Shown here: positions 1 through 64,000 of the stretch, piece after piece
Layout of the letters: every line of letters begins with the position of its first letter
How positions within the stretch are numbered: position 1 is the stretch's first letter
Origin: a virus
Lineage: Duplodnaviria > Heunggongvirae > Uroviricota > Caudoviricetes
Reading direction: 5' to 3' (one strand)
Length of the DNA stretch: 64,000 nucleotides
IMG/VR virus record: IMGVR_UViG_3300037418_003161
Span: 172,420 to 236,419 of that record
Made by a program: the position numbers and the translations under genes
The notes under the pieces: model-generated
The model's database searches: none
What the model was told of the DNA's origin: nothing
What the model saw: the letters and a program-made list of their open reading frames with translations, nothing else

Positions 1-1058
1 TGTAGTAGTTTTGAAAATACAAGGTCTTTCTTGAAAACCATTTCGTCTTCAAATATTTGAATGAGATGAATTCCTTGCTCAGCACATTTTTTAGTTTTAT
101 CAAGGTGATACCCCCGCTCTTTTTTTCCGAAATTATGAGTATGATGTTTTAACCCATGGTGTTCAATACCCAATTTTAATATAGGCAAATAAAAATCAAT
201 CTCCTGACCATTGAGAATTTTTCTGTTATTTCGCTCATAAGGTATATTATTTATTTCCAAGAATTCTTTTATTTGGTCTTCGTAAATGGATGTGAAATTT
301 GACGTGATGACATTTGTATTTAAATCAATCATTTTTGCCTGAAGTATTTTTCTTTGTTCTTCAGAAATAATTTTAGTTCCATACAACAACTTATATTCTT
401 CTTGTGTGAGATTATGTTTTTTAAGGTGGGTGTTAGTTATTATCTTACATTTTACACCACATACCTTACATAACACAAAATTATCTTTGTTGTGGAATAA
501 TAATTCTTTTTCAATTTTCTTTTGAGTGTTTGGATGTAGAGAACTTTCTTCGGGGAATTCTTTTATATATTCAACAATATCCTTCTTATGTGCTTCCTTT
601 AAATGTACTTCATAACATCCGGTTTTATTGTTTACATCTGTGGTCTGCCATGAACAATATTTACAGTTTCTTTTGGGAAGCGTTTCTTCTTTTGTGGTGA
701 CGGTAAAAAAATCTAAGTACCAAATTTTCCCAACTTTAAATAACATTCTTCTTTTGTGTTCAGAAGGTAAAACTATGTCCGGGTAATTCGTTTTTATGTG
801 TGTTGTTAAACATCCTGATTTATTAAATACATCTTCAAACTTTTTATCAGTTGTCTTGCAGACCAATATTTTATCAGTTAAAAAAGAATAATCTGCTTTC
901 GTGGTAACATATTTAACTTGTCCTCCACGATTGCGAATTGGTATGTCATTTTCTTTAAGGATAGTCGAGATTTTTTTATGCCCCACCGACATTAGTTTAG
1001 CTATCTTGTGAACCGACAATTTCTTTTTTGTATATAAACTAATTACTTCATCAATCAT
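1..1058 (-). CDS. Homing-endonuclease-like protein, partial; N-terminal HTH, central Cys clusters, C-terminal DUF559/PD-(D/E)XK-like motif; runs off window edge
   Basis: Minus-strand ORF starting at ATG 1058 (MIDEVISLYTKKKLSVHKIAKLM...), no stop inside window so absent from ORF track. CxxC pairs (CKYCSW, CKVCGVKC). C-terminal EIDFYLPILKLGIEHHGLKHH resembles the D...IE.DG..H motif of Vsr/DUF559 endonucleases. Sits next to the capsid gene, as freestanding homing endonucleases do in T4-likes. Confidence 0.4.
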   Translation of the reverse strand, partial: MIDEVISLYTKKKLSVHKIAKLMSVGHKKISTILKENDIPIRNRGGQVKYVTTKADYSFLTDKILVCKTTDKKFEDVFNKSGCLTTHIKTNYPDIVLPSEHKRRMLFKVGKIWYLDFFTVTTKEETLPKRNCKYCSWQTTDVNNKTGCYEVHLKEAHKKDIVEYIKEFPEESSLHPNTQKKIEKELLFHNKDNFVLCKVCGVKCKIITNTHLKKHNLTQEEYKLLYGTKIISEEQRKILQAKMIDLNTNVITSNFTSIYEDQIKEFLEINNIPYERNNRKILNGQEIDFYLPILKLGIEHHGLKHHTHNFGKKERGYHLDKTKKCAEQGIHLIQIFEDEMVFKKDLVFSKLL

Positions 1059-1194
1059 AATTCAATATAAAAAATAAAAATCAAAAAGTCAAATCATAAT
1101 CCGTTCAACCTGACTCCTATAAATAAATATTATGGTATCAATAAAATAAAAAAAGGTGGACAAATGTCCACCTTTTATTTAATTAAAGAACTGA

Positions 1195-2922
1195 TTATCT
1201 CAATTCATTAAGGTCAAATGTTTGAATTCCGAATACATCGATTACCCCGTAAAATCTGTTGTTTACAAGCTTTTTAGCGTAACGTGTCATGATACCTTTA
1301 ATCGGAGTCATGTTAAATGGATTGTACATTGTCGGTGTCAACTGTAAAGGCACATAGGGACTATAGATATAACCCGCATCCAACAGTGAGGTTCCTTTGT
1401 GGCCCATCAAAATCTTACCCGCAGGGAAGTATGGGTCACGGTAAACCTGATAACGTCCGGCCAAAGTACCAATCTTCTCAATACCCATGTTGTATTGGTC
1501 TTGTTCGGGATGGGCATTCGATACGTGGAAATATTCCAAATCGTCAAACACGGCTGAAACTTCAGAAGAAACCACAATCCAGTTTGCACCACCACGAAGG
1601 GTACTCTTATGTATCTGAGCCGAAATCTGATTTATTTTTGTCAAGAGGGTCTGATTCCAGTCCTTTTGTGTATATGGAATCGCAGCACCAGTACCACCCA
1701 AACGTCTCCATTCGTTGTAGTCCCACTTCAATTTCCAAGCAGCACCTTTACGAAGGTCACGTAGAATCTCACGGTCAATCTCAGCCGCAATTTGCTCTGA
1801 CAATAAAGCTGTCAATTCAGCTTCAGCATCGATGTTGTGAAATGCGCTCACGTCTTGAGCCAATTCAGGAGACCAAGAAGCACGAAGCTTTCTGTCGGTT
1901 ACAGAAACCGTTACAGACTGAAGGTCGAAGCTAACTTCACCGATTTCTTCTTCGAACTCTAGGTCTTTGTAGATACGGTGAGTTACAGTGAACCCTGAAC
2001 CATTTTCAGCAGTTAATGTGGTAGCTGTGAAACCACTTGTAGAAGAATAATCCTCCACATCTACTTCGATGTAAACCTTACCATCTGCATCGCAGATTTG
2101 TTCGAATTTACCACCGGGATAGTCAGCGTAGTTTTTAGTACCATACTGAACCAATCCTTTACCATATTTCATGGTAACTGTACGGAAACTTCTTTCAGTA
2201 CCACCCTTAACAACTTTTAAAGAAGCTAAGAATTCTTCGGTATCCATTACGTTACCTGAAGGGCCGATTAATTTGCCCTGACCAACCATATCACCGGGGG
2301 TGTTGGTAAAGCCTGTCAACATCAGGATAACAGAAGATGTAGAACCAGTGTAGGTAGCTGCTACCATTGCACCGTTAACCCATTTAACAGCAGTTGCAGT
2401 CAGAGTAACGGCAGAGTAAGCACCTTTAGAGTAGTCGAAAATACCGCTCTCGGTAGTGCTGTCCTCATAGAAGCTGTCATACAGGTTCTTTGCACCAACA
2501 CCAGTATCATAACCATCTCCGGCAGCAGCAGGAGCGTTGTCGCTATGAGAACCATAAGGTGCGTAGTGACCTGTTGTATTTCTACGGTCTTGGATTTTAG
2601 GTACAAAGAAGAACATTTTTCCGATTGGAAGGTTCATGGCTTGTACAGAAACGATGTCGTTTGCCAACAATTTTGAGAACACTCTACGGATGATTGGAAA
2701 CACAACGGTTTCGAATGAACCTGAAGAGTCAGTTGTTGCGGCTTCGTTAATTAAATAAGAAGCTTGGTTCTCATACAACTGAGCGATGTTTTCTTTAAGA
2801 TGACCTTGAAGTTCATCCAAGAAACCTAATTTTTCCCATTTTTCAATGGTGTCTTCCTTGATAACTTTTAAGTGCTTAAGACCTATGTTACCAACAAGAC
2901 CGCTTTCTAGTAATGCGCCCAT
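1195..2922 (-). CDS. Major capsid protein, T4 gp23-like
   Basis: 575 aa. Recalled T4 gp23 blocks align: SVQAMNLPIGKMFFF vs GVQPMNSPTGQVFAL; ELAQDVSAFHNIDAEAELTALLSEQIAAEIDREIL vs ELAQDLRAVHGMDADAELSGILATEIMLEINREVV; RYQVYRDPYF vs KYRVYIDQYA; YIYSPYVPLQLTP vs IYYAPYVALTPL. Confidence 0.92.
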   Translation of the reverse strand: MGALLESGLVGNIGLKHLKVIKEDTIEKWEKLGFLDELQGHLKENIAQLYENQASYLINEAATTDSSGSFETVVFPIIRRVFSKLLANDIVSVQAMNLPIGKMFFFVPKIQDRRNTTGHYAPYGSHSDNAPAAAGDGYDTGVGAKNLYDSFYEDSTTESGIFDYSKGAYSAVTLTATAVKWVNGAMVAATYTGSTSSVILMLTGFTNTPGDMVGQGKLIGPSGNVMDTEEFLASLKVVKGGTERSFRTVTMKYGKGLVQYGTKNYADYPGGKFEQICDADGKVYIEVDVEDYSSTSGFTATTLTAENGSGFTVTHRIYKDLEFEEEIGEVSFDLQSVTVSVTDRKLRASWSPELAQDVSAFHNIDAEAELTALLSEQIAAEIDREILRDLRKGAAWKLKWDYNEWRRLGGTGAAIPYTQKDWNQTLLTKINQISAQIHKSTLRGGANWIVVSSEVSAVFDDLEYFHVSNAHPEQDQYNMGIEKIGTLAGRYQVYRDPYFPAGKILMGHKGTSLLDAGYIYSPYVPLQLTPTMYNPFNMTPIKGIMTRYAKKLVNNRFYGVIDVFGIQTFDLNELR

Positions 2923-2954
2923 TTTTTTAGATATTGGTTTTTATTGTTTAATTA

Positions 2955-4385
2955 TTATTTCAGCTTAGTGAACAAGTCTTTCATTCTTGCGAATTGAGGA
3001 GATGTATAAGCTTTGGATTCAGCCAAAATTTCTTTTGAGTTGGCTGAAGAACCGTTAGTCGGAGTTTTGACGATTTTGTTGGCTACATTCTCCGAAATGG
3101 AAGCCTTAGAGTTCATTTCACTCTTAATCGTTTTATAAAGGGATTGTGACTCTTTCAGGGTTGATGTGGCATCGAAGCGTTTGAGGATTTCCATTTTCTC
3201 TTGCTTCGTAGTGGAGTGTTCTGTAAACAAGCGGGTTGCATAGGCAAGGTTCGCATTGAATACAGCTACTTCATTCAGCTTGTCACGGAAAAGACTTAAG
3301 GCTTTTTTATATTCCTCAACTTTTTCTTTCAAAATTTTGTTTTGTCTTTTCAGTTCTTTTTGTTCAGCAAGAGCTTCTCTTGAAACCTTGGTTGCTGCTT
3401 TAGCACCCTTTGGCAAAGAATTAGGTCTTGCACCCAAGCCTTTAGTACGAGCGATTTCCATGAATTCTGCTTCAGAATCAAGGCCATCGTCATCAATTAC
3501 AGAGTCGTCTTCGATTGAAAAATCATCGTGTGAAGGAATGTCACTTGGTTCGTCAAGATTAAAACCGTGAGAAGGAACATCGTCGATTGGTTCTTCACCA
3601 CCAGTTAGGTCAATGACATCATCATCGTTGTCAAACTCAGAACCACCATCGAAGTCAGCATGTGAACCCAAACCGAAATCTTCTTCGTCGTCGAATACGA
3701 TTTCATATAATGGCTCATCATCTTCTTCGCACATTTCATCTTCATCACCCTCTTCAACTTCTTCCTGTTCTTCCATTTCAGTCTCGCCGTCAAACTCGTC
3801 CTCTTCATCAAGTTCATCTTCCAGTTCCTCATCTTCGTTGAGCTTTACAAGGAATTCTTCATCGTTAACAGTCAGTTCAACGTCACCGTTGTCTTCTTTT
3901 TTAACAATGATGCCATCGTCTTCGCCCATTTTTTTGAAAATGCGGAGAACTTCATCATCACTTGCACCTGTCATGTCGATGGTGTCATCATCTTCATCAG
4001 AATCATCGTCATCGAAATCTGTGTCGGAGTCGTCATCTGCGGTAGGCAGTTCTGAGAAATCGTCGTCGGGTAAATCAGAATCGTCAGATTCTTCGTCATC
4101 AGACATTTCATCTTCATCGGAGTCTTCATCATCTGAATCAGCATTATCTTCTTCTGCTGAATCAACATCTTGTTCATCGTCAGAATCATCTTCACCCGCA
4201 AACGGGTTTTGTTCTGCGATATCAGTTTCCTCATCTGAGGACATCTCATCTTCCAAAGACTCTTTAACCAAACTGTTGATTTCCTGCTTCATTGTATCGG
4301 CAAGTATTCCTTTAGCGTTGGTCTTAATTGCTTCTTCAAGAACTTTAGCTTGAAGCAAAGCTTTTTCTAAAATTGAATCTTTCAT
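2955..4385 (-). CDS. Prohead scaffold/core protein (gp22-like position); extremely acidic, coiled-coil
   Basis: 476 aa, long Asp/Glu-rich low-complexity core with coiled-coil N and C ends. Lies between the protease-side genes and the capsid gene as T4 gp22 does. Assigned by position and composition only. Confidence 0.5.
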   Translation of the reverse strand: MKDSILEKALLQAKVLEEAIKTNAKGILADTMKQEINSLVKESLEDEMSSDEETDIAEQNPFAGEDDSDDEQDVDSAEEDNADSDDEDSDEDEMSDDEESDDSDLPDDDFSELPTADDDSDTDFDDDDSDEDDDTIDMTGASDDEVLRIFKKMGEDDGIIVKKEDNGDVELTVNDEEFLVKLNEDEELEDELDEEDEFDGETEMEEQEEVEEGDEDEMCEEDDEPLYEIVFDDEEDFGLGSHADFDGGSEFDNDDDVIDLTGGEEPIDDVPSHGFNLDEPSDIPSHDDFSIEDDSVIDDDGLDSEAEFMEIARTKGLGARPNSLPKGAKAATKVSREALAEQKELKRQNKILKEKVEEYKKALSLFRDKLNEVAVFNANLAYATRLFTEHSTTKQEKMEILKRFDATSTLKESQSLYKTIKSEMNSKASISENVANKIVKTPTNGSSANSKEILAESKAYTSPQFARMKDLFTKLK

Positions 4386-4463
4386 TAAGGATTATAGATT
4401 TTGTTCTCTATAAATATGTTTGAGAAAATGAAAAGTTTTGAGAGGAAAAAAATTTTGTAATAT

Positions 4464-5105
4464 TTAGCCACCTATGCCGTGGGCATGTGCTAGTTTATTA
4501 AACTCTCTGCGGGTTTTTTTATATCCATCAATATAGATGAAGTAATCATCGGGTGTAATACCGTAATTGTAGATTTCACTACGTATTTCTTTTTCCAACC
4601 CAATTGCACCCATAACCGGGGCTTCATCATCAACAAGCATTGTGAAATAGCAATCAACAAATATTTCATCTGCATTATGTGATATTTTATAAATAAACGC
4701 TTCAATAATGTCGTTTTTATAAATCTTATACAGTAGCCGTTTATTCATGTGGTTGAAGATTTTTTCTTCAATATTCTCATGAAGCTTACCTTTTTGGTGA
4801 TGCTTATGTTTTTCATACATCCTTTCAACATGTTCATTATCTATGCTAATAACCACATCAGAATGGTTAATTCCAAAAAGTTCGAATTCATCATAAATCT
4901 TTGATTTTATACTAATGAAGGGCGCATTGAATGTATCATTAACATGACCATACATATTAACACAGTACATGTTATAGGTATAAATGATATCGTAAATAAA
5001 TGCCTTTGATTTTTTAGGGGCATCTATATATTCCTTCCCTAATAATCGTTTCTTGATTTTTTCAAGAATGGTATTTTGAAGTTGTTCCCGGATTAAGTGG
5101 CGCAT
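4464..5105 (-). CDS. Hypothetical protein in head module
   Basis: 213 aa ORF; its start ATGA-overlaps the upstream gene (translational coupling at 5105). Confidence 0.5.
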   Translation of the reverse strand: MRHLIREQLQNTILEKIKKRLLGKEYIDAPKKSKAFIYDIIYTYNMYCVNMYGHVNDTFNAPFISIKSKIYDEFELFGINHSDVVISIDNEHVERMYEKHKHHQKGKLHENIEEKIFNHMNKRLLYKIYKNDIIEAFIYKISHNADEIFVDCYFTMLVDDEAPVMGAIGLEKEIRSEIYNYGITPDDYFIYIDGYKKTRREFNKLAHAHGIGG

Positions 5106-6235
5106 TATTTTTTTCTAAGATTTTCTATATAGTCCTCCACTTCTTTAAATAAAGGATTATTATGAATGCTCTTCAAATCCGTTGGTCGCCTAATTGATAT
5201 ATAATAATCTTTGTTGCAGAGATACATTTCATTACCATCCATAACCAATACAAATGGTTTGTGAAATTCATATGCTTGAGCAGTCAAATCCAAAAGCGCA
5301 CCTTCTTTTCTGCCCATGTTTTGTTTAAGGTTCTCAATTTCACTATAACTCTCAATGGGACGAACAGTTAAACGGTATGTTGGAGTTCGGTAAGTATTAA
5401 TGAACTTGTCGACCTTCTTTTTTCTTGACTTTAAATTCTTCTCGTATTTTTTCTGAAACTTTTGTAAGTTATTTTCAATGTGAGATTGAATGATTTGCAT
5501 CACATTTGGATATTTTCTGTTGAAGTCTGATATGTTTACTGAAACATCCATTGCATCCTTGAACTGGCCTTTTTGTAGGTAATTTTCTGCACCCAATTGA
5601 AATTTTTGGGAAGCACTTCCCTTGGTTGCTATGTGGTATTGATACTTTTCGTTTGTCTGTTTATCAATAATCACATATAAGTCCCCCAATACGGCATGGT
5701 TTAGATATTGGTTATATTTGTCATCATATGACGTACACCAACCTGTACCCCGGCCTAATTTAATGGCCGCATCTCTCGTTTTGGGGATTAATATGGATAC
5801 CTTATCATCACTATAAACCTTCTCTATATCTTCTGCTCTTTCTCTCTCACCCCTTAAGTCAGCATTCATCACCAATTTGCGTGTCATTGCAATCAAACTG
5901 TCAGCATCATATTTGTTTATGTCGTTGCTGAAGTTTTTTATAGCCCGGAGGTCAATACTGCGACTTGTAGCCCTATCAAACACAGTTAACGCTTTTTTGA
6001 TTTGGGATGTTTTACTTAAGAAGTAGGAAGTCTTTTCCGTACCCTCCTTGCTTGCTCCCAACGTTCTATTATATTGATTTATCAACCATTGCAGATATTT
6101 CTTGTTTGGTGTCGGGTCAACTGAAAGGAGAATATTAAATCTTCTTTCTGAAATATGTTGATTTTTATTTTTTAAAAATTCTTCACGTCCCTCACTTATA
6201 ATTTCAATAATTGCTTCTTTAATCAGTTGTCTCAT
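5105..6235 (-). CDS. Hypothetical head-module protein
   Basis: 376 aa ORF, ATGA overlaps at both ends (5105, 6235); no recognisable motif. Confidence 0.5.
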   Translation of the reverse strand: MRQLIKEAIIEIISEGREEFLKNKNQHISERRFNILLSVDPTPNKKYLQWLINQYNRTLGASKEGTEKTSYFLSKTSQIKKALTVFDRATSRSIDLRAIKNFSNDINKYDADSLIAMTRKLVMNADLRGERERAEDIEKVYSDDKVSILIPKTRDAAIKLGRGTGWCTSYDDKYNQYLNHAVLGDLYVIIDKQTNEKYQYHIATKGSASQKFQLGAENYLQKGQFKDAMDVSVNISDFNRKYPNVMQIIQSHIENNLQKFQKKYEKNLKSRKKKVDKFINTYRTPTYRLTVRPIESYSEIENLKQNMGRKEGALLDLTAQAYEFHKPFVLVMDGNEMYLCNKDYYISIRRPTDLKSIHNNPLFKEVEDYIENLRKK

Positions 6236-6942
6236 TATTTCTTTAGGAATTTATCCAGTTTGTTAATCAGGTTATTTGCTTTAGACAATTCATGAACAAC
6301 TCTTTTATCATCTCTTGCCATATCGATGTTCTCATCAAATTTGTCCCTATCATCAAGGCTATGAATCAAATAAGCACCGGGGGTAGAAGGAGAAGATACT
6401 AGGTCAAAACACACCAATTCAAAGTCTTCCTGAACAACGTTTTGTCCACCTTCCCTTTTTAGCGAACCCACGCCCCGGCTTGAGATGCCAAGGGTGACAC
6501 CGTTTTGCAAAAGATTGGCAGCTTGGTCTCCCTTGCAGGAAATAATGCCGGATTTTTTCCAACCGGGAGAGGTGATGATTTTCATCTTACCCATCAGCAT
6601 CTTTCCATCCCACCATATTTCGGTAATCATGTGTGATACTCTGTCAAGGTCAATAAGTGAGCTTTCGGGGTGGTTGAGTTCACTAATTGATGAACCCTTG
6701 TCGATTAGCTTTTGATATTTCTCCGCTTCACGCTTTAAAATTTGTTCAGGATAAATCCTTCCATTGCGATTGGGGGTATTATACTTTTGAAGAATGGCAT
6801 ATAAGACCAAATCATCTGCGGTGTCAGATTTGATGGCTTCTCTTATAATTCTTTGGTTGCGTGAATCGGAAGGATTAATCCATCCGGCATCGTACTCTAT
6901 TAATATCCCTCGTTGATTGGTCTCATTAAGTAATATCTTCAT
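6235..6942 (-). CDS. Prohead core protease, T4 gp21-like (U9 family)
   Basis: 235 aa. NRNGRIYPEQIL and SELNHPE motifs and RGVGS (candidate catalytic Ser), typical of T4 gp21-like prohead proteases. Position between portal-side genes and scaffold/capsid matches T4. Confidence 0.78.
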   Translation of the reverse strand: MKILLNETNQRGILIEYDAGWINPSDSRNQRIIREAIKSDTADDLVLYAILQKYNTPNRNGRIYPEQILKREAEKYQKLIDKGSSISELNHPESSLIDLDRVSHMITEIWWDGKMLMGKMKIITSPGWKKSGIISCKGDQAANLLQNGVTLGISSRGVGSLKREGGQNVVQEDFELVCFDLVSSPSTPGAYLIHSLDDRDKFDENIDMARDDKRVVHELSKANNLINKLDKFLKK

Positions 6943-6962
6943 ACCCTATAAATATTTACCGG

Positions 6963-7448
6963 ATGATTAAAATATTTATGGGGATGACCAACCATTTGAT
7001 TGAAAATTTTATAAAGAAATATTTTCAAAAACAGAAAGAAAAAAAACAATCTGTAGAGAAGCTTAATAAGCTTGTTAATATTTTAAATAATAGATTTGGT
7101 AAAACATACGTCTTTTCAACAAAAGACCACTCAAGTCATATTGTTGATGCGGCATTGGAATATTTAGATGATGATAATCCCGGATTTGAAAATTTACTCA
7201 GAGGTATTAACTTTCATGCAGAATATACCCTAGATTTTGTGGCTTTTGAAAATGAATTATACGTTAAATTGGATTACGCTGACGAACTAATTTACAATTG
7301 GAAAGAAGATATAATGAAAAATATTCATAATGATATTATGAGTTTGGTTTCTATTGACAACTTCAAAGTATTGATTGTTCCTTCCAATGAATTATATATC
7401 TACGAAAACAACGGGGGGTTGTGTAATGTTTCTATTTTATATTGGTAG
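6963..7448 (+). CDS. Hypothetical protein
   Basis: 161 aa ORF in the divergent intergenic region. Confidence 0.45.
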   Translation: MIKIFMGMTNHLIENFIKKYFQKQKEKKQSVEKLNKLVNILNNRFGKTYVFSTKDHSSHIVDAALEYLDDDNPGFENLLRGINFHAEYTLDFVAFENELYVKLDYADELIYNWKEDIMKNIHNDIMSLVSIDNFKVLIVPSNELYIYENNGGLCNVSILYW

Positions 7449-7540
7449 CACAACGCTTATTTCCACACCAAATTTCAGTTCCATGAAAGTTGAACTAAAA
7501 AAATAATTTTGATAATTAAAAAAGTTGTTTTATCTTTGTT

Positions 7541-7855
7541 TTGATGACGCAACAAATTACCATACAGAAAGAGTTCAACGGTCAAACTTTGGTAGTCCAT
7601 TGTTTGGCTGATATGCGTACTTTGTCTGTTAGTGGTTTTGGTACAGGCCCACATACAAAAAAGGTTTGTCTTCATATGCTTTGGATAAAGTCTAATGGGG
7701 AGAAACCTTTCTTTTTTAATCACCTTACCCAACAGCAAAAAGGAACTTTTAAGTCAGAACTGATGAATCGGGAGTTCCACTATCAACATGGAAAAACAGG
7801 CCCGTTTGCGGGAAGCAGGGCTGTTATTGTAAAAGAAACCAAATCATTAAGGTAA
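7541..7855 (+). CDS. Hypothetical protein
   Basis: ATG at 7541 immediately follows the conserved promoter motif TTGTTTTATCTTTGTTTTG. Confidence 0.45.
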   Translation: MMTQQITIQKEFNGQTLVVHCLADMRTLSVSGFGTGPHTKKVCLHMLWIKSNGEKPFFFNHLTQQQKGTFKSELMNREFHYQHGKTGPFAGSRAVIVKETKSLR

Positions 7856-7856
7856 T

Positions 7857-8081
7857 ATGGCAAAGAAATACGGAATAGGAGCAACCAATGGTAAGAAAGC
7901 TACCACCTATGTTGCTACAGCCCCGGATGGTACAATTCTAAAAAAGAAAAGCTTTTTCATCCATACGGAAACAGCATTAATTGGTGCATTTCAACATGAA
8001 GGTAAATGGAGGGCATCGGGTGTGACCGAAGAGGTTAGAGATTGGGGCAGTCAAATATTTTTGGAGGCCCAAAAAACTTAA
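7857..8081 (+). CDS. Hypothetical protein
   Basis: 74 aa ORF directly downstream of the previous gene. Confidence 0.4.
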   Translation: MAKKYGIGATNGKKATTYVATAPDGTILKKKSFFIHTETALIGAFQHEGKWRASGVTEEVRDWGSQIFLEAQKT

Positions 8082-8112
8082 TTTATCTTTGTTTTATAAT
8101 ACTTTTAAATCT

Positions 8113-8226
8113 ATGCCAAATTTTAAAATAGAGAATGACGAAATCGGCTGTGGCATCATGATGATATGCTTGGCCATTGCTTTTGCAATCATCATAATTG
8201 CTTGCAAATATGTTGGTTGGATATAA
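8113..8226 (+). CDS. Small hydrophobic peptide, 37 aa (MPNFKIENDEIGCGIMMICLAIAFAIIIIACKYVGWI)
   Basis: Below the ORF-track size cutoff. Preceded by the conserved promoter motif (8085-8105) and followed by a terminator hairpin (8225-8250). Confidence 0.35.
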   Translation: MPNFKIENDEIGCGIMMICLAIAFAIIIIACKYVGWI

Positions 8227-8250
8227 CCCCGGAATTTCCGGGGTTTTTTA
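8225..8250. terminator. Rho-independent terminator, conserved CCCCGGAA/TTCCGGGG hairpin family
   Basis: AACCCCGGAATTTCCGGGGTTTTTT; lies between convergent genes. Confidence 0.6.
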
Positions 8251-8679
8251 TTATCGTTTCCGTTCAAATATGTCAAATTCCCGAAATAAGGTTGGTGTTG
8301 ATTTTATAATCTTATCAGCCAATTCTTTCATTGTATGGGAGAATTCTTCTGCTTTGATATCCATTTGTTGCCGGGTGAACAATGTAACTTCGCAGCTTAA
8401 AAAGGAACGTTTATGAGTAAGGATGCCACTTGACCTCAAGTCCAAATCCACAATGTAATTGTCGTTGAAGTATTGTTTGTTGATGTTGTGGAACGCACAC
8501 ATGCGAACCTCTCTGCGGATTAATGAAATAATGGCGTCCCAATTTTTTTCATCAGTTTTGGGTTCGACCCAACACTGCATTCTCAGATAAACAGATTTTA
8601 GTTGTTTGGTATTGACACTTCCATAACTTAACGCAATATTATCTTGTTTGGGAAGTTTTACATATTTTCCTGATTTCAT
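8251..8679 (-). CDS. Hypothetical protein
   Basis: 142 aa ORF. Confidence 0.45.
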   Translation of the reverse strand: MKSGKYVKLPKQDNIALSYGSVNTKQLKSVYLRMQCWVEPKTDEKNWDAIISLIRREVRMCAFHNINKQYFNDNYIVDLDLRSSGILTHKRSFLSCEVTLFTRQQMDIKAEEFSHTMKELADKIIKSTPTLFREFDIFERKR

Positions 8680-8766
8680 TCGGGTTTTTCATTTTACTTT
8701 TGTTTATTTTTTATAACGGATTAATTATCATAAGAATTATACGAAAAAAAAACCACAATTTCAAGT

Positions 8767-8952
8767 ATGTTGATTATCAATGTTCAAGAGGAAAAAGGTA
8801 TCGATGCTGCACTCAGAACCTATAAAAAGAAAGTGCAAAAGACACGACAAATCCAAGCCCTCCAAGAGCGCAAGGAATTCACAAAACCTTCGGTTAAAAG
8901 ACGAAATGTAATTTTAAAAGCGAAGTACAGTATTTTAAAGGGGCATAATTAA
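8767..8952 (+). CDS. rpsU: Ribosomal protein bS21-like
   Basis: 61 aa, basic. INVQEEKGIDAALRTYKKKVQKTRQIQALQERKEFTKPSVKRR matches the bS21 pattern (ALRRFK...R.R.FY.KPS..RKR). Phage-encoded bS21 is known in Bacteroidetes and pelagic phages. Confidence 0.72.
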   Translation: MLIINVQEEKGIDAALRTYKKKVQKTRQIQALQERKEFTKPSVKRRNVILKAKYSILKGHN

Positions 8953-9212
8953 GCCCCTTCATTATCTAAAAAATCCTGCATTCTTTGGAATAGGTCAGCC
9001 ACACCGTTCATTTGCATTTGCATCAGGTTTACAATTTCTTTGGCTTTTTCTGTATCACCCTCCCGGAACGCTTGTTCCAGTGGCCCAAGGAATTCTTTAA
9101 TGGGGTTGATGTGTGACATGACCTCGTTGCCGATATTGGTAACAATCTCTTCCTCGGTGCTACCCCATGGCGTTGTGGGTTCATCCTGTTCTATGAGCGG
9201 TAAGAGTTTCAT
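8949..9212 (-). CDS. Hypothetical protein
   Basis: 87 aa, overlaps neighbour by 4 nt. Confidence 0.45.
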   Translation of the reverse strand: MKLLPLIEQDEPTTPWGSTEEEIVTNIGNEVMSHINPIKEFLGPLEQAFREGDTEKAKEIVNLMQMQMNGVADLFQRMQDFLDNEGA

Positions 9213-9928
9213 CCCAAATCAGAGAGTAAGTTATCCAATTTATACAAATTCAGACGATTTGTTTCCATTGTTTCCACCTCGTTCAAGGTTTCAATAATTT
9301 TGTCTTTCACATCTTTTTCTGCTTCTTCAGAAAGTGAAGTCAGTTTTTCTCTTGCAGAGAGACGTTTTTCATACATGGCTTTCCTTAGTTCTTCCCCCGA
9401 TAAATTCAGATACCCGGCCAGTTTTGCTCTCTCTGATTCATTGATATCTCCAAAGGTTTCATTGAATTGATTGGTCAATAGGGTAATTAAAACCGCTTCA
9501 TTAACTGGTTCAAATTTGGGAGTTTCAGAAGGTTCACGTCTGAGGTGGTCAACCAAAGTCTTTTTGGCTTGTACACGACCCATTAAATCCTTACCATAAA
9601 TCATAGTATCAATGGCTTCGTATATGGGATTGGGAACGGACAGTGGTAATCTATTGGAAAAAACATTTTGATTGAAAACAACACCTTTGGTGTATATGTT
9701 TCTTTTGATGTCTTCCAAGGCTTCGTTTAAAAACAATTCTGCCATAGCCGTATCGTTGGGGAAAGAAGCTTCTTCAATTTGGGTATACGCATTGAATACC
9801 TCTTTAAATTCCTTGGCTTCGTTTATTTGTTTAAAAACCTTTTTAAAGGAGTCTGCAAAATTTTCTTTCTGATAATTCTCTGTTAGGTAATTTACTATAT
9901 CTTGTTTTACTTGTCCGAATCTTCTCAT
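9209..9928 (-). CDS. Hypothetical head-module protein
   Basis: 239 aa, between portal and protease genes (T4 gp67/68 region by position). Confidence 0.5.
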   Translation of the reverse strand: MRRFGQVKQDIVNYLTENYQKENFADSFKKVFKQINEAKEFKEVFNAYTQIEEASFPNDTAMAELFLNEALEDIKRNIYTKGVVFNQNVFSNRLPLSVPNPIYEAIDTMIYGKDLMGRVQAKKTLVDHLRREPSETPKFEPVNEAVLITLLTNQFNETFGDINESERAKLAGYLNLSGEELRKAMYEKRLSAREKLTSLSEEAEKDVKDKIIETLNEVETMETNRLNLYKLDNLLSDLG

Positions 9929-9951
9929 TATTTGTTTTCTAATAAATATTT

Positions 9952-12900
9952 TTATTCGTTTAATAAATCATCAAGTTCGTCAGCAATCTCATTTAGTTTT
10001 TGTCTGCCCTTGTCCAAATCGAATATGAACCCTTCTTTTTCGTTCTTCATATCCAGTAGTTTTCCCAAACGTTGTTCGCTCAAGGGTGCTGCGGGTTGGG
10101 TTTCTTCTTCTTCCGGTGGAGCTTGCTCACCTCCGGTTGCGGGAGGGGCTGCTGCTCCTGTAGGTGGCGCAGCTTCACCACCACCTGTTTCTTCCGGTGG
10201 AGCTTCTTCTGCACCTCCACCCATATCACCACCCAAGTCAGGTAGGCTCATTGAGCCGCCCCCGCCTCCACCACCACTTGCGCCTCCGGCATCGGCTGAA
10301 TCACCACCCGCTGGATTTTCACCACTGGAATAAAGTTGGTTGATTTTATTAAAGATTCCGGTTTTAATGTCTTTGGAGTTGTTGAGTTCTTCTGCAATTC
10401 CACGCTCCACTTTTTGTTGTTGAAGGTCAAGCTTGACTTCTTCATCACTCATACCCAAGAAGTATTTTTTGGCGAATGTGTGGGACACAGGTGCAATGGA
10501 TTGACCATCGCCCACCGCATCTTTATACAGCAGGATTTTCTCTTTCCATTGTTCAATCTTAAGAAGGTCAGATTGTGTGGAAGGATTGGTAAGACCCAAT
10601 GTGAAATTATCCAACTCATCTTCTAATCCAAGAAGATAAAGGTGGATGATAGCAATTTTATTGAGTTCCTGAATCAGAGATTTTTGAATACGATTGATGG
10701 TACGTGCGAAACGTATATCCATAAGCGATAGACCCTTACCTTCACCAACCACTTCTTCGAAACCCAAGAATGCTTTGGGAATACGAAGTGCAGCCAACAT
10801 CTTCTTTTGGATATACTCAATATCTGCGATTTCTCCCAAATTAGAATTAAAAATATATATACCGCATTGAATACCAAAGGTGTGTGCGTTAGAATAGAGT
10901 TCATTACCATCTACGGTAATAGTTCCGGTATCTTGTTTTTCTTCCAGCCATTCTATCGCAATAATCTTGTGATTAAAGAACTTTCTTCGTTGTGAGATTC
11001 CTTGTTCCTTATCGATATAATATCTCCATGCACGAACATTTTTGTAACCCCTACTTTCAGATTCTTTTACTAACCATTCACGATAGTTTCTAAAGCCACG
11101 TTGTTTCAACATCTTAACAACATGGTTATGCGTAAATTCAGAAAGATTGGAAAGTGGACTACTAATTTCACCATTGATTGTTTTAAACAATTTCAAAAAT
11201 TCCGGGGTATTGTTTAGAACATTTAATGTTAAATCTGCACGTCCGGTCTTCTCAAATTCACGAACGTACCATCGATAAATTTCATCGGAGAAAATGAGCG
11301 TTTGGTTTTTCAGAACCTTTTTTCTGAACTCACTATTTTTCCAATTGTTTTTTGTGCGTTCACTGTGTTGTTGTTTTCTATCGTTAGTAAAAGCTTTTGA
11401 AATCTTTTTGCCTTTTGCCTTCAGATTTTCTTCATTTTTACACCATTCCAACATTGGTTGAATGTTTTCAACGGTTGCATATTGTTTCAATCTTTCAAAG
11501 CTTTCATTGAGTTGTTCTTCATTAAGAGAATTAATGTAATTTTTTAAACCTTCGCTTTGTTTTTTACTGATTTCTTGGTGGAAATTGATATCGGATTTAC
11601 GTTTGTTGTGAAATGTTTCTTGTCCCCTTTTTAGTCTTTCATTTACAGCATTTCTAAAATTTTCGTCATTTGCATATTTTTCTGAATAGGCTTGAGAAGC
11701 AATATGTAAATTATCAGCATGATATTTTAAGTGGTCTGAATAACCCATAAAACATAAATTAGTTGGGTTATTATTAAATCGATTTACATCTTTATGGTGT
11801 ATTACACTAAACGTATTCTCCTCATTCTTTTTGTGAATATATTTCTGTACTAATTTGTGTCTGTAAAATTTAGCAACTTCTTTGTGAACCCATAACCATT
11901 TACCTTTCTCGTTATCCCAAACTTGTTTGTAATCCTTGGAATAATTATTTCTCCTATATAAAACTTCGTTTCTAAGATTTAGTGGCATAAGACTTTCACC
12001 AACAACCAAATCTTTTGCTTCTTTCTTTTCACCTAAACGTGTGAGAAACTTATGGTCGGGTGTTGCGGTCACACTTTCACCATTATCCAAAGTAATTTTA
12101 AGAACTTGCGTATTCTTTCTTGTAACCCCGGCCCAAGTAATCGGCAGAGGAATAAACTTACCCGTTTTTGGGTCACATGAGTAAACCCACAGGTTTCTAT
12201 TTCCTTCGTCCCATTCTTTGATAATATCTTTTAATTCCAATGTCCTTCCATCCAATAGGGGAATTTTGGTATCCAAAGCGATACAAGCTCCCGGCAGTGT
12301 TTCAATCGGAGAAGCCTGAGATGGGTCACGAACCGGGATAAAGAAATCTTGGTCAACCGCCATTTGGTTGTAACGAGTATCCACGTTACCGTTGCGTTGG
12401 TCAGCGATTTGGTCACGCTTAAATCTGTTGGCAACACGCTGAACATATTGTTCCACATCCGAATCATCCATATTTCCAACAAAGACCTTAAACACCCTGC
12501 GCTCCGGCGCACGACTTGTCCGGTAAATCAACATCGCATCTTCGGCCAACAAAAGCTGCTTCCATATCCTGCGGCATTTATCCAACATGGACGTGCCATA
12601 GGGAAGTTTGCGGTCATCCCCCAACAGTCGGAAGTGAGCAATCTCCCAAGGTTGGAAGTCCATGTTTTTATCTTTCCAACGGAATTTGACCTGACGTGCC
12701 GCCAAATCATCCTTGTCTTTGATTTCCACTTTCTGCACCATGTTGGCTGTGGAGTTTTTGTAGGCTTCCCCTTCCAGCCGCTCGATTTCCACGTTGGGGA
12801 GTTGGTAGCAACCAACCACCCCCTTTTCGGGGTCTATTTTTAAATATAAGAAATTATCTCCATATTTGCACATGTTCCGACCCCACATCTGTAAATTGGT

Positions 12901-13335
12901 ATTTACATCCAAGACATTGTTAAACAGGTTAGCAAGTGTATTTTTTATACGTTTTGATTCTGAAAAAATTGAAAGAATGTGTCCCTTCTCACTTGGCGTG
13001 GTGGCTTCCTCTGCATAAATGTCCAAAGCAGCAGAAATTTCCGGGGTATACTCCATTGATTCATAATCGAAATATGCCGATAAACGGGTGGTTTCATAAA
13101 CGGTTGATTTGTTATACAACTCATTATCAATCTTCACCCATTTATCCAGAAGGTATTTGGATTGTTGGAGTTCCAACTTTTTCGTGTCGTACTCCTGTTT
13201 GTTATATGTTCTTAATAATTCCTGTGCATTCAGATTGTACGTGTGTTCAGGCTCTTGGGGTTGCTGTATGGAAGCACCACCCCTCCTCAACATCTTGGTT
13301 AGCTTCTGAAGTACGGTTAAATTGTTTTCAGCCAT
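9952..13335 (-). CDS. Portal protein, T4 gp20-like, interrupted by an intein; Gly/Pro/Ala-rich C-terminal low-complexity segment
   Basis: 1127 aa. N-terminal ~350 aa and the post-insertion segment are portal-like by size and synteny. A ~473 aa insertion begins with Cys in ...SPIETLPGA/CIALDTKIPLLDG (Hint block A). Confidence 0.78.
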   Translation of the reverse strand: MAENNLTVLQKLTKMLRRGGASIQQPQEPEHTYNLNAQELLRTYNKQEYDTKKLELQQSKYLLDKWVKIDNELYNKSTVYETTRLSAYFDYESMEYTPEISAALDIYAEEATTPSEKGHILSIFSESKRIKNTLANLFNNVLDVNTNLQMWGRNMCKYGDNFLYLKIDPEKGVVGCYQLPNVEIERLEGEAYKNSTANMVQKVEIKDKDDLAARQVKFRWKDKNMDFQPWEIAHFRLLGDDRKLPYGTSMLDKCRRIWKQLLLAEDAMLIYRTSRAPERRVFKVFVGNMDDSDVEQYVQRVANRFKRDQIADQRNGNVDTRYNQMAVDQDFFIPVRDPSQASPIETLPGACIALDTKIPLLDGRTLELKDIIKEWDEGNRNLWVYSCDPKTGKFIPLPITWAGVTRKNTQVLKITLDNGESVTATPDHKFLTRLGEKKEAKDLVVGESLMPLNLRNEVLYRRNNYSKDYKQVWDNEKGKWLWVHKEVAKFYRHKLVQKYIHKKNEENTFSVIHHKDVNRFNNNPTNLCFMGYSDHLKYHADNLHIASQAYSEKYANDENFRNAVNERLKRGQETFHNKRKSDINFHQEISKKQSEGLKNYINSLNEEQLNESFERLKQYATVENIQPMLEWCKNEENLKAKGKKISKAFTNDRKQQHSERTKNNWKNSEFRKKVLKNQTLIFSDEIYRWYVREFEKTGRADLTLNVLNNTPEFLKLFKTINGEISSPLSNLSEFTHNHVVKMLKQRGFRNYREWLVKESESRGYKNVRAWRYYIDKEQGISQRRKFFNHKIIAIEWLEEKQDTGTITVDGNELYSNAHTFGIQCGIYIFNSNLGEIADIEYIQKKMLAALRIPKAFLGFEEVVGEGKGLSLMDIRFARTINRIQKSLIQELNKIAIIHLYLLGLEDELDNFTLGLTNPSTQSDLLKIEQWKEKILLYKDAVGDGQSIAPVSHTFAKKYFLGMSDEEVKLDLQQQKVERGIAEELNNSKDIKTGIFNKINQLYSSGENPAGGDSADAGGASGGGGGGGSMSLPDLGGDMGGGAEEAPPEETGGGEAAPPTGAAAPPATGGEQAPPEEEETQPAAPLSEQRLGKLLDMKNEKEGFIFDLDKGRQKLNEIADELDDLLNE
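10867..12285 (-). mobile_element. Intein (Hint domain with embedded HNH endonuclease) within the portal gene
   Basis: N-terminal splice junction Cys codon at 12283-12285 (CIALDTKIPLLDGRT). HNH motif VIHHKDVNRFNNNPTNLCFMGYSDHLKYHADN. C-terminal block ITVDGNELYSNAHTFGIQ/CG resembles Hint block G but ends in Gln (10867-10869) followed by Cys, non-canonical. Boundaries approximate. Confidence 0.6.
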
Positions 13336-13382
13336 AATTTTTTAATATCTAATCATAAATACTTCCATGGAAGAAGTAAACC

Positions 13383-13685
13383 CTATGGTGTGGACGAGTC
13401 TTTAATTATGTGTGGTGAGATGGTATTTATCCTTATTTTGAATTTTCGGGCCAAGTATGTTTCTGTTTTTTCATTAACATAACGTTTAATTGTTTTTTCA
13501 ATCCAAACAGCGTTAACTTCTGCCACATGAAAATGGTAAATACAATCAATGTTGATGACCTCTTTTTGGGAAAGTGTAACTTTTGTAAATTCTATACTGC
13601 CACCATTTTCAAAATGTATTTTGTCGCCAGTGAGAAGTTTCGGAATAACCCCTCTTAAAATTGATTCCTTAATTAAATTTTTCAT
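13383..13685 (-). CDS. Hypothetical protein
   Basis: 100 aa ORF between terminase and portal genes. Confidence 0.4.
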   Translation of the reverse strand: MKNLIKESILRGVIPKLLTGDKIHFENGGSIEFTKVTLSQKEVINIDCIYHFHVAEVNAVWIEKTIKRYVNEKTETYLARKFKIRINTISPHIIKDSSTP

Positions 13686-15457
13686 TATCTTTTTGGTTTA
13701 CCGAACAACCAAGCATATTCAGAATACTGCTGTTTGGTGGGTTGTTGGGACTGTTCCATCAGGCTACTTGGTGATAGTTGAAAAGGATTGAAGGAGTTCG
13801 GATTGTGGGGGTGTCCACTTGGTATCCCGGTGGATGGTTTATTTTCATTGACCGTCCATGAATTAATCATGGCTCTAGCGGTGTCATCAACTTTTTGGAG
13901 TTGAGTAAATGCTATATCACCAACATATATTGGCATGGCGAGTGACATGATGCAGTCATCGTGTTGTCCCTTCATGTGGTCGGCCTTACCGTTGATGTAA
14001 ACAAACGTGTTAAATTCGTTTACCGTTCTAATGGAACGAACAACAAAATCATGACGCAATTGTTCTTCCAAGGCTGCAATGATTTGGGTTCGTTTGCTGT
14101 TGAAGTTAATGCCCGGTATCTTTTCATATATCTTGGGGTCGTACTTCCAATTGTTTTGTACCATTCCATCGATATATAGGTTCTTATAACCCAATTCCTG
14201 AAGCTTTCGGGAGGTGGCAATACCCATACCCCCGGTGATATCCACCACAATAAAAGCGTTGTATCGAGAACCCCATTCAAAGGCGATGTAGGCCAGTTCA
14301 TCGGGTGGCATCTTGCCAAGGTATTCCATCACCTGTTTGCGCTCATCGAAATCAATGATGTTGATGGCAGAATAATCTTCAGAGTCACCCCGGCTAACGT
14401 CCACACCCATGATGTATTTGTGTCCGGGGATGGGTTCTTCCCATTGCCAAAGCTGGCCTGAGAGGTGTTTTTTCTTGGGGTCACAAACATGTTTTTCTTT
14501 TACCTTTTCTACCAGTTCGGGGTCAAACACGTTATCACCCGAACCCAAGAAGGCACAGTTAATCTCCTGATTGATTTTTCGTGCATCGTATTTTAATTTT
14601 TTACACATGGCTTCAAACCATGTGGAGTAGGGTTTGTACCCTTGTTGCAGCAAATCAATAAATTTCGCCCGGTCAAATTCTTCAATGGTAATATCCTCAT
14701 CCTTATATTGCTCCCGGTTGAGCATGTAATGAACAATGTCCTCACACTTAATCCACTTGAGGTCTTTGGTAAATCGAGGGTCGGTGTACCAAAACAAGTA
14801 GGATACCTTGAAGTCGTTGATTCCATCAATGGCTTGTTTGTAGACACCATAATAGATGGGGTCAAAACCATTTGGGGTGGAAACCACAATTACCTTACCG
14901 CCAGTTGAAAGTGAGGCCATACACGCCGCCCAAAAGTCATCCCCGGCCTCAATGTAGGCGGCTTCATCAAAAATGAGAATGGTGGGCGTATAGCCCCGCA
15001 GCGCATCCTTGGATGTACCCACGGCTTTTACCTCACAACCATTGGTTAACTTATAGTGAGAAGTAGCATCTTTTTCTTTGGAAAAGTCAACGTCCAACCA
15101 ATCCGGCCATTGGGTTAGGAAGGAACGAATTTTAATTGCAAACTCTGTGGCTGTATCTAACTTGTTGGCGACAATTAGTATTTTCTCAGGTTTTTTCTTG
15201 GTGGCAAAGGCGAGTTTTTTTGCGGCCCAAGCTGCTGTTACTGTAGAGACACCCGCTTGACGGTATTTGATAACAATGTTTTCGTTTGCGGTGTCATAGT
15301 CTTTAATTAGAGTTTCTTGGTCGGGAAATAAAACAAGGGGTACGTATTTGGATTGAGTGTTGTCGTAGGTCTCCAAATAGGTTCTTAGAGCATAAGATGT
15401 ATCTTTAAAGGCTCTTGTATATTCCTTCAAGAACTCTTGTCTTGATTCGAATGCCAT
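13685..15457 (-). CDS. Terminase large subunit, T4 gp17-like
   Basis: 590 aa. [18 protein letters not shown] vs T4 SRQLGKTTVVAIFLAHF (Walker A); [10 protein letters not shown] vs [34 protein letters not shown] vs IIITTTPNGLNHFYDIWTAAVEG; nuclease block [21 protein letters not shown] vs [32 protein letters not shown] vs GYHDDLVMSLV. Confidence 0.93.
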   Translation of the reverse strand: [590 protein letters not shown]

Positions 15458-15465
15458 AACCTATA

Positions 15466-15507
15466 AATATATTTGGAGGATTAAAAAACCTGTTTTATCT
15501 TTGTTTT
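15466..15507 (+). promoter_or_regulatory. Bacteroidetes-type promoter (TTTG -33, TATCTTTG -7) abutting the start codon; example of the conserved motif TTGTTTTATCTTTGTTTTATG
   Basis: TTTGgaggattaaaaaacctgtttTATCTTTGttttATG. The same architecture occurs at 7504-7540, 8063-8105, 23323-23344, 31548-31580, 35030-35067, 35873-35921, 55262-55291 and on the minus strand at 61110-61137. Confidence 0.6.
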
Positions 15508-16344
15508 ATGAAGCTAAACGAATCATATTTAGGGGTCTATTTTGAGACCAACCGACATTTGAAGGATTTCTTTTTGGGTGAACATTTGCATTCCAAACAC
15601 AAATTTGAGGTGGGTATGATGCCGCTATTGGCTAAACTCAACAATGGGTATTACGATAGGCGCATTGATGACCCATGGGAAGCAAGGGTTAGCATTGCCA
15701 ACAGGCTTTGTGAGTCTCCCCGGAATTTAAAACGGTACTTTATTACCAAGACTGTACAGGAAGGGGCAGACCTTATCAAGTTTGACTTGGACAAGGTTGA
15801 CCTTCGTATGTTCAAGGTGCTACCCAACATGCAATGCCTCTACATTCCCAATAAGGATGAGATGTTTCGTTTTGAAAAGAACGACCACCGCATCAATGTG
15901 TTGTATTATCACCGGGAACATTTGGGTTTGATGGACGACATCAAATACGACAGTTATTCCGTGATATTGGAAGACGAAGAAATCATGCTTGGAATGTTAC
16001 CCGGTCAGGATAAGGACGCAGCCGTTAGGTTGTTGAAATTGATTTTGTTTATTGAGGTAGGTGAGATTTCCTTTACCCATTGCCGGGCGCATGGCGGTAA
16101 GGTGGTATTTGGAAAAGGAGGGGATGATAAATTGAAGAACGAATCCGGCGTTGATGTCACAGTAGTCAACAGCAATTGGAATCGCATGGTTATTGTGCAG
16201 GGTGGTTACGGCGTTCGGGGTCACTTCAAAATGATTTGGTGTGGTGAGGGTCGTAAAAAACTGGAACGCAGATGGTGGTCAGCCCATTCAAGAGGCACAC
16301 ACGTCCGGGTTGCAGGAAGGATTAATGAAGAAAAAAAGCATTAA
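15508..16344 (+). CDS. Hypothetical protein
   Basis: 278 aa; ATG directly after the conserved promoter motif (15488-15507). Confidence 0.5.
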   Translation: MKLNESYLGVYFETNRHLKDFFLGEHLHSKHKFEVGMMPLLAKLNNGYYDRRIDDPWEARVSIANRLCESPRNLKRYFITKTVQEGADLIKFDLDKVDLRMFKVLPNMQCLYIPNKDEMFRFEKNDHRINVLYYHREHLGLMDDIKYDSYSVILEDEEIMLGMLPGQDKDAAVRLLKLILFIEVGEISFTHCRAHGGKVVFGKGGDDKLKNESGVDVTVVNSNWNRMVIVQGGYGVRGHFKMIWCGEGRKKLERRWWSAHSRGTHVRVAGRINEEKKH

Positions 16345-16401
16345 TACCTAACCAACACTGGTTGACCCCATCCCATTCTACATACAATTTTTAAAAAGAT
16401 A

Positions 16402-16779
16402 ATGGAATTATCCCTATTATTACCCACGCTGAAGAAAATCTATACCGGAAAGACTATTAAGTTTGACCGTTGGGGTGAGATGCGTGTGACCAAGGTATTT
16501 GCTATGGGAGACGAAGACAATGCTTTTTATTGTTTTGTTTATGACAACCCAATACAGTATGTCGAAGTGGACGAGGATGGATTATATGTTAACTTCAGGG
16601 GTGTAAGTGAGGAATATGATTTTGATGAAATGATGGAGAAACAACTAGAAAATCATCTCCGAAAATATTATGATGATAAAATTGTGATATCCCTCCAAAA
16701 CCATTACCAATATGAATATTGGCGATACCTATACCCTGTGAACATAAAAAAACAATTTCAATTAACAATCCATGAATAA
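16402..16779 (+). CDS. Hypothetical protein
   Basis: 125 aa ORF. Confidence 0.45.
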   Translation: MELSLLLPTLKKIYTGKTIKFDRWGEMRVTKVFAMGDEDNAFYCFVYDNPIQYVEVDEDGLYVNFRGVSEEYDFDEMMEKQLENHLRKYYDDKIVISLQNHYQYEYWRYLYPVNIKKQFQLTIHE

Positions 16780-16849
16780 AATTGCTCCACACACTATGCT
16801 TCGATTTTAAACACATAATGATTAATCACAAAAACATAAATAACAAGAT

Positions 16850-17980
16850 ATGTTTAATATAGCTCAAGTGCTTATGCTTCCCACTGAAAAAGCATTAACG
16901 GAAGATAGTTTAATAGAGTTTGGCGGTGGGTGGATTCTAGGATGTAGAATATCCATACCAGAAAATACAGTTACGTTCTTAAATCCATTAGACAAAAAGT
17001 TCATTACAATTGCTGGCATAGAGAGAGTGAAAGCATACTGTATGTATTTCACTACAGATGAAGAGATGAGAGAGGATGATTGGTGTTTGTATCAAGATGA
17101 AGAGGACATATTTATTGGACGAATGGGTATTGCTCCAAAGGAAGCACCGTTGCTTATTAATGATGAAGGAACCTTTCTTGTATGTGACGAAGACCGTAAG
17201 AATCTCAAAAAGATAGTAGCTACTACCAATCCTGATTTGTGGACAGTAATGATTCTTCCTTCAGAACAACAGTATGCTAATCAATACATTGCTAAAATCC
17301 CCACAGACTTCATACAATACTATGTACGTGAACAAGGGATGATAACAAAAGTAGAGTTGGAATATGAAGAAGGTGAAGAGTATTTAGCAGGTAGTTCAGG
17401 TGATAATGAGATTTGGGCTAAACACCCTGATAAACTCAAACTCCGTAAAAATGGTGAAGTTATCTGGCTTCCTGTAAAAGAGAAAATGTATAGTAGGTGT
17501 GAAATAAAACAAACATTTGAACAGTTTGAAATGAAATACTTTACTAAATATCTCCCCGTAGAAGGTGAAATAAAAAAGGGTGACTCGTACCAGTGCTTTG
17601 AGGACGGTGAAAGAATCATTATACAAGCAGACTACCCTGTTTCATCGGTTGAGTGTACTAAAGTCAAACTCTTCCTTTGTTCCAAAGACATACAGGTGGG
17701 TGATAAAGTGCAGAGGTTTTTTGAAAATAGATTATGTAATCCTGTCGAGGTATTACAAGATTTTGGAGACAAAATACAATTGGATGGTGGAAGTTTTACA
17801 CCCATCACAGACTCAAAAGAACACTTCTTCAAAGTCATTGGAGAAATATCCCCTGATGCTCTTGGATATGTAACTGAAGGTGATGAGTTTGAGGAAGAAC
17901 AGGTGTTTAAAATAGAAACTATGTGTACAACAAGACCTGATTTTTATCAAATCAAAGGCCCATGTGGTCATTTTCATTAA
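16850..17980 (+). CDS. Hypothetical protein
   Basis: 376 aa ORF; followed by terminator 17988-18011. Confidence 0.5.
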   Translation: MFNIAQVLMLPTEKALTEDSLIEFGGGWILGCRISIPENTVTFLNPLDKKFITIAGIERVKAYCMYFTTDEEMREDDWCLYQDEEDIFIGRMGIAPKEAPLLINDEGTFLVCDEDRKNLKKIVATTNPDLWTVMILPSEQQYANQYIAKIPTDFIQYYVREQGMITKVELEYEEGEEYLAGSSGDNEIWAKHPDKLKLRKNGEVIWLPVKEKMYSRCEIKQTFEQFEMKYFTKYLPVEGEIKKGDSYQCFEDGERIIIQADYPVSSVECTKVKLFLCSKDIQVGDKVQRFFENRLCNPVEVLQDFGDKIQLDGGSFTPITDSKEHFFKVIGEISPDALGYVTEGDEFEEEQVFKIETMCTTRPDFYQIKGPCGHFH

Positions 17981-17987
17981 AAACCAA

Positions 17988-18011
17988 ACCCCGGATTTTG
18001 CCGGGGTTTTC
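17988..18011. terminator. Terminator of the same family
   Basis: ACCCCGGATTTTGCCGGGGTTTTC between convergent genes. Confidence 0.55.
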
Positions 18012-18042
18012 TGTGTGGTTTATCGATAATACTGCACCAAAA

Positions 18043-19593
18043 TTATTCGTCGTCATCACTCCGTGTGATGCCAAGGCTTCCCAACAAATCATCCAGACCA
18101 TCATCATCCATGTCTTTGCTCAAATCATCAAGGTCTCTGCGGAAATTGCTTTGTCCGTAATCATAATCTGCATCATCAGGAGTATTTAATCTTTCCACCA
18201 ACTCATCACACAATTCCTGCATCAGTCGTGCGCCTTTGCGAGAGCCGGAGATAACCTCCCTTGCAAAGACCAAAAATTCTTTGGCCGGAAGAGCGAAGAA
18301 TTCAGCAAACAGGAAGTTTTGTAATTCTTTTTTATTTTCATCGGTCAACAAATCTTCTGGAAGTTGATTGCGGAGACGATTCCAGATGGCCGGGCCTAAA
18401 CGAAAGTCCCAAAATTCCTTTTGGAGAACGTCTTCCAGTTCAATTACCTCATGAGACATTTCCGAATCTTTGGGGATTCCATGGGCTGCAAGAACCTCCA
18501 TTACACCCTTCACCAATTCATGGATAAGTACAGGGAAGCAAAAGCCCCTTGCTTTAACAACTGGTACATCGGACATGGCGTTAACTTCGGATGACCCTGC
18601 GGGAGTATCCATCATACCTCGTCCAAACATGTCACCGACATGTGGCTCAGGACGATAATTATTTCCACCACGCAAATTTTCACGGTCAGGGCCACCAATT
18701 ACATCAACCTGTCCAGCCCCGCCGTCAACACCGTTTCTACCCAATCCCATGTTGTCAACATAGTTGTCGGGAATCATCCAGTATAGAAGGTCGTTCACCG
18801 ACATCATGATTCCATAGCTGTTTAAAAGCCTGTCCGAGCCTGTAATTTGGCGTAATCTTTCACTTACCAAGTGGTACATATAGTGACCACGTTTGGAAGC
18901 ACCTTGAACAATTGCGTTGATGAAACGTCTTTTGGCACGTTCCAAATTAAGGTCTTTCAAACGATTATAAAGCTGACCCTCCACCTTGGCATCTTCATCG
19001 TCAAGGTTGGGTTCATCAGGACTATCTTCCCGGTCATCGTCACCATATTCTTCTTCGTTCTCATCGTCGTTGTCAATATCGGGTTGAACATCGTCGCTAT
19101 CCCGTTGATTTCTGTTAAAATTGGTATCAATTTGATGAACACCTACAATTTTTGCATCGAAGTTGATATCACCTTCATTTACACCCATTTCTTTTTTAAC
19201 CAATTCCAAAGCCAATCTTTCCAATTCGGTCTTGTGTTGGGCCTCAAGCTGCATTACTGTTTGGAAGGCTTGCATCATTTGTTGCATCAACAGAGGTACT
19301 TCCCCTTCCCCTACATTTTGGTAGCCAGTATATGTTTTAACTTTCTCCAAAACTTCCTTGTACCGCTCCGAAGCCAATAGCTCTTGGAAGTTCGAGGGAA
19401 CACCATGAGGGTCAACCTTGGGAAACGGAATTTTTTTCAAGGGGGTATTGTTAGTAGCGAGGTTACGCTGAATACTCGGATGGGGTTTTACATCCCGATT
19501 CGAGTCAAATTGCATTGGCATTTCTTCAAGTTGTTTTTTATTACTTAATAAAATTTTTTTCTCATTCTTTCCCATTTCTAATCTTGGTTTCAC
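18043..19593 (-). CDS. Hypothetical protein with acidic central region
   Basis: 516 aa ORF. Confidence 0.5.
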   Translation of the reverse strand: MKPRLEMGKNEKKILLSNKKQLEEMPMQFDSNRDVKPHPSIQRNLATNNTPLKKIPFPKVDPHGVPSNFQELLASERYKEVLEKVKTYTGYQNVGEGEVPLLMQQMMQAFQTVMQLEAQHKTELERLALELVKKEMGVNEGDINFDAKIVGVHQIDTNFNRNQRDSDDVQPDIDNDDENEEEYGDDDREDSPDEPNLDDEDAKVEGQLYNRLKDLNLERAKRRFINAIVQGASKRGHYMYHLVSERLRQITGSDRLLNSYGIMMSVNDLLYWMIPDNYVDNMGLGRNGVDGGAGQVDVIGGPDRENLRGGNNYRPEPHVGDMFGRGMMDTPAGSSEVNAMSDVPVVKARGFCFPVLIHELVKGVMEVLAAHGIPKDSEMSHEVIELEDVLQKEFWDFRLGPAIWNRLRNQLPEDLLTDENKKELQNFLFAEFFALPAKEFLVFAREVISGSRKGARLMQELCDELVERLNTPDDADYDYGQSNFRRDLDDLSKDMDDDGLDDLLGSLGITRSDDDE

Positions 19594-19601
19594 AATCGGG
19601 C

Positions 19602-20690
19602 TTATTTCTTTTCATTTCGAATCCCGGCTTTTGGTTTAGGATTGCTTCCGGGCTGAGGACGAAATGGAGTTTTGGGCTTAGACGGCTTTATGTCAGGCCG
19701 GGTGGTTGGTTTGGTTGTGGGTTTGGTAGGGGCAATGGCCGGGTCAGCACTATCCTGAAACTCTTTGTGTTTTCCAAAGATTTTGTCAAAAGTCATAAAG
19801 TCCGGCAGACCCTCAACACCCGCTTTTGGTTTAGGATTGCTTCCGGGCTGAGGACGAAATGGAGTTTTGGGCTTAATTGGAGCAGTATGTGGTTTGGTTT
19901 CAGGCCGTGTTTGAGGTTTGGTTGGCGCAGTGGTTGGGGCTGCGACTTGTTCTCCAAGCTTGATGCGAATCATTTCCATGATATCTTTCTTTTTTGCTAA
20001 TGATAAGAAATTATTTTCAGAAAGTCCAGTGCCCTTCTTTTTTGTCTTATCTTTGTTTTTGCAAATATCGCACTTTCCACACGTACAACCAAGTTTTTCT
20101 GCCAATTCTTTTTCATTTTTAAAAACGGGCTTGTGGAACTTACCAATGTTGCTTTCATAGACCTTATCATTGGCTTTTTTCTTGGCTTCCCGCTCTTTTT
20201 TACGGTCTTCATCAGACATCCAGTGGTCGGTATATTTGGCCGTTTGAGCGGCTTTGAATTTATTGAAGGAAGATTTTACCATCTTGTGCTTTTGAGTCAC
20301 GTTCTTGGTATCCCACCCTTCTTTGGTCTCTTCCTTTTTCTTTTTTTCTACTTCTAAACCACGTTTTTGAGCATCGGGTGTATTCCTCGGAGGCTGTCCC
20401 CCGCCAATGATTTTGGCATCGGGATTGGATTTCTTTTTTTTCTTTTTAAAAATCTCACTCATCTCCTGCTCTTTCTCCTGTTGGTCTTCCCCCTTGATTT
20501 CAATGGAATCCTTATCCGGGTCAATGTCTTTTTTTACGTCCTTCAGTTGGTCGGGGTCGTTGATAACCACATTGGTTTCAGTAACCATTTTTTGATAGAG
20601 GGAAGATAGCTGCCTGTCATTCAAAACCGATAGGGTTTTCACCGAAAACCCCTCTTTCATTAGTCCCTCAATTAGACTTTTTCTATTCAT
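19602..20690 (-). CDS. Lys/Pro-rich basic protein with an internal duplicated segment and a CxxC...CxxC motif
   Basis: 362 aa. Peptide KPKTPFRPQPGSNPKPKAG occurs twice, encoded by a ~56 bp direct repeat (19624-19680 and 19820-19875). CTCGKCDICK cluster present. Confidence 0.5.
   Translation of the reverse strand: MNRKSLIEGLMKEGFSVKTLSVLNDRQLSSLYQKMVTETNVVINDPDQLKDVKKDIDPDKDSIEIKGEDQQEKEQEMSEIFKKKKKKSNPDAKIIGGGQPPRNTPDAQKRGLEVEKKKKEETKEGWDTKNVTQKHKMVKSSFNKFKAAQTAKYTDHWMSDEDRKKEREAKKKANDKVYESNIGKFHKPVFKNEKELAEKLGCTCGKCDICKNKDKTKKKGTGLSENNFLSLAKKKDIMEMIRIKLGEQVAAPTTAPTKPQTRPETKPHTAPIKPKTPFRPQPGSNPKPKAGVEGLPDFMTFDKIFGKHKEFQDSADPAIAPTKPTTKPTTRPDIKPSKPKTPFRPQPGSNPKPKAGIRNEKK
19624..19875. repeat. 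Two near-identical ~56 bp direct repeats inside the Lys/Pro-rich protein gene
   Basis: ccg(g)cttttggtttaggattgcttccgggctgaggacgaaatggagttttgggctta at 19624-19680 and 19820-19875. Confidence 0.8.
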
Positions 20691-21079
20691 TTTATGTTAG
20701 TCATTTTTATTTTTAAATCTCGTTCGCCAAGTTTGGTTTTGACCTCTTCTAAGGTTTCTCCATACTTAAACACTAAGCGTTTATTGGTGTCACTATCACC
20801 GCTTTCGTAACTTTCCCAACCAAGGGCAATCACACCATCAACAGCATCTAAAACAGAAAAGTAGTCGGAGTTTTGTACCAGTTCCAATTTTAGTTCTGTG
20901 TCACAAAGTGTTCCAACTACTTTTATAAATCTCATTTCCGGGGGAGTGGGTCTGCCGCTTGCAGGGGTCAAGTCCCAATCCTCACCAACCACATCGGTTA
21001 CTGTATCATTAAAAATGAATTCATATATTCTTTCATTCTTATAATCCGGGCCGAGTTCATTAACGTAAATCAGTTTCAT
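20687..21079 (-). CDS. Hypothetical protein
   Basis: 130 aa; 4-nt overlap with the downstream gene. Confidence 0.45.
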   Translation of the reverse strand: MKLIYVNELGPDYKNERIYEFIFNDTVTDVVGEDWDLTPASGRPTPPEMRFIKVVGTLCDTELKLELVQNSDYFSVLDAVDGVIALGWESYESGDSDTNKRLVFKYGETLEEVKTKLGERDLKIKMTNIK

Positions 21080-22149
21080 TATCCTTTAAGAATTCTTTGA
21101 AGACGTTGAAAATTTTCATAAATGTCATCATAGTCTTCAGTTTCTTTCTTCTTCTCATTGCCTTCTTCTTTCTTTTTCTTCCTATTAGGAACATCCCAAT
21201 CGGTATCAATTTCTTCATCACCACTTGGCTCTATATCATCATCAAAATCGAAGTAGAAACCTTCACCCATTTCTTGGTCGTCATCAGAAGGTGGTGGCAC
21301 ATCTTCATCATCACTACCATAATCCTCATCACCACCTTCGGTGTCGGCAGGAACGTCTTCGTCGTCACCACCTACATCACCAAAATCTCCGGTATCGTCC
21401 ACGGAATCCAACGGCTCTGAATTGTCGTATTCAGAATCTTCGAAACGGGAAGCAATTTCTTCCTTATCTGAATCATCCAGTTTGGACAAATCAATGGCAG
21501 AAAGAATTGAGTTAATAACATATTTGTAATCATCACTCTTCAGTTCATCTTCATGTTGACGCAACCGTTGACCCAACTTGCCAGTTAATTTTTGAATGGC
21601 TTTCATATGTTCAGGAGCATCAGGATTAACACCCTGTACGTCTTCACCACCCTCATCGCCTACAGGGGGTGCATCGTCCGTTGGAGCAGCATCATCATCT
21701 GCGGGAACATCGCTATCCACATCGTCATCCGAAGGGGCAGCATCAGCAGCCGGGGGCGCATCATTCATGGAAGGAGCGGCATCCGGGTCTTCATCAACAG
21801 AAGGTTTATCTAAAACAAATTTCTTCTCCTGCTCATTCAAGGGTTTGGCAATAAGTTCCATGCGCTTGTAGGCTTCAGCATAAGAGTTGAAACGGTTTTT
21901 ATTTTTCATTTTCAGGCCCCCGATATAATCAAGGGTATTTTCTGTTAGTCCGAACTTAACATAGTAACCATCTTTTTCCTTAACCACACCATAGAACCCA
22001 TCTACGGATTCTTTCACCAAGTGGGTTGTATTGGTTGTATTGGTTGTTTGTTTTTTTGGTGCTTCGTTGTAACGAGCAATTTCCATTATTCTTCTAATTT
22101 TGTCGTCTAATGGTAATTTTTCGCTACCAAGTGGTCTTAAGTCTGCCAT
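21079..22149 (-). CDS. Highly acidic low-complexity protein
   Basis: 356 aa, long D/E/P/A-rich stretches; ATGA overlap with the next gene. Confidence 0.5.
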   Translation of the reverse strand: MADLRPLGSEKLPLDDKIRRIMEIARYNEAPKKQTTNTTNTTHLVKESVDGFYGVVKEKDGYYVKFGLTENTLDYIGGLKMKNKNRFNSYAEAYKRMELIAKPLNEQEKKFVLDKPSVDEDPDAAPSMNDAPPAADAAPSDDDVDSDVPADDDAAPTDDAPPVGDEGGEDVQGVNPDAPEHMKAIQKLTGKLGQRLRQHEDELKSDDYKYVINSILSAIDLSKLDDSDKEEIASRFEDSEYDNSEPLDSVDDTGDFGDVGGDDEDVPADTEGGDEDYGSDDEDVPPPSDDDQEMGEGFYFDFDDDIEPSGDEEIDTDWDVPNRKKKKEEGNEKKKETEDYDDIYENFQRLQRILKG

Positions 22150-22179
22150 AATTATAAGTTATTTTCCTATAAATATTTG

Positions 22180-22920
22180 CTATTGTTCCAAAGACAATTG
22201 CTTATCAAGAATTTCGTTCTTTAAATCCAATAGCTTTTTTATGTATTCGTTTCTGCGTAAATACTTAAAGACCAAGTTTTCGTAGGAAAATTCCCCACCT
22301 TCGTCCAATCCGCATTGCCGAAACTTCTTGAGGCGTTCCCGCACTCTTTCCACTCTTGCCAAAATCCCCTCATCGTTTTTGTGTTTAATGAGTTCATCAA
22401 TTACATCCATCCACGAATCCACCTTGTCTTTGATTTGCTTTTTATCGATTTTTACCCGGTGTTTTTCCGGCTCAATAATCCACTTGTTGTTGAGAACTGA
22501 ATAGACCCCGGAAGAATCGTGTTTCTCATGTATGTCCTGTACATAGATTTCACAATCATACCCTTTGATTTTAATGGCATGTTGGGAATTCCATATCACC
22601 TTTTTGGCATCAAAGAATTCTTTTAAAAGAGTTAGGTCGTGTTTGGATTCAGCAAAATCGATTACCACATGCAAGTCCACATCCGAGTACTTTGACCAGT
22701 TGTAATTGGCAAGACTGCCAGTTAGGATAATGTCGTGGATAAAAAATTTCACTCCCATGAATTCAATGAACTTATCGGCCACATGCAGCAGGGCGTTGCG
22801 AACATCTTTTTTGAGAACGTGGGTATCTCCCTCGGTATCAAAGATTTCGGGGTTCATTTCACTTTTTACCTTGAAGGAATCCAAAATGGTATCTTCATTA
22901 ATCTGTTGGAGTGTTATCAT
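22180..22920 (-). CDS. Nucleotidyltransferase-fold protein (pol-beta superfamily, KNTase-like size)
   Basis: 246 aa. LTGSLANYNWSKYSDVDLHVVIDF matches the minimal NTase signature hG[GS]-x(9-13)-DhD; a later acidic residue sits in KGYDCEIYVQD. Confidence 0.55.
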   Translation of the reverse strand: MITLQQINEDTILDSFKVKSEMNPEIFDTEGDTHVLKKDVRNALLHVADKFIEFMGVKFFIHDIILTGSLANYNWSKYSDVDLHVVIDFAESKHDLTLLKEFFDAKKVIWNSQHAIKIKGYDCEIYVQDIHEKHDSSGVYSVLNNKWIIEPEKHRVKIDKKQIKDKVDSWMDVIDELIKHKNDEGILARVERVRERLKKFRQCGLDEGGEFSYENLVFKYLRRNEYIKKLLDLKNEILDKQLSLEQ

Positions 22921-23167
22921 CTTGCTCTTTGATTTCTTTAAAAGAATATTTTTTTATTATCTCAGACGAGAAATACTTTCCTTGGGATTCTGCCATTCTG
23001 AATTTGGTAAAAATCTCCCACGGAACATCCACGTATTCGTATTTGCGGTTGTTCTTAAATGTCACCGTTAACGCCTTGGACATGGTATCGTAAGACGCTT
23101 CTTTCAGATTGGAGGATTCCACAATTACAGAAATAACTGTTCCAACAATTTTTTCAGAAATTATCAT
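22898..23167 (-). CDS. Hypothetical protein
   Basis: 89 aa ORF. Confidence 0.35.
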   Translation of the reverse strand: MIISEKIVGTVISVIVESSNLKEASYDTMSKALTVTFKNNRKYEYVDVPWEIFTKFRMAESQGKYFSSEIIKKYSFKEIKEQDDNTPTD

Positions 23168-23344
23168 ATCAATAAATATTGATAGGACTTGACTTTGTAA
23201 AAAATTTTTTATATAGTTATATATAACCCTATGAATTATATAATACTAATACTATTAATAATCATCTGTATAAGATTAAATTATATTAAAGGGAAGAATA
23301 AATATTAATTGGTTAAACCTAATACTTTATTTATCTTTGTTTTT

Positions 23345-23611
23345 ATGAAAAAGAATAAGATTAAAATTAGCAATACACAAAAAGAAATTATTACTCTTAT
23401 GCGGGAAGGATGGGAGATGGCTAAGTCAAATACTATGAATGCCCGTTCATGGATACAAAAAAATGGTATTGGAAAAGGAGGAGAAACTAAAAATTTAACT
23501 GTAAGTACTTTTATCTCCTTGTGTGAAAAAGGAATTATTGAACAAAAAGAATATGGATTTCCATCTTCGACATTTAAATTAACTGAATTGGGTATGACAA
23601 TTGAGTTGTAA
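23345..23611 (+). CDS. Hypothetical protein
   Basis: ATG at 23345 directly follows the conserved promoter motif (TTATTTATCTTTGTTTTT); ORF-track start at 23309 is upstream inside the motif. Followed by terminator 23639-23664. Confidence 0.4.
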   Translation: MKKNKIKISNTQKEIITLMREGWEMAKSNTMNARSWIQKNGIGKGGETKNLTVSTFISLCEKGIIEQKEYGFPSSTFKLTELGMTIEL

Positions 23612-23638
23612 ATAATTGTTGGACGCTTATATATTGAA

Positions 23639-23664
23639 AAACCCCGGAACGTTCCGGGGTTTTG
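23639..23664. terminator. Terminator of the same family
   Basis: AAACCCCGGAACGTTCCGGGGTTTTG between convergent genes. Confidence 0.6.
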
Positions 23665-23665
23665 C

Positions 23666-24058
23666 TTATTTAATGATGATTTTGTTTCTTTTCTCTTTGA
23701 GTGGGACATCAATGAAAAGAATTCCATTTCTCAATTCTGCTTCAATGTTTTCTGTATCAATATCTCCCCCCACCAAAATACTTTTACTAAGACTTTTATG
23801 GATAAGACCATCAAAGGTGTTGCCGTCTGTTTTTTCACCCCGTATGGTGATGTATGAACCTTCTGATAGGATGGTCAATTCATTTTTTTCAAAGCCAACG
23901 GCAAGTACCTGTAACTGGTAGCCATTATCTCTTTTTTCAAGGTTGTAATCTTTTGCTTGTGTCAGGGGCTTCAGGAGTTCAGTTCCCCAATGGTTCCAAT
24001 CGTTGTTGATGCATTTGTTGATGTACCCAAACGTGTTGTCAAAATTGCTAATTTTCAT
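23666..24058 (-). CDS. Small heat-shock protein (Hsp20/alpha-crystallin family)
   Basis: 130 aa. LAVGFEKNELTI...ITIRGEK...NGILFIDVPLKEK resembles the alpha-crystallin domain and the conserved GILTI.LPK-type C-terminal strand. Confidence 0.72.
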   Translation of the reverse strand: MKISNFDNTFGYINKCINNDWNHWGTELLKPLTQAKDYNLEKRDNGYQLQVLAVGFEKNELTILSEGSYITIRGEKTDGNTFDGLIHKSLSKSILVGGDIDTENIEAELRNGILFIDVPLKEKRNKIIIK

Positions 24059-24199
24059 AGGATATAAATTGTTTTAACTTTGTTTTACAAATTAAATACC
24101 ACAGCAAGATATTCCGACAAATTGTCATTGTAAATAAAATTTTGTCATGGGTGTTGACTTCAAGAATTTTTTTTCTTATTGTTTTGAAAACTTCACCTT

Positions 24200-26227
24200 A
24201 TGCCCGAATTTGATTTTGAAGACAAAGGGGATTCAAAAGGCCCTCAGAAAACTAAAGTAAAAAATTCTCCCACTCCCGTATTGGACAATTTCTCAAGGGA
24301 TTTAATCCGTTTGGCTGAACAAGGGAAATTAGACCCGGTAATTGGTCGGGATAAAGAAATTAACCGTATTGCCCAAATTCTTTCTCGAAGAAAAAAAAAC
24401 AATCCTATTATTTTGGGAGACCCCGGCATTGGAAAAACCGCAATTGTAGAAGGTTTGGCGATGAAAATCTTCCAAGGGGATTGTCCCAAAAATCTGCTGG
24501 AAAAACGCATTGTGGCTCTTGACCTGACAGCGGTGGTGGCCGGGACAAAATACCGGGGCCAGTTCGAAGAACGCATGAAAGCCATTTTGCAGGAACTCAA
24601 TGAAGTGGACAATGTGATTGTCTTCATTGATGAAATCCACACCATTTTGGGTACGGGTAACGCCTCCGGTTCATTGGACGCTTCCAATATCATGAAACCC
24701 GCATTGGCAAGGGGAGAAATCCAATGCATCGGTGCAACCACCTTGGATGAATATAGAGAAAATATTGAAAAGGATGGGGCTTTGGAAAGACGTTTTTTAA
24801 AGGTCATGGTAGATGCCCCAAGCAAGGAAGAAACGCTTCAGATTCTTCACATGCTGAAGGATAAGTATGAAAACTTCCACAAGGTTAGCTATACCGATGA
24901 AGCCCTGCAAGCCACGGTGGTATTGGCCGACCGCTACATCACCGATAAGGAGTTCCCGGACAAGGCATTTGACATCATTGATGAAGTGGGGGCGAAAAAA
25001 CAAATCAACACCAAATTTCCCAAAGAAATTGAAGACCTGAAAATGGAACTTCAGGAAATCAAGGATAGGAAGTTGGAGGTGGTGAAAAGCCAGAAATATG
25101 AAGAAGCGGCCCAACTGCGTGACCAAGAAAAGAAGGTTAAAGAGCGGCTGCAAGCTGAAAAAGACCGTTGGGAAAATGAACAAAAAGCCAACCGTTTACC
25201 TGTAACAGAAGATGACATTTACACCATTATTTCAGAAATTACCAAAATCCCGGTAGCCCGGATGAACAAGGATGAACAAAAATCCCTGCTACACTTGGAA
25301 GGTGATATGAAGGCTGAAGTAATTGGACAGGACGAGGCGGTGAATAAAATTGCCAAAGCCATCCGCAGAAACCGGGTGGGTATCAAAGACCATAACCGAC
25401 CCATTGGCTCGTTCATCTTTTTGGGGTCAACGGGGGTTGGTAAAACCCATATTGCCCGGACTCTCGCCAAGCTGAATTTTGGGTCGCCCGATGCCATGAT
25501 TCGGGTGGACATGAGTGAATACATGGAGAAACATGCGGTCTCCAAAATGATTGGTTCACCACCCGGTTATGTGGGTCACGATGAAGGTGGTCAGTTAACC
25601 GAACAAGTTAAAAACAAGCCCTATTCGGTTATCCTATTTGATGAGATTGAAAAAGCCCACCGGGACACTTTCAACATTCTGTTGCAAGTTCTGGACGAAG
25701 GTCATCTGACGGATTCCAGAGGGCGCAAGGTGAATTTTAAAAACACCATCATCATCATGACTTCCAATGTGGGAGCAAGAAAGGTGGAAGACTTTGGTAA
25801 CGGCATCGGATTTCAAAGCCAAGCCAAATTGGGACAGAGCAAGGAAATTGCCAAAACCATCATCAACAAGGAACTGAAAAATAAATTCGCCCCTGAATTT
25901 TTGAACCGGGTGGACGACATTGTGATGTTCAATTCTCTTTCTGAAGATAACATTAAGCAGATTGTAACCATTGAACTCAATAAGCTGAACAAACGCCTTA
26001 AAGAGAAGAATTACAACATCCATATGGATGATTCCGTGACAACCTATATTGCCAAAAATGGGTATGATGCCAAGTTTGGCGCACGTCCCATCAAACGTGC
26101 CATTCAGGATACCATTGAAGATTATTTGTCAGAAGAAATTCTAAAGGACAATATTAAAGAAGGTGTTGGGTACAACCTATCCATATCCGTAGAAGGTGAA
26201 GTAAAAATCAAAAAAGCCGGGAAATAA
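24200..26227 (+). CDS. ClpB/ClpC-like AAA+ chaperone ATPase lacking the N-terminal domain
   Basis: 675 aa. NBD1 Walker A GDPGIGKTAIVEGLA, Walker B VIVFIDEIH. Coiled-coil middle region (KEIEDLKMELQEIKDRK...QLRDQEKKVKERLQ). NBD2 Walker A LGSTGVGKTHIARTLA, Walker B ILFDEIEKAH, sensor TIIIMTSN, and the Clp C-terminal ARPIKRAIQ motif. The protein starts directly at QGKLDPVIGRDKEI (start of NBD1). Confidence 0.9.
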   Translation: MPEFDFEDKGDSKGPQKTKVKNSPTPVLDNFSRDLIRLAEQGKLDPVIGRDKEINRIAQILSRRKKNNPIILGDPGIGKTAIVEGLAMKIFQGDCPKNLLEKRIVALDLTAVVAGTKYRGQFEERMKAILQELNEVDNVIVFIDEIHTILGTGNASGSLDASNIMKPALARGEIQCIGATTLDEYRENIEKDGALERRFLKVMVDAPSKEETLQILHMLKDKYENFHKVSYTDEALQATVVLADRYITDKEFPDKAFDIIDEVGAKKQINTKFPKEIEDLKMELQEIKDRKLEVVKSQKYEEAAQLRDQEKKVKERLQAEKDRWENEQKANRLPVTEDDIYTIISEITKIPVARMNKDEQKSLLHLEGDMKAEVIGQDEAVNKIAKAIRRNRVGIKDHNRPIGSFIFLGSTGVGKTHIARTLAKLNFGSPDAMIRVDMSEYMEKHAVSKMIGSPPGYVGHDEGGQLTEQVKNKPYSVILFDEIEKAHRDTFNILLQVLDEGHLTDSRGRKVNFKNTIIIMTSNVGARKVEDFGNGIGFQSQAKLGQSKEIAKTIINKELKNKFAPEFLNRVDDIVMFNSLSEDNIKQIVTIELNKLNKRLKEKNYNIHMDDSVTTYIAKNGYDAKFGARPIKRAIQDTIEDYLSEEILKDNIKEGVGYNLSISVEGEVKIKKAGK

Positions 26228-26241
26228 CCCGGCTTTTTTTA
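26216..26241. terminator. Terminator hairpin after the ClpB-like gene
   Basis: AGCCGGG-AAATAA-CCCGGCT then T7. Confidence 0.6.
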
Positions 26242-26505
26242 ATTGATTAACCAATTCTCCATTTCAGTTGGATTGAAATAGTCCGGTTTTTGTAGTTTGT
26301 GTTTGTCACGGTTGGTAAAATAAGGGAGATTTTCACTATTCAGAAACGCCTTGATGGTATCCACACTTCGATTCAACTCTCTTTGCATTTGTTCAAGGGT
26401 GGCTGATTTGTGCATGTCCCTCATTTTTTGTTTTTCGGATTGGGAAAGTTTAGAAAGGTCAGCAGCATTGCCTTTCTTGGGTTGCGGTTTACACTGTGTT
26501 TCCAT
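26239..26505 (-). CDS. Hypothetical protein
   Basis: 88 aa ORF. Confidence 0.4.
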   Translation of the reverse strand: METQCKPQPKKGNAADLSKLSQSEKQKMRDMHKSATLEQMQRELNRSVDTIKAFLNSENLPYFTNRDKHKLQKPDYFNPTEMENWLIN

Positions 26506-26517
26506 GTATAATTGAAT

Positions 26518-27579
26518 TTAATTAAGGAACAGACTAGGGTCTCCATCCTCCGCATCAATTTCCTCATCAATCATCCGTTGGAGTTCGGGTGGGAGTTTAC
26601 CGTATTTTTCCCGGATGTACTCTCGCATTTCTTTTTTCCATTTCTGACTATTCTTTTGCCATTCTTTTCTTCGCTTTTCTTCTTCGGCCACATAATCGAA
26701 GAAGTAGTCATACTTCTGATATCCCAAATTATTAATAAGGGCCGTACCAACAGTAACGGTGTTTTCCACATCTTCTACATCCACGTATTCGGTATCTGAA
26801 TGCATGTTGTAGTACCCACAGGAAAGATTCAAACAGGCATGGTCAAACTTTTTCTTAATTTGACTGATATCAGTATATGGGTGTGATTGGTAGTCGTATT
26901 CACCGAACTGCCCAAGTGTGGCGTCCACGATTTCAAAAAAACGGCTGTTTCTATCGAATAGGCGCACAAAAGAACAGACTTCAGTTACCAAGGCATTGCC
27001 GGGGGCATCAAATTGAATGGTGTAACCCACATTGTTAAAAAAATTGGGGTCGGCTTCTCGGCTACCATGGCAACCAGTTTCCTCGCTGACAAAAAAGGCG
27101 GCTTTCAAATTATCGAAGACTTCCAACAGTCGCAAACAGGTATAGACACCACATTTATCGTCACCCCCGATTCCTGAAGGTCGGCCCCGTTCATCAACAC
27201 CAGTTAAAAACAAGCGGTCTTCCGTATCATTAAAGGGAAGGTGGCCGTAGGTTGGGCCTCTTCTGCCCATTCTTTCCACCACAAACATTGGTTTGATGTT
27301 GTGTACAGTATCGGTATGAGCAATGACGCATGGAAATACCTCAGCTTCTCCCTTGGTCACATATACGTTATTTTTATGGTCGAGGTAGAATGGATAACCC
27401 TTTTCGGTAAAGTAGTTGGTTAAATACTCAACCATCAAACCTTCCCGGTAGGTTTTGGTTTTAACAGATAAAACCTCTTTTAATAAATCTAAATCAGATT
27501 GTAACATACAACAAACATAAAACAAATTTTTGAGATAATCAACTATTAACGTTTTTTGATATAAACCCGCATCCACCAA
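26518..27579 (-). CDS. M42/M20-family metallopeptidase-like protein
   Basis: 353 aa. Metal-ligand-like motifs in the order typical of M20/M42 peptidases: VIAHTDTV, GIGGDDKCGV, VSEETGCHG, YYNMHSDTEY. Confidence 0.55.
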   Translation of the reverse strand: MVDAGLYQKTLIVDYLKNLFYVCCMLQSDLDLLKEVLSVKTKTYREGLMVEYLTNYFTEKGYPFYLDHKNNVYVTKGEAEVFPCVIAHTDTVHNIKPMFVVERMGRRGPTYGHLPFNDTEDRLFLTGVDERGRPSGIGGDDKCGVYTCLRLLEVFDNLKAAFFVSEETGCHGSREADPNFFNNVGYTIQFDAPGNALVTEVCSFVRLFDRNSRFFEIVDATLGQFGEYDYQSHPYTDISQIKKKFDHACLNLSCGYYNMHSDTEYVDVEDVENTVTVGTALINNLGYQKYDYFFDYVAEEEKRRKEWQKNSQKWKKEMREYIREKYGKLPPELQRMIDEEIDAEDGDPSLFLN

Positions 27580-29081
27580 TCATAATCCAAGTCGTTGTTT
27601 TCAACGGGTTCAACCGAATAGTCCAATATCTCACAGAAAAGCATATTCAGGCTTTTCCCCAAACGTTCGTGAATGAATTGCTCAAAGAGTTCTTTGGTGG
27701 GAAGGGCGGCAAATTCCGCTTGGGAGCGCAGAGCGGAAATATCCTTGGGTGTCCATAGCTCGTTGTATTCCACCACCTTTGGACTCCTGCGGTAAGCAAC
27801 CGGGGTTTCCTGAAGCTGCTGCACCTGAACTGCTACCTTACAAGATTTTTCCAGAAACGCTCCTTCCAAAAGGGTTAGGCGCATTCTATCGGGTAAGGGT
27901 AAGGTGTCGCCATAAAGGGCTTCGTTGAGCATTTCTTCTGCATCAAACAGGGTGGGAACGGAGGCAAGGGCCTTCACCCCATCGAGGGACATGTACCCGG
28001 CAACAGATTTGTGTCGATTGATATCCCACAGCCGGACATGAAATTTACCGTTTTCCTTGTCAATATCTGTAATACAGAATTTAAATTTTTTATCCGGGGT
28101 CACGTTGTTATCCACCCATTCCCCAAATTCAACCCCCATCTTCTCCAATTCCTTCACCGCATTGTCCATTGCTGCGGCTCGTTCAGGTTCCTCTTCTTCA
28201 TCCCGAAAAGCACTGAACCGCTCATCGATTATACTAAAGGCAGTTGTTTGAAAGCCTGAATTGTTAAATTCCTCTCGGTCAAAGTGTTCAAATACTCCTT
28301 CTCTGATTTCTCCACCCCAACGTGTGTCTTTAAGCTCGTAGAGGTATTTAAGAAATCCACCAAAGGTGATGTCTTTGGGGAGGTTGTTTGTCCAGATTAA
28401 ATAGACCATATTTCCAAAATCGGTTACTCGAAAACGCTCCATACAGACCCGCACCTCAATCCCGTAATCGCTAAGGTCACAATACTCTTCGGTTATGGCA
28501 TTTCTAAAGCCAGTGTGATAGGCATTATCCATAGCCAAACAGTATTCATTAATAAGGTCTTCAATCATCTTTTTATCATACTTGTTCTTTTTTCTGTCAA
28601 AAAACCCCAACAAGGCTCGAACTTGGGCTTCCTTGGGCTGTCGCTTCACCTTTTGATAACCAAAGAAATTCCGGGCGGCATAATACGCCAAAAGTGCTGC
28701 AAACGCCGTCTCATCCAGAGAGTTGATTATATGACCACTATCCCAATCCTCATCACCATTCTCTCCACTGTAGGCAAAATAATCCCCACCCCAATATGAA
28801 CCTAAACTATGTTCCAAGTCTGAAACGAAATGTTTATCATAGAATTCCTCAATCGCACTAAAGAAGTTTTTGGGTTGGTGGTAGTCAAACTCCATCCAAC
28901 CAATTTCATCTCCCCACGAAGCAACCCCGTAAAAGTATTCGTCCTTGACGGTAAATTCAGACGAGTTCCATTCTCTACGAAGGATTAGGATACAGGCTTC
29001 AAAAAAGGTGAATTCGGTTCTACCCTCTGTATCAATTTTATAGGCTTCAGTAATTGTGCTTTTTTTAATTACAGTACTCAT
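27546..29081 (-). CDS. Hypothetical protein
   Basis: 511 aa ORF, no recognisable motif. Confidence 0.5.
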   Translation of the reverse strand: MSTVIKKSTITEAYKIDTEGRTEFTFFEACILILRREWNSSEFTVKDEYFYGVASWGDEIGWMEFDYHQPKNFFSAIEEFYDKHFVSDLEHSLGSYWGGDYFAYSGENGDEDWDSGHIINSLDETAFAALLAYYAARNFFGYQKVKRQPKEAQVRALLGFFDRKKNKYDKKMIEDLINEYCLAMDNAYHTGFRNAITEEYCDLSDYGIEVRVCMERFRVTDFGNMVYLIWTNNLPKDITFGGFLKYLYELKDTRWGGEIREGVFEHFDREEFNNSGFQTTAFSIIDERFSAFRDEEEEPERAAAMDNAVKELEKMGVEFGEWVDNNVTPDKKFKFCITDIDKENGKFHVRLWDINRHKSVAGYMSLDGVKALASVPTLFDAEEMLNEALYGDTLPLPDRMRLTLLEGAFLEKSCKVAVQVQQLQETPVAYRRSPKVVEYNELWTPKDISALRSQAEFAALPTKELFEQFIHERLGKSLNMLFCEILDYSVEPVENNDLDYDWWMRVYIKKR

Positions 29082-29388
29082 TACAGATAAATACCGTTAT
29101 GGAAGATGGAGATATTTATAAAAGCGGATATTTTTTTCGCACCAGTGAAGATTTTCTACCTTTTTGCTATATTTATTTTACACGTAACACATTCTTTGTC
29201 GAATTGTTACCCCTTTTCTCACTCAAATAAAAAACAGGGTTGAACCTGTTTTGAAACTTTTAACCCCATCACAGCACGTTGTGGGGTTTTTTGTTTTCGG
29301 TCAATATATATATTTTTCACAATTTGTCAACATTTTTTGGAATTATTTTTTATTAATTTATCTTTGTATCAAACTTGACATAAATTTT

Positions 29389-29856
29389 ATGGTTACTGAT
29401 AAAGAAAAAGAAACTTCCTTCAAGGAAAAATTGAGGGAAAAACTCTTAAGTAAGATAAACGAAATCCTTGAGAGTAAAGAGAGTGAATATCTCCATGTTG
29501 AGTATTTTGACCATAAGACAGCCAAAAAAGCCTACATCAAAAAAGCCTTTCAGGTACTTGGTCAGCTATTCAGTATTGAAATGGTCTTCACCCAAAAATT
29601 AAGAATTGAAGGTGGTCAGTTCTTTATTCCCAAAGAACACTACCTGATTCGGTACAACAGTCGGTCATTTGAAGGTGGGTATCAGTATAACAAATATGAA
29701 GATATTGCAAACGCCTTGGGATTGACGATTGAAGACGTTGTGGAGATTTATAAAAAACTGGAAGAGCTTTCCAAGTTGACAAAAAAAGATATTGCCGCAG
29801 GACGAGCCTTTTATATGCGACAGATTGAAAAATCCTCCAAAAAAATTCTTATTTAA
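29389..29856 (+). CDS. Hypothetical protein
   Basis: ATG 29389 (MVTDKEKE...) lies just downstream of a TTGACA element (29374-29379) and a partial conserved motif; ORF-track start 29251 is probably too far upstream. Confidence 0.45.
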   Translation: MVTDKEKETSFKEKLREKLLSKINEILESKESEYLHVEYFDHKTAKKAYIKKAFQVLGQLFSIEMVFTQKLRIEGGQFFIPKEHYLIRYNSRSFEGGYQYNKYEDIANALGLTIEDVVEIYKKLEELSKLTKKDIAAGRAFYMRQIEKSSKKILI

Positions 29857-29869
29857 AAAAAATTTACAA

Positions 29870-29925
29870 AAATACTTGACATCTTGGGTTACTTTTCTTA
29901 TATTTTGGTATAATTATTATGAAAC
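29870..29925 (+). promoter_or_regulatory. Sigma70-like promoter (TTGACA-N17-TATATT, then TATAAT) upstream of tRNA island 1
   Basis: acTTGACAtcttgggttacttttctTATATTttggTATAATtatt; the same architecture occurs at 50815-50850 upstream of tRNA-Leu(CAA). Confidence 0.4.
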
Positions 29926-30123
29926 TTATTTGGGAGAAGTCCCAAAGCAAAAATTAAAAAATGAGAGTTCAATTAACACATAACCATATTAATCGCAACT
30001 GGCAACGCAATTGTCAGATTAGTAATGGTATGTCTAATTGGATTCCACGGAAATAACTTTTTGGTGTAAAGTAGGAGTAAAGCCCTTGGAATTCGAAAGT
30101 TTTTCAGGGGTTTTTTATTTTTA

Positions 30124-30195
30124 TGCCCTGTGGTGTAACGGCAAGCATGTAACACTCTGAATGTTACGGAACAAGTTCGAATCTTGTCAGGGCGA
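30124..30195 (+). tRNA. tRNA-Gln (anticodon CTG)
   Basis: Hand-folded cloverleaf: acceptor TGCCCTG/CAGGGCG, anticodon stem TAACA/TGTTA, loop CTCTGAA, T-arm ACAAG-TTCGAAT-CTTGT. Confidence 0.7.
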
Positions 30196-30200
30196 CACAA

Positions 30201-30272
30201 TCCCATGTGGTGTAACGCTAACATCCCACCCTTTGAAGGTGCGAGTTTCAAGTTCGAGTCTTGACATGGGAA
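30201..30272 (+). tRNA. tRNA-Gln (anticodon TTG)
   Basis: Acceptor TCCCATG/CATGGGA (7 bp), anticodon loop CTTTGAA on a 4-bp stem plus one C-C mismatch, T-arm TCAAG-TTCGAGT-CTTGA. Confidence 0.6.
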
Positions 30273-30282
30273 CAAAAAAAAT

Positions 30283-30368
30283 GGTGGATTACTCAAGCGG
30301 TTAAGAGAGCGGTTTGCTAAACCGTACAGGGTTAAAATCCTGCGTGAGTTCGATTCTCACATCCACCG
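30283..30368 (+). tRNA. tRNA-Ser (anticodon GCT), class II
   Basis: Acceptor GGTGGAT/ATCCACC, D-arm CTC...GAG with long loop, anticodon stem GCGGT/ACCGT, loop TTGCTAA, long variable arm CAGGG...CCTG, T-arm GTGAG-TTCGATT-CTCAC. Confidence 0.7.
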
Positions 30369-30373
30369 CATAC

Positions 30374-30444
30374 GTAGGTTTGGTGTAACGGTAGCATGAC
30401 GCTCTCCAAAAGCGTTGGCGGGAGTTCGAATCTCTCAATCTGCG
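30374..30444 (+). tRNA. tRNA-Trp (anticodon CCA)
   Basis: Anticodon stem ACGCT/AGCGT, loop CTCCAAA, T-arm GGGAG-TTCGAAT-CTCTC; acceptor GTAGGTT/AATCTGC with two G-U pairs. Confidence 0.65.
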
Positions 30445-30448
30445 CAAT

Positions 30449-30706
30449 ATGAAAGGACAATTTGAAGAAATTATCAAGAAGCTCAAACTCAGAAGTGAGT
30501 TGATGAGCAAACGATATTCAAACATTGTTACTCCAAGCGGAATTAAGATTATACGGATTGTTCAGAGTCTTATTGACGAAGATGTTGTTCTAATTCATAT
30601 TAAATGGAGTTACAAAGACGGTATTCCCAATTTTGAGGAATTGCAGAAATACCAAAACGAATGTTTGAAATATTGGAATGTGAAGACTGAAATAAGACGA
30701 GTATAA
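30449..30706 (+). CDS. Hypothetical protein
   Basis: 85 aa ORF directly after the tRNA cluster. Confidence 0.35.
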   Translation: MKGQFEEIIKKLKLRSELMSKRYSNIVTPSGIKIIRIVQSLIDEDVVLIHIKWSYKDGIPNFEELQKYQNECLKYWNVKTEIRRV

Positions 30707-30743
30707 TACATTGGGGATGTAGCTCAAAGGAAGAGCGGCACTT

Positions 30744-30815
30744 TGTTAAAGTGAAGGTTGAGATATCGTAATTCTCCATCCCCGCAAACCCGAAACTTTT
30801 TCCCTATAGGGCAGT
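30744..30815 (+). tRNA. tRNA-Asn-like (anticodon GTT) with atypical T-arm; possible pseudogene
   Basis: Perfect acceptor GGGGATG/CATCCCC, D-arm GCTC/GAGC, anticodon loop TTGTTAA on a 4-bp stem. T-loop reads ATCGTAA and the T-stem has a T-T mismatch. Confidence 0.45.
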
Positions 30816-30869
30816 ATAGGGATAGATGCTGCCACATCGAAAAGAGGGAGTAGGGAAAGTTATTAACAT

Positions 30870-30941
30870 GGTGTATGAAGCTTTAAGGTGAAGCACTTGG
30901 TTGTGGGCCAAGGGAAGTCGGTTCGATACCGTCCTTACACC
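30870..30941 (+). tRNA. tRNA-His (anticodon GTG) with G-1
   Basis: Extra 5' G at 30870 opposite discriminator C (His hallmark). Acceptor GTGTATG/CTTACAC, anticodon stem CTTGG/CCAAG, loop TTGTGGG, T-loop TTCGATA. Confidence 0.7.
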
Positions 30942-30953
30942 CAAATTATTTTT

Positions 30954-31241
30954 ATGAATAAGGAACAGAAAATTAGATTGGCTGACATGCTTTTGGAATT
31001 TGTAAGCAACAATCAGGAAGACAGGGTGAATCTGCCCCGGATGGTTGGAACACTTACAAAGGCCCAAGGTCTGAACGGCTTTAAACGTGCTGAAATTGGA
31101 ACACCCGTTTTTGATATTGGTGACAAATATATGATAATGATTGAAAGCCTTGATGGTAATAGAAATGTTGAGGTAACTTATTATAAAGATACATTGAAAC
31201 CTGTCATTGAGTTTGATGGTGAAGCAAAAGTTATTTCATAA
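30954..31241 (+). CDS. Hypothetical protein
   Basis: ATG 30954 (MNKEQKIRLADML...) just after tRNA-His; ORF-track start 30888 lies inside the tRNA. Confidence 0.35.
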   Translation: MNKEQKIRLADMLLEFVSNNQEDRVNLPRMVGTLTKAQGLNGFKRAEIGTPVFDIGDKYMIMIESLDGNRNVEVTYYKDTLKPVIEFDGEAKVIS

Positions 31242-31278
31242 AAGGTAGACTTTCAACTTTGGAAGAACTTAATAATAA

Positions 31279-31357
31279 TGGCGTGTATAGAGCCATCCTG
31301 ATGAGATGGATATTCTTAGCGGTATTGAAAACGTGGGTTCGAATCCCACCACGCCAA
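31279..31357 (+). tRNA. Non-canonical tRNA-like gene (hairpin loop CTGATGA would give anticodon GAT, Ile)
   Basis: Perfect acceptor TGGCGTG/CACGCCA and T-arm GTGGG-TTCGAAT-CCCAC. The body has only one clean hairpin (CCATC-CTGATGA-GATGG) plus 5 nt before and 23 nt after it; no standard D-arm. Confidence 0.35.
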
Positions 31358-31371
31358 CCAAGGGAACAGGT

Positions 31372-31396
31372 AGTGGTTCGACTCCACTCAGGCATA
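31372..31396 (+). ncRNA. Isolated tRNA 3'-half-like element (T-arm AGTGG-TTCGACT-CCACT plus 7 nt)
   Basis: Canonical T-arm with no matching 5' acceptor half within 90 nt upstream. Confidence 0.3.
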
Positions 31397-31444
31397 GATT
31401 CTACGTTTGTAGCATTTGATGGTAGTGCAGTTCCCGCCTTTTAT

Positions 31445-31526
31445 GGCCCCGTAACAGCACCGTCTTCGAAACGGTACGCATTGTAATGGAAGGAAGATGT
31501 GAGTTCGACCCTCACCGGGGCTTCCA
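31445..31526 (+). tRNA. Non-canonical tRNA-like gene with encoded CCA (hairpin loop CTTCGAA would give anticodon TCG, Arg)
   Basis: Acceptor GGCCCCG/CGGGGCT, discriminator T, then CCA. T-arm GTGAG-TTCGACC-CTCAC. Body architecture mirrors 31279-31357: 5 nt, then hairpin ACCGT-CTTCGAA-ACGGT, then 23 nt. Confidence 0.35.
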
Positions 31527-31531
31527 AAGTT

Positions 31532-31556
31532 GTAGGTTCGAGTCCTACTCAGTCTG
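31532..31556 (+). ncRNA. Isolated tRNA 3'-half-like element (T-arm GTAGG-TTCGAGT-CCTAC plus 7 nt)
   Basis: Second T-arm-only element, immediately after the preceding tRNA-like gene and before a T-run. Confidence 0.3.
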
Positions 31557-31580
31557 CGATTTTTTATTTATCTTTGTTCC

Positions 31581-31940
31581 ATGAAAACCATTGTTGAACA
31601 AATGATTGAGGCCGGGTATAGGAAATTTACACCATCCTCATATTATCACGCCAAAGAAGCGTATCAGGCTCGCATCAGGGATGAAGTTGGAACTCGGTAT
31701 TTTATAACTTGTTACATTTACAATTTCAGTGATTTAGCACAGGAGCCACAAGAGGATAGTTACAGCTTTGAGGTTCAGTATGATAGTCACGGAAATCAAA
31801 CATTTGATGTGAGAAGGGGTGGGTGGTTTGGGCCGAATAAGTGGAACCATCCATATTTAACACTCCGGGAAATTGAAGATTTTTTCGGTCTCATTTGGGA
31901 AACAACTGGACGATTGTATTATGAAAAAGATGAATATTAA
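31581..31940 (+). CDS. Hypothetical protein
   Basis: 119 aa; ATG follows the promoter motif TTATTTATCTTTGTTCC. Confidence 0.45.
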   Translation: MKTIVEQMIEAGYRKFTPSSYYHAKEAYQARIRDEVGTRYFITCYIYNFSDLAQEPQEDSYSFEVQYDSHGNQTFDVRRGGWFGPNKWNHPYLTLREIEDFFGLIWETTGRLYYEKDEY

Positions 31941-31950
31941 ATTTATAAAG

Positions 31951-32035
31951 GGGTAGTTGGTCGAGTGGTCGATGGCGGCAGTCTGCAAAACTGTTGGGAG
32001 CAATCCCCGCACAGGTTCGAATCCTGTACTACCCT
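31951..32035 (+). tRNA. tRNA with Cys anticodon GCA and U73 but a class II (long variable arm) body
   Basis: Perfect acceptor GGGTAGT/ACTACCC, Ser-like D-arm GTC-GAGTGGTCGAT-GGC, anticodon stem GCAGT/ACTGT, loop CTGCAAA. 16-nt variable arm GGGA-GCAA-TCCC (GNRA loop). T-arm ACAGG-TTCGAAT-CCTGT, discriminator T. Confidence 0.6.
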
Positions 32036-32036
32036 C

Positions 32037-32456
32037 ATGGATTATTTCACATTAGAATATGCAAACCGACATATTCCCCGGAATCGGCAACGGGGAATAC
32101 GGCATTATTTTAAAGGGAAAAGTTATTTTGATTTTGTTGGAAATGAATATAAAATCAAAGATGTGATATTTTTTGAAAGAACATCAATCGTGTGTCCACA
32201 TACTGATATCATTTTTGATTATGAATATATTCAACATAGTTTTAAGATTTCTACCTATACGCCCATCGTTGAGCGGATAAAATACATCATAAAGACATAT
32301 TCATTTTGGGAAGTTCCCAACTGCACCATTTACTTCGGAATTGACACCCTTTCCTTACACCATCAAAAACGTGCCGTTGAAAATTATTATATTGATGAAC
32401 AATTAAAAAAAGAAAAATTTATTTCAGGACTCCCAAATCTTTTTTATCGTGGATAA
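32037..32456 (+). CDS. Hypothetical protein
   Basis: First ATG after the tRNA (MDYFTLEYANRH...); ORF-track start 31965 lies inside the tRNA. Confidence 0.4.
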   Translation: MDYFTLEYANRHIPRNRQRGIRHYFKGKSYFDFVGNEYKIKDVIFFERTSIVCPHTDIIFDYEYIQHSFKISTYTPIVERIKYIIKTYSFWEVPNCTIYFGIDTLSLHHQKRAVENYYIDEQLKKEKFISGLPNLFYRG

Positions 32457-32748
32457 AATGGTAGAAATATTAAGAACTTTGTATCAGGGCAAGTGGGTTA
32501 AGGGACATTATATTGAGGCGATTGCAAGAGAGAAAGTTATTAACAGAAATTATATTTATATTCTTTCCCAAAGAATTTCAACACTGACTATAAGCGGGGA
32601 TGAGGAAACTGTGAGATATTTTGAACACGTCATTGTAAAATATTTTGATGAAAGAAATTTGGTTTGGTTGGTTTTTGATGCTGATTATTTCAATCAAATT
32701 GCAAACCACCCCCCGGTTAAACGAAATGATGGAATTTATAGTTGTTAA
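32449..32748 (+). CDS. Hypothetical protein
   Basis: 99 aa ORF. Confidence 0.35.
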   Translation: MDKMVEILRTLYQGKWVKGHYIEAIAREKVINRNYIYILSQRISTLTISGDEETVRYFEHVIVKYFDERNLVWLVFDADYFNQIANHPPVKRNDGIYSC

Positions 32749-33593
32749 ATAATTCCCATCTTATCTAATAGTTCTCCCAAATTCTTTGAATCCGTTCTCC
32801 CTGATTTTGAGGCAATGAAATAAGATTTATAATCTTTTGCGCTATCAAACAGTAAATCTTCATATTTTTCAAATTTCTCATGCTTCATACTGTAATTAAC
32901 CTGATATTCGCATTCCACCCCAAAATATGAATTAAGACTGTCCACGCTAGTGATAAAACCTTCATCCCTGTTTTTAAATAATACTACCCTGATATTACTA
33001 TTTATCTCAATAATCAAAATAATCGCCGGAGAAAAATGTTTAAATGCTGTTTCAATGAATTTAAGAAATATGGATTTATTCAATTTAAAATTTTCTTCCT
33101 GTTCCTGCAACTGGTCGGTCTTATCGTTGTGATGGAGGTATTTGATTGAAACAAGAACATCATATGAGGGAATTCCAAGTTTCTGACAGATGTCCTCTGC
33201 TTTCTCTTGTGTGGTTTCTCTGATTATTCTTACCCAAGGAGTATTGGGTTCTATATACGAATAGAATTCCCCAAATTCTTTGAGGTCGATATTGGGTTCG
33301 TATTCAATCTCACCATAAACATTTAAAAATTTAGCAGTAACAACTCCCTTTACTTCTACCTCGAAAATAACCACATGGCCATCTGTGTGAACGTCTACGT
33401 ACTCAAAAACAATTTTATATTTTTCATCATCAAAAGCATCACTCTCCCACATATACACTTCATCAGCTATAAACTTCTTCAGGTAATTAATTTTTTTATC
33501 ATTAACACCTTTATCCATTTCAATCAGGAGACGGTCATAATAATTTAATTCCATTCCCATAAATATCTCAATTTTTGACGTACCACCAAGCAA
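32745..33593 (-). CDS. Hypothetical protein
   Basis: 282 aa ORF. Confidence 0.45.
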   Translation of the reverse strand: MLGGTSKIEIFMGMELNYYDRLLIEMDKGVNDKKINYLKKFIADEVYMWESDAFDDEKYKIVFEYVDVHTDGHVVIFEVEVKGVVTAKFLNVYGEIEYEPNIDLKEFGEFYSYIEPNTPWVRIIRETTQEKAEDICQKLGIPSYDVLVSIKYLHHNDKTDQLQEQEENFKLNKSIFLKFIETAFKHFSPAIILIIEINSNIRVVLFKNRDEGFITSVDSLNSYFGVECEYQVNYSMKHEKFEKYEDLLFDSAKDYKSYFIASKSGRTDSKNLGELLDKMGII

Positions 33594-34284
33594 TCAATTC
33601 TTCCATCCGTTGAGTGGAGTAATCTTTTGGGAGAGCCAAGGGTTGACCCACTAAATATGCTGGAATTCCCATACTCTGTGATGCCAGTTGTTTTGTCCAC
33701 GCTATCAATGCTTGCAGAGCCGCATATTTGCTTTCCAGATGGGGTTTATACCTGTTTTTTGTAAAACTAATGGTATAATCGCTATAAAAGACCATATCTG
33801 TTGGCAACCCCATAGGTTGAACACCCACCAAATTAGCGTCTATCACTTGGGCCTTAACTCTTCGAATAGATGGATACACCACATCCTCAAACACAAAAGG
33901 ATTAACGTAAGCGATTTTCCAGTTGTCAAAGTAAAATATGGATGAGCCATTTCGCAGATAAAACGTATGATAACCGAAGTATTGAATAAGCCGGGCTACA
34001 AACTTTGCTTCCTCAACATGGTCAAAACTTGAATTACCACAAAACACCACCAATTTTCCTTCGTTATCAATGGAAAATTCTTTTATCGTTGTATAAAAAA
34101 CAAGACCATGATAGGTTTTTTCAATGGAATAGGTTCTACCTTCAAACCGCTTTTTGATTTCCAAAAATCTTTTTTCACTACGGAATCTTGTAGTACTTTC
34201 AGGTAGGAGTAACATAGCTGAATTGTAAAAAAAATATTTTATAAAGTCAAACTGCTTTAGCTTTGTTTCATATACTAAAACCAA
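33568..34284 (-). CDS. Hypothetical protein
   Basis: 238 aa ORF. Confidence 0.45.
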   Translation of the reverse strand: MVLVYETKLKQFDFIKYFFYNSAMLLLPESTTRFRSEKRFLEIKKRFEGRTYSIEKTYHGLVFYTTIKEFSIDNEGKLVVFCGNSSFDHVEEAKFVARLIQYFGYHTFYLRNGSSIFYFDNWKIAYVNPFVFEDVVYPSIRRVKAQVIDANLVGVQPMGLPTDMVFYSDYTISFTKNRYKPHLESKYAALQALIAWTKQLASQSMGIPAYLVGQPLALPKDYSTQRMEELIAWWYVKN

Positions 34285-34289
34285 TACAT

Positions 34290-35006
34290 ATGGCTACAAC
34301 TTCTTTTTTTAAAAACTTAGAGAAAAACGCCCTTACCAAAGCCAAAACCAAAGAAAGTCCCCACAAAGTCATTGAGGTGGTGGACGATGGTGTTTTCGAG
34401 TTGGTGCGCCAACTGGTAAAGAAACAAAACGAGGCCAAAAACCTCAAGGCTGAAATTGACTCCTTGGATGATGATGTTCGCACTACCGCCTTTAATAAGT
34501 TTACAGCGTTGTATGAGTCTGAACGGGAAAATCCCGGAACGGTCACGGTAGATTTTAAAAACCAAAAAGGGGAAGAAGCCTCTCTTCAGTTCATTCCTAC
34601 CGATAATTATTGCAAAATTGATGAAGGCAAAGCGCAAAGACTGATTGTAGAATTTGGAAGGAGTGTGGTCAAAGAAGAAGACCTAATTGTGGTGGACAAC
34701 AAAATGTTTAAGAAATATGAGAAGGTGTTGGATGAATTCATTCGGAACACCGATAAAATCCCGGAGGAAGACAAAATGAAACTCTTCGAATGGGAAAAGG
34801 TTTATTGTGTTGCCCCCGGAACGCACAACCGTCTTTCCGAACTGGCAACCAAGGTGAAAGCCACGGTAAAGGAGATATTTGTCAAAATCGGGGTGATATA
34901 TCAAATTAAAAATGTCAAAATGGTCAACGAGATTAGCACCCCAATTGCTCCTGCTACCATAACGCCAAGTAGCAGACCAAAGAAACGAATTGCCGCCGCA
35001 CAATGA
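34290..35006 (+). CDS. Hypothetical protein
   Basis: ATG 34290 (MATTSFFKNL...). Confidence 0.45.
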   Translation: MATTSFFKNLEKNALTKAKTKESPHKVIEVVDDGVFELVRQLVKKQNEAKNLKAEIDSLDDDVRTTAFNKFTALYESERENPGTVTVDFKNQKGEEASLQFIPTDNYCKIDEGKAQRLIVEFGRSVVKEEDLIVVDNKMFKKYEKVLDEFIRNTDKIPEEDKMKLFEWEKVYCVAPGTHNRLSELATKVKATVKEIFVKIGVIYQIKNVKMVNEISTPIAPATITPSSRPKKRIAAAQ

Positions 35007-35067
35007 AAATCGGGGAGTTCCCCGATTTTTTTTTTGATGGCAATTTAAAGTGTTTTATCTTTGTTTT

Positions 35068-35517
35068 ATGAGTTTAATCCTACAACAACAACAAATTCTT
35101 GAGGGTAATAACCTTATTGCAAAATTATTGGGGTGGTATCAGCAAGAAGGAGAGGAAGGGACATGGTTTGTCAGGTCGGAATTTACCATAGATGTCGCCT
35201 ACTCCATCCACAACAATTATCCGTGGCGTGACCTTCCCTTCTTTCGTTCATGGGAATGGTTACACAAGGCCATTGACAAAGTGGAAGAAATTGGTTATAA
35301 TGTGGTTATCAGCCGGGATGCAATCCAAGTGCGGAAAAAGCGCATTACCGATTTTACAATTGATTTGATTATAGATGAAGATTTTTCTCCTGATTATGTA
35401 GGGGAAATAAAAAGGGAGGGAACGTGGAGTGCAATTGTGAGTTTTTGCGAATGGTATTTTAAAAATTATCCGAATGGAGAAGGAACAAATAACAGCAGGA
35501 AACAAACTGATAGCTAA
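35068..35517 (+). CDS. Hypothetical protein, paralog of the next gene
   Basis: ATG 35068 directly after the promoter motif. N-terminus ILEGNNLIAKLLGWYQ resembles ITAGNKLIAKFMGYAY of the downstream ORF. Confidence 0.4.
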   Translation: MSLILQQQQILEGNNLIAKLLGWYQQEGEEGTWFVRSEFTIDVAYSIHNNYPWRDLPFFRSWEWLHKAIDKVEEIGYNVVISRDAIQVRKKRITDFTIDLIIDEDFSPDYVGEIKREGTWSAIVSFCEWYFKNYPNGEGTNNSRKQTDS

Positions 35518-35902
35518 ATTCATGGGGTATGCCTACTACCCTTCAAACCATATTCCCTCTTCACCCCGGAGAGGGATTTTTGTGCCGGGCTGGAAAACAC
35601 ATGAATGGGCATCAGATGTCTCGAAATTTAATTTGGGTAAAATGCATTATCTGTGCAGAAGTCATAACGGGCTACAGTATTACGAGAACTGGAACTGGCT
35701 CATGAAAGTTGTGGAAAAAATTGAAAAACTAACAGGTAATTTCAGATTGGTGAACAATATTGCCATTATTGATGAGAATGATGAAAAAGGAACAGTCAGG
35801 GACTTTGTTCATGACCGGGTTGTTGGTAACAATAAAAAGGAAGCCGCTTGGCTCATGTGTGTGGCGTTTATATCATGGTATTTGGAAAAACAAAAAACTT
35901 GA
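35474..35902 (+). CDS. Hypothetical protein, paralog of the previous gene
   Basis: 142 aa; shares N-terminal and C-terminal sequence similarity with 35068-35517. Confidence 0.4.
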   Translation: MEKEQITAGNKLIAKFMGYAYYPSNHIPSSPRRGIFVPGWKTHEWASDVSKFNLGKMHYLCRSHNGLQYYENWNWLMKVVEKIEKLTGNFRLVNNIAIIDENDEKGTVRDFVHDRVVGNNKKEAAWLMCVAFISWYLEKQKT

Positions 35903-35930
35903 TTTATCTTTGTTTTATAAAACAAACGCC

Positions 35931-36221
35931 ATGGAAAGGAAACCTAGAAAAAAATACGAAAAGCGTGTCCCAACGGATGAAAAACTGTACCGCTTTTCCA
36001 AGCGGCACGTTCCCCTTAAAGGCTCAGATGGTCAAATGCATTACGTCTATTCGCTGAACGTGCCGCAGGACATTGTGGAAAGGTTTCAGGAAGGGATAGC
36101 CTTTCAAGTTAAGCTGACAGAGGATGGGATTTTGTTTGTACCAGTAGTGGTGCAGGAAGTGTCCAAAACCATCACGGTCAAAGAGTATGCGCCAGTAAAA
36201 ATAAACGAGGTCTTAAAATGA
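35931..36221 (+). CDS. Hypothetical protein
   Basis: ATG 35931 (MERKPRKKYEKR...) follows the promoter motif at 35903-35921; ORF-track start 35760 is upstream of the motif. Confidence 0.4.
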   Translation: MERKPRKKYEKRVPTDEKLYRFSKRHVPLKGSDGQMHYVYSLNVPQDIVERFQEGIAFQVKLTEDGILFVPVVVQEVSKTITVKEYAPVKINEVLK

Positions 36222-36856
36222 GGTATACGAAATACCATTTCATTTATCCACCATACATTGAAAAAGAAATCAAAACAACCGAATTGGGTCGCTTCGATAC
36301 AGGATGGATGTACCAACCCAAACTCAATGGGTCGTGTTGTGTGGTTTTTATCAACGGTGAGGACATTCGTATTCTAAACCGACACGATAAGCCCCTACAG
36401 GATTTTACAATCCCAATAAGTGAAATCAAGGCTCTTTACAACATGCCGAGCAAGCGCAAGGGTTGGTTGGTACTGGTGGGGGAGTACATGAATAAATCTC
36501 AAAAAGATGAAAACAATTTACTTTTCAACCATAAATTGGTATTGTTTGACATCTTGGTGTTTGATTGTCAGTACTTGGTAGCTACTACCTTTCAAGAACG
36601 CTATTTGATGATGACGGCCTTGTATGGGAAAGAGCGGCACGATAAACCATACCTGACTCAAATCACCGACAATATTTACAAAGTGGTGAGTTTTGAGGGA
36701 AGCGTGAAGGGAACCTACGACTTCCTGACCATGTTTCAAATCTATGACGGCGTGGTAGGAAAGAAGAAGAACGGAGTATTAGAATTTGGAGATAAGGAAA
36801 AGAATACCATTAAAACACAAATAAAAGTTTGTAAATCTATGAAAAACTATGAATAG
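36218..36856 (+). CDS. ATP-dependent nucleic-acid ligase, minimal nucleotidyltransferase domain
   Basis: 212 aa. Ligase motifs in order: motif I KLNGSC (KxDG-type), motif III LVLVGEY, motif IV LVLFDILVFD, motif V DGVVGKKKNG. Confidence 0.68.
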   Translation: MRYTKYHFIYPPYIEKEIKTTELGRFDTGWMYQPKLNGSCCVVFINGEDIRILNRHDKPLQDFTIPISEIKALYNMPSKRKGWLVLVGEYMNKSQKDENNLLFNHKLVLFDILVFDCQYLVATTFQERYLMMTALYGKERHDKPYLTQITDNIYKVVSFEGSVKGTYDFLTMFQIYDGVVGKKKNGVLEFGDKEKNTIKTQIKVCKSMKNYE

Positions 36857-37070
36857 TGAAATAAACAAATCCATTCTTTGGTTGGCGGTAATGACCATTA
36901 TTATATTGGGGGGGATTGCCTATTTTGCTTACAGCCCCAAACTAAAGAAAAGGGACTACACCTACTCAATAAACGGAGGCAATGTTGATACCTTTTTACT
37001 GGATAAAAATGAATGTGCCACTCTGATTATTAATAAAGACACAATACGAATTTGTAATGGAAAACACTAA
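36849..37070 (+). CDS. Small membrane protein
   Basis: 73 aa with one hydrophobic helix. Confidence 0.3.
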   Translation: MNSEINKSILWLAVMTIIILGGIAYFAYSPKLKKRDYTYSINGGNVDTFLLDKNECATLIINKDTIRICNGKH

Positions 37071-37251
37071 TACATTGGGAATCAGCCAAGGCTTATACAA
37101 CTACGGTATAATGGTTTTTGGGGAAGAAGAAAAATTCATCAAATGGTGGAATTCACCCATTCGGGCTTTGGGGAATAAAAAACCTTCAGAAGTTAGCGAA
37201 CTGGAAGCAAGAACAATCCTTACCCGGATTGAATACGGCATCTACTCTTGA
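37057..37251 (+). CDS. DUF2384 (Xre/MbcA/ParS antitoxin C-terminal domain)-like small protein
   Basis: 64 aa. KFIKWWNSPIRALGNKKPSEVSELEARTILTRIEYGIYS matches the W..P...LGG..P.ELL.T..G...V...L.RIEYG.Y consensus of that domain. Terminator follows at 37278-37304. Confidence 0.6.
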   Translation: MENTNTLGISQGLYNYGIMVFGEEEKFIKWWNSPIRALGNKKPSEVSELEARTILTRIEYGIYS

Positions 37252-37277
37252 TTTTGTCATTATATGTTGTATGTTTC

Positions 37278-37304
37278 ACCCCGGATGTTGTTCCGGGGTT
37301 TTTG
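37278..37304 (+). terminator. Terminator of the CCCCGGA family
   Basis: CACCCCGGA-TGTTGT-TCCGGGGTTTTTG after the DUF2384-like gene. Confidence 0.55.
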
Positions 37305-37339
37305 TTTGACTTTGTAAAATAAATTTTATATTATTTAAC

Positions 37340-37864
37340 ATGTCAATATCTGTTATCAAAGGGGATTTAATTGCGCTTGCCCAAGCCGGAGAGTTTGAGG
37401 TTATTGGGCATGGGTGTAACTGTTTTTGTACTATGAAACGTGGCATTGCTCCGCTGATGGACAAAGCTTTTGGATGCAACAACCCACAAATCTTCTTTAA
37501 TGAAAATAAGTATTATTCGGGGGATATTCGAAAATTGGGTCAAATCGAAGCCAAAGGCAGACCCCGGATTATAGGCAACCCCGACAACCTTGTGACCGTA
37601 GTGAACATGTACACCCAATACCACTGGAATGACCCCTCACCTAAATATGGTGTTCCCTTGGATGAAGATGCCATGCGCCTTTGTTTGCGCAAGATGGGTC
37701 GCCTCTATAAAGATAAAACCATTGCCCTGCCCGGACTTATTGGTTGCGGTCTTGCCGGAGGCAATCCCAAGCACATTGTGGAGATGATTGAAGAAGAACT
37801 CGAAAATTGCGATGTAAAAATTGTTTTTATCGATGAATCCAAAATTCCAGATTTTTTAAAATAA
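37340..37864 (+). CDS. Macro domain protein (ADP-ribose binding or hydrolase)
   Basis: 174 aa. GDLIAL...VIGHGCNCFCTMKRGIAPLM and ALPGLIGCGLAGGNPKHI resemble the macro-domain Gly-rich loops. Confidence 0.7.
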   Translation: MSISVIKGDLIALAQAGEFEVIGHGCNCFCTMKRGIAPLMDKAFGCNNPQIFFNENKYYSGDIRKLGQIEAKGRPRIIGNPDNLVTVVNMYTQYHWNDPSPKYGVPLDEDAMRLCLRKMGRLYKDKTIALPGLIGCGLAGGNPKHIVEMIEEELENCDVKIVFIDESKIPDFLK

Positions 37865-38010
37865 CCTATGGAACCTCAATCGCTAATAACTGGTGTACAA
37901 CAGCTTATTAGGAGACCTCTGTCAATAGCGGCATGTCGTTAATGCATAGGTAAAATCCCCATCAAAAGGTGGGGATTTGACTTTGTAAATTATTTTTTCT
38001 ATGTTTTTCT

Positions 38011-38205
38011 ATGGAAAGAAATTTATACAACCACATATTTTGGTACAACGAGTACACGGAATTGTGGTACGCCATTCCAAGAGACCATCAAATGGATTTT
38101 TTTGGTCTAAACAATCAGGCCGTTGCTATTTCAGGGAAAGACATCACAGTTCTTGTCGAACTAATTCGTAAACCACACCTTTTAGAAAAACTACAAAATC
38201 AATAA
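38011..38205 (+). CDS. Hypothetical protein
   Basis: 64 aa ORF, preceded by a TTGACTTTGTAAA promoter-like element. Confidence 0.3.
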   Translation: MERNLYNHIFWYNEYTELWYAIPRDHQMDFFGLNNQAVAISGKDITVLVELIRKPHLLEKLQNQ

Positions 38206-38207
38206 TT

Positions 38208-39164
38208 ATGTCAATTACATCCATCGTTGTTCTGGCAATAAGCGGAATAGTGGGCCTTGCGCTTATCGTTAGCTTATTTCAATCATTCTTCACTGTAAAA
38301 CAGGGAACTGTAGCTGTTGTTACACGGCTTGGCAAGTTTCATAAAATTTGTACTACCGGGCTGAATTTCAAAGTCCCTTATATTGATAGCCTCCTTGGGG
38401 TTATTTCCTTACAAAACAGGTCGGCCTCGGTTGCGTTTCAGTCCATAACTTCTGACCAAGCCAACGTGTATTTCAACGCTATGTTGTTGTATTCAGCCAC
38501 AAATAGTGACGAGGATACCATTAAAAACATCGCCTTCAAATTCCGCACTGAACAGGAGTTCGCCTCTACTCTGCAAAGAACCATTGAAGGAGCGGTACGG
38601 GCATACGTGGCAACCAAAAAACAAGCGGAGGTGCTTACCCTCAGACGAGAAATTGTTGACCATGTAAAGGCCGAATTGGATGGTACACTACACAGTTGGG
38701 GCTATCATCTGTCGGATTTACAAATCAATGATATCACATTTGACAAGGCTATCATGGATTCGATGAGCAAAGTAGTAGCCTCCAATAATCTAAAAGCCGC
38801 CGCAGAAAATGAAGGTCAGGCGTTGTATATTCAAAAGACCAAGGCTGCGGAAGCGGAAGGGCAAGCCATTAAAATTCAAGCCGAAGCCGAGGCTACTGCC
38901 GCCCAACTACGGGGACAAGGGGTTGCCAAGTTCCGGGAAGAAGTGGCGAAGGGCCTAACCCAATCGGCTGAAATGTTGCATTCCGCTAATATGGATACCA
39001 ACGTTATCATGTTCAGCATGTGGACGGAAGCCATCAAAAACTTTGCGGAATACGGTAAGGGGAATGTTATCTTTTTGGATGGTTCAGCCCAAGGGATGGA
39101 CAATACCCTAAAGCAAATCCAAGCCATGATACAATCAAAACAGGCCGACTATGTTAATAACTGA
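38208..39164 (+). CDS. SPFH/band-7 (stomatin/prohibitin/HflKC-like) membrane protein
   Basis: 318 aa. N-terminal TM helix, FTVKQGTVAVVTRLGKF core, and an Ala/Glu-rich coiled-coil tail (AEAEGQAIKIQAEAEATAAQLRGQG) typical of the family. Confidence 0.82.
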   Translation: MSITSIVVLAISGIVGLALIVSLFQSFFTVKQGTVAVVTRLGKFHKICTTGLNFKVPYIDSLLGVISLQNRSASVAFQSITSDQANVYFNAMLLYSATNSDEDTIKNIAFKFRTEQEFASTLQRTIEGAVRAYVATKKQAEVLTLRREIVDHVKAELDGTLHSWGYHLSDLQINDITFDKAIMDSMSKVVASNNLKAAAENEGQALYIQKTKAAEAEGQAIKIQAEAEATAAQLRGQGVAKFREEVAKGLTQSAEMLHSANMDTNVIMFSMWTEAIKNFAEYGKGNVIFLDGSAQGMDNTLKQIQAMIQSKQADYVNN

Positions 39165-39636
39165 TGATTTTGTTTTCTTCTATAAATCATTCTATTCGCA
39201 ATGGAAAATTGCGCCAGTAAGAATTGATGGAAGAACCTACAACTGCTCTGAACAATACATGATGCATAGGAAAGCCACTTTGTTTGAGGATTGGGAAACC
39301 GCAGATAAAATCATGAAAGCAGAACACCCAAGAGACCATCAGTCTCTTGGGCGTACTGTTAAAAATTTTAATCAGGAAGTATGGAACGCCAATGCAAGGG
39401 AAATTGTGTATCAGGCAAACCTAGCCAAGTATATGCAGCACGAAGATATGCGAAAAGAAATGCTGGCAACCGGGAATAGAAAATTTGTTGAAGCTTCCCC
39501 CACTGATATCATATGGGGTGTTGGTCTTGGTGAAAAAGACCCTTTAATCGTTGACCCCAAAAATTGGAGAGGAACAAACTGGTTGGGACAAGCATTGGAT
39601 AGAGTGAAAGCAACTTTGTTACAGACCAAGAATTAA
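39151..39636 (+). CDS. NADAR (YbiA/DUF1768) domain protein
   Basis: 161 aa. FFYKSFYSQW...IDGRTYNCSEQYMMHRKA...KFVEASPTDIIWGVGLG matches the YbiA/NADAR hallmarks (F.Y.S..SNF, SEQ(Y/F), E.SP.D..WG.G). Confidence 0.78.
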   Translation: MLITDDFVFFYKSFYSQWKIAPVRIDGRTYNCSEQYMMHRKATLFEDWETADKIMKAEHPRDHQSLGRTVKNFNQEVWNANAREIVYQANLAKYMQHEDMRKEMLATGNRKFVEASPTDIIWGVGLGEKDPLIVDPKNWRGTNWLGQALDRVKATLLQTKN

Positions 39637-39711
39637 AACAAAGAAAAAACAAAAAAAATTTGGAGTTGTAAATTTTAATAGTAATTTTACACCACTAAAC
39701 ACAAAAAACAC

Positions 39712-40398
39712 ATGTCCGAAAACTTTTTCTCTAAGTACATTTGGAAAAGTACTGATGATGAATCTGAAAGTAAAGAAACTAAACTCCAACCGCCAAGTTT
39801 CTCCAAATCTCCGACAACCCAAGCTACCCCCGCAACCGTTGATTTTGTTCAACCCAAAACAGAGGTAGAACAACAGGCGTCAGCCGATATTCAAAAATAT
39901 AGACAACACATTAAAGACGTGTTGCGGCAAGCCAATCAAGACGGCCCGGATTATTTTGAATTTTCAGAAGCCCTTGAACGCAATCAGGCAATGAAGTTGG
40001 AGCGGCCTTTGACCTTCCAAATGACCTTCAATTCTCTTTTGGCCCTTGGTTTGACCAAGACAAAACTGGTGGATACAGCTAAGTATTACATCACCAAGCT
40101 GAGTGACGAACTGGCCAACTTCAAGGCTGACCGAGAAAGCCGCAAACAAAAAGAAGTAAGCGGAAGGGAAGCGGAAATTCAACAACTTCAACAAGCCAAT
40201 CAGCAAAAAGCAGAAGCCATCAAAAAGCTTACGGAAGAAATGAATGCCAACAACCAACGCATTGCCCAACTGACCAGTGAAAAGGCCACGGCTGAGCAAA
40301 AGATTGCCAATTCCACGGTTGTAATGGAAAGTGAAATCAACAACGAAATTAGTCGTATCAACGACGACATTCAGACTATTCAAACCTACATTCAATAA
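39712..40398 (+). CDS. Coiled-coil protein
   Basis: 228 aa, Gln/Glu/Lys-rich heptad repeats. Confidence 0.45.
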   Translation: MSENFFSKYIWKSTDDESESKETKLQPPSFSKSPTTQATPATVDFVQPKTEVEQQASADIQKYRQHIKDVLRQANQDGPDYFEFSEALERNQAMKLERPLTFQMTFNSLLALGLTKTKLVDTAKYYITKLSDELANFKADRESRKQKEVSGREAEIQQLQQANQQKAEAIKKLTEEMNANNQRIAQLTSEKATAEQKIANSTVVMESEINNEISRINDDIQTIQTYIQ

Positions 40399-40422
40399 TT
40401 TTTCTAACACAAAACAAAGAAA

Positions 40423-41466
40423 ATGTCACAAGTAGATTTAACCTCCTTAGAGGGGAAAGCCCTTGGTCTATGGAATAGGCCGGGGGGTAAATTAAAAGGT
40501 ATCGTCCTATGCCTTTTGGTGCTATTCGCCTTATATAAGGTAGGCCCAATGGCTTTGGATGCCATTGACAACGGAACTGATATCGTTTGGGGACTCACCA
40601 AATTTACATGGGCCTGTGTTGGTTTGGGAGCAACCCTGTTGGTTTTTTACCTATTGTTTTTCAGCCAAACCGTTCGTTCGATTGGGCTTGCACTGTGGGA
40701 TTTATTTATTGATTCCACTCTTGGCCAAATTGTCAAATATAAGCCGGAAGTACTCGCCAGAAGTGAAGTAAAGGCCAATTTTAAAGAAGTTGAAAAACTG
40801 GAAGCCTGTGTTGATGATGTTGCGGCCCAAGAGGAAAATATAAAAACCAAAAAAGCCGAACTGGAAAGCGAGATAAAGAATATTCAGGAAGAAAATGCAG
40901 CCTTTAGGAGACTAACTCCACAAGCTTTGGCCAATCGGCAACAAACCAAGGAAACCGTGGCAAGCAAGCTTGCCATTAATGAAAACAAGTTGGCGAACCT
41001 GAACCGATTTTTGGCTAAGTTGGTAAACATGGATAACATTATTACCGATGCCCGGATGAAATTAAATAAGCTTGCCACCTACGCCCGGACACAGGCAGAA
41101 ATTCACCGGGACAATGTGGAAATGGAAATCACGGAGTATAAATATACCGCAGCCGCCTCAAGTGCCATGCAGCGGTTTGCCAACGTTCTTGCCGGAAAAA
41201 ACGACAAATCCATGGTAGGTCAACTGGCTTTGATGCATATGCGTGATACCGCAGCAAAGAATTCTGCCGAGGTAAAACAAATTGTAAGACGAAGCAAAGA
41301 CCTTATTTCTTCTATTGACTTACAACAGGCCGTATATGATGCCAAAGCCTTTGAATATTTGGCTGAATACGACCAAAAATATCTTGGCACGTCAACGACA
41401 AAAGCCACCCCTGTAACCTTTACAAGTGTTGAGGAACGTCAGGCCAGCAACTACGATAATCTATAA
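40423..41466 (+). CDS. Membrane-anchored coiled-coil protein
   Basis: 347 aa, two N-terminal TM helices then an extended coiled coil. Confidence 0.5.
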   Translation: MSQVDLTSLEGKALGLWNRPGGKLKGIVLCLLVLFALYKVGPMALDAIDNGTDIVWGLTKFTWACVGLGATLLVFYLLFFSQTVRSIGLALWDLFIDSTLGQIVKYKPEVLARSEVKANFKEVEKLEACVDDVAAQEENIKTKKAELESEIKNIQEENAAFRRLTPQALANRQQTKETVASKLAINENKLANLNRFLAKLVNMDNIITDARMKLNKLATYARTQAEIHRDNVEMEITEYKYTAAASSAMQRFANVLAGKNDKSMVGQLALMHMRDTAAKNSAEVKQIVRRSKDLISSIDLQQAVYDAKAFEYLAEYDQKYLGTSTTKATPVTFTSVEERQASNYDNL

Positions 41467-41496
41467 TTTTTCTAACCAAAAAACAAATAAACAATT

Positions 41497-43293
41497 ATGC
41501 CTCTACAAACCCCCGCTAAAAATGCCTTAAAATTCATAGGCTTTATAGCACTGTTAGCAATCGTTGGCTTCGGAGTAGTAAAATACCGCAGCCGCCCAAG
41601 AGATGTAAAAGCCGCCATGGAAATTGGCTCGGTTCAACTCCCTGATGCCCCGGAAGCCTCCTTAAGCGGTGCATCTGCTGTCAAATTAAACTTCCCTTCT
41701 ACGGATGTATCTGTAAATGGGGGAACACGACTTACATGGTTTCAAATGGCGTGGAACAGCCAGTTGGCGACCCACTATGCCAACGGTGGTGTGAAAACTA
41801 CCAAAGGGTCGCTCTATGATAAGTATAAACTTCAGGTGGAAATCAAACGTCAGGATGATTGTAATAAATCCATTGCTGATTTGATTAAATTCGCTCAGGA
41901 TGTCAAAGAACGTGGAACGGATATTCCCGGTGTACTTTGCTCTTATATGGGAGATGGGATGCCAGCGTTCTTTGCTACCCTTCAAAAAGAACTCAGCAAA
42001 CTTGGCCCCGAATACCAAGCCATTGCTTTTGGGTTTACGCCCGGAAAATCTGATGGGGAAGACCAAGTGTTGGCCCCGGTGGAATGGAAGCGTGACCCCA
42101 AGGCTGCATTGGGTAAAACTGTTGCTTGTTACTTAAGGGATGGGGATATGAACATCCTTTTAAAATGGGCCGGAGACAATAACCTCAAGGTCAACCCCAA
42201 TGAAACCACGTATGATAGTTCAGCTATCAACCTTGTTGCCGCCAATGATTTCTTGGATGCTGCCAACAAATATATTACTGGCTACCGGGAAACAAGAAAG
42301 GTTGCAAGAAATGGAAAAACCACTGGTGAAACCATTGAAGTAGGGGTGGACGCTGTGGCAACATGGACTCCCGGCGATGTGAATGTTGCCAAAAAGAAAG
42401 GTGGGTTGATAACCCTTGTTTCTACCAAACAGTATTCCCAACAAATGCCCAACATTACCATCACCATAAAAAAATGGGCCGAGGCACACCGCAAAGACCT
42501 TCAAAATTTGATTTTGGCAACTGCACAGGCAGGAGACCAAGTGCGCTCTTATAATGACGCCAAGGAATTTGCAACCAACGTCTCTGCTAAAATATGGCAA
42601 GAACAGGATGGTGCGTATTGGTTAAAATATTACAACGGGGCGACTGAAAAAGATGCGCAAGGGTTAAATGTAAATTTGGGTGGTTCAAAAGTATTCAACC
42701 TAACCGATATGGCGAATGTCTTTGGCTTGGGTGCAGATGGAATTGACCGCTATAAGGCTGTATATACCACGTTTGGTGACATTCTTTCCAAAATGTATCC
42801 AGATATCATGCCCAAATATCCAAACTATGAATCAGTGGTGGATAAAAGCTACTTAGCGGCTGTCTTGGAAAGCGATGAAGGTAAAGCCTTGTTACAGGGT
42901 AAAGCACTCAATGATACCAAGACCTATTCTACCGATATCGTTGAAGAAACATCCAATAAATCCTACGCTATTCAGTTTGAAACGGGCAGTGCCAAGATTA
43001 AACCTGAATCCTATGCTCTGTTAAATGAAATCTTCAATTCGGCTGTGGTGGCTGAAAGTCTGAGTCTTGGAGTGTATGGTCATACCGACAACACTGGTAC
43101 GGATGAACAAAACCAAGCATTATCAGAAGCAAGGGCCGAGGCCGTTAAAACCTATCTCACCAAAAAGGGTATTGCCGAAAAGCGCATTATTACCAAGGGG
43201 TATGGTAGTTCACAACCTGTAGTGGGGGTTGATGTCAACAGCACATCGGGCCGGGCGCAGAACCGCAGGGTACAAATTGTATTGGGTGAATAA
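41497..43293 (+). CDS. Periplasmic substrate-binding-like protein fused to a C-terminal OmpA/MotB peptidoglycan-binding domain
   Basis: 598 aa. N-terminal signal/TM. C-terminus YGHTDNTGTDEQNQALSEARAEAVKTYLTKKGI...NRRVQIV is a clear OmpA_C motif. The central ~400 aa are assigned as binding-protein-like only from operon context with the permease and ATPase genes. Confidence 0.6.
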   Translation: MPLQTPAKNALKFIGFIALLAIVGFGVVKYRSRPRDVKAAMEIGSVQLPDAPEASLSGASAVKLNFPSTDVSVNGGTRLTWFQMAWNSQLATHYANGGVKTTKGSLYDKYKLQVEIKRQDDCNKSIADLIKFAQDVKERGTDIPGVLCSYMGDGMPAFFATLQKELSKLGPEYQAIAFGFTPGKSDGEDQVLAPVEWKRDPKAALGKTVACYLRDGDMNILLKWAGDNNLKVNPNETTYDSSAINLVAANDFLDAANKYITGYRETRKVARNGKTTGETIEVGVDAVATWTPGDVNVAKKKGGLITLVSTKQYSQQMPNITITIKKWAEAHRKDLQNLILATAQAGDQVRSYNDAKEFATNVSAKIWQEQDGAYWLKYYNGATEKDAQGLNVNLGGSKVFNLTDMANVFGLGADGIDRYKAVYTTFGDILSKMYPDIMPKYPNYESVVDKSYLAAVLESDEGKALLQGKALNDTKTYSTDIVEETSNKSYAIQFETGSAKIKPESYALLNEIFNSAVVAESLSLGVYGHTDNTGTDEQNQALSEARAEAVKTYLTKKGIAEKRIITKGYGSSQPVVGVDVNSTSGRAQNRRVQIVLGE

Positions 43294-43368
43294 GTCGTTT
43301 TTTGTGCTTAGAAAAGAGGGTCATCGGGGGGATAGTAAATATTCCCCCCACTCTCTAACTTAAAAAAC

Positions 43369-43599
43369 ATGAATCATTATTTTACATTCGGACAAGCCCA
43401 CATTAGCACCAAGGGTGTCAGCATGAAAGATTATTGGGTTCGGGTCATCGCCAGTAATGCGGAGGAAGCCAGAGAAAAATTTATAAAAAATTTTACTTCA
43501 ATTTACATGCGTAACGAAAACCAATGGTCTTTTCAATATGCGGAGAAGGCGTTCAACCCCTCTTTTTTCCCCAAAGGCGAATACCGTTTAATTGAGTAA
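43369..43599 (+). CDS. Hypothetical protein
   Basis: 76 aa ORF. Confidence 0.3.
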   Translation: MNHYFTFGQAHISTKGVSMKDYWVRVIASNAEEAREKFIKNFTSIYMRNENQWSFQYAEKAFNPSFFPKGEYRLIE

Positions 43600-44401
43600 A
43601 ATGAAACAACAAGCAATCGCAATCAGCCGGGGTCTCGTTACCCCTTTTGATAAAATCAACAAACAGGTCTTCTTGATGACTTTGTTGATTGAATGGTTTT
43701 TAATCCTAACGGTGTGGCAAATCAACGGGGGTGCTTTGATTCCAAAGCCACTGGCAATCTTGGAGAAACTCTTCAACGTATTTCAGACCGAAGATTTCAT
43801 CCAGAATTTGCTTACCAGTTTAATTTTGACGTTAAAGGCCATTTTCTTTGGTACAATCATATCCTTGGTTTTTGCCTATGGGTATAAAATCGGCGTATTA
43901 AAGCCTTTTGTGCAGTTCATAATTGTTTTAAGATATCTTCCCCTCACTGGAATCATTTTCATATTTACCCTGTTGACCAGTAATGGGGGAAACTTAAAAC
44001 TCATTCTTTTGTTATTTGGAATTGTTCCCTTTTTTGTTACTTCCATGGTATCGTTAATTGATGACATCAACCCGCAATTATACGACCTGTGTAAGACCCT
44101 GCGCATGAATCGGTGGCAAACCCTTAGAAGGGTGGTAATTGTCGGCCAATTCAATTATGTGTTTGAAGTGATGCGGCAGAACTTTGCCATTTGTTGGTTG
44201 ATGATAACCATGGTGGAAGGACTCTCCATGTCGGAAGGGGGAATTGGAACAATGCTGATTAAGCAAAATAAAACCTTGGAACTGGAATATGTTTTTGCCA
44301 TTCAAGTGACCCTGTTTTTGTTGGGTTTGGCCTTTGATGCCGGACTAAAGGCTCTGAGAAATTACCTGTTCAAATTTGTTCCACTTCAAAAAGCCAAATA
44401 A
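43592..44401 (+). CDS. ABC transporter permease (NitT/TauT-type, six TM)
   Basis: 269 aa, six hydrophobic helices; EAA-like cytoplasmic loop LRMNRWQTLRRVVIVGQ; ATGA overlap with the ATPase gene. Confidence 0.78.
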   Translation: MSKMKQQAIAISRGLVTPFDKINKQVFLMTLLIEWFLILTVWQINGGALIPKPLAILEKLFNVFQTEDFIQNLLTSLILTLKAIFFGTIISLVFAYGYKIGVLKPFVQFIIVLRYLPLTGIIFIFTLLTSNGGNLKLILLLFGIVPFFVTSMVSLIDDINPQLYDLCKTLRMNRWQTLRRVVIVGQFNYVFEVMRQNFAICWLMITMVEGLSMSEGGIGTMLIKQNKTLELEYVFAIQVTLFLLGLAFDAGLKALRNYLFKFVPLQKAK

Positions 44402-45210
44402 TGCCTTACGAAATAGCAGAAACACTTTTGAAAGCCGAGAACCTTTCAAAAACCTATGGCAACAAGCTTGTCATCCGGGATGTGTCTTTTGAAATCAAAA
44501 ACGTTACAAGACCGGGCCTGACCCAAGGTCAAATCCTGTCCCTTATCGGGGCATCGGGTGTGGGGAAATCCACTATCTTTCGGATGCTGGCCGGGCTGGA
44601 AACACCCACAAGCGGTCAAATAAAAGTGTGTATGGGACAAGGACAGGAGCTAAAACCTGTTCGTGAGGGAGATATGGGCGTGGTGTTTCAAAACTACATC
44701 ATGTTTGATGACCTGACCATCCGGGAGAACTTCAAGGTGGCATTGAAATATCGGCCCAACGCCAAAAACATTGATGCCAAAGCCTTTATTGATGCGTACT
44801 CAACGGAATTCAATCTGAGCCAACATTTGGATAAATACCCTTGTCAGCTTTCGGGGGGTCAACGCCAACGAGCGGCCATCATTGTTCAACTCTTAAATGG
44901 GTCTCCGTTTCTGCTGTTGGATGAACCCCTCTCCGGCTTGGATGTTCTGATGATTGATAAAATCACATCGCTTCTTGTCAAAATATCATTGGCCGACGAA
45001 TACCAAACCATCATCATTGTTTCCCACGATTTGGAGAACTGCCTTGCCATTTCTGATACGGCTTTCATCATTGGATTGGAAGCAGGGAAAGAAGGTGCAA
45101 TTCTGAAGGGAACAATTGACCTGATGCAAAGAGACTTGGCATGGCATCCTGATATTAAAGACCTTCCTCGTTTTAGGGATACACTAAAGGAAGTGAAGGC
45201 GATGCTATAA
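44401..45210 (+). CDS. ABC transporter ATP-binding protein
   Basis: 269 aa. Walker A GASGVGKST, signature LSGGQRQRAAI, Walker B LLLDEPLSGLD, H-loop IIVSHD. Confidence 0.9.
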   Translation: MPYEIAETLLKAENLSKTYGNKLVIRDVSFEIKNVTRPGLTQGQILSLIGASGVGKSTIFRMLAGLETPTSGQIKVCMGQGQELKPVREGDMGVVFQNYIMFDDLTIRENFKVALKYRPNAKNIDAKAFIDAYSTEFNLSQHLDKYPCQLSGGQRQRAAIIVQLLNGSPFLLLDEPLSGLDVLMIDKITSLLVKISLADEYQTIIIVSHDLENCLAISDTAFIIGLEAGKEGAILKGTIDLMQRDLAWHPDIKDLPRFRDTLKEVKAML

Positions 45211-45237
45211 ATAAATTTTTTAAAATAAAAAAATCAA

Positions 45238-45630
45238 ATGGAAAACGAAAAATTAGAAAATCAATCCACCGTTAGCCCTTACGATGTTGAAAGTCAACTC
45301 AATGAAATGAACGGAAGATTTGTTGAATCTCTTCGTAGAAACAACAAACAAATCCGCAGTGACCGGGCTTTGTCTATTGCTGAAGATGCTCAAATGATTT
45401 ACAAAAGGGAAATTGAAGACATTGCCGCCAATCTGAAAAAAATGAGAAGAGATAGGGAAAACATGTTGGATTTGGCCCCGGAAAATACAATCAGTTTAAA
45501 ATTAGCGTCTGATTTCGATGCCAAAGCCTTTGTCACCAAAGACATTGAATTGGGCCTAAGAATTCGCAACGAAGAGATTAAGCTTGGGGTTGCTACCGAG
45601 CGTTACGAAATCCTATTTGGAAAACTTTAA
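45238..45630 (+). CDS. Hypothetical protein
   Basis: 130 aa ORF. Confidence 0.4.
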   Translation: MENEKLENQSTVSPYDVESQLNEMNGRFVESLRRNNKQIRSDRALSIAEDAQMIYKREIEDIAANLKKMRRDRENMLDLAPENTISLKLASDFDAKAFVTKDIELGLRIRNEEIKLGVATERYEILFGKL

Positions 45631-45641
45631 ATTAATATTCT

Positions 45642-46532
45642 ATGGGTGGAACTTTTTACAACCACGAAAGCAGAACAGTTCGAGCCTCTTCGTTGGGCTA
45701 TGCTACAAAGTCTGCAAGTGAAATATTCACACAGCAAAAAGAGCGCAAGATTCATGAAAGCATGAATCCAAAAGGTGTAAGAATCAGGGAATGTCGGGAT
45801 TCTGAAGCACATCCAAATGCTACACCAATCATGTTTTGGTTGGATGTTACAGGCTCAATGGGACATATTCCCCATCAACTGATAAAAGAAGGGCTTCCAA
45901 AATTAATGGGCAACCTCATTCAAAAAGGTATTCCTGATGCAGCCCTTTGTTTTGGTGCTGTTGGAGACCATGAGGTTGATAACTACCCTCTTCAAATCGG
46001 CCAGTTTGAAAGCGGGGATGAAGAGTTGGATATGTGGTTGACCCGTACCTATCTGGAAGGTGGTGGTGGAGGTAATGAAGGGGAAAGCTATTTGTTGGCG
46101 TACTACTTCGCAGCCTACCACACCGAAATGGATTCCTTAATTAAAAGAGGTAAGAAAGGGTTTCTCTTCACTGTTGGTGATGAGCCTTGTTTGAAAAGCC
46201 TCTCAATGAGTGCCGTTCGGGAAATCATGGGTGATACGGCGGTGGGTCAAACAACCTATTCTGTTGAAGAATTGCTTGCTGCTGCACAACAAAAATTCCA
46301 TGTTTATCATATCAATTTGATTCACGGCCACCGGGATGCCTCCGCAGATTGGATGCAGCGGTTGGGTCAAAACTGTATCAATGTCACCGAATACACCACC
46401 ATTCCTGATATGATAGCCAAAACTATCTTAAAGGAATTGGGTCGGGAAGAGCATGTGAGCCAACCATACACAGAGCAACCTTCTACCGGGACTGATACAA
46501 CTGGTGATTCACCATTAGAAATTTATCTGTAA
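45642..46532 (+). CDS. von Willebrand factor A (vWA) domain protein
   Basis: 296 aa. MIDAS-like FWLDVTGSMG (DxTGS); the GGGGGNEG loop follows. Confidence 0.65.
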   Translation: MGGTFYNHESRTVRASSLGYATKSASEIFTQQKERKIHESMNPKGVRIRECRDSEAHPNATPIMFWLDVTGSMGHIPHQLIKEGLPKLMGNLIQKGIPDAALCFGAVGDHEVDNYPLQIGQFESGDEELDMWLTRTYLEGGGGGNEGESYLLAYYFAAYHTEMDSLIKRGKKGFLFTVGDEPCLKSLSMSAVREIMGDTAVGQTTYSVEELLAAAQQKFHVYHINLIHGHRDASADWMQRLGQNCINVTEYTTIPDMIAKTILKELGREEHVSQPYTEQPSTGTDTTGDSPLEIYL

Positions 46533-46534
46533 GC

Positions 46535-47656
46535 ATGAAAGCAAGCATCGTTTTGGGACTTGGATTTGGAGACGAGGGAAAGGGTATAACAACCGACTTC
46601 CTCTGCTCCAATTCCGATAATCCCATTGTTGTAAGATTTTCAGGTGGACAACAAGCCGGACACACCGTTGTAAAAAATGGTGTCCGGCATATTCATTCCA
46701 GTTATGGAAGCGGCACTCTCCGGGGTGTTCCTTCTTATTTTAGTGAACACACCACTATGTATTTGAACAGCCTTGTTAATGAACGAGAAGTTCTTTTACA
46801 AAAAGGGATTACCCCGGAACTGTACCTACATCCGCTTACCATGGTAACAACACCTTATGATGTTGCGTATAACAGGCTGATGGAAGAGAAAATAAAGCAT
46901 GGGTCATGCGGGTTAGGTATTGCGGCCACCATGAAGCGCAACTTGGAAACCGGGTATAAATTGTATGCGGTGGATTTGAAATATCCGTCTGTTTATAAGC
47001 AAAAAATTGAAGCTATAAAAAAATACTATAGCGGTAAGGTAATGCTTCACGACCAACTGGACTATATTCGCTTGTATGATTATGCGGAAGATTATTTCTT
47101 TGAAAACCTTGAGCGAAAAGACCTTTTCCAAGTTGAGGACTATTCATGTTTGTATGGATATGACCACATCATTTTTGAAGGGTCGCAGGGAATATTATTG
47201 GATATGAATCATGGTTTTTTCCCCAATGTAACCTACGCCAACACCACAAGTAAAAATGTTTTGGAAATTTACAATAAGCTTTCAGGTCACAAAATACCAC
47301 CTCAAATCTATTATGTCACCCGGTGTTACCAAACACGGCATGGCCGGGGGTGGATGAGTAATGAACAGAACTTGGGCCTCGTCAACAATAAAAAGGAAAC
47401 CAATGTCACCAACAACTGGCAGGAGAATTTCCGGGTAGGAGAAATCGACTACGACCTGATTAATTATGCCTTGGACGTGGACAGTATTTATTCCAAGAAT
47501 CTTGTTAAAAAACTGGTGGTAACATGTCTTGACCAACGCCCCGGATTTCAGTTTGACTACACGAAACTCAAATACAGTTTCAAAAGGTATTTGGAATCCC
47601 GCTCAGATGAAACAAAATTAGTCCCTAATAAAAACCAGTATGCTGCAAGCCATTAA
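46535..47656 (+). CDS. purA: Adenylosuccinate synthetase-like protein (PurA family; short, archaeal/PurZ-sized)
   Basis: 373 aa. P-loop GLGFGDEGKGITTD and GGQQAGHTV match the PurA GDEGKGK and GNNAGHT motifs. Shorter than the ~430 aa bacterial PurA. Confidence 0.82.
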   Translation: MKASIVLGLGFGDEGKGITTDFLCSNSDNPIVVRFSGGQQAGHTVVKNGVRHIHSSYGSGTLRGVPSYFSEHTTMYLNSLVNEREVLLQKGITPELYLHPLTMVTTPYDVAYNRLMEEKIKHGSCGLGIAATMKRNLETGYKLYAVDLKYPSVYKQKIEAIKKYYSGKVMLHDQLDYIRLYDYAEDYFFENLERKDLFQVEDYSCLYGYDHIIFEGSQGILLDMNHGFFPNVTYANTTSKNVLEIYNKLSGHKIPPQIYYVTRCYQTRHGRGWMSNEQNLGLVNNKKETNVTNNWQENFRVGEIDYDLINYALDVDSIYSKNLVKKLVVTCLDQRPGFQFDYTKLKYSFKRYLESRSDETKLVPNKNQYAASH

Positions 47657-48857
47657 GAATTTGTTTGGTGGAAACAAATATAAAAACCACCCCGAAGCAA
47701 TCATTATTAGCTGCTTTTACAACCCCACCAATTCTCCCTACCGCCTCAAAGCTTTTCAGGAGTACCATAAAACCATCAAACACCTCAACCACTACATCAT
47801 TGAGTGTGTGATTGGTGAGGGTGACAATCAATTGTCGGGGATTGCCCATGAAACGGTGAAAACCGATTCCCTTCTTTGGCACAAGGAGGGGTTAATCAAT
47901 TTGGTGGTTTCAAGACTACCCAAGAAGTTTAAATACGTGTATTGGGTTGATGCCGATGTTCTATTTCAAAATAAAAACTGGATGGTTGATGGGGTTGAAG
48001 AGTTGAAAAAGGGGGCTAAAATCATCCAACCATTTGATGTGTGCATTCATTTGAATAAAGACCAAATGAAGCCGGATTTTGATGTTGAAGCAAAGAAAAA
48101 ACATTTGGATTCCCTGCCTGTCCGACACAAGCAGATGTGGAGAAGCTTTGCTTACAATAATGCTTTAAAAAGACTTGAGGGTGTTTCCACCAATTATGAC
48201 CTTCACGGGCATGTGGGGTTTGCATGGGGGGCGCAGCGTGAGGTACTGGAAGCCGTTCCCTTATACGACAAGGCTCTGATAGGTGGGGCTGACCACATCA
48301 TTGCTCATGCTGCCATGGGACAAATTCCACATAGCTGTATAACGAAATCTTTTGCCGATAATTTGGATGAGGTTGTAAAATGGTCTCAGAGGTTCTACCA
48401 AGTGGTGGAGGGCCGTATTGGGTACGTATCGGGCGATTTGTGGCACATTTGGCATGGGGAGATTCAAAAACGCCAATACTTAAAGCGTATTCAGGATTTT
48501 ACCAAGAAAACCACCGTTATCCAAAAAAGAGACGACAATGGTTTGTACGTTAACGAGGATGGTGAAACCGACGATTACATCCGAAGGTATTTCAACCATA
48601 GGGAAACCGTAACCGACCCGTATAATGTATTATACAATGAATCCAACCCCATTCACGTAGCGATTGATGCTGCCGACCCTTCTGTTTTCCATCCACAGTT
48701 GGATGATTTTGGGGGTGGCAGCGGGGGTGGTGCGGGAGCCGGGGGTTCATGGGACACACCACAAGCGGATGTAGGTAATACACCGGATAGCGGCCCAACA
48801 GATTTCATACAAGGGGGTGATATCGAAGCAGCAATAGAAAGTCAAAATTTTTCATAA
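47640..48857 (+). CDS. Glycosyltransferase-like protein
   Basis: 405 aa. YWVDADVLF (DxD-type motif); Gly-rich C-terminal tail. Overlaps the purA-like gene by 17 nt. Confidence 0.45.
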   Translation: MLQAIKNLFGGNKYKNHPEAIIISCFYNPTNSPYRLKAFQEYHKTIKHLNHYIIECVIGEGDNQLSGIAHETVKTDSLLWHKEGLINLVVSRLPKKFKYVYWVDADVLFQNKNWMVDGVEELKKGAKIIQPFDVCIHLNKDQMKPDFDVEAKKKHLDSLPVRHKQMWRSFAYNNALKRLEGVSTNYDLHGHVGFAWGAQREVLEAVPLYDKALIGGADHIIAHAAMGQIPHSCITKSFADNLDEVVKWSQRFYQVVEGRIGYVSGDLWHIWHGEIQKRQYLKRIQDFTKKTTVIQKRDDNGLYVNEDGETDDYIRRYFNHRETVTDPYNVLYNESNPIHVAIDAADPSVFHPQLDDFGGGSGGGAGAGGSWDTPQADVGNTPDSGPTDFIQGGDIEAAIESQNFS

Positions 48858-49006
48858 TGAAAACAATCATACTAATACTAACAATTGGCTTGTTTGCGGG
48901 ATGCAAGGCGAGTCATTCACCCAAAAGCGAGGTGACAACCGTTAAAGAAAAGAAAAAACACGGCAAGGTGGTTCGCAGAACGACTACCACCACCGTAAAT
49001 TACTAA
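48857..49006 (+). CDS. Small lipoprotein (49 aa)
   Basis: MKTIILILTIGLFAGCKASH... has a lipobox LFAGC; start overlaps the previous stop (TAATG). Below the ORF-track cutoff. Confidence 0.4.
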   Translation: MKTIILILTIGLFAGCKASHSPKSEVTTVKEKKKHGKVVRRTTTTTVNY

Positions 49007-49210
49007 TGTTATATCCGAGGTGGAGTGCCGTAAGACCATCGAAAACATTGCGTAATCGGAGGTGGACTAAAAAAGCCATAGGACTAAGTGACGGAGGATG
49101 TCTGCTTAACTGATTGTAAATACATTTAATCGTGTGTAAAAATGCATGACAGATAGACTTGTTTGGTCTACCTATAGGAAATTAAATACCACTATAACAT
49201 TTTAGTAGTC

Positions 49211-49233
49211 AACCCCGGAACTTCCGGGGTTTA
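49211..49233. terminator. Terminator of the CCCCGGAA family
   Basis: AACCCCGGAACTTCCGGGGTTTAATTT. Confidence 0.5.
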
Positions 49234-50133
49234 ATTTCTTAAGCCCAAAGGAAAATCATTTTCATTAATGGGTTCTGAACTACCGCAAATTCCTACTGAG
49301 TTTTCATGACCATAAACATTTGTAGACATCAGGATTTTACAACCCTGTTTGTTCCACACTTCCATTGGAGAAAACACACCGTTGATATGAACCAAATATG
49401 GTTTTTTAAGAAGAGAAACGAGGCGATTAAAGATACCCTTACCCCGCATTTTTTCATCCACTGCAATCATTAGTACCACGTCCTTGTCCCGATTGTTATC
49501 TTCACTATCGGGTAGGTCAACTGTTTTTTTAGATATACGACTCATAAGATATCTTTCCCGACTAATGGAAGTTGTCCCTTTGATGAGAAATCCCACTACT
49601 TCATCCTCACTATAAGCATAATACGCCTGAATATTATAGGTATTAATAATATAATTGAGCATGTACATGAATACCATATCATTCATGACCGATTGATTGT
49701 ATAACTTATTTAACTTGTAGGCATCCTTGAATAATTGCTCATTGCTCACCTCCTCAACCCTGACCTCACTATTGACGACTTCACTGATAAAGTCTTTTTT
49801 TTGTTTTATAGCCGCTCCAATCCTAATTCCCTGCCATGACCGGGTATCGATTCCAAAATATTCTTCCACCATCTCATTCATGGTGGGCAGAAGTTGCCGA
49901 TTTCCTTTATATATAATTTCACCATCGGGAGGCAGTTGATTTACATCTTCAAAAACAAAGAAGAGACTATAAATGTCACTCATATCAAATTCCACGGAAC
50001 TGATTTTATAGACGTATTCATTATTTAAGAAACTAATGTAAATATAATATTTTCCCAAAAAGAATTTTTTCAATTTGGGTCTAATTTTTTCAGGTATTGG
50101 GTCATAAATCATACTTATAAATATAGTTGACAA
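49231..50133 (-). CDS. Hypothetical protein, possible GNAT acetyltransferase C-terminal domain
   Basis: 300 aa. IAVDEKMRGKGIFNRLV resembles GNAT motif A (R/Q..G.G). Confidence 0.4.
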   Translation of the reverse strand: MSTIFISMIYDPIPEKIRPKLKKFFLGKYYIYISFLNNEYVYKISSVEFDMSDIYSLFFVFEDVNQLPPDGEIIYKGNRQLLPTMNEMVEEYFGIDTRSWQGIRIGAAIKQKKDFISEVVNSEVRVEEVSNEQLFKDAYKLNKLYNQSVMNDMVFMYMLNYIINTYNIQAYYAYSEDEVVGFLIKGTTSISRERYLMSRISKKTVDLPDSEDNNRDKDVVLMIAVDEKMRGKGIFNRLVSLLKKPYLVHINGVFSPMEVWNKQGCKILMSTNVYGHENSVGICGSSEPINENDFPLGLRN

Positions 50134-50160
50134 GATTGAGATGTTTGGTTATCATTCTAC

Positions 50161-50514
50161 ATGAGACATAAAATAAAATCACCCATACCCTCTGTAAGTG
50201 AATTCAAAAGAAGATTGAAATTCATTGAACGGTATTGTGAAAATCGAACCCTATCATTTAACGGCGTCGAAGTAACAATCAAAAAGGTTTATTATGATTA
50301 CCCTACCGTATGGCTGAAATATGAAGACAAAACTTACCATTCTTATCATCAGCGAAAAATAGGAGAACACCTTGGAGTATATTTTGGGGTGGATATTAAA
50401 CTGGCTGAAGAAACCTCAAGAGTTTTTGCAGTTCTTCGGGTAAAAAAACAAATTGAAGAGCATCGGAAAGAACGAAGTGGAGTTACAAAGATTTTTAAAA
50501 ATCGAAATTTTTAA
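50161..50514 (+). CDS. Hypothetical protein
   Basis: 117 aa ORF. Confidence 0.35.
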   Translation: MRHKIKSPIPSVSEFKRRLKFIERYCENRTLSFNGVEVTIKKVYYDYPTVWLKYEDKTYHSYHQRKIGEHLGVYFGVDIKLAEETSRVFAVLRVKKQIEEHRKERSGVTKIFKNRNF

Positions 50515-50988
50515 AAACAAAGAAAAGAGTATTTTTGGGACAAATCGAAATACTATGATACCTGATTTCACTCCAATTGAATTAGTTAATGGAATGGTCT
50601 ACATTCAACAAAGGGGGGTTCCTCCGGCAAGAGAAGACCGGGGCTACCGGGGAAAAATTCTCAACATGACCGCACCTGTAAAATACCTGATAAGTGTGGT
50701 CACAGGACTTGAACCGCATGAATTTAATTCGGTTGAGGCCCGGAATAAATTATCACAAATGGGTGTAGAAATCATCTCACCCAAAACAAAGAAAAAAAAT
50801 ATTTCTGAAAAAAGTTGACATTTTCAAAATCCTTTTCTATATTTGCGTATAATTATAAAACAATGAACGCAATTTGCAACATATTACCACTCTTTAAAAG
50901 CCCGAAGGTAAAACCCTTGTTTTATCTAGTGCCAAAGGTATGTGTTGTGAGTTCGTAACGATATTGACTTCTTTTTGAAGTTTAATGA

Positions 50989-51021
50989 AACCTCGGAACT
51001 CACAAGTTTCCGGGGTTTTTT
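50989..51021 (+). terminator. Imperfect member of the terminator family upstream of tRNA-Leu
   Basis: CCTCGGAA-CTCACAAGT-TTCCGGGG then T7. Confidence 0.45.
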
Positions 51022-51028
51022 GTTTTAT

Positions 51029-51110
51029 GTCGGTGTGGTGAAATTGGTAGACACACTACGCTCAAAACGTAACGGCATTGGCCATGTCAGTTCGAGTCTG
51101 ACCACCGACA
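51029..51110 (+). tRNA. tRNA-Leu (anticodon CAA), class II
   Basis: Acceptor GTCGGTG/CACCGAC, D-arm GTG/CAC, anticodon loop CTCAAAA, variable arm GGC-ATTG-GCC, T-arm GTCAG-TTCGAGT-CTGAC. Preceded by a terminator and a TTGACA-N17-TATATT element. Confidence 0.7.
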
Positions 51111-51111
51111 C

Positions 51112-51513
51112 ATGGATGACAATTTTGAAAAACTTCTGGAAGAGAAATTAAAAAAGAAAGGGCCTTTTTTAAGAATTGCTGTGGAGAGGCAATTAGCTTG
51201 GGAACTCTATTGTTCTTTATGCAATCAGGTGTGGATTGCCAAAGAATATGATGAAGCGGAGTTTAAGCAATGGCATGATGAATATTATGCTTTCAACAGC
51301 TTACTTGAACTTAAATTTCCCAAATATCTTTCCTATAGTTGGAGGGGTGCGGGAGCATTACTATCACGTTGTGTAGAAGGAACGAATGATTATATGAGTT
51401 TTTATTGTTGTAGGGACGAAGGAGGCATCGCTGAAGGAAAGATAACTGATAGAGCCAAACAATTGTGGGAAAGCATGGGATATAAATTGTTTGTAGATTT
51501 TTATAAAGATTAG
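51112..51513 (+). CDS. Hypothetical protein
   Basis: 133 aa ORF starting 1 nt after the tRNA. Confidence 0.4.
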   Translation: MDDNFEKLLEEKLKKKGPFLRIAVERQLAWELYCSLCNQVWIAKEYDEAEFKQWHDEYYAFNSLLELKFPKYLSYSWRGAGALLSRCVEGTNDYMSFYCCRDEGGIAEGKITDRAKQLWESMGYKLFVDFYKD

Positions 51514-51602
51514 AGAAGGGGTATTGTAATAATCAGGATGTCTCGTAAAAAGCGGGTCGTACAGGGCCATTGAAGTCCGAGTCAACCGCCATCCTGATAT
51601 AT

Positions 51603-51689
51603 GCGCTTGTGGTGTAACTGGAAGCCACGACAGGTTTAAGCCCTGTTCCGACATTGCATCGGGTGAAGGTTCGAGTCCTTTCAGGCGCA
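51603..51689 (+). tRNA. tRNA-Leu (anticodon TAA), class II
   Basis: Acceptor GCGCTTG/CAGGCGC, anticodon stem ACAGG/CCTGT, loop TTTAAGC, variable arm CCGA...TCGG, T-arm GAAGG-TTCGAGT-CCTTT. Confidence 0.7.
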
Positions 51690-51770
51690 CAAAAAGAGAG
51701 ATTTGGCGAGATATAAGAAGATTATATCCGGCCAAAAGTGGTAAAAAAAAAGTGAGTTTTGGCGAAATAT

Positions 51771-51852
51771 GGACACGTAGCAAAGCGGCAAAGTCGGAAG
51801 ACTGTAAATCTTCTCCCTCCGGGGTTCGTAGGTTCGAGTCCTACCGTGTCCA
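51771..51852 (+). tRNA. tRNA-Tyr (anticodon GTA), class II
   Basis: Acceptor GGACACG/CGTGTCC, anticodon stem GAAGA/TCTTC, loop CTGTAAA, variable arm CCC...GGG, T-arm GTAGG-TTCGAGT-CCTAC. Confidence 0.72.
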
Positions 51853-51863
51853 CTTATTATTAT

Positions 51864-51945
51864 GCCCTGATGGTGTAACTGGAAGCCACGTATGTCTTAG
51901 GAACATATGCCGTAAGGCGTGTCGGTTCGACCCCGACTCAGGGTA
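51864..51945 (+). tRNA. tRNA-Leu (anticodon TAG), class II
   Basis: Acceptor GCCCTGA/TCAGGGT, anticodon stem TATGT/ACATA, loop CTTAGGA, variable arm GCC-GTAA-GGC, T-arm GTCGG-TTCGACC-CCGAC. Confidence 0.72.
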
Positions 51946-51950
51946 CAAAT

Positions 51951-52038
51951 GGGGCTATGGTGTAACTGGCTAAACATCCCATCCTTACAAGATGGAGACG
52001 AGAAGTATTTAATCCCGGTTCGAGTCCGGGTGGCCCTA
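51951..52038 (+). tRNA. tRNA with Val anticodon TAC and an unusually long (18 nt) variable region
   Basis: Acceptor GGGGCTA/TGGCCCT, anticodon stem CCATC/GATGG (perfect), loop CTTACAA, T-arm CCCGG-TTCGAGT-CCGGG. 18 nt (AGACGAGAAGTATTTAAT) lie between the anticodon stem and T-stem with no clear helix. Confidence 0.5.
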
Positions 52039-52085
52039 CGATTGGTTTTTGCACGTTTTAAACTTAATGGAAAAATGTGTTTTAT

Positions 52086-52169
52086 AGGGTAGTAATCGGT
52101 AAATGGAAGCCGTCCACATTTGGGATGTGGGGTCATAGTACGCTGCAAGTTCGAGTCTTGTCTACCCTA
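52086..52169 (+). tRNA. tRNA-Pro (anticodon TGG) with extended 14-nt variable region
   Basis: Acceptor AGGGTAG/CTACCCT, anticodon stem CCACA/TGTGG, loop TTTGGGA, T-arm GCAAG-TTCGAGT-CTTGT, variable GGTCATAGTACGCT. Confidence 0.55.
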
Positions 52170-52248
52170 CGAAAGTGAACTTAAACAGTCAATCGAAGTT
52201 CTCATGGCCTACAGGGTGCGCTATAGATTGACGAACGAGGTGATGTAG

Positions 52249-52312
52249 CTCCAAAAGCGTAGAGCAGTCGGTTGAAGCCCGATGGTTGTTGGTTCGAGTC
52301 CAATCATCACCA
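52249..52312 (+). tRNA. tRNA-Phe (anticodon GAA)
   Basis: Acceptor GGTGATG/CATCACC, D-arm GCTC/GAGC, anticodon stem GTCGG/CCGAT, loop TTGAAGC, T-arm GTTGG-TTCGAGT-CCAAT. Confidence 0.72.
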
Positions 52313-52350
52313 CTAGTTGACAATATGATTTTTTTTGTGTATCATTTTAT

Positions 52351-52500
52351 ATGAAAAATTCATTATTGATTTTATTAAGTGTGATTATCGCTATCGTTTT
52401 GGTTGTGGTAGTTGTTATATTAAAAATCATGTTCCATTTTTTAGTACCGCTTATTTTAATTGGTGCTATGAGTGTGCTGATTTACTACTTAATAAAATAA
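52351..52500 (+). CDS. Small hydrophobic membrane peptide (49 aa)
   Basis: MKNSLLILLSVIIAIVLVVVVVILKIMFHFLVPLILIGAMSVLIYYLIK; below the ORF-track cutoff. Confidence 0.3.
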   Translation: MKNSLLILLSVIIAIVLVVVVVILKIMFHFLVPLILIGAMSVLIYYLIK

Positions 52501-52620
52501 ACTACTTATGAGGAAGATTAAAGAATTTCTAAATGAGCCGTTCATGGAGGTAACAATTGGCGATGGGTATGATGAAGACAATGACCATAAAATTATCTTA
52601 TTAAGAAACATTGATTTTAT

Positions 52621-52998
52621 GTGTATCGCATTAATCATTTGTTTGATAATAGAAACCTTCCAATGACGGATATTATTAAATGGGATGAGTCGTTTGAAAG
52701 ACTGAAAAGATTACATGAGTTCTTTTACCCAAACATAAAAGAAGGGTATTGTAATTTTCGTAGTAGTGGTGGGGAAAATTTAGAGGTTTATAATAGTGTC
52801 ACATTGTTTGTGCCGAATAATGTTTCGGTAAGGAAATATATACAACATGTGGCAAAAACATATTTTAATCTTCTTCCGGCTGTTTGCACTCCAAGTCAAG
52901 GAAATATTTGGTGGTTATTTAAAAACATTCGTAACCCAAACCATGAATTAGTAATTGGGAGGGTGACTCATGAAGATTTTGGTCGCAATAAATTTTAA
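52621..52998 (+). CDS. Hypothetical protein
   Basis: 125 aa ORF (start may be the internal ATG at 52665). Confidence 0.35.
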   Translation: MYRINHLFDNRNLPMTDIIKWDESFERLKRLHEFFYPNIKEGYCNFRSSGGENLEVYNSVTLFVPNNVSVRKYIQHVAKTYFNLLPAVCTPSQGNIWWLFKNIRNPNHELVIGRVTHEDFGRNKF

Positions 52999-53002
52999 AA
53001 TT

Positions 53003-53689
53003 ATGAGAAAGAAATTAGTTGTATTAACCGGGGCAGGAATAAGTGCTGAAAGCGGTCTGAAAACCTTCCGGGACTCCGATGGCCTGTGGGAACAATATAA
53101 TGTGGAAGATGTGGCAACTGCAACAGCATGGAGGAAAAACCCCGGATTGGTTTTGGAGTTTTACAATATGCGCAGGAAGGATGCGGCACAAGCCAACCCA
53201 AATGCCGCCCATATTGGTCTTGCAGAATTGGAAAAGGATTTTGATGTAACCATTCTTACAACCAATGTGGATGACCTTCATGAAAGGGCCGGGTCAACGA
53301 ACGTGGTTCATATTCATGGGGAGTTGACCAAAATGAGAAGTGAAAGGGATGATGATAGAACATATTCTTATGTAAAAGATATTCATTTGGGAGACCTTGC
53401 ACCCGATGGGGGGCAACTCAGACCCCACATTGTATGGTTTGAAGAAGCTGTTCCCATGATACCCATGGCAGAATCCATTGCACGACAGGCAGATATTTTT
53501 GTTATCATTGGAACATCCCTTCAGGTATACCCGGCAGCTAATTTGGTTAACCATGTTGGATACGATGTTCCCAAATACATCATAGATAAGAACATTCCAA
53601 TGTTGTCATGGATTGACAACTTAACAAGAATTCAGAAACCCGCAACAGAAGGTGTTGTGGAATTAAAAGAATTATTAAAGGAGGTTTAA
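53003..53689 (+). CDS. Sir2-family NAD-dependent deacylase (sirtuin), lacking the Zn-ribbon cysteines
   Basis: Start MRKKLVVLTGAGISAESGLKTFR (GAGIS motif). QANPNAAHIGLAELEK, TTNVDDLHERAGS (TQNID-type), HGEL (catalytic His). No CxxC pairs in the small-domain region. Confidence 0.85.
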   Translation: MRKKLVVLTGAGISAESGLKTFRDSDGLWEQYNVEDVATATAWRKNPGLVLEFYNMRRKDAAQANPNAAHIGLAELEKDFDVTILTTNVDDLHERAGSTNVVHIHGELTKMRSERDDDRTYSYVKDIHLGDLAPDGGQLRPHIVWFEEAVPMIPMAESIARQADIFVIIGTSLQVYPAANLVNHVGYDVPKYIIDKNIPMLSWIDNLTRIQKPATEGVVELKELLKEV

Positions 53690-53691
53690 TA

Positions 53692-53832
53692 TGACACCCG
53701 AACAAAAAGAACATATAATGGAAGACATACTTAATGAGTTTGAAAGTAAAAAACCAAAATTTGATTGGTTTTTACTTGGGCTTACTATTGCATGTATACT
53801 CGGTTTTTTATATGGTGTCTTTATTGCTTAAT
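53692..53832 (+). CDS. Small membrane peptide (46 aa)
   Basis: MTPEQKEHIMEDILNEFESKKPKFDWFLLGLTIACILGFLYGVFIA; preceded by AAAGGAGG 8 nt upstream, an SD-like sequence otherwise rare in this window. Confidence 0.3.
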
Positions 53833-53956
53833 TGTAGGGCTGAGGGTGGCACTCTCAGGGTAGATGCACAACTACCTGAACAAGTGAGTAGTTTAATCGA
53901 TTGCAAGCGATAAATGAGGGGCTTGTTCTGTGGCGGTTCGAATCCGTCCCCTACAA
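53833..53956 (+). ncRNA. 124-nt tRNA-like RNA gene with four hairpins and an 8-nt anticodon-position loop
   Basis: tRNA-like acceptor TGTAGGG/CCCTACA plus discriminator A. T-arm GGCGG-TTCGAAT-CCGTC. Hairpins CTGAG-GGTGGCACT-CTCAG (D position), GGTAG-ATGCACAA-CTACC (anticodon position, would read GCA or a 4-base GCAC), and a ~50-nt extra arm closed by GAACAAG/CTTGTTC at the variable-arm position. Confidence 0.45.
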
Positions 53957-53973
53957 CTTTTAAATCCATTCCT

Positions 53974-54321
53974 ATGAATACAAATGAAGTAAAAAAGGAT
54001 TTGTATAAATCCAAGGCTATCGCCAAGCTGAGTCATTATGATGGTGATAGTGGTGAATTGGTATATATTGTGGACATTTTTGGAATTCCACATCAATTCC
54101 CGTTAAAGGTTTTTGATGTTGAACCAGTAGTCAAACAGACCGTTATTATACAGCTTGACGAATGGACAACAAAAGAGCAAACCATTGCCATATCATCAGG
54201 TGTGAAAATGGCAGCAGACCTCAAAGGGGCAAAGTTTTCTTCTGAAATAAAAGGAAGCGACCTAAATCGGTGGATTGTTAAGGCAATCAACAACAACGAA
54301 CTTGTGAAATTGGGAATATGA
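53974..54321 (+). CDS. Hypothetical protein
   Basis: ATG 53974 (MNTNEVKKDLYK...) after the tRNA-like gene. Confidence 0.4.
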   Translation: MNTNEVKKDLYKSKAIAKLSHYDGDSGELVYIVDIFGIPHQFPLKVFDVEPVVKQTVIIQLDEWTTKEQTIAISSGVKMAADLKGAKFSSEIKGSDLNRWIVKAINNNELVKLGI

Positions 54322-54554
54322 CAGCAGCCGAATTGATTATCCTTTTGGAACAACTGCCTCCCGACACAAGAATATTCACCAGTGGATATGAAGGGGGATT
54401 CGATGATGCACTCAAACCAGTTAAAATAGAGGAGTTTGCCTTAAACTATTATACCGCATGGTATTATGGTGAACATGAATTGTTAAACGGGGAAGAGGAC
54501 AAAGCGGAGGCGATTAATAGACGATGTGAAATTGTAAAAGGAGTGGTGATATGA
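54318..54554 (+). CDS. Hypothetical protein
   Basis: 78 aa, ATGA-coupled to neighbours. Confidence 0.35.
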   Translation: MTAAELIILLEQLPPDTRIFTSGYEGGFDDALKPVKIEEFALNYYTAWYYGEHELLNGEEDKAEAINRRCEIVKGVVI

Positions 54555-55273
54555 CCTATAAGGCGTATATACAGGCACAAAATAATTTCCCAATCGCAGA
54601 TTGGGCTGTATCAGCTTATTTGGGGTTTCGGGAAAAACAGACAGATATTGTATTCTTTGAAGATATCAAAGACGTACCAACGTCAAGCTGGAATATTGTG
54701 GTGGCTGAAATCATTCCCACCAATCACTACTTGCAGCGATTGGGGATTGAACCCAAACGTGCATTGAATATCCCGGATGAATTGATGAAATACACCGGGC
54801 GAAAAATTGACTATATGACAATGGGGGAGTTTAAGATGGATACCCGGCTTCCCGTTTTTGTAAAACCCAATCGATATTCCAAGGAATTTGTAGCCGGGGT
54901 GATAAGTGAACCACAAAGCCGCAGCTTTTTCTTCAATAATGTTGAAGACGACTGCCCGGTACTGGTATCAGAAGTGGTGGATTTTGTGAGTGAATACCGT
55001 TGTTATGTGATTAACGGTGTATTGAAGGGGATTAAGCATTATTTAGGAGATATCCGCATTTTCCCCGATGTAAAGGTAATTGATGCGGCCATTGCAGATT
55101 ACAAAATCGCTCCGGTAGGATACGCCATCGACTTTGGTGTGACAAGTGATGGCCGGACGCTTCTTGTGGAGTGTAACGATGGATGGTCATTGGGTAATTA
55201 CGGATTGGATAATTTGGTATATACAAACTTATTATGTAGACGGTGGGTAGAACTATTAAAAAATAGAAAATAA
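54551..55273 (+). CDS. ATP-grasp fold protein
   Basis: 240 aa. LPVFVKPNRYSKEF, EYRCYVINGVL, GYAIDFGVTSDGRTLLVECNDGWSLG resemble ATP-grasp ATP-binding and Mg-binding segments. Confidence 0.55.
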   Translation: MTYKAYIQAQNNFPIADWAVSAYLGFREKQTDIVFFEDIKDVPTSSWNIVVAEIIPTNHYLQRLGIEPKRALNIPDELMKYTGRKIDYMTMGEFKMDTRLPVFVKPNRYSKEFVAGVISEPQSRSFFFNNVEDDCPVLVSEVVDFVSEYRCYVINGVLKGIKHYLGDIRIFPDVKVIDAAIADYKIAPVGYAIDFGVTSDGRTLLVECNDGWSLGNYGLDNLVYTNLLCRRWVELLKNRK

Positions 55274-55291
55274 TTGTTTTATCTTTGTTGT

Positions 55292-55495
55292 ATGAATATT
55301 GTTGGAAATATAGTAAAATGCATTTCAAATCCAGATTATGGAGAAGGTCTTTGTACTCTTTATTCTGTGGAACATGGAGCATTTATCTGTTACAACAATA
55401 AAAATATTAGATATCATAAATGCGACCTTACAGACGTTGAGTTTGTAAGAGAAGCAACCGAAAACGATATAAAAATATATGGTACACCTAGATAA
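55292..55495 (+). CDS. Hypothetical small protein
   Basis: ATG 55292 directly after the promoter motif TTGTTTTATCTTTGTTGT. Confidence 0.35.
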   Translation: MNIVGNIVKCISNPDYGEGLCTLYSVEHGAFICYNNKNIRYHKCDLTDVEFVREATENDIKIYGTPR

Positions 55496-55671
55496 TGTCT
55501 GTAAAATTTGGATTCAGCAAGGCATCAAAATGGGTAAGACTTGCTACCTTGTAACCGTTTGGTATTATGAGGGCCGAGAACGCCTCTATACTATGATAAC
55601 ATTTGGAGGTGATAAGAAGCTTGTTCCCGGAAGTTATTCTGAAAACGTGAAAGACCTTTATCAAAATATAT

Positions 55672-55980
55672 TTGAAGGTGAAAAAGAGGGATAAGATATC
55701 GTTTTTATATGAGATTTTAAAACCCATGGGCGTTATAGAGTTGTTTCAAAGTCCTAACAGACCGGAAGTAGTTTGTGTTAGGTTATCAAACGATGCTTAT
55801 GGTTATAAGATAATCCAACTTGTAAAAAATTATTTTGGAATGAAGGTTTGGGTCTCAATTCGAAATGACCATTGGGAAAATATAAAAGATTTATCTATGG
55901 TTGACCCCCGGACAATTTATGGCCGGACAGTTAAGGTCAAACAAAACGGAAAAGAAAAAAAATTGAAAAAACTTAGATGA
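55672..55980 (+). CDS. Hypothetical small basic protein
   Basis: 102 aa ORF. Confidence 0.3.
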   Translation: MKVKKRDKISFLYEILKPMGVIELFQSPNRPEVVCVRLSNDAYGYKIIQLVKNYFGMKVWVSIRNDHWENIKDLSMVDPRTIYGRTVKVKQNGKEKKLKKLR

Positions 55981-56051
55981 AAAAGATTAACAACATAAAA
56001 CGAAAGCGTAAACAGTAAGCATCCCTTATGCTGAGGGATGCAGGATATGTA

Positions 56052-56124
56052 TTCCCCTCATGGCGTAATGGTAGCGTTGCAGATTCTTACTCTGAAGGTC
56101 ATAGTTCGATTCTATGTGGGGGAA
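56052..56124 (+). tRNA. tRNA-Lys-like (anticodon CTT), weak D-arm, possible pseudogene; followed by a terminator hairpin
   Basis: Perfect T-arm CATAG-TTCGATT-CTATG. Acceptor TTCCCCT/TGGGGGA has 6 of 7 pairs. Anticodon stem CAGA/TCTG with loop TTCTTAC. The D-stem pairs poorly. Hairpin GGAACATA-aaa-TATGTTCC plus T7 at 56120-56147. Confidence 0.4.
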
Positions 56125-56159
56125 CATAAAATATGTTCCTTTTTTTATTGGAACAATAT

Positions 56160-56247
56160 GGGCGTATGGCGCAAAAGGTAGCGCATCTCACTTTTAATGA
56201 GAGGGGTAGACGTAAGTCCGTTCAGGGTTCGAATCCCTGTGCGCCCA
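56160..56247 (+). tRNA. tRNA-Lys (anticodon TTT) with a 20-nt variable arm
   Basis: Acceptor GGGCGTA/TGCGCCC, D-arm GCGC/GCGC, anticodon stem TCTCA/TGAGA (perfect), loop CTTTTAA, variable GGGGTAGACGTAAGTCCGTT (GAC-GTAA-GTC mini-helix), T-arm CAGGG-TTCGAAT-CCCTG. Confidence 0.6.
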
Positions 56248-56252
56248 CAACA

Positions 56253-56327
56253 GCCGTCTTAGCAAAATTTGGTATTGCTTCTGACTCTTAATCAGGAAAA
56301 AAATGAGTTCGATTCCCATAGGCGGCA
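56253..56327 (+). tRNA. tRNA-Lys (anticodon CTT)
   Basis: Acceptor GCCGTCT/AGGCGGC, D-arm GCAA/TTGC, anticodon stem TCTGA/TCAGG, loop CTCTTAA, T-arm ATGAG-TTCGATT-CCCAT (one mismatch). Confidence 0.65.
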
Positions 56328-56362
56328 CTTGACTTTATCGATTTACTTTCTTATAATTCTGC

Positions 56363-56737
56363 ATGATTGAATACATCTTCCAAGGCTTTTTTGCAGGATT
56401 TGGCTTCTGCATGTTTTTTATCTTCTTTTTGATTTTTGTGCTTGTACTTCTAAAAAAGGCCAATAAAAAGGCCGAGCGCACCTATGATGAACACAAACTC
56501 TCTAAGGCGTTTGAAAATTATTCAGGTAAGCTTTATAATGAAGAGCGGTATTCAGAAATCCCGGAGGTAAAATACATCATCCAAGAACTCAAGGAGGGGC
56601 ATATACCCGAAGAAGTATATGGCTACAACATTAAGCGTAAAAACGATATTGCCCTCAAGGAAGGGGAAAATGAAACTCAACTCATTCGCCTCGTTGAACG
56701 TTACATAGTCTTAAACAAAAAAACAGAAAAGAAATGA
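56363..56737 (+). CDS. Membrane protein
   Basis: 124 aa with an N-terminal hydrophobic helix. Confidence 0.4.
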   Translation: MIEYIFQGFFAGFGFCMFFIFFLIFVLVLLKKANKKAERTYDEHKLSKAFENYSGKLYNEERYSEIPEVKYIIQELKEGHIPEEVYGYNIKRKNDIALKEGENETQLIRLVERYIVLNKKTEKK

Positions 56738-57144
56738 AATTCGAGAACGTCAATTTTACTGTTGTCGTATTGGGAGTTATCACCATTTTTGATATTATGT
56801 TTTCAAAAGAAATAGGAGGGTCATTTGGCCTTTGGTTTTTATATGGCCTGTATAAACTTTTAACAACTGATTAAGTATGACGATTTTGGAAGCCAAAGAC
56901 AAGTTGTATTCAGAACTCCGAAGTGTGGACACTAACGTGGTGGGAGCAGGAATTCAGGAAGAGAATGGGGAAGAAGTAATTGCCTTGTATTACGCCACCG
57001 AACCCGATATGGTATTGGCCGACTACGAGGGTTACAGGATAATTTGGGAAGTTACCGGAGAATTCTACGCTTTCTAACAAAAATATCTATATTTATTTTT
57101 TTAAATAGATATTTTTGTTCTAACTTTGTTGTAGAATAGCCGCC

Positions 57145-57582
57145 ATGAAGTCAACGCTTAAAATTGGTATTGTCGGGTCAAGAGATTTCGACAATTATGA
57201 GATGCTTTTAAAAACTATGGATTGGGTAATCGAAACCTTTGGTGAACCTTCCTTGGTAATTTCAGGAGGGTCGGGAAGACATTATCCAGAAAATAGGGTG
57301 GAAAAAACTAAATCAGCAGATATGCTTGCAGAAAGATTTGCTGATGAATGTGGAATTGAAAAGTTGGTTCATGAAGCCGATTGGGGCAAATACAATGCGT
57401 CTGCCGGGCCGATTCGAAACACCAAAATTGTTGCGGATTCAGACATAATTGTGGTGTTTTGGGATACGGATTTTAACAAGAAGCGTTCCGGGTCAAAAGA
57501 TACGGTTCAAAAAGCCCTTGCCAAAAAAATGAAGGTGGTTTCGGTAAATATGTTTAACGGACACATTCAAGTATTTAATTAA
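57145..57582 (+). CDS. SLOG/DUF2493-like (LOG-family Rossmann) protein
   Basis: 145 aa. KIGIVGSRDF...VISGGSGRHYPENRVEKTKSADMLAERFA resembles the I.GSR...SGGA.GAD..A..WA pattern of YpsA/DUF2493 SLOG proteins. Confidence 0.45.
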   Translation: MKSTLKIGIVGSRDFDNYEMLLKTMDWVIETFGEPSLVISGGSGRHYPENRVEKTKSADMLAERFADECGIEKLVHEADWGKYNASAGPIRNTKIVADSDIIVVFWDTDFNKKRSGSKDTVQKALAKKMKVVSVNMFNGHIQVFN

Positions 57583-57832
57583 CCATCATGGATAAAATCA
57601 ACTACGAAATAGTATTCGGGGCAGACAATGGTGCTGCCGCCCGGTTTGAATTCCATGGGGACAATCTTGGACAGGCAAGAAACCACGCCTCCTCACTGCT
57701 GCGAGATGCCAAGAATGACGTTAAATCCAACCCCCCCAATTTTAATTGGAATAAAATCCCGCAAGGGGTGGTTAATGCCCATTTCCGTAAAATCGGCACA
57801 ACTATTTGGAGACAAGTTCCTAACCCCCGGTA

Positions 57833-58159
57833 ATGAACTACAATAAAGAAATACGAAAATACAGATGTGCAATCCTCGCTTATATCCTCATCATTATTTC
57901 AAACGTTGTATTTGATGTCTTACGTAGTTTATATGTAGGATTGGGGTGGGTTAATGTTATTTATGGTCTACTATATATTTGGTGGATATATTCGATAATA
58001 AAACTCTATAATGTAATTCTAGCATTAAAAGAGAAACGCTTTCTTGAAAAACACTTCTTATATACAGAAAACTTACCATTACCAAATACCAATAAAGATG
58101 AATCTGATAATCAACGAACAGGGACTCCTGAAAGACCCCAATCAGGACAAATTCGCTGA
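57833..58159 (+). CDS. Small membrane protein
   Basis: 108 aa, two hydrophobic helices. Confidence 0.35.
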   Translation: MNYNKEIRKYRCAILAYILIIISNVVFDVLRSLYVGLGWVNVIYGLLYIWWIYSIIKLYNVILALKEKRFLEKHFLYTENLPLPNTNKDESDNQRTGTPERPQSGQIR

Positions 58160-59275
58160 CGACAATATTGTTCATTCTTTTAAAGGGAGAACAATAAACA
58201 AATTGTTACCTATAATTGTTTATCGTAACCTTACCAAAAAAGGTCGGTGGTACTCCATTAAACAAAAAGGTCAGGTGGTGGCACACGCTCAGGCTCTTTG
58301 CATCCGGGATTGTGAATTCATTGTCAACGAAAAAGGTCGGTTGCGGATTATCAAAAGAAAACAAAAAGAAGTTCATGCCTACATAAAAGGCTTATATGCC
58401 ACAAGTGGTATGGGTTCTACAGCAAAGAAAAATGACCTACCAGTACCCATCTTTTATGACCCATATTCTGTGGATTCCTTCATCACGCACAATTTTACAC
58501 CCACACATAAAGTAAAAGCAGCAAGGTTCTGTATTTGCAATCAGGATGGTGTTCGGGCTGCTTACACCGAAAGAAAATGAATATAATTGACCATATCCGT
58601 AAACGGTATTTGGGTAAAAAATTGGGGTATAATAAGTCTTATGTGTTTGTTAGTAAGATTTATACAACCGACCTCAACACACATATCATTTTGGAAATTG
58701 AGCGGGTAAAGGGTCGTATAAAAAAAATATCACAGACCATATGGTTATCTATGGTTCTTACATTGGAAGAAGAAATAACCAATGAAATTCTTACATATTA
58801 TAAAGGACTGAATATTCGATTCGGTTTTGTAATTCAATTCAGCATCAATGACCCGAAGTGAACGCAAAAAACTAAAAATACTTCTCTGGAAAGAATTCTC
58901 TTTTGAAGTTATGAGTGGGCCATATAGTGGATATCGGGGTAAGGCCAAGATTACCAAAATCACCTTCTTTAAAGAATTGAAATTTGATGTCATGGTATGT
59001 GCTATATATGAGGATGTTACCAAACTTAATCTTAGCAAACATATTGCGGAGGAAAAATTTGGATATCGAGGAATGCGCTATAGGTTCAATATGCAGTTTA
59101 GAAACAATTACAAAGTGAATTATAAAATATATTCACTTTTAAGATATATCGATATGCATTATTATTACATCGTTATTGGAAGAATCAAACACGTTGCCGA
59201 ATGGTAGAGATTGGTTTTGTTTTATCTTTTTTTTAAGTTCAACCACATTGGTTTAATATTTGTAATATGTAAAAA

Positions 59276-59485
59276 ATGAAACCAATTGTCTATACTGACA
59301 TCATCAACAAAAACGAAAAACACGCCATAGTAAAAGGCTGCAAGTATAAAGTAAGGGGTTTAAATGAAGCAGTGGACAGTTGGTTTACCCTCTATTATAA
59401 AAGCGAGGAAATGGCACAAAAGGAGCGTTCGAGGATGATGAAAATTGGTGGTTGGAAACACGTCTCCGAGGTGATTCCTCTGTAG
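59276..59485 (+). CDS. Hypothetical small protein
   Basis: ATG after a partial promoter motif (TTGTTTTATCTTTTTTTT). Confidence 0.35.
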   Translation: MKPIVYTDIINKNEKHAIVKGCKYKVRGLNEAVDSWFTLYYKSEEMAQKERSRMMKIGGWKHVSEVIPL

Positions 59486-59743
59486 GTTATGAGAAACCAA
59501 TAAAAGGGTAAGGTACTTGACTTTACCCTTTTTTTTATTTATATTTTTTCATGAAGTTTCTCATCAACCATGATATCCAATGGCAAGTTGGAGCAAGTGA
59601 CTACCAAGAACGAAATGTCAATAGAAGTGTTGAAGCCAATAGTGAAGAAGAGGCTGTTGAAAAATTAAAATTCAATTATCAATCAATCACTTCCAAAGAG
59701 TTTATTGATATTACCATCCATTCCATAATAAAACAAAACAAAT

Positions 59744-60304
59744 ATGGTACTCAGACCGAAATCTAAGAGCTTTCATGCAAAGGTTTACAAATCCACCTAT
59801 GGATGTGACCGACTGCCCAATAATTTGTGTGGGTATTTTTGGGCCAACGTGCTTGCCTTTCTCTTGTTGATTCCTTCTTTCCCCGGCCACATCATCAATA
59901 TGATACGCAGGAATAATGACGTGCAGTCCATTTGGACAGCCATTCATTTCCCTCTCGCACTTCTAATTGGGTCGCTTTTGGTGGATGAAAAAAAGATGAA
60001 GGCCGGAACAACCTCACTATGGACTCTTTATGGGTGGGGAATGCTTTTAATACTGTCTATGGTGGTTGGTATCTTTTTGACTGCCTTGGTTGTTTTTTGG
60101 GTAAATGAAATGCAAGAAAAACGAATGTGGAAAAAATACTACAAACTTCAGAAAGAATACCCGGAAATGCACTCAGGACAAATATGGGAAATGATTGAAG
60201 CCGATAAATACAGAAAATTAGAACGCCGGAAAAAACGCTTCCTGATTATCGAATGGTTCAAAGCCTTTAAGGGAAAATATTGTCCCAAACTGGAATGGGA
60301 TTAA
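59744..60304 (+). CDS. Membrane protein
   Basis: 186 aa, multiple hydrophobic helices; true start may be internal. Confidence 0.35.
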   Translation: MVLRPKSKSFHAKVYKSTYGCDRLPNNLCGYFWANVLAFLLLIPSFPGHIINMIRRNNDVQSIWTAIHFPLALLIGSLLVDEKKMKAGTTSLWTLYGWGMLLILSMVVGIFLTALVVFWVNEMQEKRMWKKYYKLQKEYPEMHSGQIWEMIEADKYRKLERRKKRFLIIEWFKAFKGKYCPKLEWD

Positions 60305-60915
60305 CTGTGTCTGTTTAAAGCCCGAATGATGTTTTCTTCTAAATTCGGGTTTTCTCTCGCTCCCTGTAAACTAACAACCGCAATTGCGCTTTTAGAGGGG
60401 TCTGTTGCAATTTTGTACCGATTGACACTAAACATACTTCGAGCGATAAGTTCATAAAGTTTGAACCGCTTGGTGTTATTCACATCTACTTTTTGAAAGG
60501 TAGGGTCGTTGGGGTCTTTTTTTATTGTACCAGTTTGGGGGTCGATATCCGGCGCACCAAAGAATATGAATGAAAAATTGGGGTTCTCATTTGCTATGGT
60601 GAGCATCTGATGAAAAACGGTATTTAATACTTTTAATCTTTCTTTATCATTGGTGAGATAGGCATATTTATTCCCCCCGAATTTTTGATTACTTTTAAAA
60701 TTATGGGGAAGTCGGGCATAAAAAGAAACCGCTATGATATCGTCAAAAATCGCTTCAAACTCAGAGAAGTAACGGTAGCTGGCGGTTTGAAAAGCGTACT
60801 GTTTAAAGAGGTTGAAATTGTTGGTCTGACGAGACGGTAAGCGGAAGTGGGGATTATTGTAATTATCAGGGTCTAAACTATCAAACACTTCCTGAAGTAA
60901 TGGGCTTATTTCCAA
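60301..60915 (-). CDS. Hypothetical protein
   Basis: 204 aa ORF. Confidence 0.45.
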   Translation of the reverse strand: MEISPLLQEVFDSLDPDNYNNPHFRLPSRQTNNFNLFKQYAFQTASYRYFSEFEAIFDDIIAVSFYARLPHNFKSNQKFGGNKYAYLTNDKERLKVLNTVFHQMLTIANENPNFSFIFFGAPDIDPQTGTIKKDPNDPTFQKVDVNNTKRFKLYELIARSMFSVNRYKIATDPSKSAIAVVSLQGARENPNLEENIIRALNRHS

Positions 60916-61109
60916 AATTTTTCAACGAATTTCTTGCGGTTATCATCACTTTTAAAGAATTTAAGTGAATCTTCGGTCAAATAATCTTGGGGTTTTCTAA
61001 AACGAACGTAATCAGGAAGGTCGGCTTCAATTTCATCCCTTGTTAAAGTCACCAAATTCAACCCCAACTTGTTTTCTTCTACTTTGATATTAAAATTGAT
61101 TGTGTTCAT
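60906..61109 (-). CDS. Hypothetical small protein
   Basis: ATG 61109 (MNTINFNIKVEE...) preceded by GGGAGG 7 nt upstream and by the promoter motif (minus strand, 61117-61137). Confidence 0.4.
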   Translation of the reverse strand: MNTINFNIKVEENKLGLNLVTLTRDEIEADLPDYVRFRKPQDYLTEDSLKFFKSDDNRKKFVEKFWK

Positions 61110-61232
61110 GATTACCTCCCTTTGTTTGTAAAACAAAGATAAAACAAAAAAATAAACCTACAAAATATTTTTTTATAAATATCGTTTTAAAATAGAAAAA
61201 AATTGTTTTAATTTTGTTTTAAAATAATTGTT

Positions 61233-61568
61233 ATGAACATTTTGTTCCTATTTTTAATACAGTTCTTTACCCTTACCCCTCACAGCGACCCCTTCATGTA
61301 CGAATACAAAGGTACAAAAATCACGGTCATCCCAAAGAGTGGGTATTGGGAAGCCACGGCTTCAGTCCCCAAGAGCCAAAAGCTTCAGAAATACACAATT
61401 TTTATTGATTTTAACAAATACCCCGACATCCACCGACTCCAATGGAATGTGGATTTTAAACCAAATCAAACGAAAGCCAAAATCTTATTACATGTCCGGG
61501 TGAAGGATTACCCAATTATAAGCGGTTCAAATTACGTAATATGGGAAGATTACCCACCAAAAGAATAA
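61233..61568 (+). CDS. Secreted small protein (signal peptide)
   Basis: 111 aa with an N-terminal hydrophobic signal; terminator follows at 61568-61592. Confidence 0.4.
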   Translation: MNILFLFLIQFFTLTPHSDPFMYEYKGTKITVIPKSGYWEATASVPKSQKLQKYTIFIDFNKYPDIHRLQWNVDFKPNQTKAKILLHVRVKDYPIISGSNYVIWEDYPPKE

Positions 61569-61592
61569 AGCCCCGATTTCGGGGCTTTCTTG
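61568..61592. terminator. Terminator hairpin between convergent genes
   Basis: AAGCCCCGATTTCGGGGCTTTCTT. Confidence 0.55.
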
Positions 61593-62255
61593 TTATTTAC
61601 CAGTTAGAGGTTTGATTAATTCATTTGCTGCGGTATCCGCACCTTCAATGGACTTGGTTTGTGGATTGGAATGAACTGCCTGAAGAAAACCTTGGGAAGA
61701 ACCAAAGTTTTTAATCACTGTTTTTAAGTACGTTACTGTTTTGTTCTTCTGACAATCTGTATCATTTAAGACAGAAAGTAGGGTTTGAAAATCCACGCCG
61801 GGAGTGATAAGAAAACTTAATGTAGTTGGGTCGGCCTTACCGTTGGCCGCATTAAACGAAACGCTTTGTTGCCCTTCTGCTCTGTTAGCACCATTAAACT
61901 GTGAATAAGAGGGGTTGTTTGCGTCCAGTTGCAAATATGAACCATTACCAAGAGAGATTCCTATTTCACCATTTCCACCGACAATTACTAAGCCCGGTTC
62001 TGCTTTAGCGTATCTTTTGGTACAATTTTTAATAAAATTTCCCTTTCTCACGCACTCGCCTGTGGCTTGTTGGGGTGCGGGTTGTTGTGCCTGTGGCTGC
62101 GCTTCTTGCTCTTTGATGACCCTTGAAACAATTTTTATAAGGTCGGATTCAGTCAGGCGAATTGGCTTTCTTTTCATGTTCAACAAGATATTTTTCAATA
62201 AATATTCATTTTTAAAGCTAAAGACCTTGATTATGACAAATATTTTTCTTATCAT
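61593..62255 (-). CDS. Hypothetical protein with Gln/Pro-rich linker
   Basis: 220 aa ORF. Confidence 0.45.
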   Translation of the reverse strand: MIRKIFVIIKVFSFKNEYLLKNILLNMKRKPIRLTESDLIKIVSRVIKEQEAQPQAQQPAPQQATGECVRKGNFIKNCTKRYAKAEPGLVIVGGNGEIGISLGNGSYLQLDANNPSYSQFNGANRAEGQQSVSFNAANGKADPTTLSFLITPGVDFQTLLSVLNDTDCQKNKTVTYLKTVIKNFGSSQGFLQAVHSNPQTKSIEGADTAANELIKPLTGK

Positions 62256-62264
62256 TTTACAGTT

Positions 62265-63398
62265 ATGATAAAGGAATCCGTACTCTATGATTTCGATGAC
62301 CTACTGATTGAACCGGATGTGGTATCAAACATCAAATCACGCAGTGAAATCAAAATCTATGACTCCATTGGTTATCTGCCACTTTTTACCGCACCCATGG
62401 ATACGGTAGTAAGTTCGGAGAATGGTAATATTGAAGAATTCACAAACCGAAAGATTAGGGTAACGCTACCACGTACTTCCACCACTAAAAAAATAAGCCT
62501 TGACCCTACGGTATGGAGTTCTTATAGTTTACAGGAATTTGAAGAGGTCTATTTGAACGATGAAGAGGGGAGAGAAGAGTATAAAGAACTTCCAGTATTT
62601 TTTGTTTTGATTGACATTGCCAACGGACATATGGTGCGTTTATTAGAAGCCGTTGAAAAAGCTAAAGACCTCTACGGGAAAACTATAAAACTTATGGTTG
62701 GTAATGTTGCGAACCCCGAAACTTTTGCTATTCTCGCAAAAGCGGGTGCAGATTGTGTCCGGGTGGGTATCGGCAATGGTGGAGGATGCCTCACAACGGT
62801 TCAAACGGGTGTTGGCTATCCCATGGCGTCATTAATCGATAAATGTGTAACAATAAAAAGAAATGAAGGCTTGACAACAAAAATTGTGGCTGACGGTGGG
62901 ATGAAAAATTATGACGACATTATAAAGGCGTTGGCACTTGGAGCAGATTATGTGATGTTGGGAAGCCTCTTCAACAAGGCATTGGAGTCTGCCGCCCCCA
63001 ACTTAGTAGATGTTGGGAGTCGGCATTATATTTCCTATGAAAGATATGTTGAACAAAACTCCACAGCAATCAGCAAAGAGACACTTGCAAAATTTAAAAT
63101 GAAAGAAATGCGGCCACTTTCCTTGGAAGAATTAATGAAGCAAAATTCACTTTACAAACAATTCCGGGGAATGTCCACCAAAGAAGCCCAACAAGCCCTT
63201 GGAGTAAAAAAATTAAAGACAAGTGAGGGTATTGTAAAATACCAAAAGGTTGAATACACGCTTGATTCGTGGATTGAAAATTTTTCTCATTATCTGCGGT
63301 CAGCCATGAGTTATACAAACTCATTAAACTTAGATGAATTTAAAAACACAACATTAAATGTTGTATCACAAAATGCAAAAAACAGATTTAAAAAATGA
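62265..63398 (+). CDS. IMP dehydrogenase/GMP reductase-family (TIM-barrel) enzyme, GuaC-like
   Basis: 377 aa, no CBS insert. FTAPMDTV, LIDIANGH, MVGNVANPETFAILAKAGADCVRVGIGNGGGCLTTVQTGVGYPMAS (catalytic Cys loop), ADGG. Confidence 0.78.
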   Translation: MIKESVLYDFDDLLIEPDVVSNIKSRSEIKIYDSIGYLPLFTAPMDTVVSSENGNIEEFTNRKIRVTLPRTSTTKKISLDPTVWSSYSLQEFEEVYLNDEEGREEYKELPVFFVLIDIANGHMVRLLEAVEKAKDLYGKTIKLMVGNVANPETFAILAKAGADCVRVGIGNGGGCLTTVQTGVGYPMASLIDKCVTIKRNEGLTTKIVADGGMKNYDDIIKALALGADYVMLGSLFNKALESAAPNLVDVGSRHYISYERYVEQNSTAISKETLAKFKMKEMRPLSLEELMKQNSLYKQFRGMSTKEAQQALGVKKLKTSEGIVKYQKVEYTLDSWIENFSHYLRSAMSYTNSLNLDEFKNTTLNVVSQNAKNRFKK

Positions 63399-64000
63399 TT
63401 TCAGTTGTAATATCCACCCGAAAAACCGATGACGCTTATTTAAAAAGAATAAAAGAAACTGCCGGAACTGAGGTAGAAATACTGTGTTATGAAAACAACA
63501 ACCAGTACTCCCTTACCGAAATCTACAACCGGGGACTCAAGGAAAGCCAAAACGAGGTGGTGGTCTTCATGCACGATGACCTTCTGTTTGAAAAGGAGGC
63601 CAAATGGGGTATAAAACTCTATGAGGCTCTGATGACCACCGATTATGGCATTTTGGGAAAAGCCGGAACAACCCATATGATGGAAACTGCCAAATGGTGG
63701 GAAGACCACATGACCATGGTAGGCCGGGTATGGCATCAACAACTTCACCCTAAGACCGGAAAGCTTGTCAAGTGGCCGTCTGAATATTCAGGGTATTTCA
63801 CCAACCGGATAACCCCGGTGGTGGCTGTGGACGGATTAATATTTGCGGTACATAAGGGTCGTATCAAAGCGTCTTTTGACGAATCCATCAAGGGGTTTCA
63901 CCTCTATGAGATTGATTTTTGTCTTGCAAACTTTCTGGAAGGCGTTAAAATTGGGGTAGTTTTCAATTTTGATGTGACCCATAAATCCATTGGACAAACC
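63395..64000 (+). CDS. Glycosyltransferase family 2-like protein, partial at window end
   Basis: MISVVISTRKTDD (GT2-type start) and VVFMHDDL (DxD); ATGA-coupled to the previous gene. Confidence 0.5.
   Translation, partial: MISVVISTRKTDDAYLKRIKETAGTEVEILCYENNNQYSLTEIYNRGLKESQNEVVVFMHDDLLFEKEAKWGIKLYEALMTTDYGILGKAGTTHMMETAKWWEDHMTMVGRVWHQQLHPKTGKLVKWPSEYSGYFTNRITPVVAVDGLIFAVHKGRIKASFDESIKGFHLYEIDFCLANFLEGVKIGVVFNFDVTHKSIGQT

Follow-up and report, generated by a model that had tools for sequence, protein, structure and literature searches.

A five-gene Bacteroidota operon on a huge T4-like phage, a probable envelope-maintenance and import module of host origin

Described relatives of the locus

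Operons which encode PspA, TM-Snf7, a PBP-OmpA protein, a permease and an ABC ATPase were reported from comparative genomics, e.g., at OGG56892.1 of Candidatus Handelsmanbacteria (Ravi et al., mSystems 2024; PMC11237479). Membrane remodelling linked to solute transport was proposed for these operons, and PspA was linked to band-7 proteins (PMC11237479). A related kind of operon is thereby known; what is new is the phage-borne copy.

By description, the phage locus agrees with the published operon in that a signal- or TM-anchored PBP-OmpA protein is encoded beside a permease, an ABC ATPase and a membrane-anchored protein of the ESCRT-III superfamily, the latter tentatively identified here. A second coiled-coil or PspA-type protein is likewise encoded, and the idea of peptidoglycan tethering, with transport tied to membrane remodelling, applies to both. 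The two differ in gene order: at the phage locus the coiled-coil and TM genes lead, whereas the published order is PspA, PBP-OmpA, permease, ATPase, TM-Snf7, AAA+. The two-domain AAA+ ATPase, the N-terminal copy of which is inactive in the published type, is absent from the unit in 81 bacterial loci as well as in the phages. The binding domain of the phage locus is NMT1/NrtA-like by fold, whereas that of the published operon was labelled 'PBPB'. Finally, the operon resides on phage genomes, unlike the published example (PMC11237479).

Importers of the NitT/TauT type (NrtABCD, CmpABCD, TauABC, SsuABC, ThiXYZ) are more distant. Here, binding protein and permease fall below all family HMM thresholds, the receptor is anchored to membrane and wall whereas NitT/TauT receptors are free or attached as lipoproteins, acidic and aromatic residues are conserved instead of basic ones, and PspA-like partners are encoded. 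Cyanophages with pstS carry the binding protein only, permease and ATPase being provided by the host. The present locus is similar as a host-derived transport component on a T4-like phage, yet it comprises a full transporter and two membrane-associated partner proteins. MotB/PomB, TssL and YiaD are built like the binding protein, with a membrane anchor at the N-terminus, a module in the periplasm and, at the C-terminus, an OmpA-like peptidoglycan-binding domain with the canonical Asp/Arg motif. In contrast to a stator plug or a secretion-system anchor, however, the module here is a full two-lobe solute-binding protein for an ABC importer.

Phage context and bacterial origin of the five-gene unit

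The window, i.e., the whole 64-kb stretch of DNA analysed, is from a huge T4-like phage. It encodes the phage hallmarks T4-type major capsid protein, portal and large terminase, and 17 tRNAs. Three ORFs on the plus strand at 41497-45210 had been predicted to form a complete importer. They exist and are intact, on a bona fide phage, and all three parts of an importer are present. The functional unit, however, is larger. It consists of five genes at 39712-45210, with 39712-40398 and 40423-41466 belonging to the same conserved operon. In order, the products are a coiled-coil protein, a 2-TM PspA/IM30-like candidate, the binding protein-OmpA fusion, the permease and the ABC ATPase.

About 80 genomes of Bacteroidota (Chryseolinea, Dawidia, Chitinophaga) have the genes in the same order; synteny with Dawidia soli extends across all five genes. 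ORF clustering of 81 bacterial loci yielded no conserved neighbour beyond the five genes, and at these loci no regulator gene was seen in the operon. Chromosomes of Bacteroidota commonly carry the operon, in the manner of a housekeeping unit, and no mobile-element or defence-island context was seen around it. The original prediction raised the question of whether the host lacks such a transporter. The finding is the opposite: the operon is present in all of the closest bacterial relatives.

At 64-66% identity to their Bacteroidota counterparts, the genes of the cassette point clearly to a bacterial (Bacteroidota) origin. This in itself would also suit non-functional passenger DNA, host contamination or a chimeric assembly, an explanation which is hardly credible given the following. 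On either side of the cassette are genes which the phage has in common with related 380-390-kb phage contigs. All ORFs are intact with motifs kept. The GC content of the cassette tracks that of each resident phage genome, i.e., it is ameliorated to the phage. The phage copies (47-72% aa identity) have diverged to a similar degree as the phage genes next to them (Band_7 72%, NADAR 62%). Near-identical DNA was not found in phage records either, a blastn search of the region against 50,697 of them giving no match. Host homologues, phage flanks, sharing with related phages and GC amelioration together identify an auxiliary, host-derived gene cassette of the phage.

At least three diverged lineages of huge phages carry it. 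The related phages L004 and L005 keep the whole cassette. The 462-kb phage LR756500.1 has all five genes at about 33-38% identity, and on the IMG/VR contig L089 all five are kept, with insertions. In a rough NJ tree, the copies on IMG/VR contigs L086-L088, which are putative phages, fall among those of bacteria. That at least three diverged lineages kept all five genes suggests that the five proteins work as one unit which pays off in the infected cell. Retention narrows the hypotheses and favours membrane or envelope homeostasis over growth nutrition. A literature search on phage-encoded complete ABC importers, or on this operon in phages, returned nothing specific.

A ClpB-like double-AAA gene of the window (24200-26227) was considered as an AAA+ partner and rejected; it is 14 kb away and shows ordinary ClpB domains plus phrog_4871.

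The tethered receptor and its transporter

Gene 3 (41497-43293, plus strand) encodes the binding protein of 598 aa. From ORF, Pfam and predicted fold a TM or signal-anchor helix (aa ~12-31), a binding domain (~66-470), a flexible linker (471-487) and an OmpA_C domain (489-597) are delineated. The OmpA_C domain at the end of the protein was correctly predicted (PF00691, 77 bits, aa 494-577 in Pfam); the peptidoglycan-binding Asp/Arg motif is retained. Both flanks of the N-terminal helix are basic. With the orientation assumed for this helix, the protein would be held to the inner membrane by the helix and to peptidoglycan by the OmpA-like domain.

The fusion with OmpA is family-wide in Bacteroidota, and its presence in their operons makes it a host feature, not an invention of the phage. 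Among 1.84 billion representatives, fusions of this type amount to 407 clusters only, nearly all with a length of about 590-640 aa. In public annotations the 598-aa protein is named 'OmpA family protein' or 'OmpA-OmpF porin'; the binding domain is missed.

The fold of the binding domain was resolved only by structure prediction. Sequence searches of the N-terminal 490 aa (Pfam, NCBIfam, phmmer, two PDB profile searches) gave nothing besides OmpA, and a profile of the binding domain did not find a binding protein among PDB sequences. The predicted fold is the two-lobe NrtA/SsuA/TauA type, as is characteristic of extracytoplasmic substrate-binding proteins; the closest folds are TauA, SsuA, NrtA, CmpC-CRD and ThiY. 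The original assignment to the NitT/TauT type is in line with this fold. It is not supported by sequence models, which remain below threshold for gene 3 and for the permease. NMT1 and NMT1_2, by which membership was to be recognized, and the NCBIfam models for NrtA, SsuA and TauA did not match gene 3 of the window; within the gene 3 family NMT1_2 matches 6 of 61 members, weakly, with a best E of 0.0017.

The closest folds invite a simple interpretation: the cassette might be a plain nutrient auxiliary set by which more nitrate, sulfonate, taurine, HMP or a similar N or S compound is imported for replication, genes 1 and 2 being passengers. The best, if weak, NCBIfam matches of the permease (SaoP, NtrB, TauC, SsuC) are in line with this, and phage 'ABC transporter' families already exist in PHROGs. 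That phages carry host nutrient-uptake genes, e.g., pstS, is established. Nevertheless, we consider plain scavenging unlikely. No characterised NitT/TauT sequence model reaches threshold. The coiled-coil and PspA-like genes accompany the importer genes in 72-78 of the 81 bacterial loci, and all five are retained in the phages; the location of the importer in an operon with a PspA/IM30-like protein counts against nutrient scavenging as such. Binding proteins that serve scavenging are not usually tethered twice, to membrane and wall, as this receptor would be. Further to this point, oxyanion-binding sites, e.g., that of NrtA, have basic residues. The residues conserved across the gene 3 family are Trp, Asp, Glu, Ser, Asn and Gly, and, unlike in such sites, an invariant basic residue is absent. 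Most of these residues seem to be on loops after the ends of β-strands, a position read from secondary structure and not mapped on coordinates. With low confidence, such a pattern would suit a ligand that is cationic, zwitterionic or metal-associated better than a bare oxyanion such as nitrate. A simple nutrient-gene reading would overlook the PspA-like partners, and in this respect the locus corrects an easy mis-annotation.

The permease gene had been placed right after the binding protein gene, with ATGA translational coupling. Neither claim withstood inspection. Gene 3 is followed by a 75-nt gap from which a GC-rich hairpin was read (GGGGGGATA...TATTCCCCCC; 43326-43349, plus strand). It is without a T-run and hence not a canonical intrinsic terminator; a terminator scan gave no call at the hairpin, with site counts there at chance level. 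Promoter and terminator scans in general returned site counts at shuffle level, so transcript boundaries cannot be claimed. Next is a phage-specific ORF of 76 aa (43369-43599, plus strand) with conserved counterparts in related phages; its identity to the ORF which L004/L005 have at this position is 53%, and it matches phrog_13997 (E 5e-9). No family was found in Pfam, NCBIfam or PADLOC, and the ORF is not present in bacterial operons. Its junction with the permease gene reads TAA-A-ATG. The permease/ATPase junction is TAATG, a 1-nt overlap; in L004/L005 three ORFs are inserted at this point. Such inserted ORFs indicate that tight translational coupling of all parts is not needed by the phage.

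Gene 4 (43601-44401, plus strand) codes for the importer permease of 266 aa when started at the ATG at 43601; the ORF lister used a TTG at 43592 (269 aa). The N-terminus from ATG 43601 aligns with the start in L004. The protein matches PF00528 BPD_transp_1 in Pfam (37 bits, cutoff 26.4), is 50% identical to the Dawidia permease and has an EAA-like coupling motif, DLCKTLRMNRWQ, at aa 165. Hydropathy indicates five strong hydrophobic segments and one weaker, compatible with the 6 TM previously proposed. No NCBIfam model reaches its threshold (SaoP 47 of 295 bits, NtrB 23.5 of 209, TauC 22 of 342, SsuC 17 of 347). Gene 5 (44401-45210, plus strand) encodes an ABC ATPase of 269 aa (PF00005 ABC_tran, 100 bits in Pfam). 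Its motifs are complete, i.e., Walker A, Q-loop, LSGGQ, Walker B with catalytic Glu, D-loop and H-loop; identity to the Dawidia ATPase is 46%. Judged by sequence and predicted fold, the products of genes 3 to 5 would constitute a binding-protein-dependent type-I ABC importer.

The partner proteins and the proposed function

Gene 1 (39712-40398, plus strand) specifies a soluble coiled-coil protein of 228 aa and is homologous to the gene that opens the operon in Bacteroidota; in Dawidia soli, the syntenic product of 216 aa shares 29% identity with it (E 3e-22). The family occupies this position in most bacterial loci according to tblastn and in 72 of 81 according to ORF clustering. Searches of Pfam and PDB, profile search included, gave generic coiled-coil matches only, and no relation to gene 2 was detected by hhalign.

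Gene 2 (40423-41466, plus strand) encodes 347 aa with a pair of TM helices at the N-terminus and, further on, a long helical hairpin, as delineated by homology and an AF2 model (TM helices 22-49 and 54-80; hairpin 108-162/176-256; two more helices). A Dawidia protein of 324 aa is 24% identical (E 2e-22). PF04012 PspA_IM30 matches 36 of 39 family members, all below threshold (best E 2.3e-4), whereas neither PF04012 nor the Snf7 model matches the protein of the window. Several Chitinophaga homologues are named 'PspA/IM30 family protein' by NCBI. A Foldseek search with the model gave nothing at E≤1e-3; Vipp1 and CdvB2 appear at E 0.1-0.4 among generic coiled coils. Gene 2 is a candidate for a divergent PspA/IM30-like protein of the ESCRT-III superfamily. 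Elsewhere, a pspA-like gene beside terD in Jug phages was set aside as belonging to a different context.

We consider it probable that the intact five-gene Bacteroidota operon on the phage is a host-derived module for envelope maintenance and import. The tethered receptor would bind a small solute of the periplasm in the cleft between its lobes and hand it to a permease dimer driven by an ATPase dimer. Import would be functionally coupled to the PspA-like protein at the cytoplasmic face of the same membrane, although operon linkage alone is no proof of a coupling between import and membrane repair. The phage may use the cassette to maintain envelope and membrane energetics during a long infection, not for bulk nutrient scavenging. 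The published proposal of remodelling linked to transport is in favour of this, as is, given the link of PspA to band-7 proteins (PMC11237479), a Band_7/SPFH gene located about 0.5 kb upstream here and in related phages.

Strict linkage with a PspA-like protein, with a regulator gene absent, and a receptor mechanically coupled to membrane and wall could also be features of a sensor. Receptor and ABC unit would then report on periplasm, peptidoglycan or ligand flux and steer the assembly of the PspA-like protein, net import being incidental. This is rather improbable. The permease has an ordinary type-I importer domain and coupling motif, the ATPase a full set of catalytic motifs, and no signalling domain was found in any of the five proteins (Pfam, NCBIfam).

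PspA-type proteins keep up the proton-motive force under envelope stress (PMC11237479, PMC7619361). This property and the retention of the cassette in several huge-phage lineages beside the Band_7/SPFH gene would be compatible with counter-defence or superinfection control: the membrane might be stabilised against depolarising abortive-infection effectors, or the envelope altered to exclude other phages. We regard this as very improbable. PADLOC reported no defence or anti-defence signature, just generic similarity to MotB/ZorB-type OmpA and ABC ATPase, and the chromosomal operon has a housekeeping-like character with neither mobile nor defence-island context seen.

Starting from the envelope-maintenance and import module, a bolder and doubtful, yet conceivable, proposal is that huge Bacteroidota phages carry a self-sufficient machine for membrane maintenance. 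An ESCRT-III/PspA-like protein and its coiled-coil partner, coupled to the wall-tethered importer and possibly to SPFH/Band_7, might keep the host inner membrane sealed and energised, or resist membrane-targeting abortive-infection effectors, over the course of a long infection. If true, the cassette would be the first PspA-coupled transporter known from a virus and a handle on the function of the bacterial operon family. For functional work the phage cassette is a compact, portable version of the operon.

The operon family itself is widespread among soil and freshwater Bacteroidota; one scan of species genomes returned 214 close relatives.

The importer genes and the binding protein

The importer part of the cassette begins with a binding-protein ORF of 598 aa (window 41497-43293, + strand). 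As originally predicted, this protein ends in an OmpA_C domain (Pfam OmpA at aa 494-577, 77 bits), the motif of which is intact, including the peptidoglycan-binding Asp and Arg. Read from a TTG, the permease ORF (43592-44401, +) encodes 269 aa, or 266 if translation begins with the ATG at 43601; it matches BPD_transp_1 above the cutoff (37 bits) and carries an EAA-like coupling motif. The ATPase ORF (44401-45210, +; 269 aa) scores 100 bits against ABC_tran of Pfam and has all catalytic motifs. The proposed order of binding protein, permease and ATPase stands, but the permease gene does not directly follow that of the binding protein. The 598-aa gene is succeeded by a 75-nt gap containing a GC-rich hairpin (43326-43349) and then by a small ORF of 76 aa (43369-43599, +), the stop of which lies one base ahead of the permease ATG. 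In place of the claimed ATGA coupling, permease and ATPase are joined by TAATG, in which the permease stop overlaps the ATPase start. Taken together, the observation behind the original prediction was largely right, its interpretation right in part.

Residues 1-490 of the binding protein were recognised neither by Pfam, NCBIfam and phmmer nor by two profile searches against PDB sequences. An exhaustive phmmer search with aa 41-490 against 1.84 billion representatives returned only 407 clusters. Nearly all of these are 590-640 aa long, which makes for a compact family with the OmpA fusion throughout. The periplasmic binding-protein fold, also predicted, is present in an AlphaFold2 model (41-sequence alignment, pLDDT 77.7), which consists of an N-terminal helix (5-32), an alpha/beta two-lobe domain (about 77-470), a low-confidence linker (471-487) and OmpA_C. 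Invariant throughout the family are W86, S105, M151, G183, S185, D189, N233, N245, W290, P292, T310, M317 and G395-G396; E188, D215, D217 and D294 are nearly so. Most invariant residues are read as sitting after the ends of beta-strands, a placement made by reading, not by coordinates. Basic residues are absent from the invariant positions, a pattern that hints, if weakly, at a ligand which is cationic, zwitterionic or associated with a metal.

A five-gene operon of Bacteroidota

Full-length homologs of 64-66% identity are encoded by Chryseolinea, Dawidia, Ohtaekwangia, Chitinophaga (including C. pinensis), Ferruginibacter and other Bacteroidota, and one scan of species genomes yielded 214 relatives. 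In Dawidia soli the gene order is 216 aa, 324 aa, 588 aa (with OmpA), permease and ATPase. The first two genes have homologs at window 39712-40398 (+; E 3e-22) and 40423-41466 (+; E 2e-22); with the Dawidia counterparts, the permease shares 50% and the ATPase 46% identity. By tblastn, the identical five-gene order was found in essentially all of 80 bacterial loci. Clustering of the flanking ORFs retrieved these five families as the only conserved ones (in 81, 78, 74, 73 and 72 of 81 loci), with no regulator or AAA+ partner among the conserved ORFs. Since only five genes are conserved, the unit extends from 39712 to 45210; since the bacterial loci contain the OmpA protein in this very order, fusion to OmpA is a bacterial trait. 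In Parachryseolinea silvisoli the binding-protein gene occurs twice (loci L024 and L075); neither a permease nor an ATPase was found by tblastn downstream of it at L024.

A structure model of the second gene product (347 aa) shows two TM helices along with a long hairpin of helices and two more helices. Foldseek with this model gave nothing at E<=1e-3; its matches to Vipp1 and CdvB2, at E 0.1-0.4, stand amid unspecific coiled coils. PF04012 (PspA_IM30) matches 36 of 39 family members, all below threshold, and several homologs are labelled 'PspA/IM30 family protein' by NCBI. For the 228-aa coiled-coil protein encoded by the first gene, neither a family nor a relation to the 347-aa protein was detected.

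Operons with the order PspA -> SIG+PBPB+OmpA -> permease -> ABC-ATPase -> SIG+TM+Snf7 -> AAA+ have been described (Ravi et al., mSystems 2024, PMC11237479). In these, OmpA was proposed to attach to peptidoglycan and the binding domain to deal with the solute being transported, tying membrane remodelling to solute transport (PMC11237479). The cassette is a phage-borne member of this kind of operon already noted in bacteria; a literature search found no report of it on a phage. At window 24200-26227 (+), a ClpB-like protein carries two AAA+ domains (phrog_4871, E 3.5e-245); it was not accepted as the AAA+ partner, as its gene is located 14 kb from the cassette.

According to the reading with the best support, the five genes form a module of host origin which comprises a tethered receptor, a type-I ABC importer and a PspA-like protein. 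The receptor, fixed between inner membrane and peptidoglycan, would feed the importer, and the latter would work jointly with the PspA-like membrane protein. For the phage, such a module would most likely serve the upkeep of the infected cell's envelope and its membrane energetics. Plain nutrient scavenging is a possible use, yet the strict linkage of all five genes fits it less well than envelope maintenance.

Phage residence and retention

The DNA of the window belongs to a phage: it encodes a T4-type major capsid protein, a portal with an intein and a large terminase. The capsid protein shares no more than 42% identity with that of any deposited phage; huge uncultured phages and Flavobacterium phages are among the nearest records. 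The portal (9952-13335, - strand) reaches 1127 aa because of its intein (Intein_splicing, aa ~360-808), which contains an HNH endonuclease-like segment (phrog_7545, aa 463-544). Seventeen tRNA genes, including two tRNA-Gln, three tRNA-Leu and three tRNA-Lys, form three clusters (30124-32036, 51029-52313, 56054-56328); such tRNA clusters are typical of huge phages.

The flanks of the cassette, its five genes (47-72% identity) and the 76-aa insert recur in two related phage contigs of 380-390 kb, L004 and L005. Between permease and ATPase these contigs carry three extra ORFs of 103, 88 and 261 aa without a Pfam family (in L004 at 10920-12289). In the 462-kb phage LR756500.1 the five genes are all present, at about 33-38% identity, and a 91-aa insert lies at the junction of binding protein and permease. 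A small ORF at this position occurs in three phage lineages (76 aa in the window, 93 aa in L004, 91 aa in locus L001). In the IMG/VR contig L089, which also has the cassette, identity is 45% and insertions are present. The GC content of the cassette tracks each resident genome (0.43 vs. 0.39 in the window, 0.27 vs. 0.25 in LR756500.1; bacteria, 0.51-0.54), and a rough NJ tree puts the window clade outside the bacterial radiation that was sampled. This indicates that the acquisitions are old and retention has been long.

Neighbours of the cassette

Just upstream of the cassette, in the window as in related phages, is a gene for a Band_7/SPFH (flotillin-like) membrane protein (38208-39164, +), followed by one for a NADAR-domain protein (39151-39636, +); the identities to the L004/L005 counterparts are 72% and 62%, respectively. 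PspA has repeatedly been linked to band-7 proteins and polyamine metabolism (PMC11237479). Because Band-7 proteins recur as PspA partners, the SPFH gene may functionally be part of the cassette. In L004/L005, PRPP-synthase-like, NAMPT/NAPRTase-family and SIR2-family proteins are encoded nearby (1-2787 and 16940-17635), which suggests an NAD+ salvage or counter-defence set. Directly 3' of the cassette in the window, a 296-aa protein (45642-46532, +) matches phrog_2971, a family of unknown function, and the ORF at 46535-47656 (+) looks, on reading, like an adenylosuccinate-synthase (PurA) gene.

Follow-up and report, generated by a model that had tools for sequence, protein, structure and literature searches.

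Long variable regions on Val, Pro and Lys tRNA genes of a Caudoviricetes phage and on class I tRNAs of other phages

tRNA classes and their described exceptions

In bacteria, the textbook rule holds that a long variable arm is carried only by the tRNAs for Leu, Ser and Tyr (plus Sec); models of tRNA identity, annotation programs and orthogonal tRNA design all build on this rule. Departures from it have been described in various systems. The type I (arm-less) tRNA-Leu of Streptomyces coelicolor crosses the class boundary and keeps its cognate charging (PMC6614811); that case represents the loss of an arm in a bacterium, whereas the phage DNA examined in this study displays the gain of one. With reference to eukaryotes, nematode nev-tRNAs are reported to be class II tRNAs decoding an alternative code for leucine, by which the meaning of the codon changes (Hamashima et al., PMC3333845), and noncanonical V-arm tRNAs are, going by the citation in PMC5389517, the subject of a 2016 MBE paper. 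Compared with nev-tRNAs, the phage tRNAs differ in that the discriminator tracks the anticodon and codon usage favours cognate charging, and they belong to bacteriophages instead of eukaryotic nuclei. Allo-tRNAs and the (8/4) tRNA-Ser and tRNA-His of bacteria and phages are noncanonical tRNAs mined from metagenomes, some of them lying in phage tRNA clusters (Mukai et al., PMC5389517). Allo-tRNAs have long variable arms, as do the armed phage tRNAs (PMC5389517), but this group is defined by an 8/4 or 9/3 acceptor/T-stem arrangement and a Ser-type identity, unlike the standard 7/5 arrangement of the Val, Pro and Lys genes investigated here.

A further related group consists of phage tRNAs that act against host defences, including the T5 tRNA-Lys against PARIS, the T5 tRNA-Tyr against retron Eco7 PtuAB, and the anticodon-loop variants of mycobacteriophages (PMC11464382, PMC11555353, PMC10264068). 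As in these cases, the armed tRNAs are phage isoacceptors that duplicate a host function and are structurally different, and Lys-UUU is a recurrent target. In the known anti-defence tRNAs, however, escape proceeds via base substitutions in the anticodon stem-loop, and the three reports do not mention the variable region (PMC11464382, PMC11555353, PMC10264068). A structural comparison can also be made with the class II tRNAs themselves (bacterial Leu, Ser, Tyr and Sec), as the phage variable region likewise comprises at least 10 nt, is inserted between positions 45 and 46 and can form a stem-loop; with 3-5 bp, the stem of the arm is similar to that in Leu and Tyr tRNAs, and many phage examples also exhibit a longer, class II-like D arm. 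Unlike class II tRNAs, the phage molecules harbor anticodons and discriminators of class I (Val, Pro, Lys, Cys, Asn, Thr, Trp and others), and in the 64,000-nt stretch of DNA that was analysed here (the window) the Lys gene retains the D arm of class I, while pairing within the Val and Pro inserts is minimal. Searches of open-access papers and preprints turned up no account of class I phage tRNAs with variable arms. The armed phage tRNAs constitute a large, covariation-backed family of exceptions to the long-arm rule.

The Val, Pro and Lys genes of the window

The initial annotation had described these three genes of a huge phage as class I isotype tRNAs whose variable regions are as long as in class II, which our analysis supports, and ARAGORN finds all three at the positions it gave. 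Measured between the 5-bp anticodon stem and the 5-bp T stem, the variable region comprises 18 nt in Val, 14 nt in Pro and 20 nt in Lys, which exceeds the normal loop by 9-15 nt; none of the three displays the 4-5 nt of class I, and all reach the 10 nt or more of class II. Each gene has a 7-bp acceptor stem, a 5-bp T stem and a fully paired anticodon stem (5/5 bp), as had been proposed, and the anticodons UAC, UGG and UUU are accompanied by A, G and A at position 37, as expected for Val, Pro and Lys. Other Rfam families gave no match at the Val/Pro/Lys region. The arm would have been inserted between positions 45 and 46, with the last base of the insert still serving as nucleotide 48.

The best-scoring of these genes is tRNA-Lys(UUU) at 56160..56247 (+ strand, 88 nt to A73; ARAGORN 56160-56248), which matches Rfam RF00005 over model positions 1-71 with 63 bits and E = 2e-12, above the 29-bit threshold. 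It exhibits a D arm of class I type (4 bp with an 8-nt loop), an anticodon stem TCTCA/TGAGA and a T loop TTCGAAT. In its variable region, defined from sequence and fold at 56203..56222 (+ strand, 20 nt, GGGGTAGACGTAAGTCCGTT), the mini-helix GAC-GTAA-GTC that had been noticed is present at 56209-56218 both in the sequence and in the minimum-free-energy fold, and is closed by a GNRA tetraloop. Compensatory changes are present in each of the four stems when the Lys homologues L072 and L032/L074/L119 are compared. Relative to L072, the window gene differs at 1/20 positions of the variable region (GTAA to GAAA, with GNRA kept) and at 17/68 positions of the remaining tRNA.

The tRNA-Val(UAC) gene is located at 51951..52038 (+ strand, 88 nt to A73; ARAGORN 51951-52039), with C74 directly after A73 and no encoded CCA. 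It matches RF00005 over model positions 1-71 with 47.6 bits and E = 4e-8, also above the 29-bit threshold, and has the anticodon stem CCATC/GATGG and the T loop TTCGAGT. In these genes, the Rfam model aligns all 71 of its positions and treats the extra bases as insertions located in the variable region, so that a standard short loop with the extra bases elsewhere in the molecule does not apply. The Val variable region, taken from the sequence and the ARAGORN fold at 51996..52013 (+ strand, 18 nt, AGACGAGAAGTATTTAAT), can be parsed as AGAC-GAGAA-GTAT followed by TTAAT, with a GNRA-like pentaloop and U48 at the 3' end. Its helix is weak and spans four positions around GAGAA, namely two Watson-Crick pairs (C-G, A-U), a G.A and a further A-U, as compared with the 3 bp plus GTAA of Lys and no credible helix in Pro. 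The earlier remark that Val and Pro have no obvious helix stands for Pro, where none is dependable; the Val insert, with its weak helix, is a conserved sequence motif and no structureless filler.

In an alignment of the Val family (n = 9, the window copy and eight homologues), the four stems are 100% paired with two-sided changes in 18/26 pairs, and the 15:48 tertiary pair covaries (A-U in eight sequences, G-C in one). In the variable-region helix of the same nine sequences, a single change affects one side of a pair (A-U to G.U), and no pair covaries on both sides. The insert itself is conserved as the motif AGRCG-NNN-AGTAT..AAY, which is kept even between Val tRNAs with otherwise unrelated bodies. 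It is present in LR756501, L265 and L350, three sequences in whose discovery the motif played no part, and on L350 it recurs on a Val tRNA with an unrelated body, the differences from the window gene amounting to 4/16 in the insert and 38/70 in the remainder. The homologue in LR756501 was detected by sensitive blastn only, having been missed by megablast.

Two other readings of the Val gene were considered and rejected. The GTATAAT of the insert was assessed as an internal -10 promoter element with CTTACA as its -35; the window copy reads TATTTAAT, with no promoter site called, and L350 has TATAAC, and the covariation of the 15:48 pair points to a role at the RNA level, against a promoter. The Val gene was likewise assessed as a recent copy of the adjacent Leu-UAG gene, as the anticodons are one base apart and the first 12 nt of the D arm are identical; the D-arm motif also occurs in the Gln and Trp tRNAs of the window, and the Val body scores 0.42 to Leu and 0.42 to class I. 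In the same nearest-neighbour comparison of bodies, the class I and class II scores are 0.49 and 0.45 for Lys and 0.57 and 0.40 for Pro.

The third gene, the tRNA-Pro(UGG)-like gene at 52086..52169 (+ strand, 84 nt to A73; ARAGORN 52086-52170), follows the Val gene after a 46-nt spacer (52040..52085, + strand) for which site prediction gave neither a promoter-like nor a terminator-like element on the + strand. Its Rfam score of 24.1 bits falls under the 29-bit gathering threshold, with the D arm skipped by the model, and the match appears only when 151 nt are searched alone, being missing from the 5.5-kb and 64-kb searches. Three nucleotides (TAA) separate the acceptor and D stems, the 8-9 junction has two extra bases, and the D stem has 3 bp; the anticodon stem CCACA/TGTGG is perfect and the T loop reads TTCGAGT. 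The variable region, read from sequence and fold (52131..52144, + strand, 14 nt, GGTCATAGTACGCT), includes a CATAGT core that is also found in the 7-nt loop of relatives. The nearest of these, L261 and L274, have the acceptor stem, anticodon arm and T arm in common with the window gene, but their variable loops have 7-8 nt and their junction has the normal 2 nt. When the Pro anticodon arm was used to scan viral and metagenome sequences, the matches listed included no homologue of the insert (5/10 matches of the metagenome scan were chance, all within one coding gene), but they did reveal other long-arm Pro tRNAs of 10-25 nt, some with strongly covarying stems of 8-9 bp. Judged by its sequence, the Pro gene is the odd one out among the three and may be degenerate or decaying.

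Long variable regions are not confined to these genes. The window also harbors a tRNA-Cys(GCA) at 31951..32035 (+ strand; ARAGORN; Rfam 54.2 bits) with U73 and a 16-nt arm GGGA-GCAA-TCCC, with arms of 16-17 nt on Cys-GCA in related phage contigs, and ARAGORN reports an Ile-like element with a long variable region at 31279-31357. The expansion across the repertoire that had been proposed thus amounts to 4-5 of about 13 non-Leu/Ser/Tyr tRNAs in the window. G.U-rich D stems were also observed in several window tRNAs in the ARAGORN output.

Distribution, structure and charging of armed phage tRNAs

Similarity searches with the region itself returned little. A set of 50,697 phage records contained no megablast match to the tRNA region, and sensitive blastn with the Lys query against the same records was negative as well. 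The neighbouring proteins in the window comprise SIR2, an ATP-grasp protein and a SLOG-family protein; ten related loci reached via the SIR2 gene were not syntenic in tRNA content, and a 405-aa neighbour used as query gave no loci. In a viral pattern scan, at least 119 loci were obtained, and at least 99 of these harbor a Lys-UUU tRNA with a variable region of 10-21 nt. The same pattern in bacterial and archaeal genomes gave true long-arm Lys tRNAs in 12 of the 120 matches listed, half of the 12 being situated in arrays of 10-17 tRNAs. Besides Lys, the arm was noticed on Asn, Thr, Cys, Trp, Met, Ile, Gln, Glu, Gly and Pro tRNAs, and among cultured phages it occurs on the tRNA-Asn of phiKZ, the tRNA-Lys and tRNA-Trp of CcrColossus and the tRNA-Lys of RcXuper. 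In a sample selected by the Pro anticodon arm, 40 of 606 class I tRNAs (6.6%) bear arms, in 21 of 90 loci, among the matches listed; Lys accounts for 1/28 in this sample, and the Lys enrichment among armed tRNAs was accordingly dismissed as an artefact of the Lys-based scan. The Val and Lys homologues come from independent huge-phage contigs and also from a curated 735-kb genome, with compensatory changes present. The armed class I tRNA is a widespread, conserved and phage-associated type that is not peculiar to this phage. The trait had been called unusual, which is correct by textbook rules; it is no quirk of one phage, being widespread and conserved in phage tRNA arrays, also in cultured phages such as phiKZ.

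The arms are also consistent in structure. Among the matches listed, the phage Lys inserts are mostly a covarying stem of 3-5 bp with a GNRA loop. In 28 other distinct phage Lys tRNAs with the equivalent arm, the three inner pairs covary strongly with almost no mismatches; each occurs in four or five pair types, apart from one position with three, and the covariation score was reached by none of 500 shuffles. Hairpins of at least 3 bp were found in 79% of the long Lys inserts compared with 33% after shuffling, and GNRA loops cap 64% of the hairpins in long Lys inserts as against 31% of the class II arms from the same loci, both among the matches listed. Phage Ile-UAU tRNAs, in turn, carry a conserved 7-nt loop, CAGAUUA, on covarying stems. 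As far as sequence comparison can tell, the arm is a short hairpin with a GNRA or GNRA-like loop that is under selection, with weak support from Pro. The covariation indicates that the arm is structurally needed and says nothing on its advantage. A shared processing signal, which had also been suggested, is unsupported, because the inserts of different tRNAs have no common sequence except the GNRA-type loop.

With respect to identity, the discriminator base agrees with the anticodon in about 200 phage examples (Asn G, Cys U, Trp G, Gly U, His C, Val A, and Lys mostly A), so cognate charging is expected. The cognate synthetase would charge the armed tRNA via the anticodon and the discriminator base, and EF-Tu and the ribosome would use it as they already use the arms of Leu, Ser and Tyr. 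The standard code gives a clean reading of the large ORFs of the window; of their 881 Lys codons, 68% are AAA, which would render mischarging catastrophic, and GTA and GTG together account for 51% of Val codons, in conserved structural genes. The opposite reading, that the arm turns these tRNAs into substrates of LeuRS, SerRS or TyrRS and that Val, Pro or Lys codons are read as another amino acid, could appeal to the similarity of a 3-4 bp arm to those of Leu and Tyr tRNAs and to the A73 of all three window genes, which is the Leu/Tyr discriminator. Across isotypes, however, the discriminator follows the anticodon and not Leu, Ser or Tyr, and codon usage together with the standard-code ORFs is opposed to recoding. 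Moreover, LysRS, ValRS and ProRS identify their tRNAs mainly by the anticodon, and the arms are too short for SerRS-type recognition. Recoding, for which the nev-tRNAs would be a precedent (PMC3333845), is regarded as extremely unlikely. By contrast, Val and Lys are very probably functional tRNAs of cognate identity whose extra arm is under selection.

Possible advantages of the arm

The evasion of host tRNA-targeting nucleases, as suggested in the initial annotation, is plausible. The leading guess of our analysis, considered somewhat less likely than not, is that the arm may protect phage tRNAs from tRNA-targeting enzymes. An extra arm would alter the outline of the anticodon/D/variable half of the molecule and would make the armed tRNA a poor substrate for nucleases or toxins that read tRNA shape, which could be either effectors of host defence or enzymes with which the phage itself shuts off its host, and phage translation would continue once ordinary tRNAs with the same anticodon are destroyed. 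For 62/196 long-arm tRNAs (among the matches listed), the surrounding locus also contains a normal tRNA of identical anticodon; these pairs are often spaced 80-200 nt apart, with bodies only about 64% identical. Many Leu tRNAs in the same phage loci have lost the arm and show variable loops of 4-5 nt, which is the mirror image expected if an enemy reads tRNA class. A broader version, in which phages switch tRNA class by adding a GNRA-capped arm to class I tRNAs and removing it from Leu so that shape-reading enzymes, of the Schlafen/PARIS/HEPN kind or phage host shut-off nucleases, would spare the phage set, and in which the pairs of normal and armed genes would hedge translation efficiency against survival under attack, is conceivable though rather doubtful. 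Known targets provide some context. A bacterial Schlafen cuts Lys-UUU, Val-UAC and other tRNAs (PMC13056530), and the T5 tRNA-Lys evades the PARIS nuclease AriB, whose cut between positions 40 and 41 lies beside the variable region (PMC11464382). Against camouflage, a stem-swap experiment indicated that AriB recognizes chiefly the anticodon stem-loop, for which the arm is no obvious mask (PMC11464382). Also against it, the isotypes armed in the Pro-keyed sample, the less biased one (Gln, Pro, Thr, Ile and Gly, with Lys at 1/28) differ from the best-known nuclease targets. PrrC and colicins E5 and D likewise recognize mainly the anticodon stem-loop. Taken as a whole, armed cognate phage tRNAs together with the camouflage guess form our best explanation, to which we give somewhat less than an even chance.

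Several rival explanations were weighed against camouflage. The arm might be an evolutionary legacy without special function, arising from the rapid turnover of phage tRNA arrays, in which genes are duplicated and anticodons mutate: some Leu, Ser or Tyr scaffolds gain class I anticodons, other tRNAs gain small hairpins, and an arm once tolerated stays, as its later removal would misfold an adapted core. Anticodon shifts are reported from elsewhere (PMC3923123). In the phage data, bodies closest to class II were found in 55/211 long-arm class I tRNAs compared with 3/200 controls (among the matches listed), the D-arm length of long-arm tRNAs has its mode at 17 nt as in class II, and the phiKZ tRNA-Asn(GUU) has a Tyr/Ser-type D arm and an anticodon one base off Tyr GUA, suggesting that part of the phenomenon could be inherited from class II scaffolds. 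Armed Ala tRNAs numbered 0/43 and 0/24 (among the matches listed), and this fits as well, since Ala identity resides in the acceptor stem and could not be acquired by an anticodon shift. The Lys and Pro genes of the window agree less with such an origin, given that the Lys D arm is typical of class I and the Pro gene is nearest to normal Pro tRNAs, so these two look like arms added to class I bodies. Furthermore, the insert is better conserved than the stems (Lys against L072, Val against L350), the Val motif sits on the unrelated L350 body, GNRA loops are enriched over the class II arms of the same loci, and normal and armed tRNAs with the same anticodon coexist. Legacy without special function is considered unlikely. 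A decidedly smaller chance is given to the arm as a handle that separates phage from host tRNAs for a phage-encoded partner, such as a modification or repair enzyme, a semi-orthogonal phage synthetase or a non-ribosomal user of aminoacyl-tRNA. GNRA loops are common docking modules, and huge phages encode synthetases and tRNA enzymes. The Val and Lys inserts are conserved in sequence beyond pairing, as is the CAGAUUA loop of phage Ile-UAU tRNAs, and the phage enzyme Mom, which takes Gly-tRNA for DNA modification, is a non-ribosomal precedent (PMC13219725). Yet a comparison of 30 window ORFs with Pfam (10 of them also with PHROGs) revealed neither a synthetase nor a tRNA-modifying or other tRNA-related enzyme, armed tRNAs are also present in cultured phages poor in translation genes, and the arms vary by isotype and lineage, which implies no single partner.

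The two remaining explanations concern the folding and the reality of the armed molecules. As a structural stabiliser, a GNRA hairpin would stiffen the core or speed up folding, and would help highly expressed, maybe under-modified phage tRNAs in a dying host; very stable GNRA and UUCG loops do predominate in the inserts, the core 15:48 pair is kept and covaries, and several window tRNAs have G.U-rich D stems. This would leave unexplained both the normal neighbour with the same anticodon and the strong conservation of a Val insert that barely pairs, and bacteria, facing the same folding problem, are almost never armed. Stabilisation is judged improbable. The inserts could, finally, be junk in pseudogenes, an assembly artefact, or a small intervening sequence removed to give a 76-nt tRNA, and the Pro gene, with its sub-threshold score, extra junction bases and an insert lacking both helix and homologue, would suit such a description. 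For Val and Lys, conservation with compensatory changes in independent metagenomes and in the curated 735-kb genome opposes it, and isolate genomes show the same architecture. As for an intron, the covariance model places the inserts in the variable region and not in the anticodon loop; group I introns are far longer and located in the anticodon loop, and we know of no bacterial or phage mechanism that excises 10-15 nt from a variable region, nor of any bulge-helix-bulge motif in the armed tRNAs. This group of explanations is judged very improbable.

Whatever the advantage, an added arm is probably compatible with many cognate synthetases, with EF-Tu and with the ribosome in a dozen or more isotypes, and phage tRNA arrays explore structural space that is unused by cells. 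The contest over immunity that targets tRNAs may thus have an axis so far unrecognised, namely tRNA shape and not the anticodon loop. Cultured-phage models are on hand in the tRNA-Asn of phiKZ, the tRNA-Lys and tRNA-Trp of CcrColossus and the tRNA-Lys of RcXuper, and natural armed class I tRNAs offer scaffolds for tagging or orthogonalising tRNAs. Annotation pipelines may mis-score armed tRNAs, the Pro and Ile-like genes of the window being examples.

Armed tRNAs in the window and in other phages

In this study we observed that class I tRNAs with a long variable region, here called armed tRNAs with the region as their insert, are conserved and phage-associated, and that they bear a selected extra arm together with cognate identity elements. 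The Val-UAC (51951-52038, +), Pro-UGG (52086-52169, +) and Lys-UUU (56160-56247, +) genes lie exactly where the initial annotation had placed them, and the variable regions of 18, 14 and 20 nt it ascribed to them were recovered at 51996-52013, 52131-52144 and 56203-56222, respectively, taken as everything between a 5-bp anticodon stem and the T stem, with lengths that depend on the ARAGORN folds. As it had also held, the extra bases belong to the variable region, since the Rfam tRNA model aligned all 71 consensus positions with the extra bases as an insertion there, and placement elsewhere was not seen. Lys (63 bits) and Val (47.6 bits) scored well over the 29-bit threshold, whereas Pro (24.1 bits) fell below it and was detected only when a 151-nt stretch was searched alone; the model skipped the Pro D arm, and the Pro acceptor/D-stem junction has three bases instead of two. 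The GAC-GTAA-GTC hairpin described for Lys was present in the minimum-free-energy fold. The earlier statement that the Val and Pro inserts have no obvious helix stood for Pro, in which no credible helix was found; pairing in Val is only weak. A clean GGGA-GCAA-TCCC variable arm was also detected in tRNA-Cys(GCA) (31951-32035, +), so that 4 of the approximately 13 non-Leu/Ser/Tyr tRNAs of the window have long variable regions, or 5 if an Ile-like element (31279-31357, +) is included. The phage's own class II tRNAs also have tetraloop-capped short arms (Leu-UAG, GCC-GTAA-GGC, 51864-51946; Leu-CAA, GGC-ATTG-GCC, 51029-51111), and the 8-mer TGTTTTAT lies directly upstream of both Leu-CAA and Pro-UGG.

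Collection scans, each biased by its own search pattern, extended these observations. The Lys pattern (CTTTTAA, 20-30 nt, then GGTTCGAATCC), which a Lys-UUU tRNA fits only with a long variable region, matched at least 119 viral loci, and ARAGORN confirmed a long-armed Lys-UUU in 99 of the 119 listed. The long inserts of these listed loci measure 10-21 nt; a hairpin of at least 3 bp was noticed in 79% of them versus 33% of shuffled inserts, and GNRA tetraloops cap 64% of such hairpins. In 28 distinct tRNAs whose insert measures 15 nt, the inner three pairs of the arm occur as three to five pair types almost without mismatches, none of 500 shuffles reached the observed covariation, and every slid register collapsed. 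The same listed loci also yielded, as by-catch, tRNAs of other isotypes with similar arms (Asn, Thr, Cys, Trp, Met, Ile, Glu, Gly, His, Gln, Arg and Pro). A less biased sample of 90 loci, selected on the Pro anticodon arm and counting variable regions of at least 9 nt, yielded 40 long-armed tRNAs among 606 distinct class I-isotype tRNAs (6.6%), with at least one in 21 of the 90 loci.

When the Lys pattern was run on 596 Gb of bacterial and archaeal genomes, 12 of the 120 matches listed were real, and 6 of these sit in arrays of 10-17 tRNAs, which are typical of phage DNA. The enrichment of viral contigs over cellular sequence is roughly 40-fold, a rough figure that takes chance matches as the yardstick of sequence scanned and covers only the matches listed. 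Cultured phages also harbor armed tRNAs, namely phiKZ (tRNA-Asn, annotated at 89 nt, with insert TGGCGAAAGCCCACC and G73), RcXuper (tRNA-Lys(CUU) and tRNA-Lys(UUU)) and CcrColossus (tRNA-Lys and tRNA-Trp). Such examples have been in GenBank since the phiKZ genome, labelled simply tRNA-Asn or tRNA-Lys, and no description of variable arms on class I phage tRNAs was found in the open-access literature searched.

Two further groups were noticed in the fetched viral loci. Ile-UAU tRNAs of five loci (L053, L076, L130, L279 and L343) have covarying arm stems (GCAC/GTGC, CGC/GCG, GCGG/CCGT, TCTC/GAGA) around an invariant 7-nt loop, CAGAUUA, which from its sequence looks like a specific recognition element. 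Pro-UGG tRNAs of six others (L286, L287, L295, L297, L304 and L344) carry 25-nt variable arms with 8-9 bp stems, much longer than any Leu or Tyr arm in the listed loci and with clear covariation, such as TCACGGCAC...GTTGTCGTGC versus TGAGGGCAC...GTTGTCCTCC.

Conservation of the Val, Lys and Pro genes

A Val homologue was found by sensitive blastn in the 735-kb uncultured phage LR756501 (82% identity, 16-nt insert AGACGCGAAGTATAAT), a motif scan of IMG/VR added at least 10 more contigs of 49-365 kb, and L265 and L350 joined the family through a scan made without use of the insert. When nine distinct sequences were compared, pairing was 100% in all four stems, with two-sided changes in 18 of 26 pairs, and covariation extended to the 15:48 tertiary pair, which is A-U in eight of them and G-C in L350, indicating that the last insert base acts as nucleotide 48. 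Within the insert two pairs are solid, an invariant C-G and an A-U that becomes G.U in L350, and there are also an invariant G.A and a GAGAA, GCGAA or GAATA loop; no two-sided covariation was observed in the insert among the nine sequences. Its sequence is the best-conserved segment of the Val tRNA: L350 differs from Val at 38 of 70 body positions and is otherwise unrelated, but its insert keeps 12 of 16. Among roughly 2,000 tRNAs examined, this motif occurs in Val-UAC tRNAs only.

Close relatives of Lys were detected in L072 and, as identical copies, in L032, L074 and L119, by a scan keyed only on the anticodon and T loops. Lys and L072 show paired substitutions in every stem and 17 differences over 68 body positions, while one base of the 20-nt insert differs, turning GTAA into GAAA with the GNRA type preserved. 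The closest listed relatives of Pro (L261, L274 and others) share its acceptor stem, anticodon arm and a near-identical T arm, but have variable loops of 7-8 nt with ACATAGT or ACATTCAC and the normal two-base junction, and the 14-nt insert was absent from the matches listed in the IMG/VR and metagenome collection scans. Pro is thus a lineage-specific expansion with a disturbed core. The gene may be decaying; taken for Pro by itself, degeneracy is rather less likely than not.

Identity, origin and possible benefit of the extra arm

In the listed loci, the discriminators of armed tRNAs match the anticodon isotype (Asn G 9/10, Cys U 5/6, Trp G 7/7, Gly U 3/3, His C 2/2, Val A 8/8, Lys A 76/98), and a uniform Leu, Tyr or Ser pattern is absent. 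Position 37 is A in Val, G in Pro and A in Lys, and the 24 large window ORFs read cleanly in the standard code, with AAA accounting for 68% of their 881 Lys codons and GTA and GTG together for 51% of Val codons. From discriminators, position 37 and codon use, charging with the cognate amino acid is by far the most likely, and recoding very unlikely. Recoding is what sets apart the conceptually closest tRNAs, the nev-tRNAs of nematodes and the noncanonical V-arm tRNAs of eukaryotes, which are described as altering what a codon means. In structure, armed tRNAs come nearest to ordinary class II tRNAs; unlike allo-tRNAs, armed phage tRNAs have no 8/4 or 9/3 acceptor branch, and the changes of T5 anti-defence tRNAs lie in the anticodon stem-loop.

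With regard to origin, the D-arm lengths of armed tRNAs have moved to 17 nt, the mode of class II, and 55 of 211 armed bodies are closest to Leu/Ser/Tyr, compared with 3 of 200 controls of normal class I type and 133 of 150 of class II type, in a nearest-neighbour comparison that is noisy for 70-nt molecules. The majority, window Pro included, are nearer class I bodies; Lys is marginally so (0.49 vs 0.45) and Val is tied. This mixed evidence points to two routes, in which a class II scaffold takes on a new anticodon or a class I body gains an arm, and both seem to operate. For 62 of 196 armed tRNAs in the listed loci, the roughly 10 kb covered includes a normal same-anticodon tRNA, in many cases at a distance of 80-200 nt, and body identity between the two is only about 64%. 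These pairs are old and have been retained; they are not recent insertions. As the window is only part of the genome, normal Lys-UUU, Val-UAC and Pro-UGG partners may exist elsewhere. The converse change was also seen, as many phage Leu tRNAs in the listed loci (L027, L028, L036, L037, L074, L119 and others) are class I-shaped, 73-77 nt long with 4-5 nt variable loops; in L074 and L119, four of them (UAA, CAA, UAG, AAG) have loops no longer than 4-7 nt.

Armed tRNAs would serve translation in the manner of class II tRNAs, and the arm may alter the surface read by tRNA-targeting enzymes. That camouflage against such enzymes is its benefit is a tentative reading, to which we give somewhat less than an even chance. 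The retained same-anticodon pairs and the class switching in both directions favor it, as do precedents in which tRNAs encoded by phages evade PARIS, retron PtuAB and further nucleases (PMC11464382, PMC11555353, PMC10264068), the cut of the PARIS nuclease AriB between positions 40 and 41, adjoining the variable region (PMC11464382), and a bacterial Schlafen whose targets include Lys-UUU and Val-UAC (PMC13056530). However, what the known anticodon nucleases recognise is mostly the anticodon stem-loop, and the isotype spectrum of the less biased Pro-keyed sample is unlike known nuclease targets. The class II-like subset also allows the arm to be an evolutionary legacy, which we consider rather unlikely as the explanation. 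A handle for a phage partner is less probable again and a stabilising role lower still, while recoding, opposed by the identity elements, and plain junk both appear highly improbable.

The Ile-like element, 3' ends and genomic setting

In the Ile-like element at 31279-31357 (+), the anticodon arm (CCATC-CTGATGA-GATGG) is that of Ile GAU, the acceptor stem has 7 bp and the T arm is normal; A73 is present and CCA is encoded. The D arm is absent from its usual place, which a 7-8 nt linker occupies, and 22-27 nt with a D-loop-like TAGCGGT/TAATTGGT motif lie between the anticodon and T arms. It scored 37.8 bits with Rfam and was missed by ARAGORN. At least 10 homologues were found in viral contigs of 26-482 kb, including L117:3902-3998(-) and L364-L372; their acceptor stem covaries strongly, with two-sided changes in 5 of 7 pairs, and the remaining molecule is nearly invariant. 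Judged by sequence, it may be a tRNA with its D element moved to the variable position.

It is also the only window gene encoding a full CCA. In 16 of the 17 ARAGORN tRNAs a C directly follows the discriminator, then mostly A (e.g. 52038-52040, 56247-56249), giving ACA, GCA, TCA, ACG and ACT patterns without CCA; in the Lys-CUU gene at 56054 the sequence is AACA, which conforms only after a one-base shift. Among the matches listed for the fetched viral loci, 520 of 1,323 tRNAs have C74 without CCA, which suggests a particular route of 3'-end maturation or repair.

The phage is large and T4-like. Its genes in the window include those for a major capsid protein of the gp23 type, a T4-type portal, a large terminase, an ATPase resembling ClpB and a PurZ-like adenylosuccinate synthetase, and megablast of the tRNA region gave no close relative among 50,697 deposited phage genomes. 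The tRNA genes found by ARAGORN number 17 and fall into three clusters; Rfam also counted 17, one of them missed by ARAGORN. The portal protein (1127 aa, 9952-13335, -) contains an intein with an HNH endonuclease domain. The synthetase homologue (46535-47656, +) matches a PHROG (E = 3.6e-62) whose annotation is 2-aminooxy adenylosuccinate synthetase; its product is read as PurZ-like, a hint that 2-aminoadenine may replace adenine in the phage DNA. Between the two tRNA clusters lie genes for a SIR2-family protein (52970-53689, +), an R2K-clade ATP-grasp protein (54551-55273, +) and a SLOG/YspA-family protein (57145-57582, +), which might together form a counter-defence module related to NAD or nucleotides; the SIR2 protein has homologues in other phage contigs of 130-500 kb.
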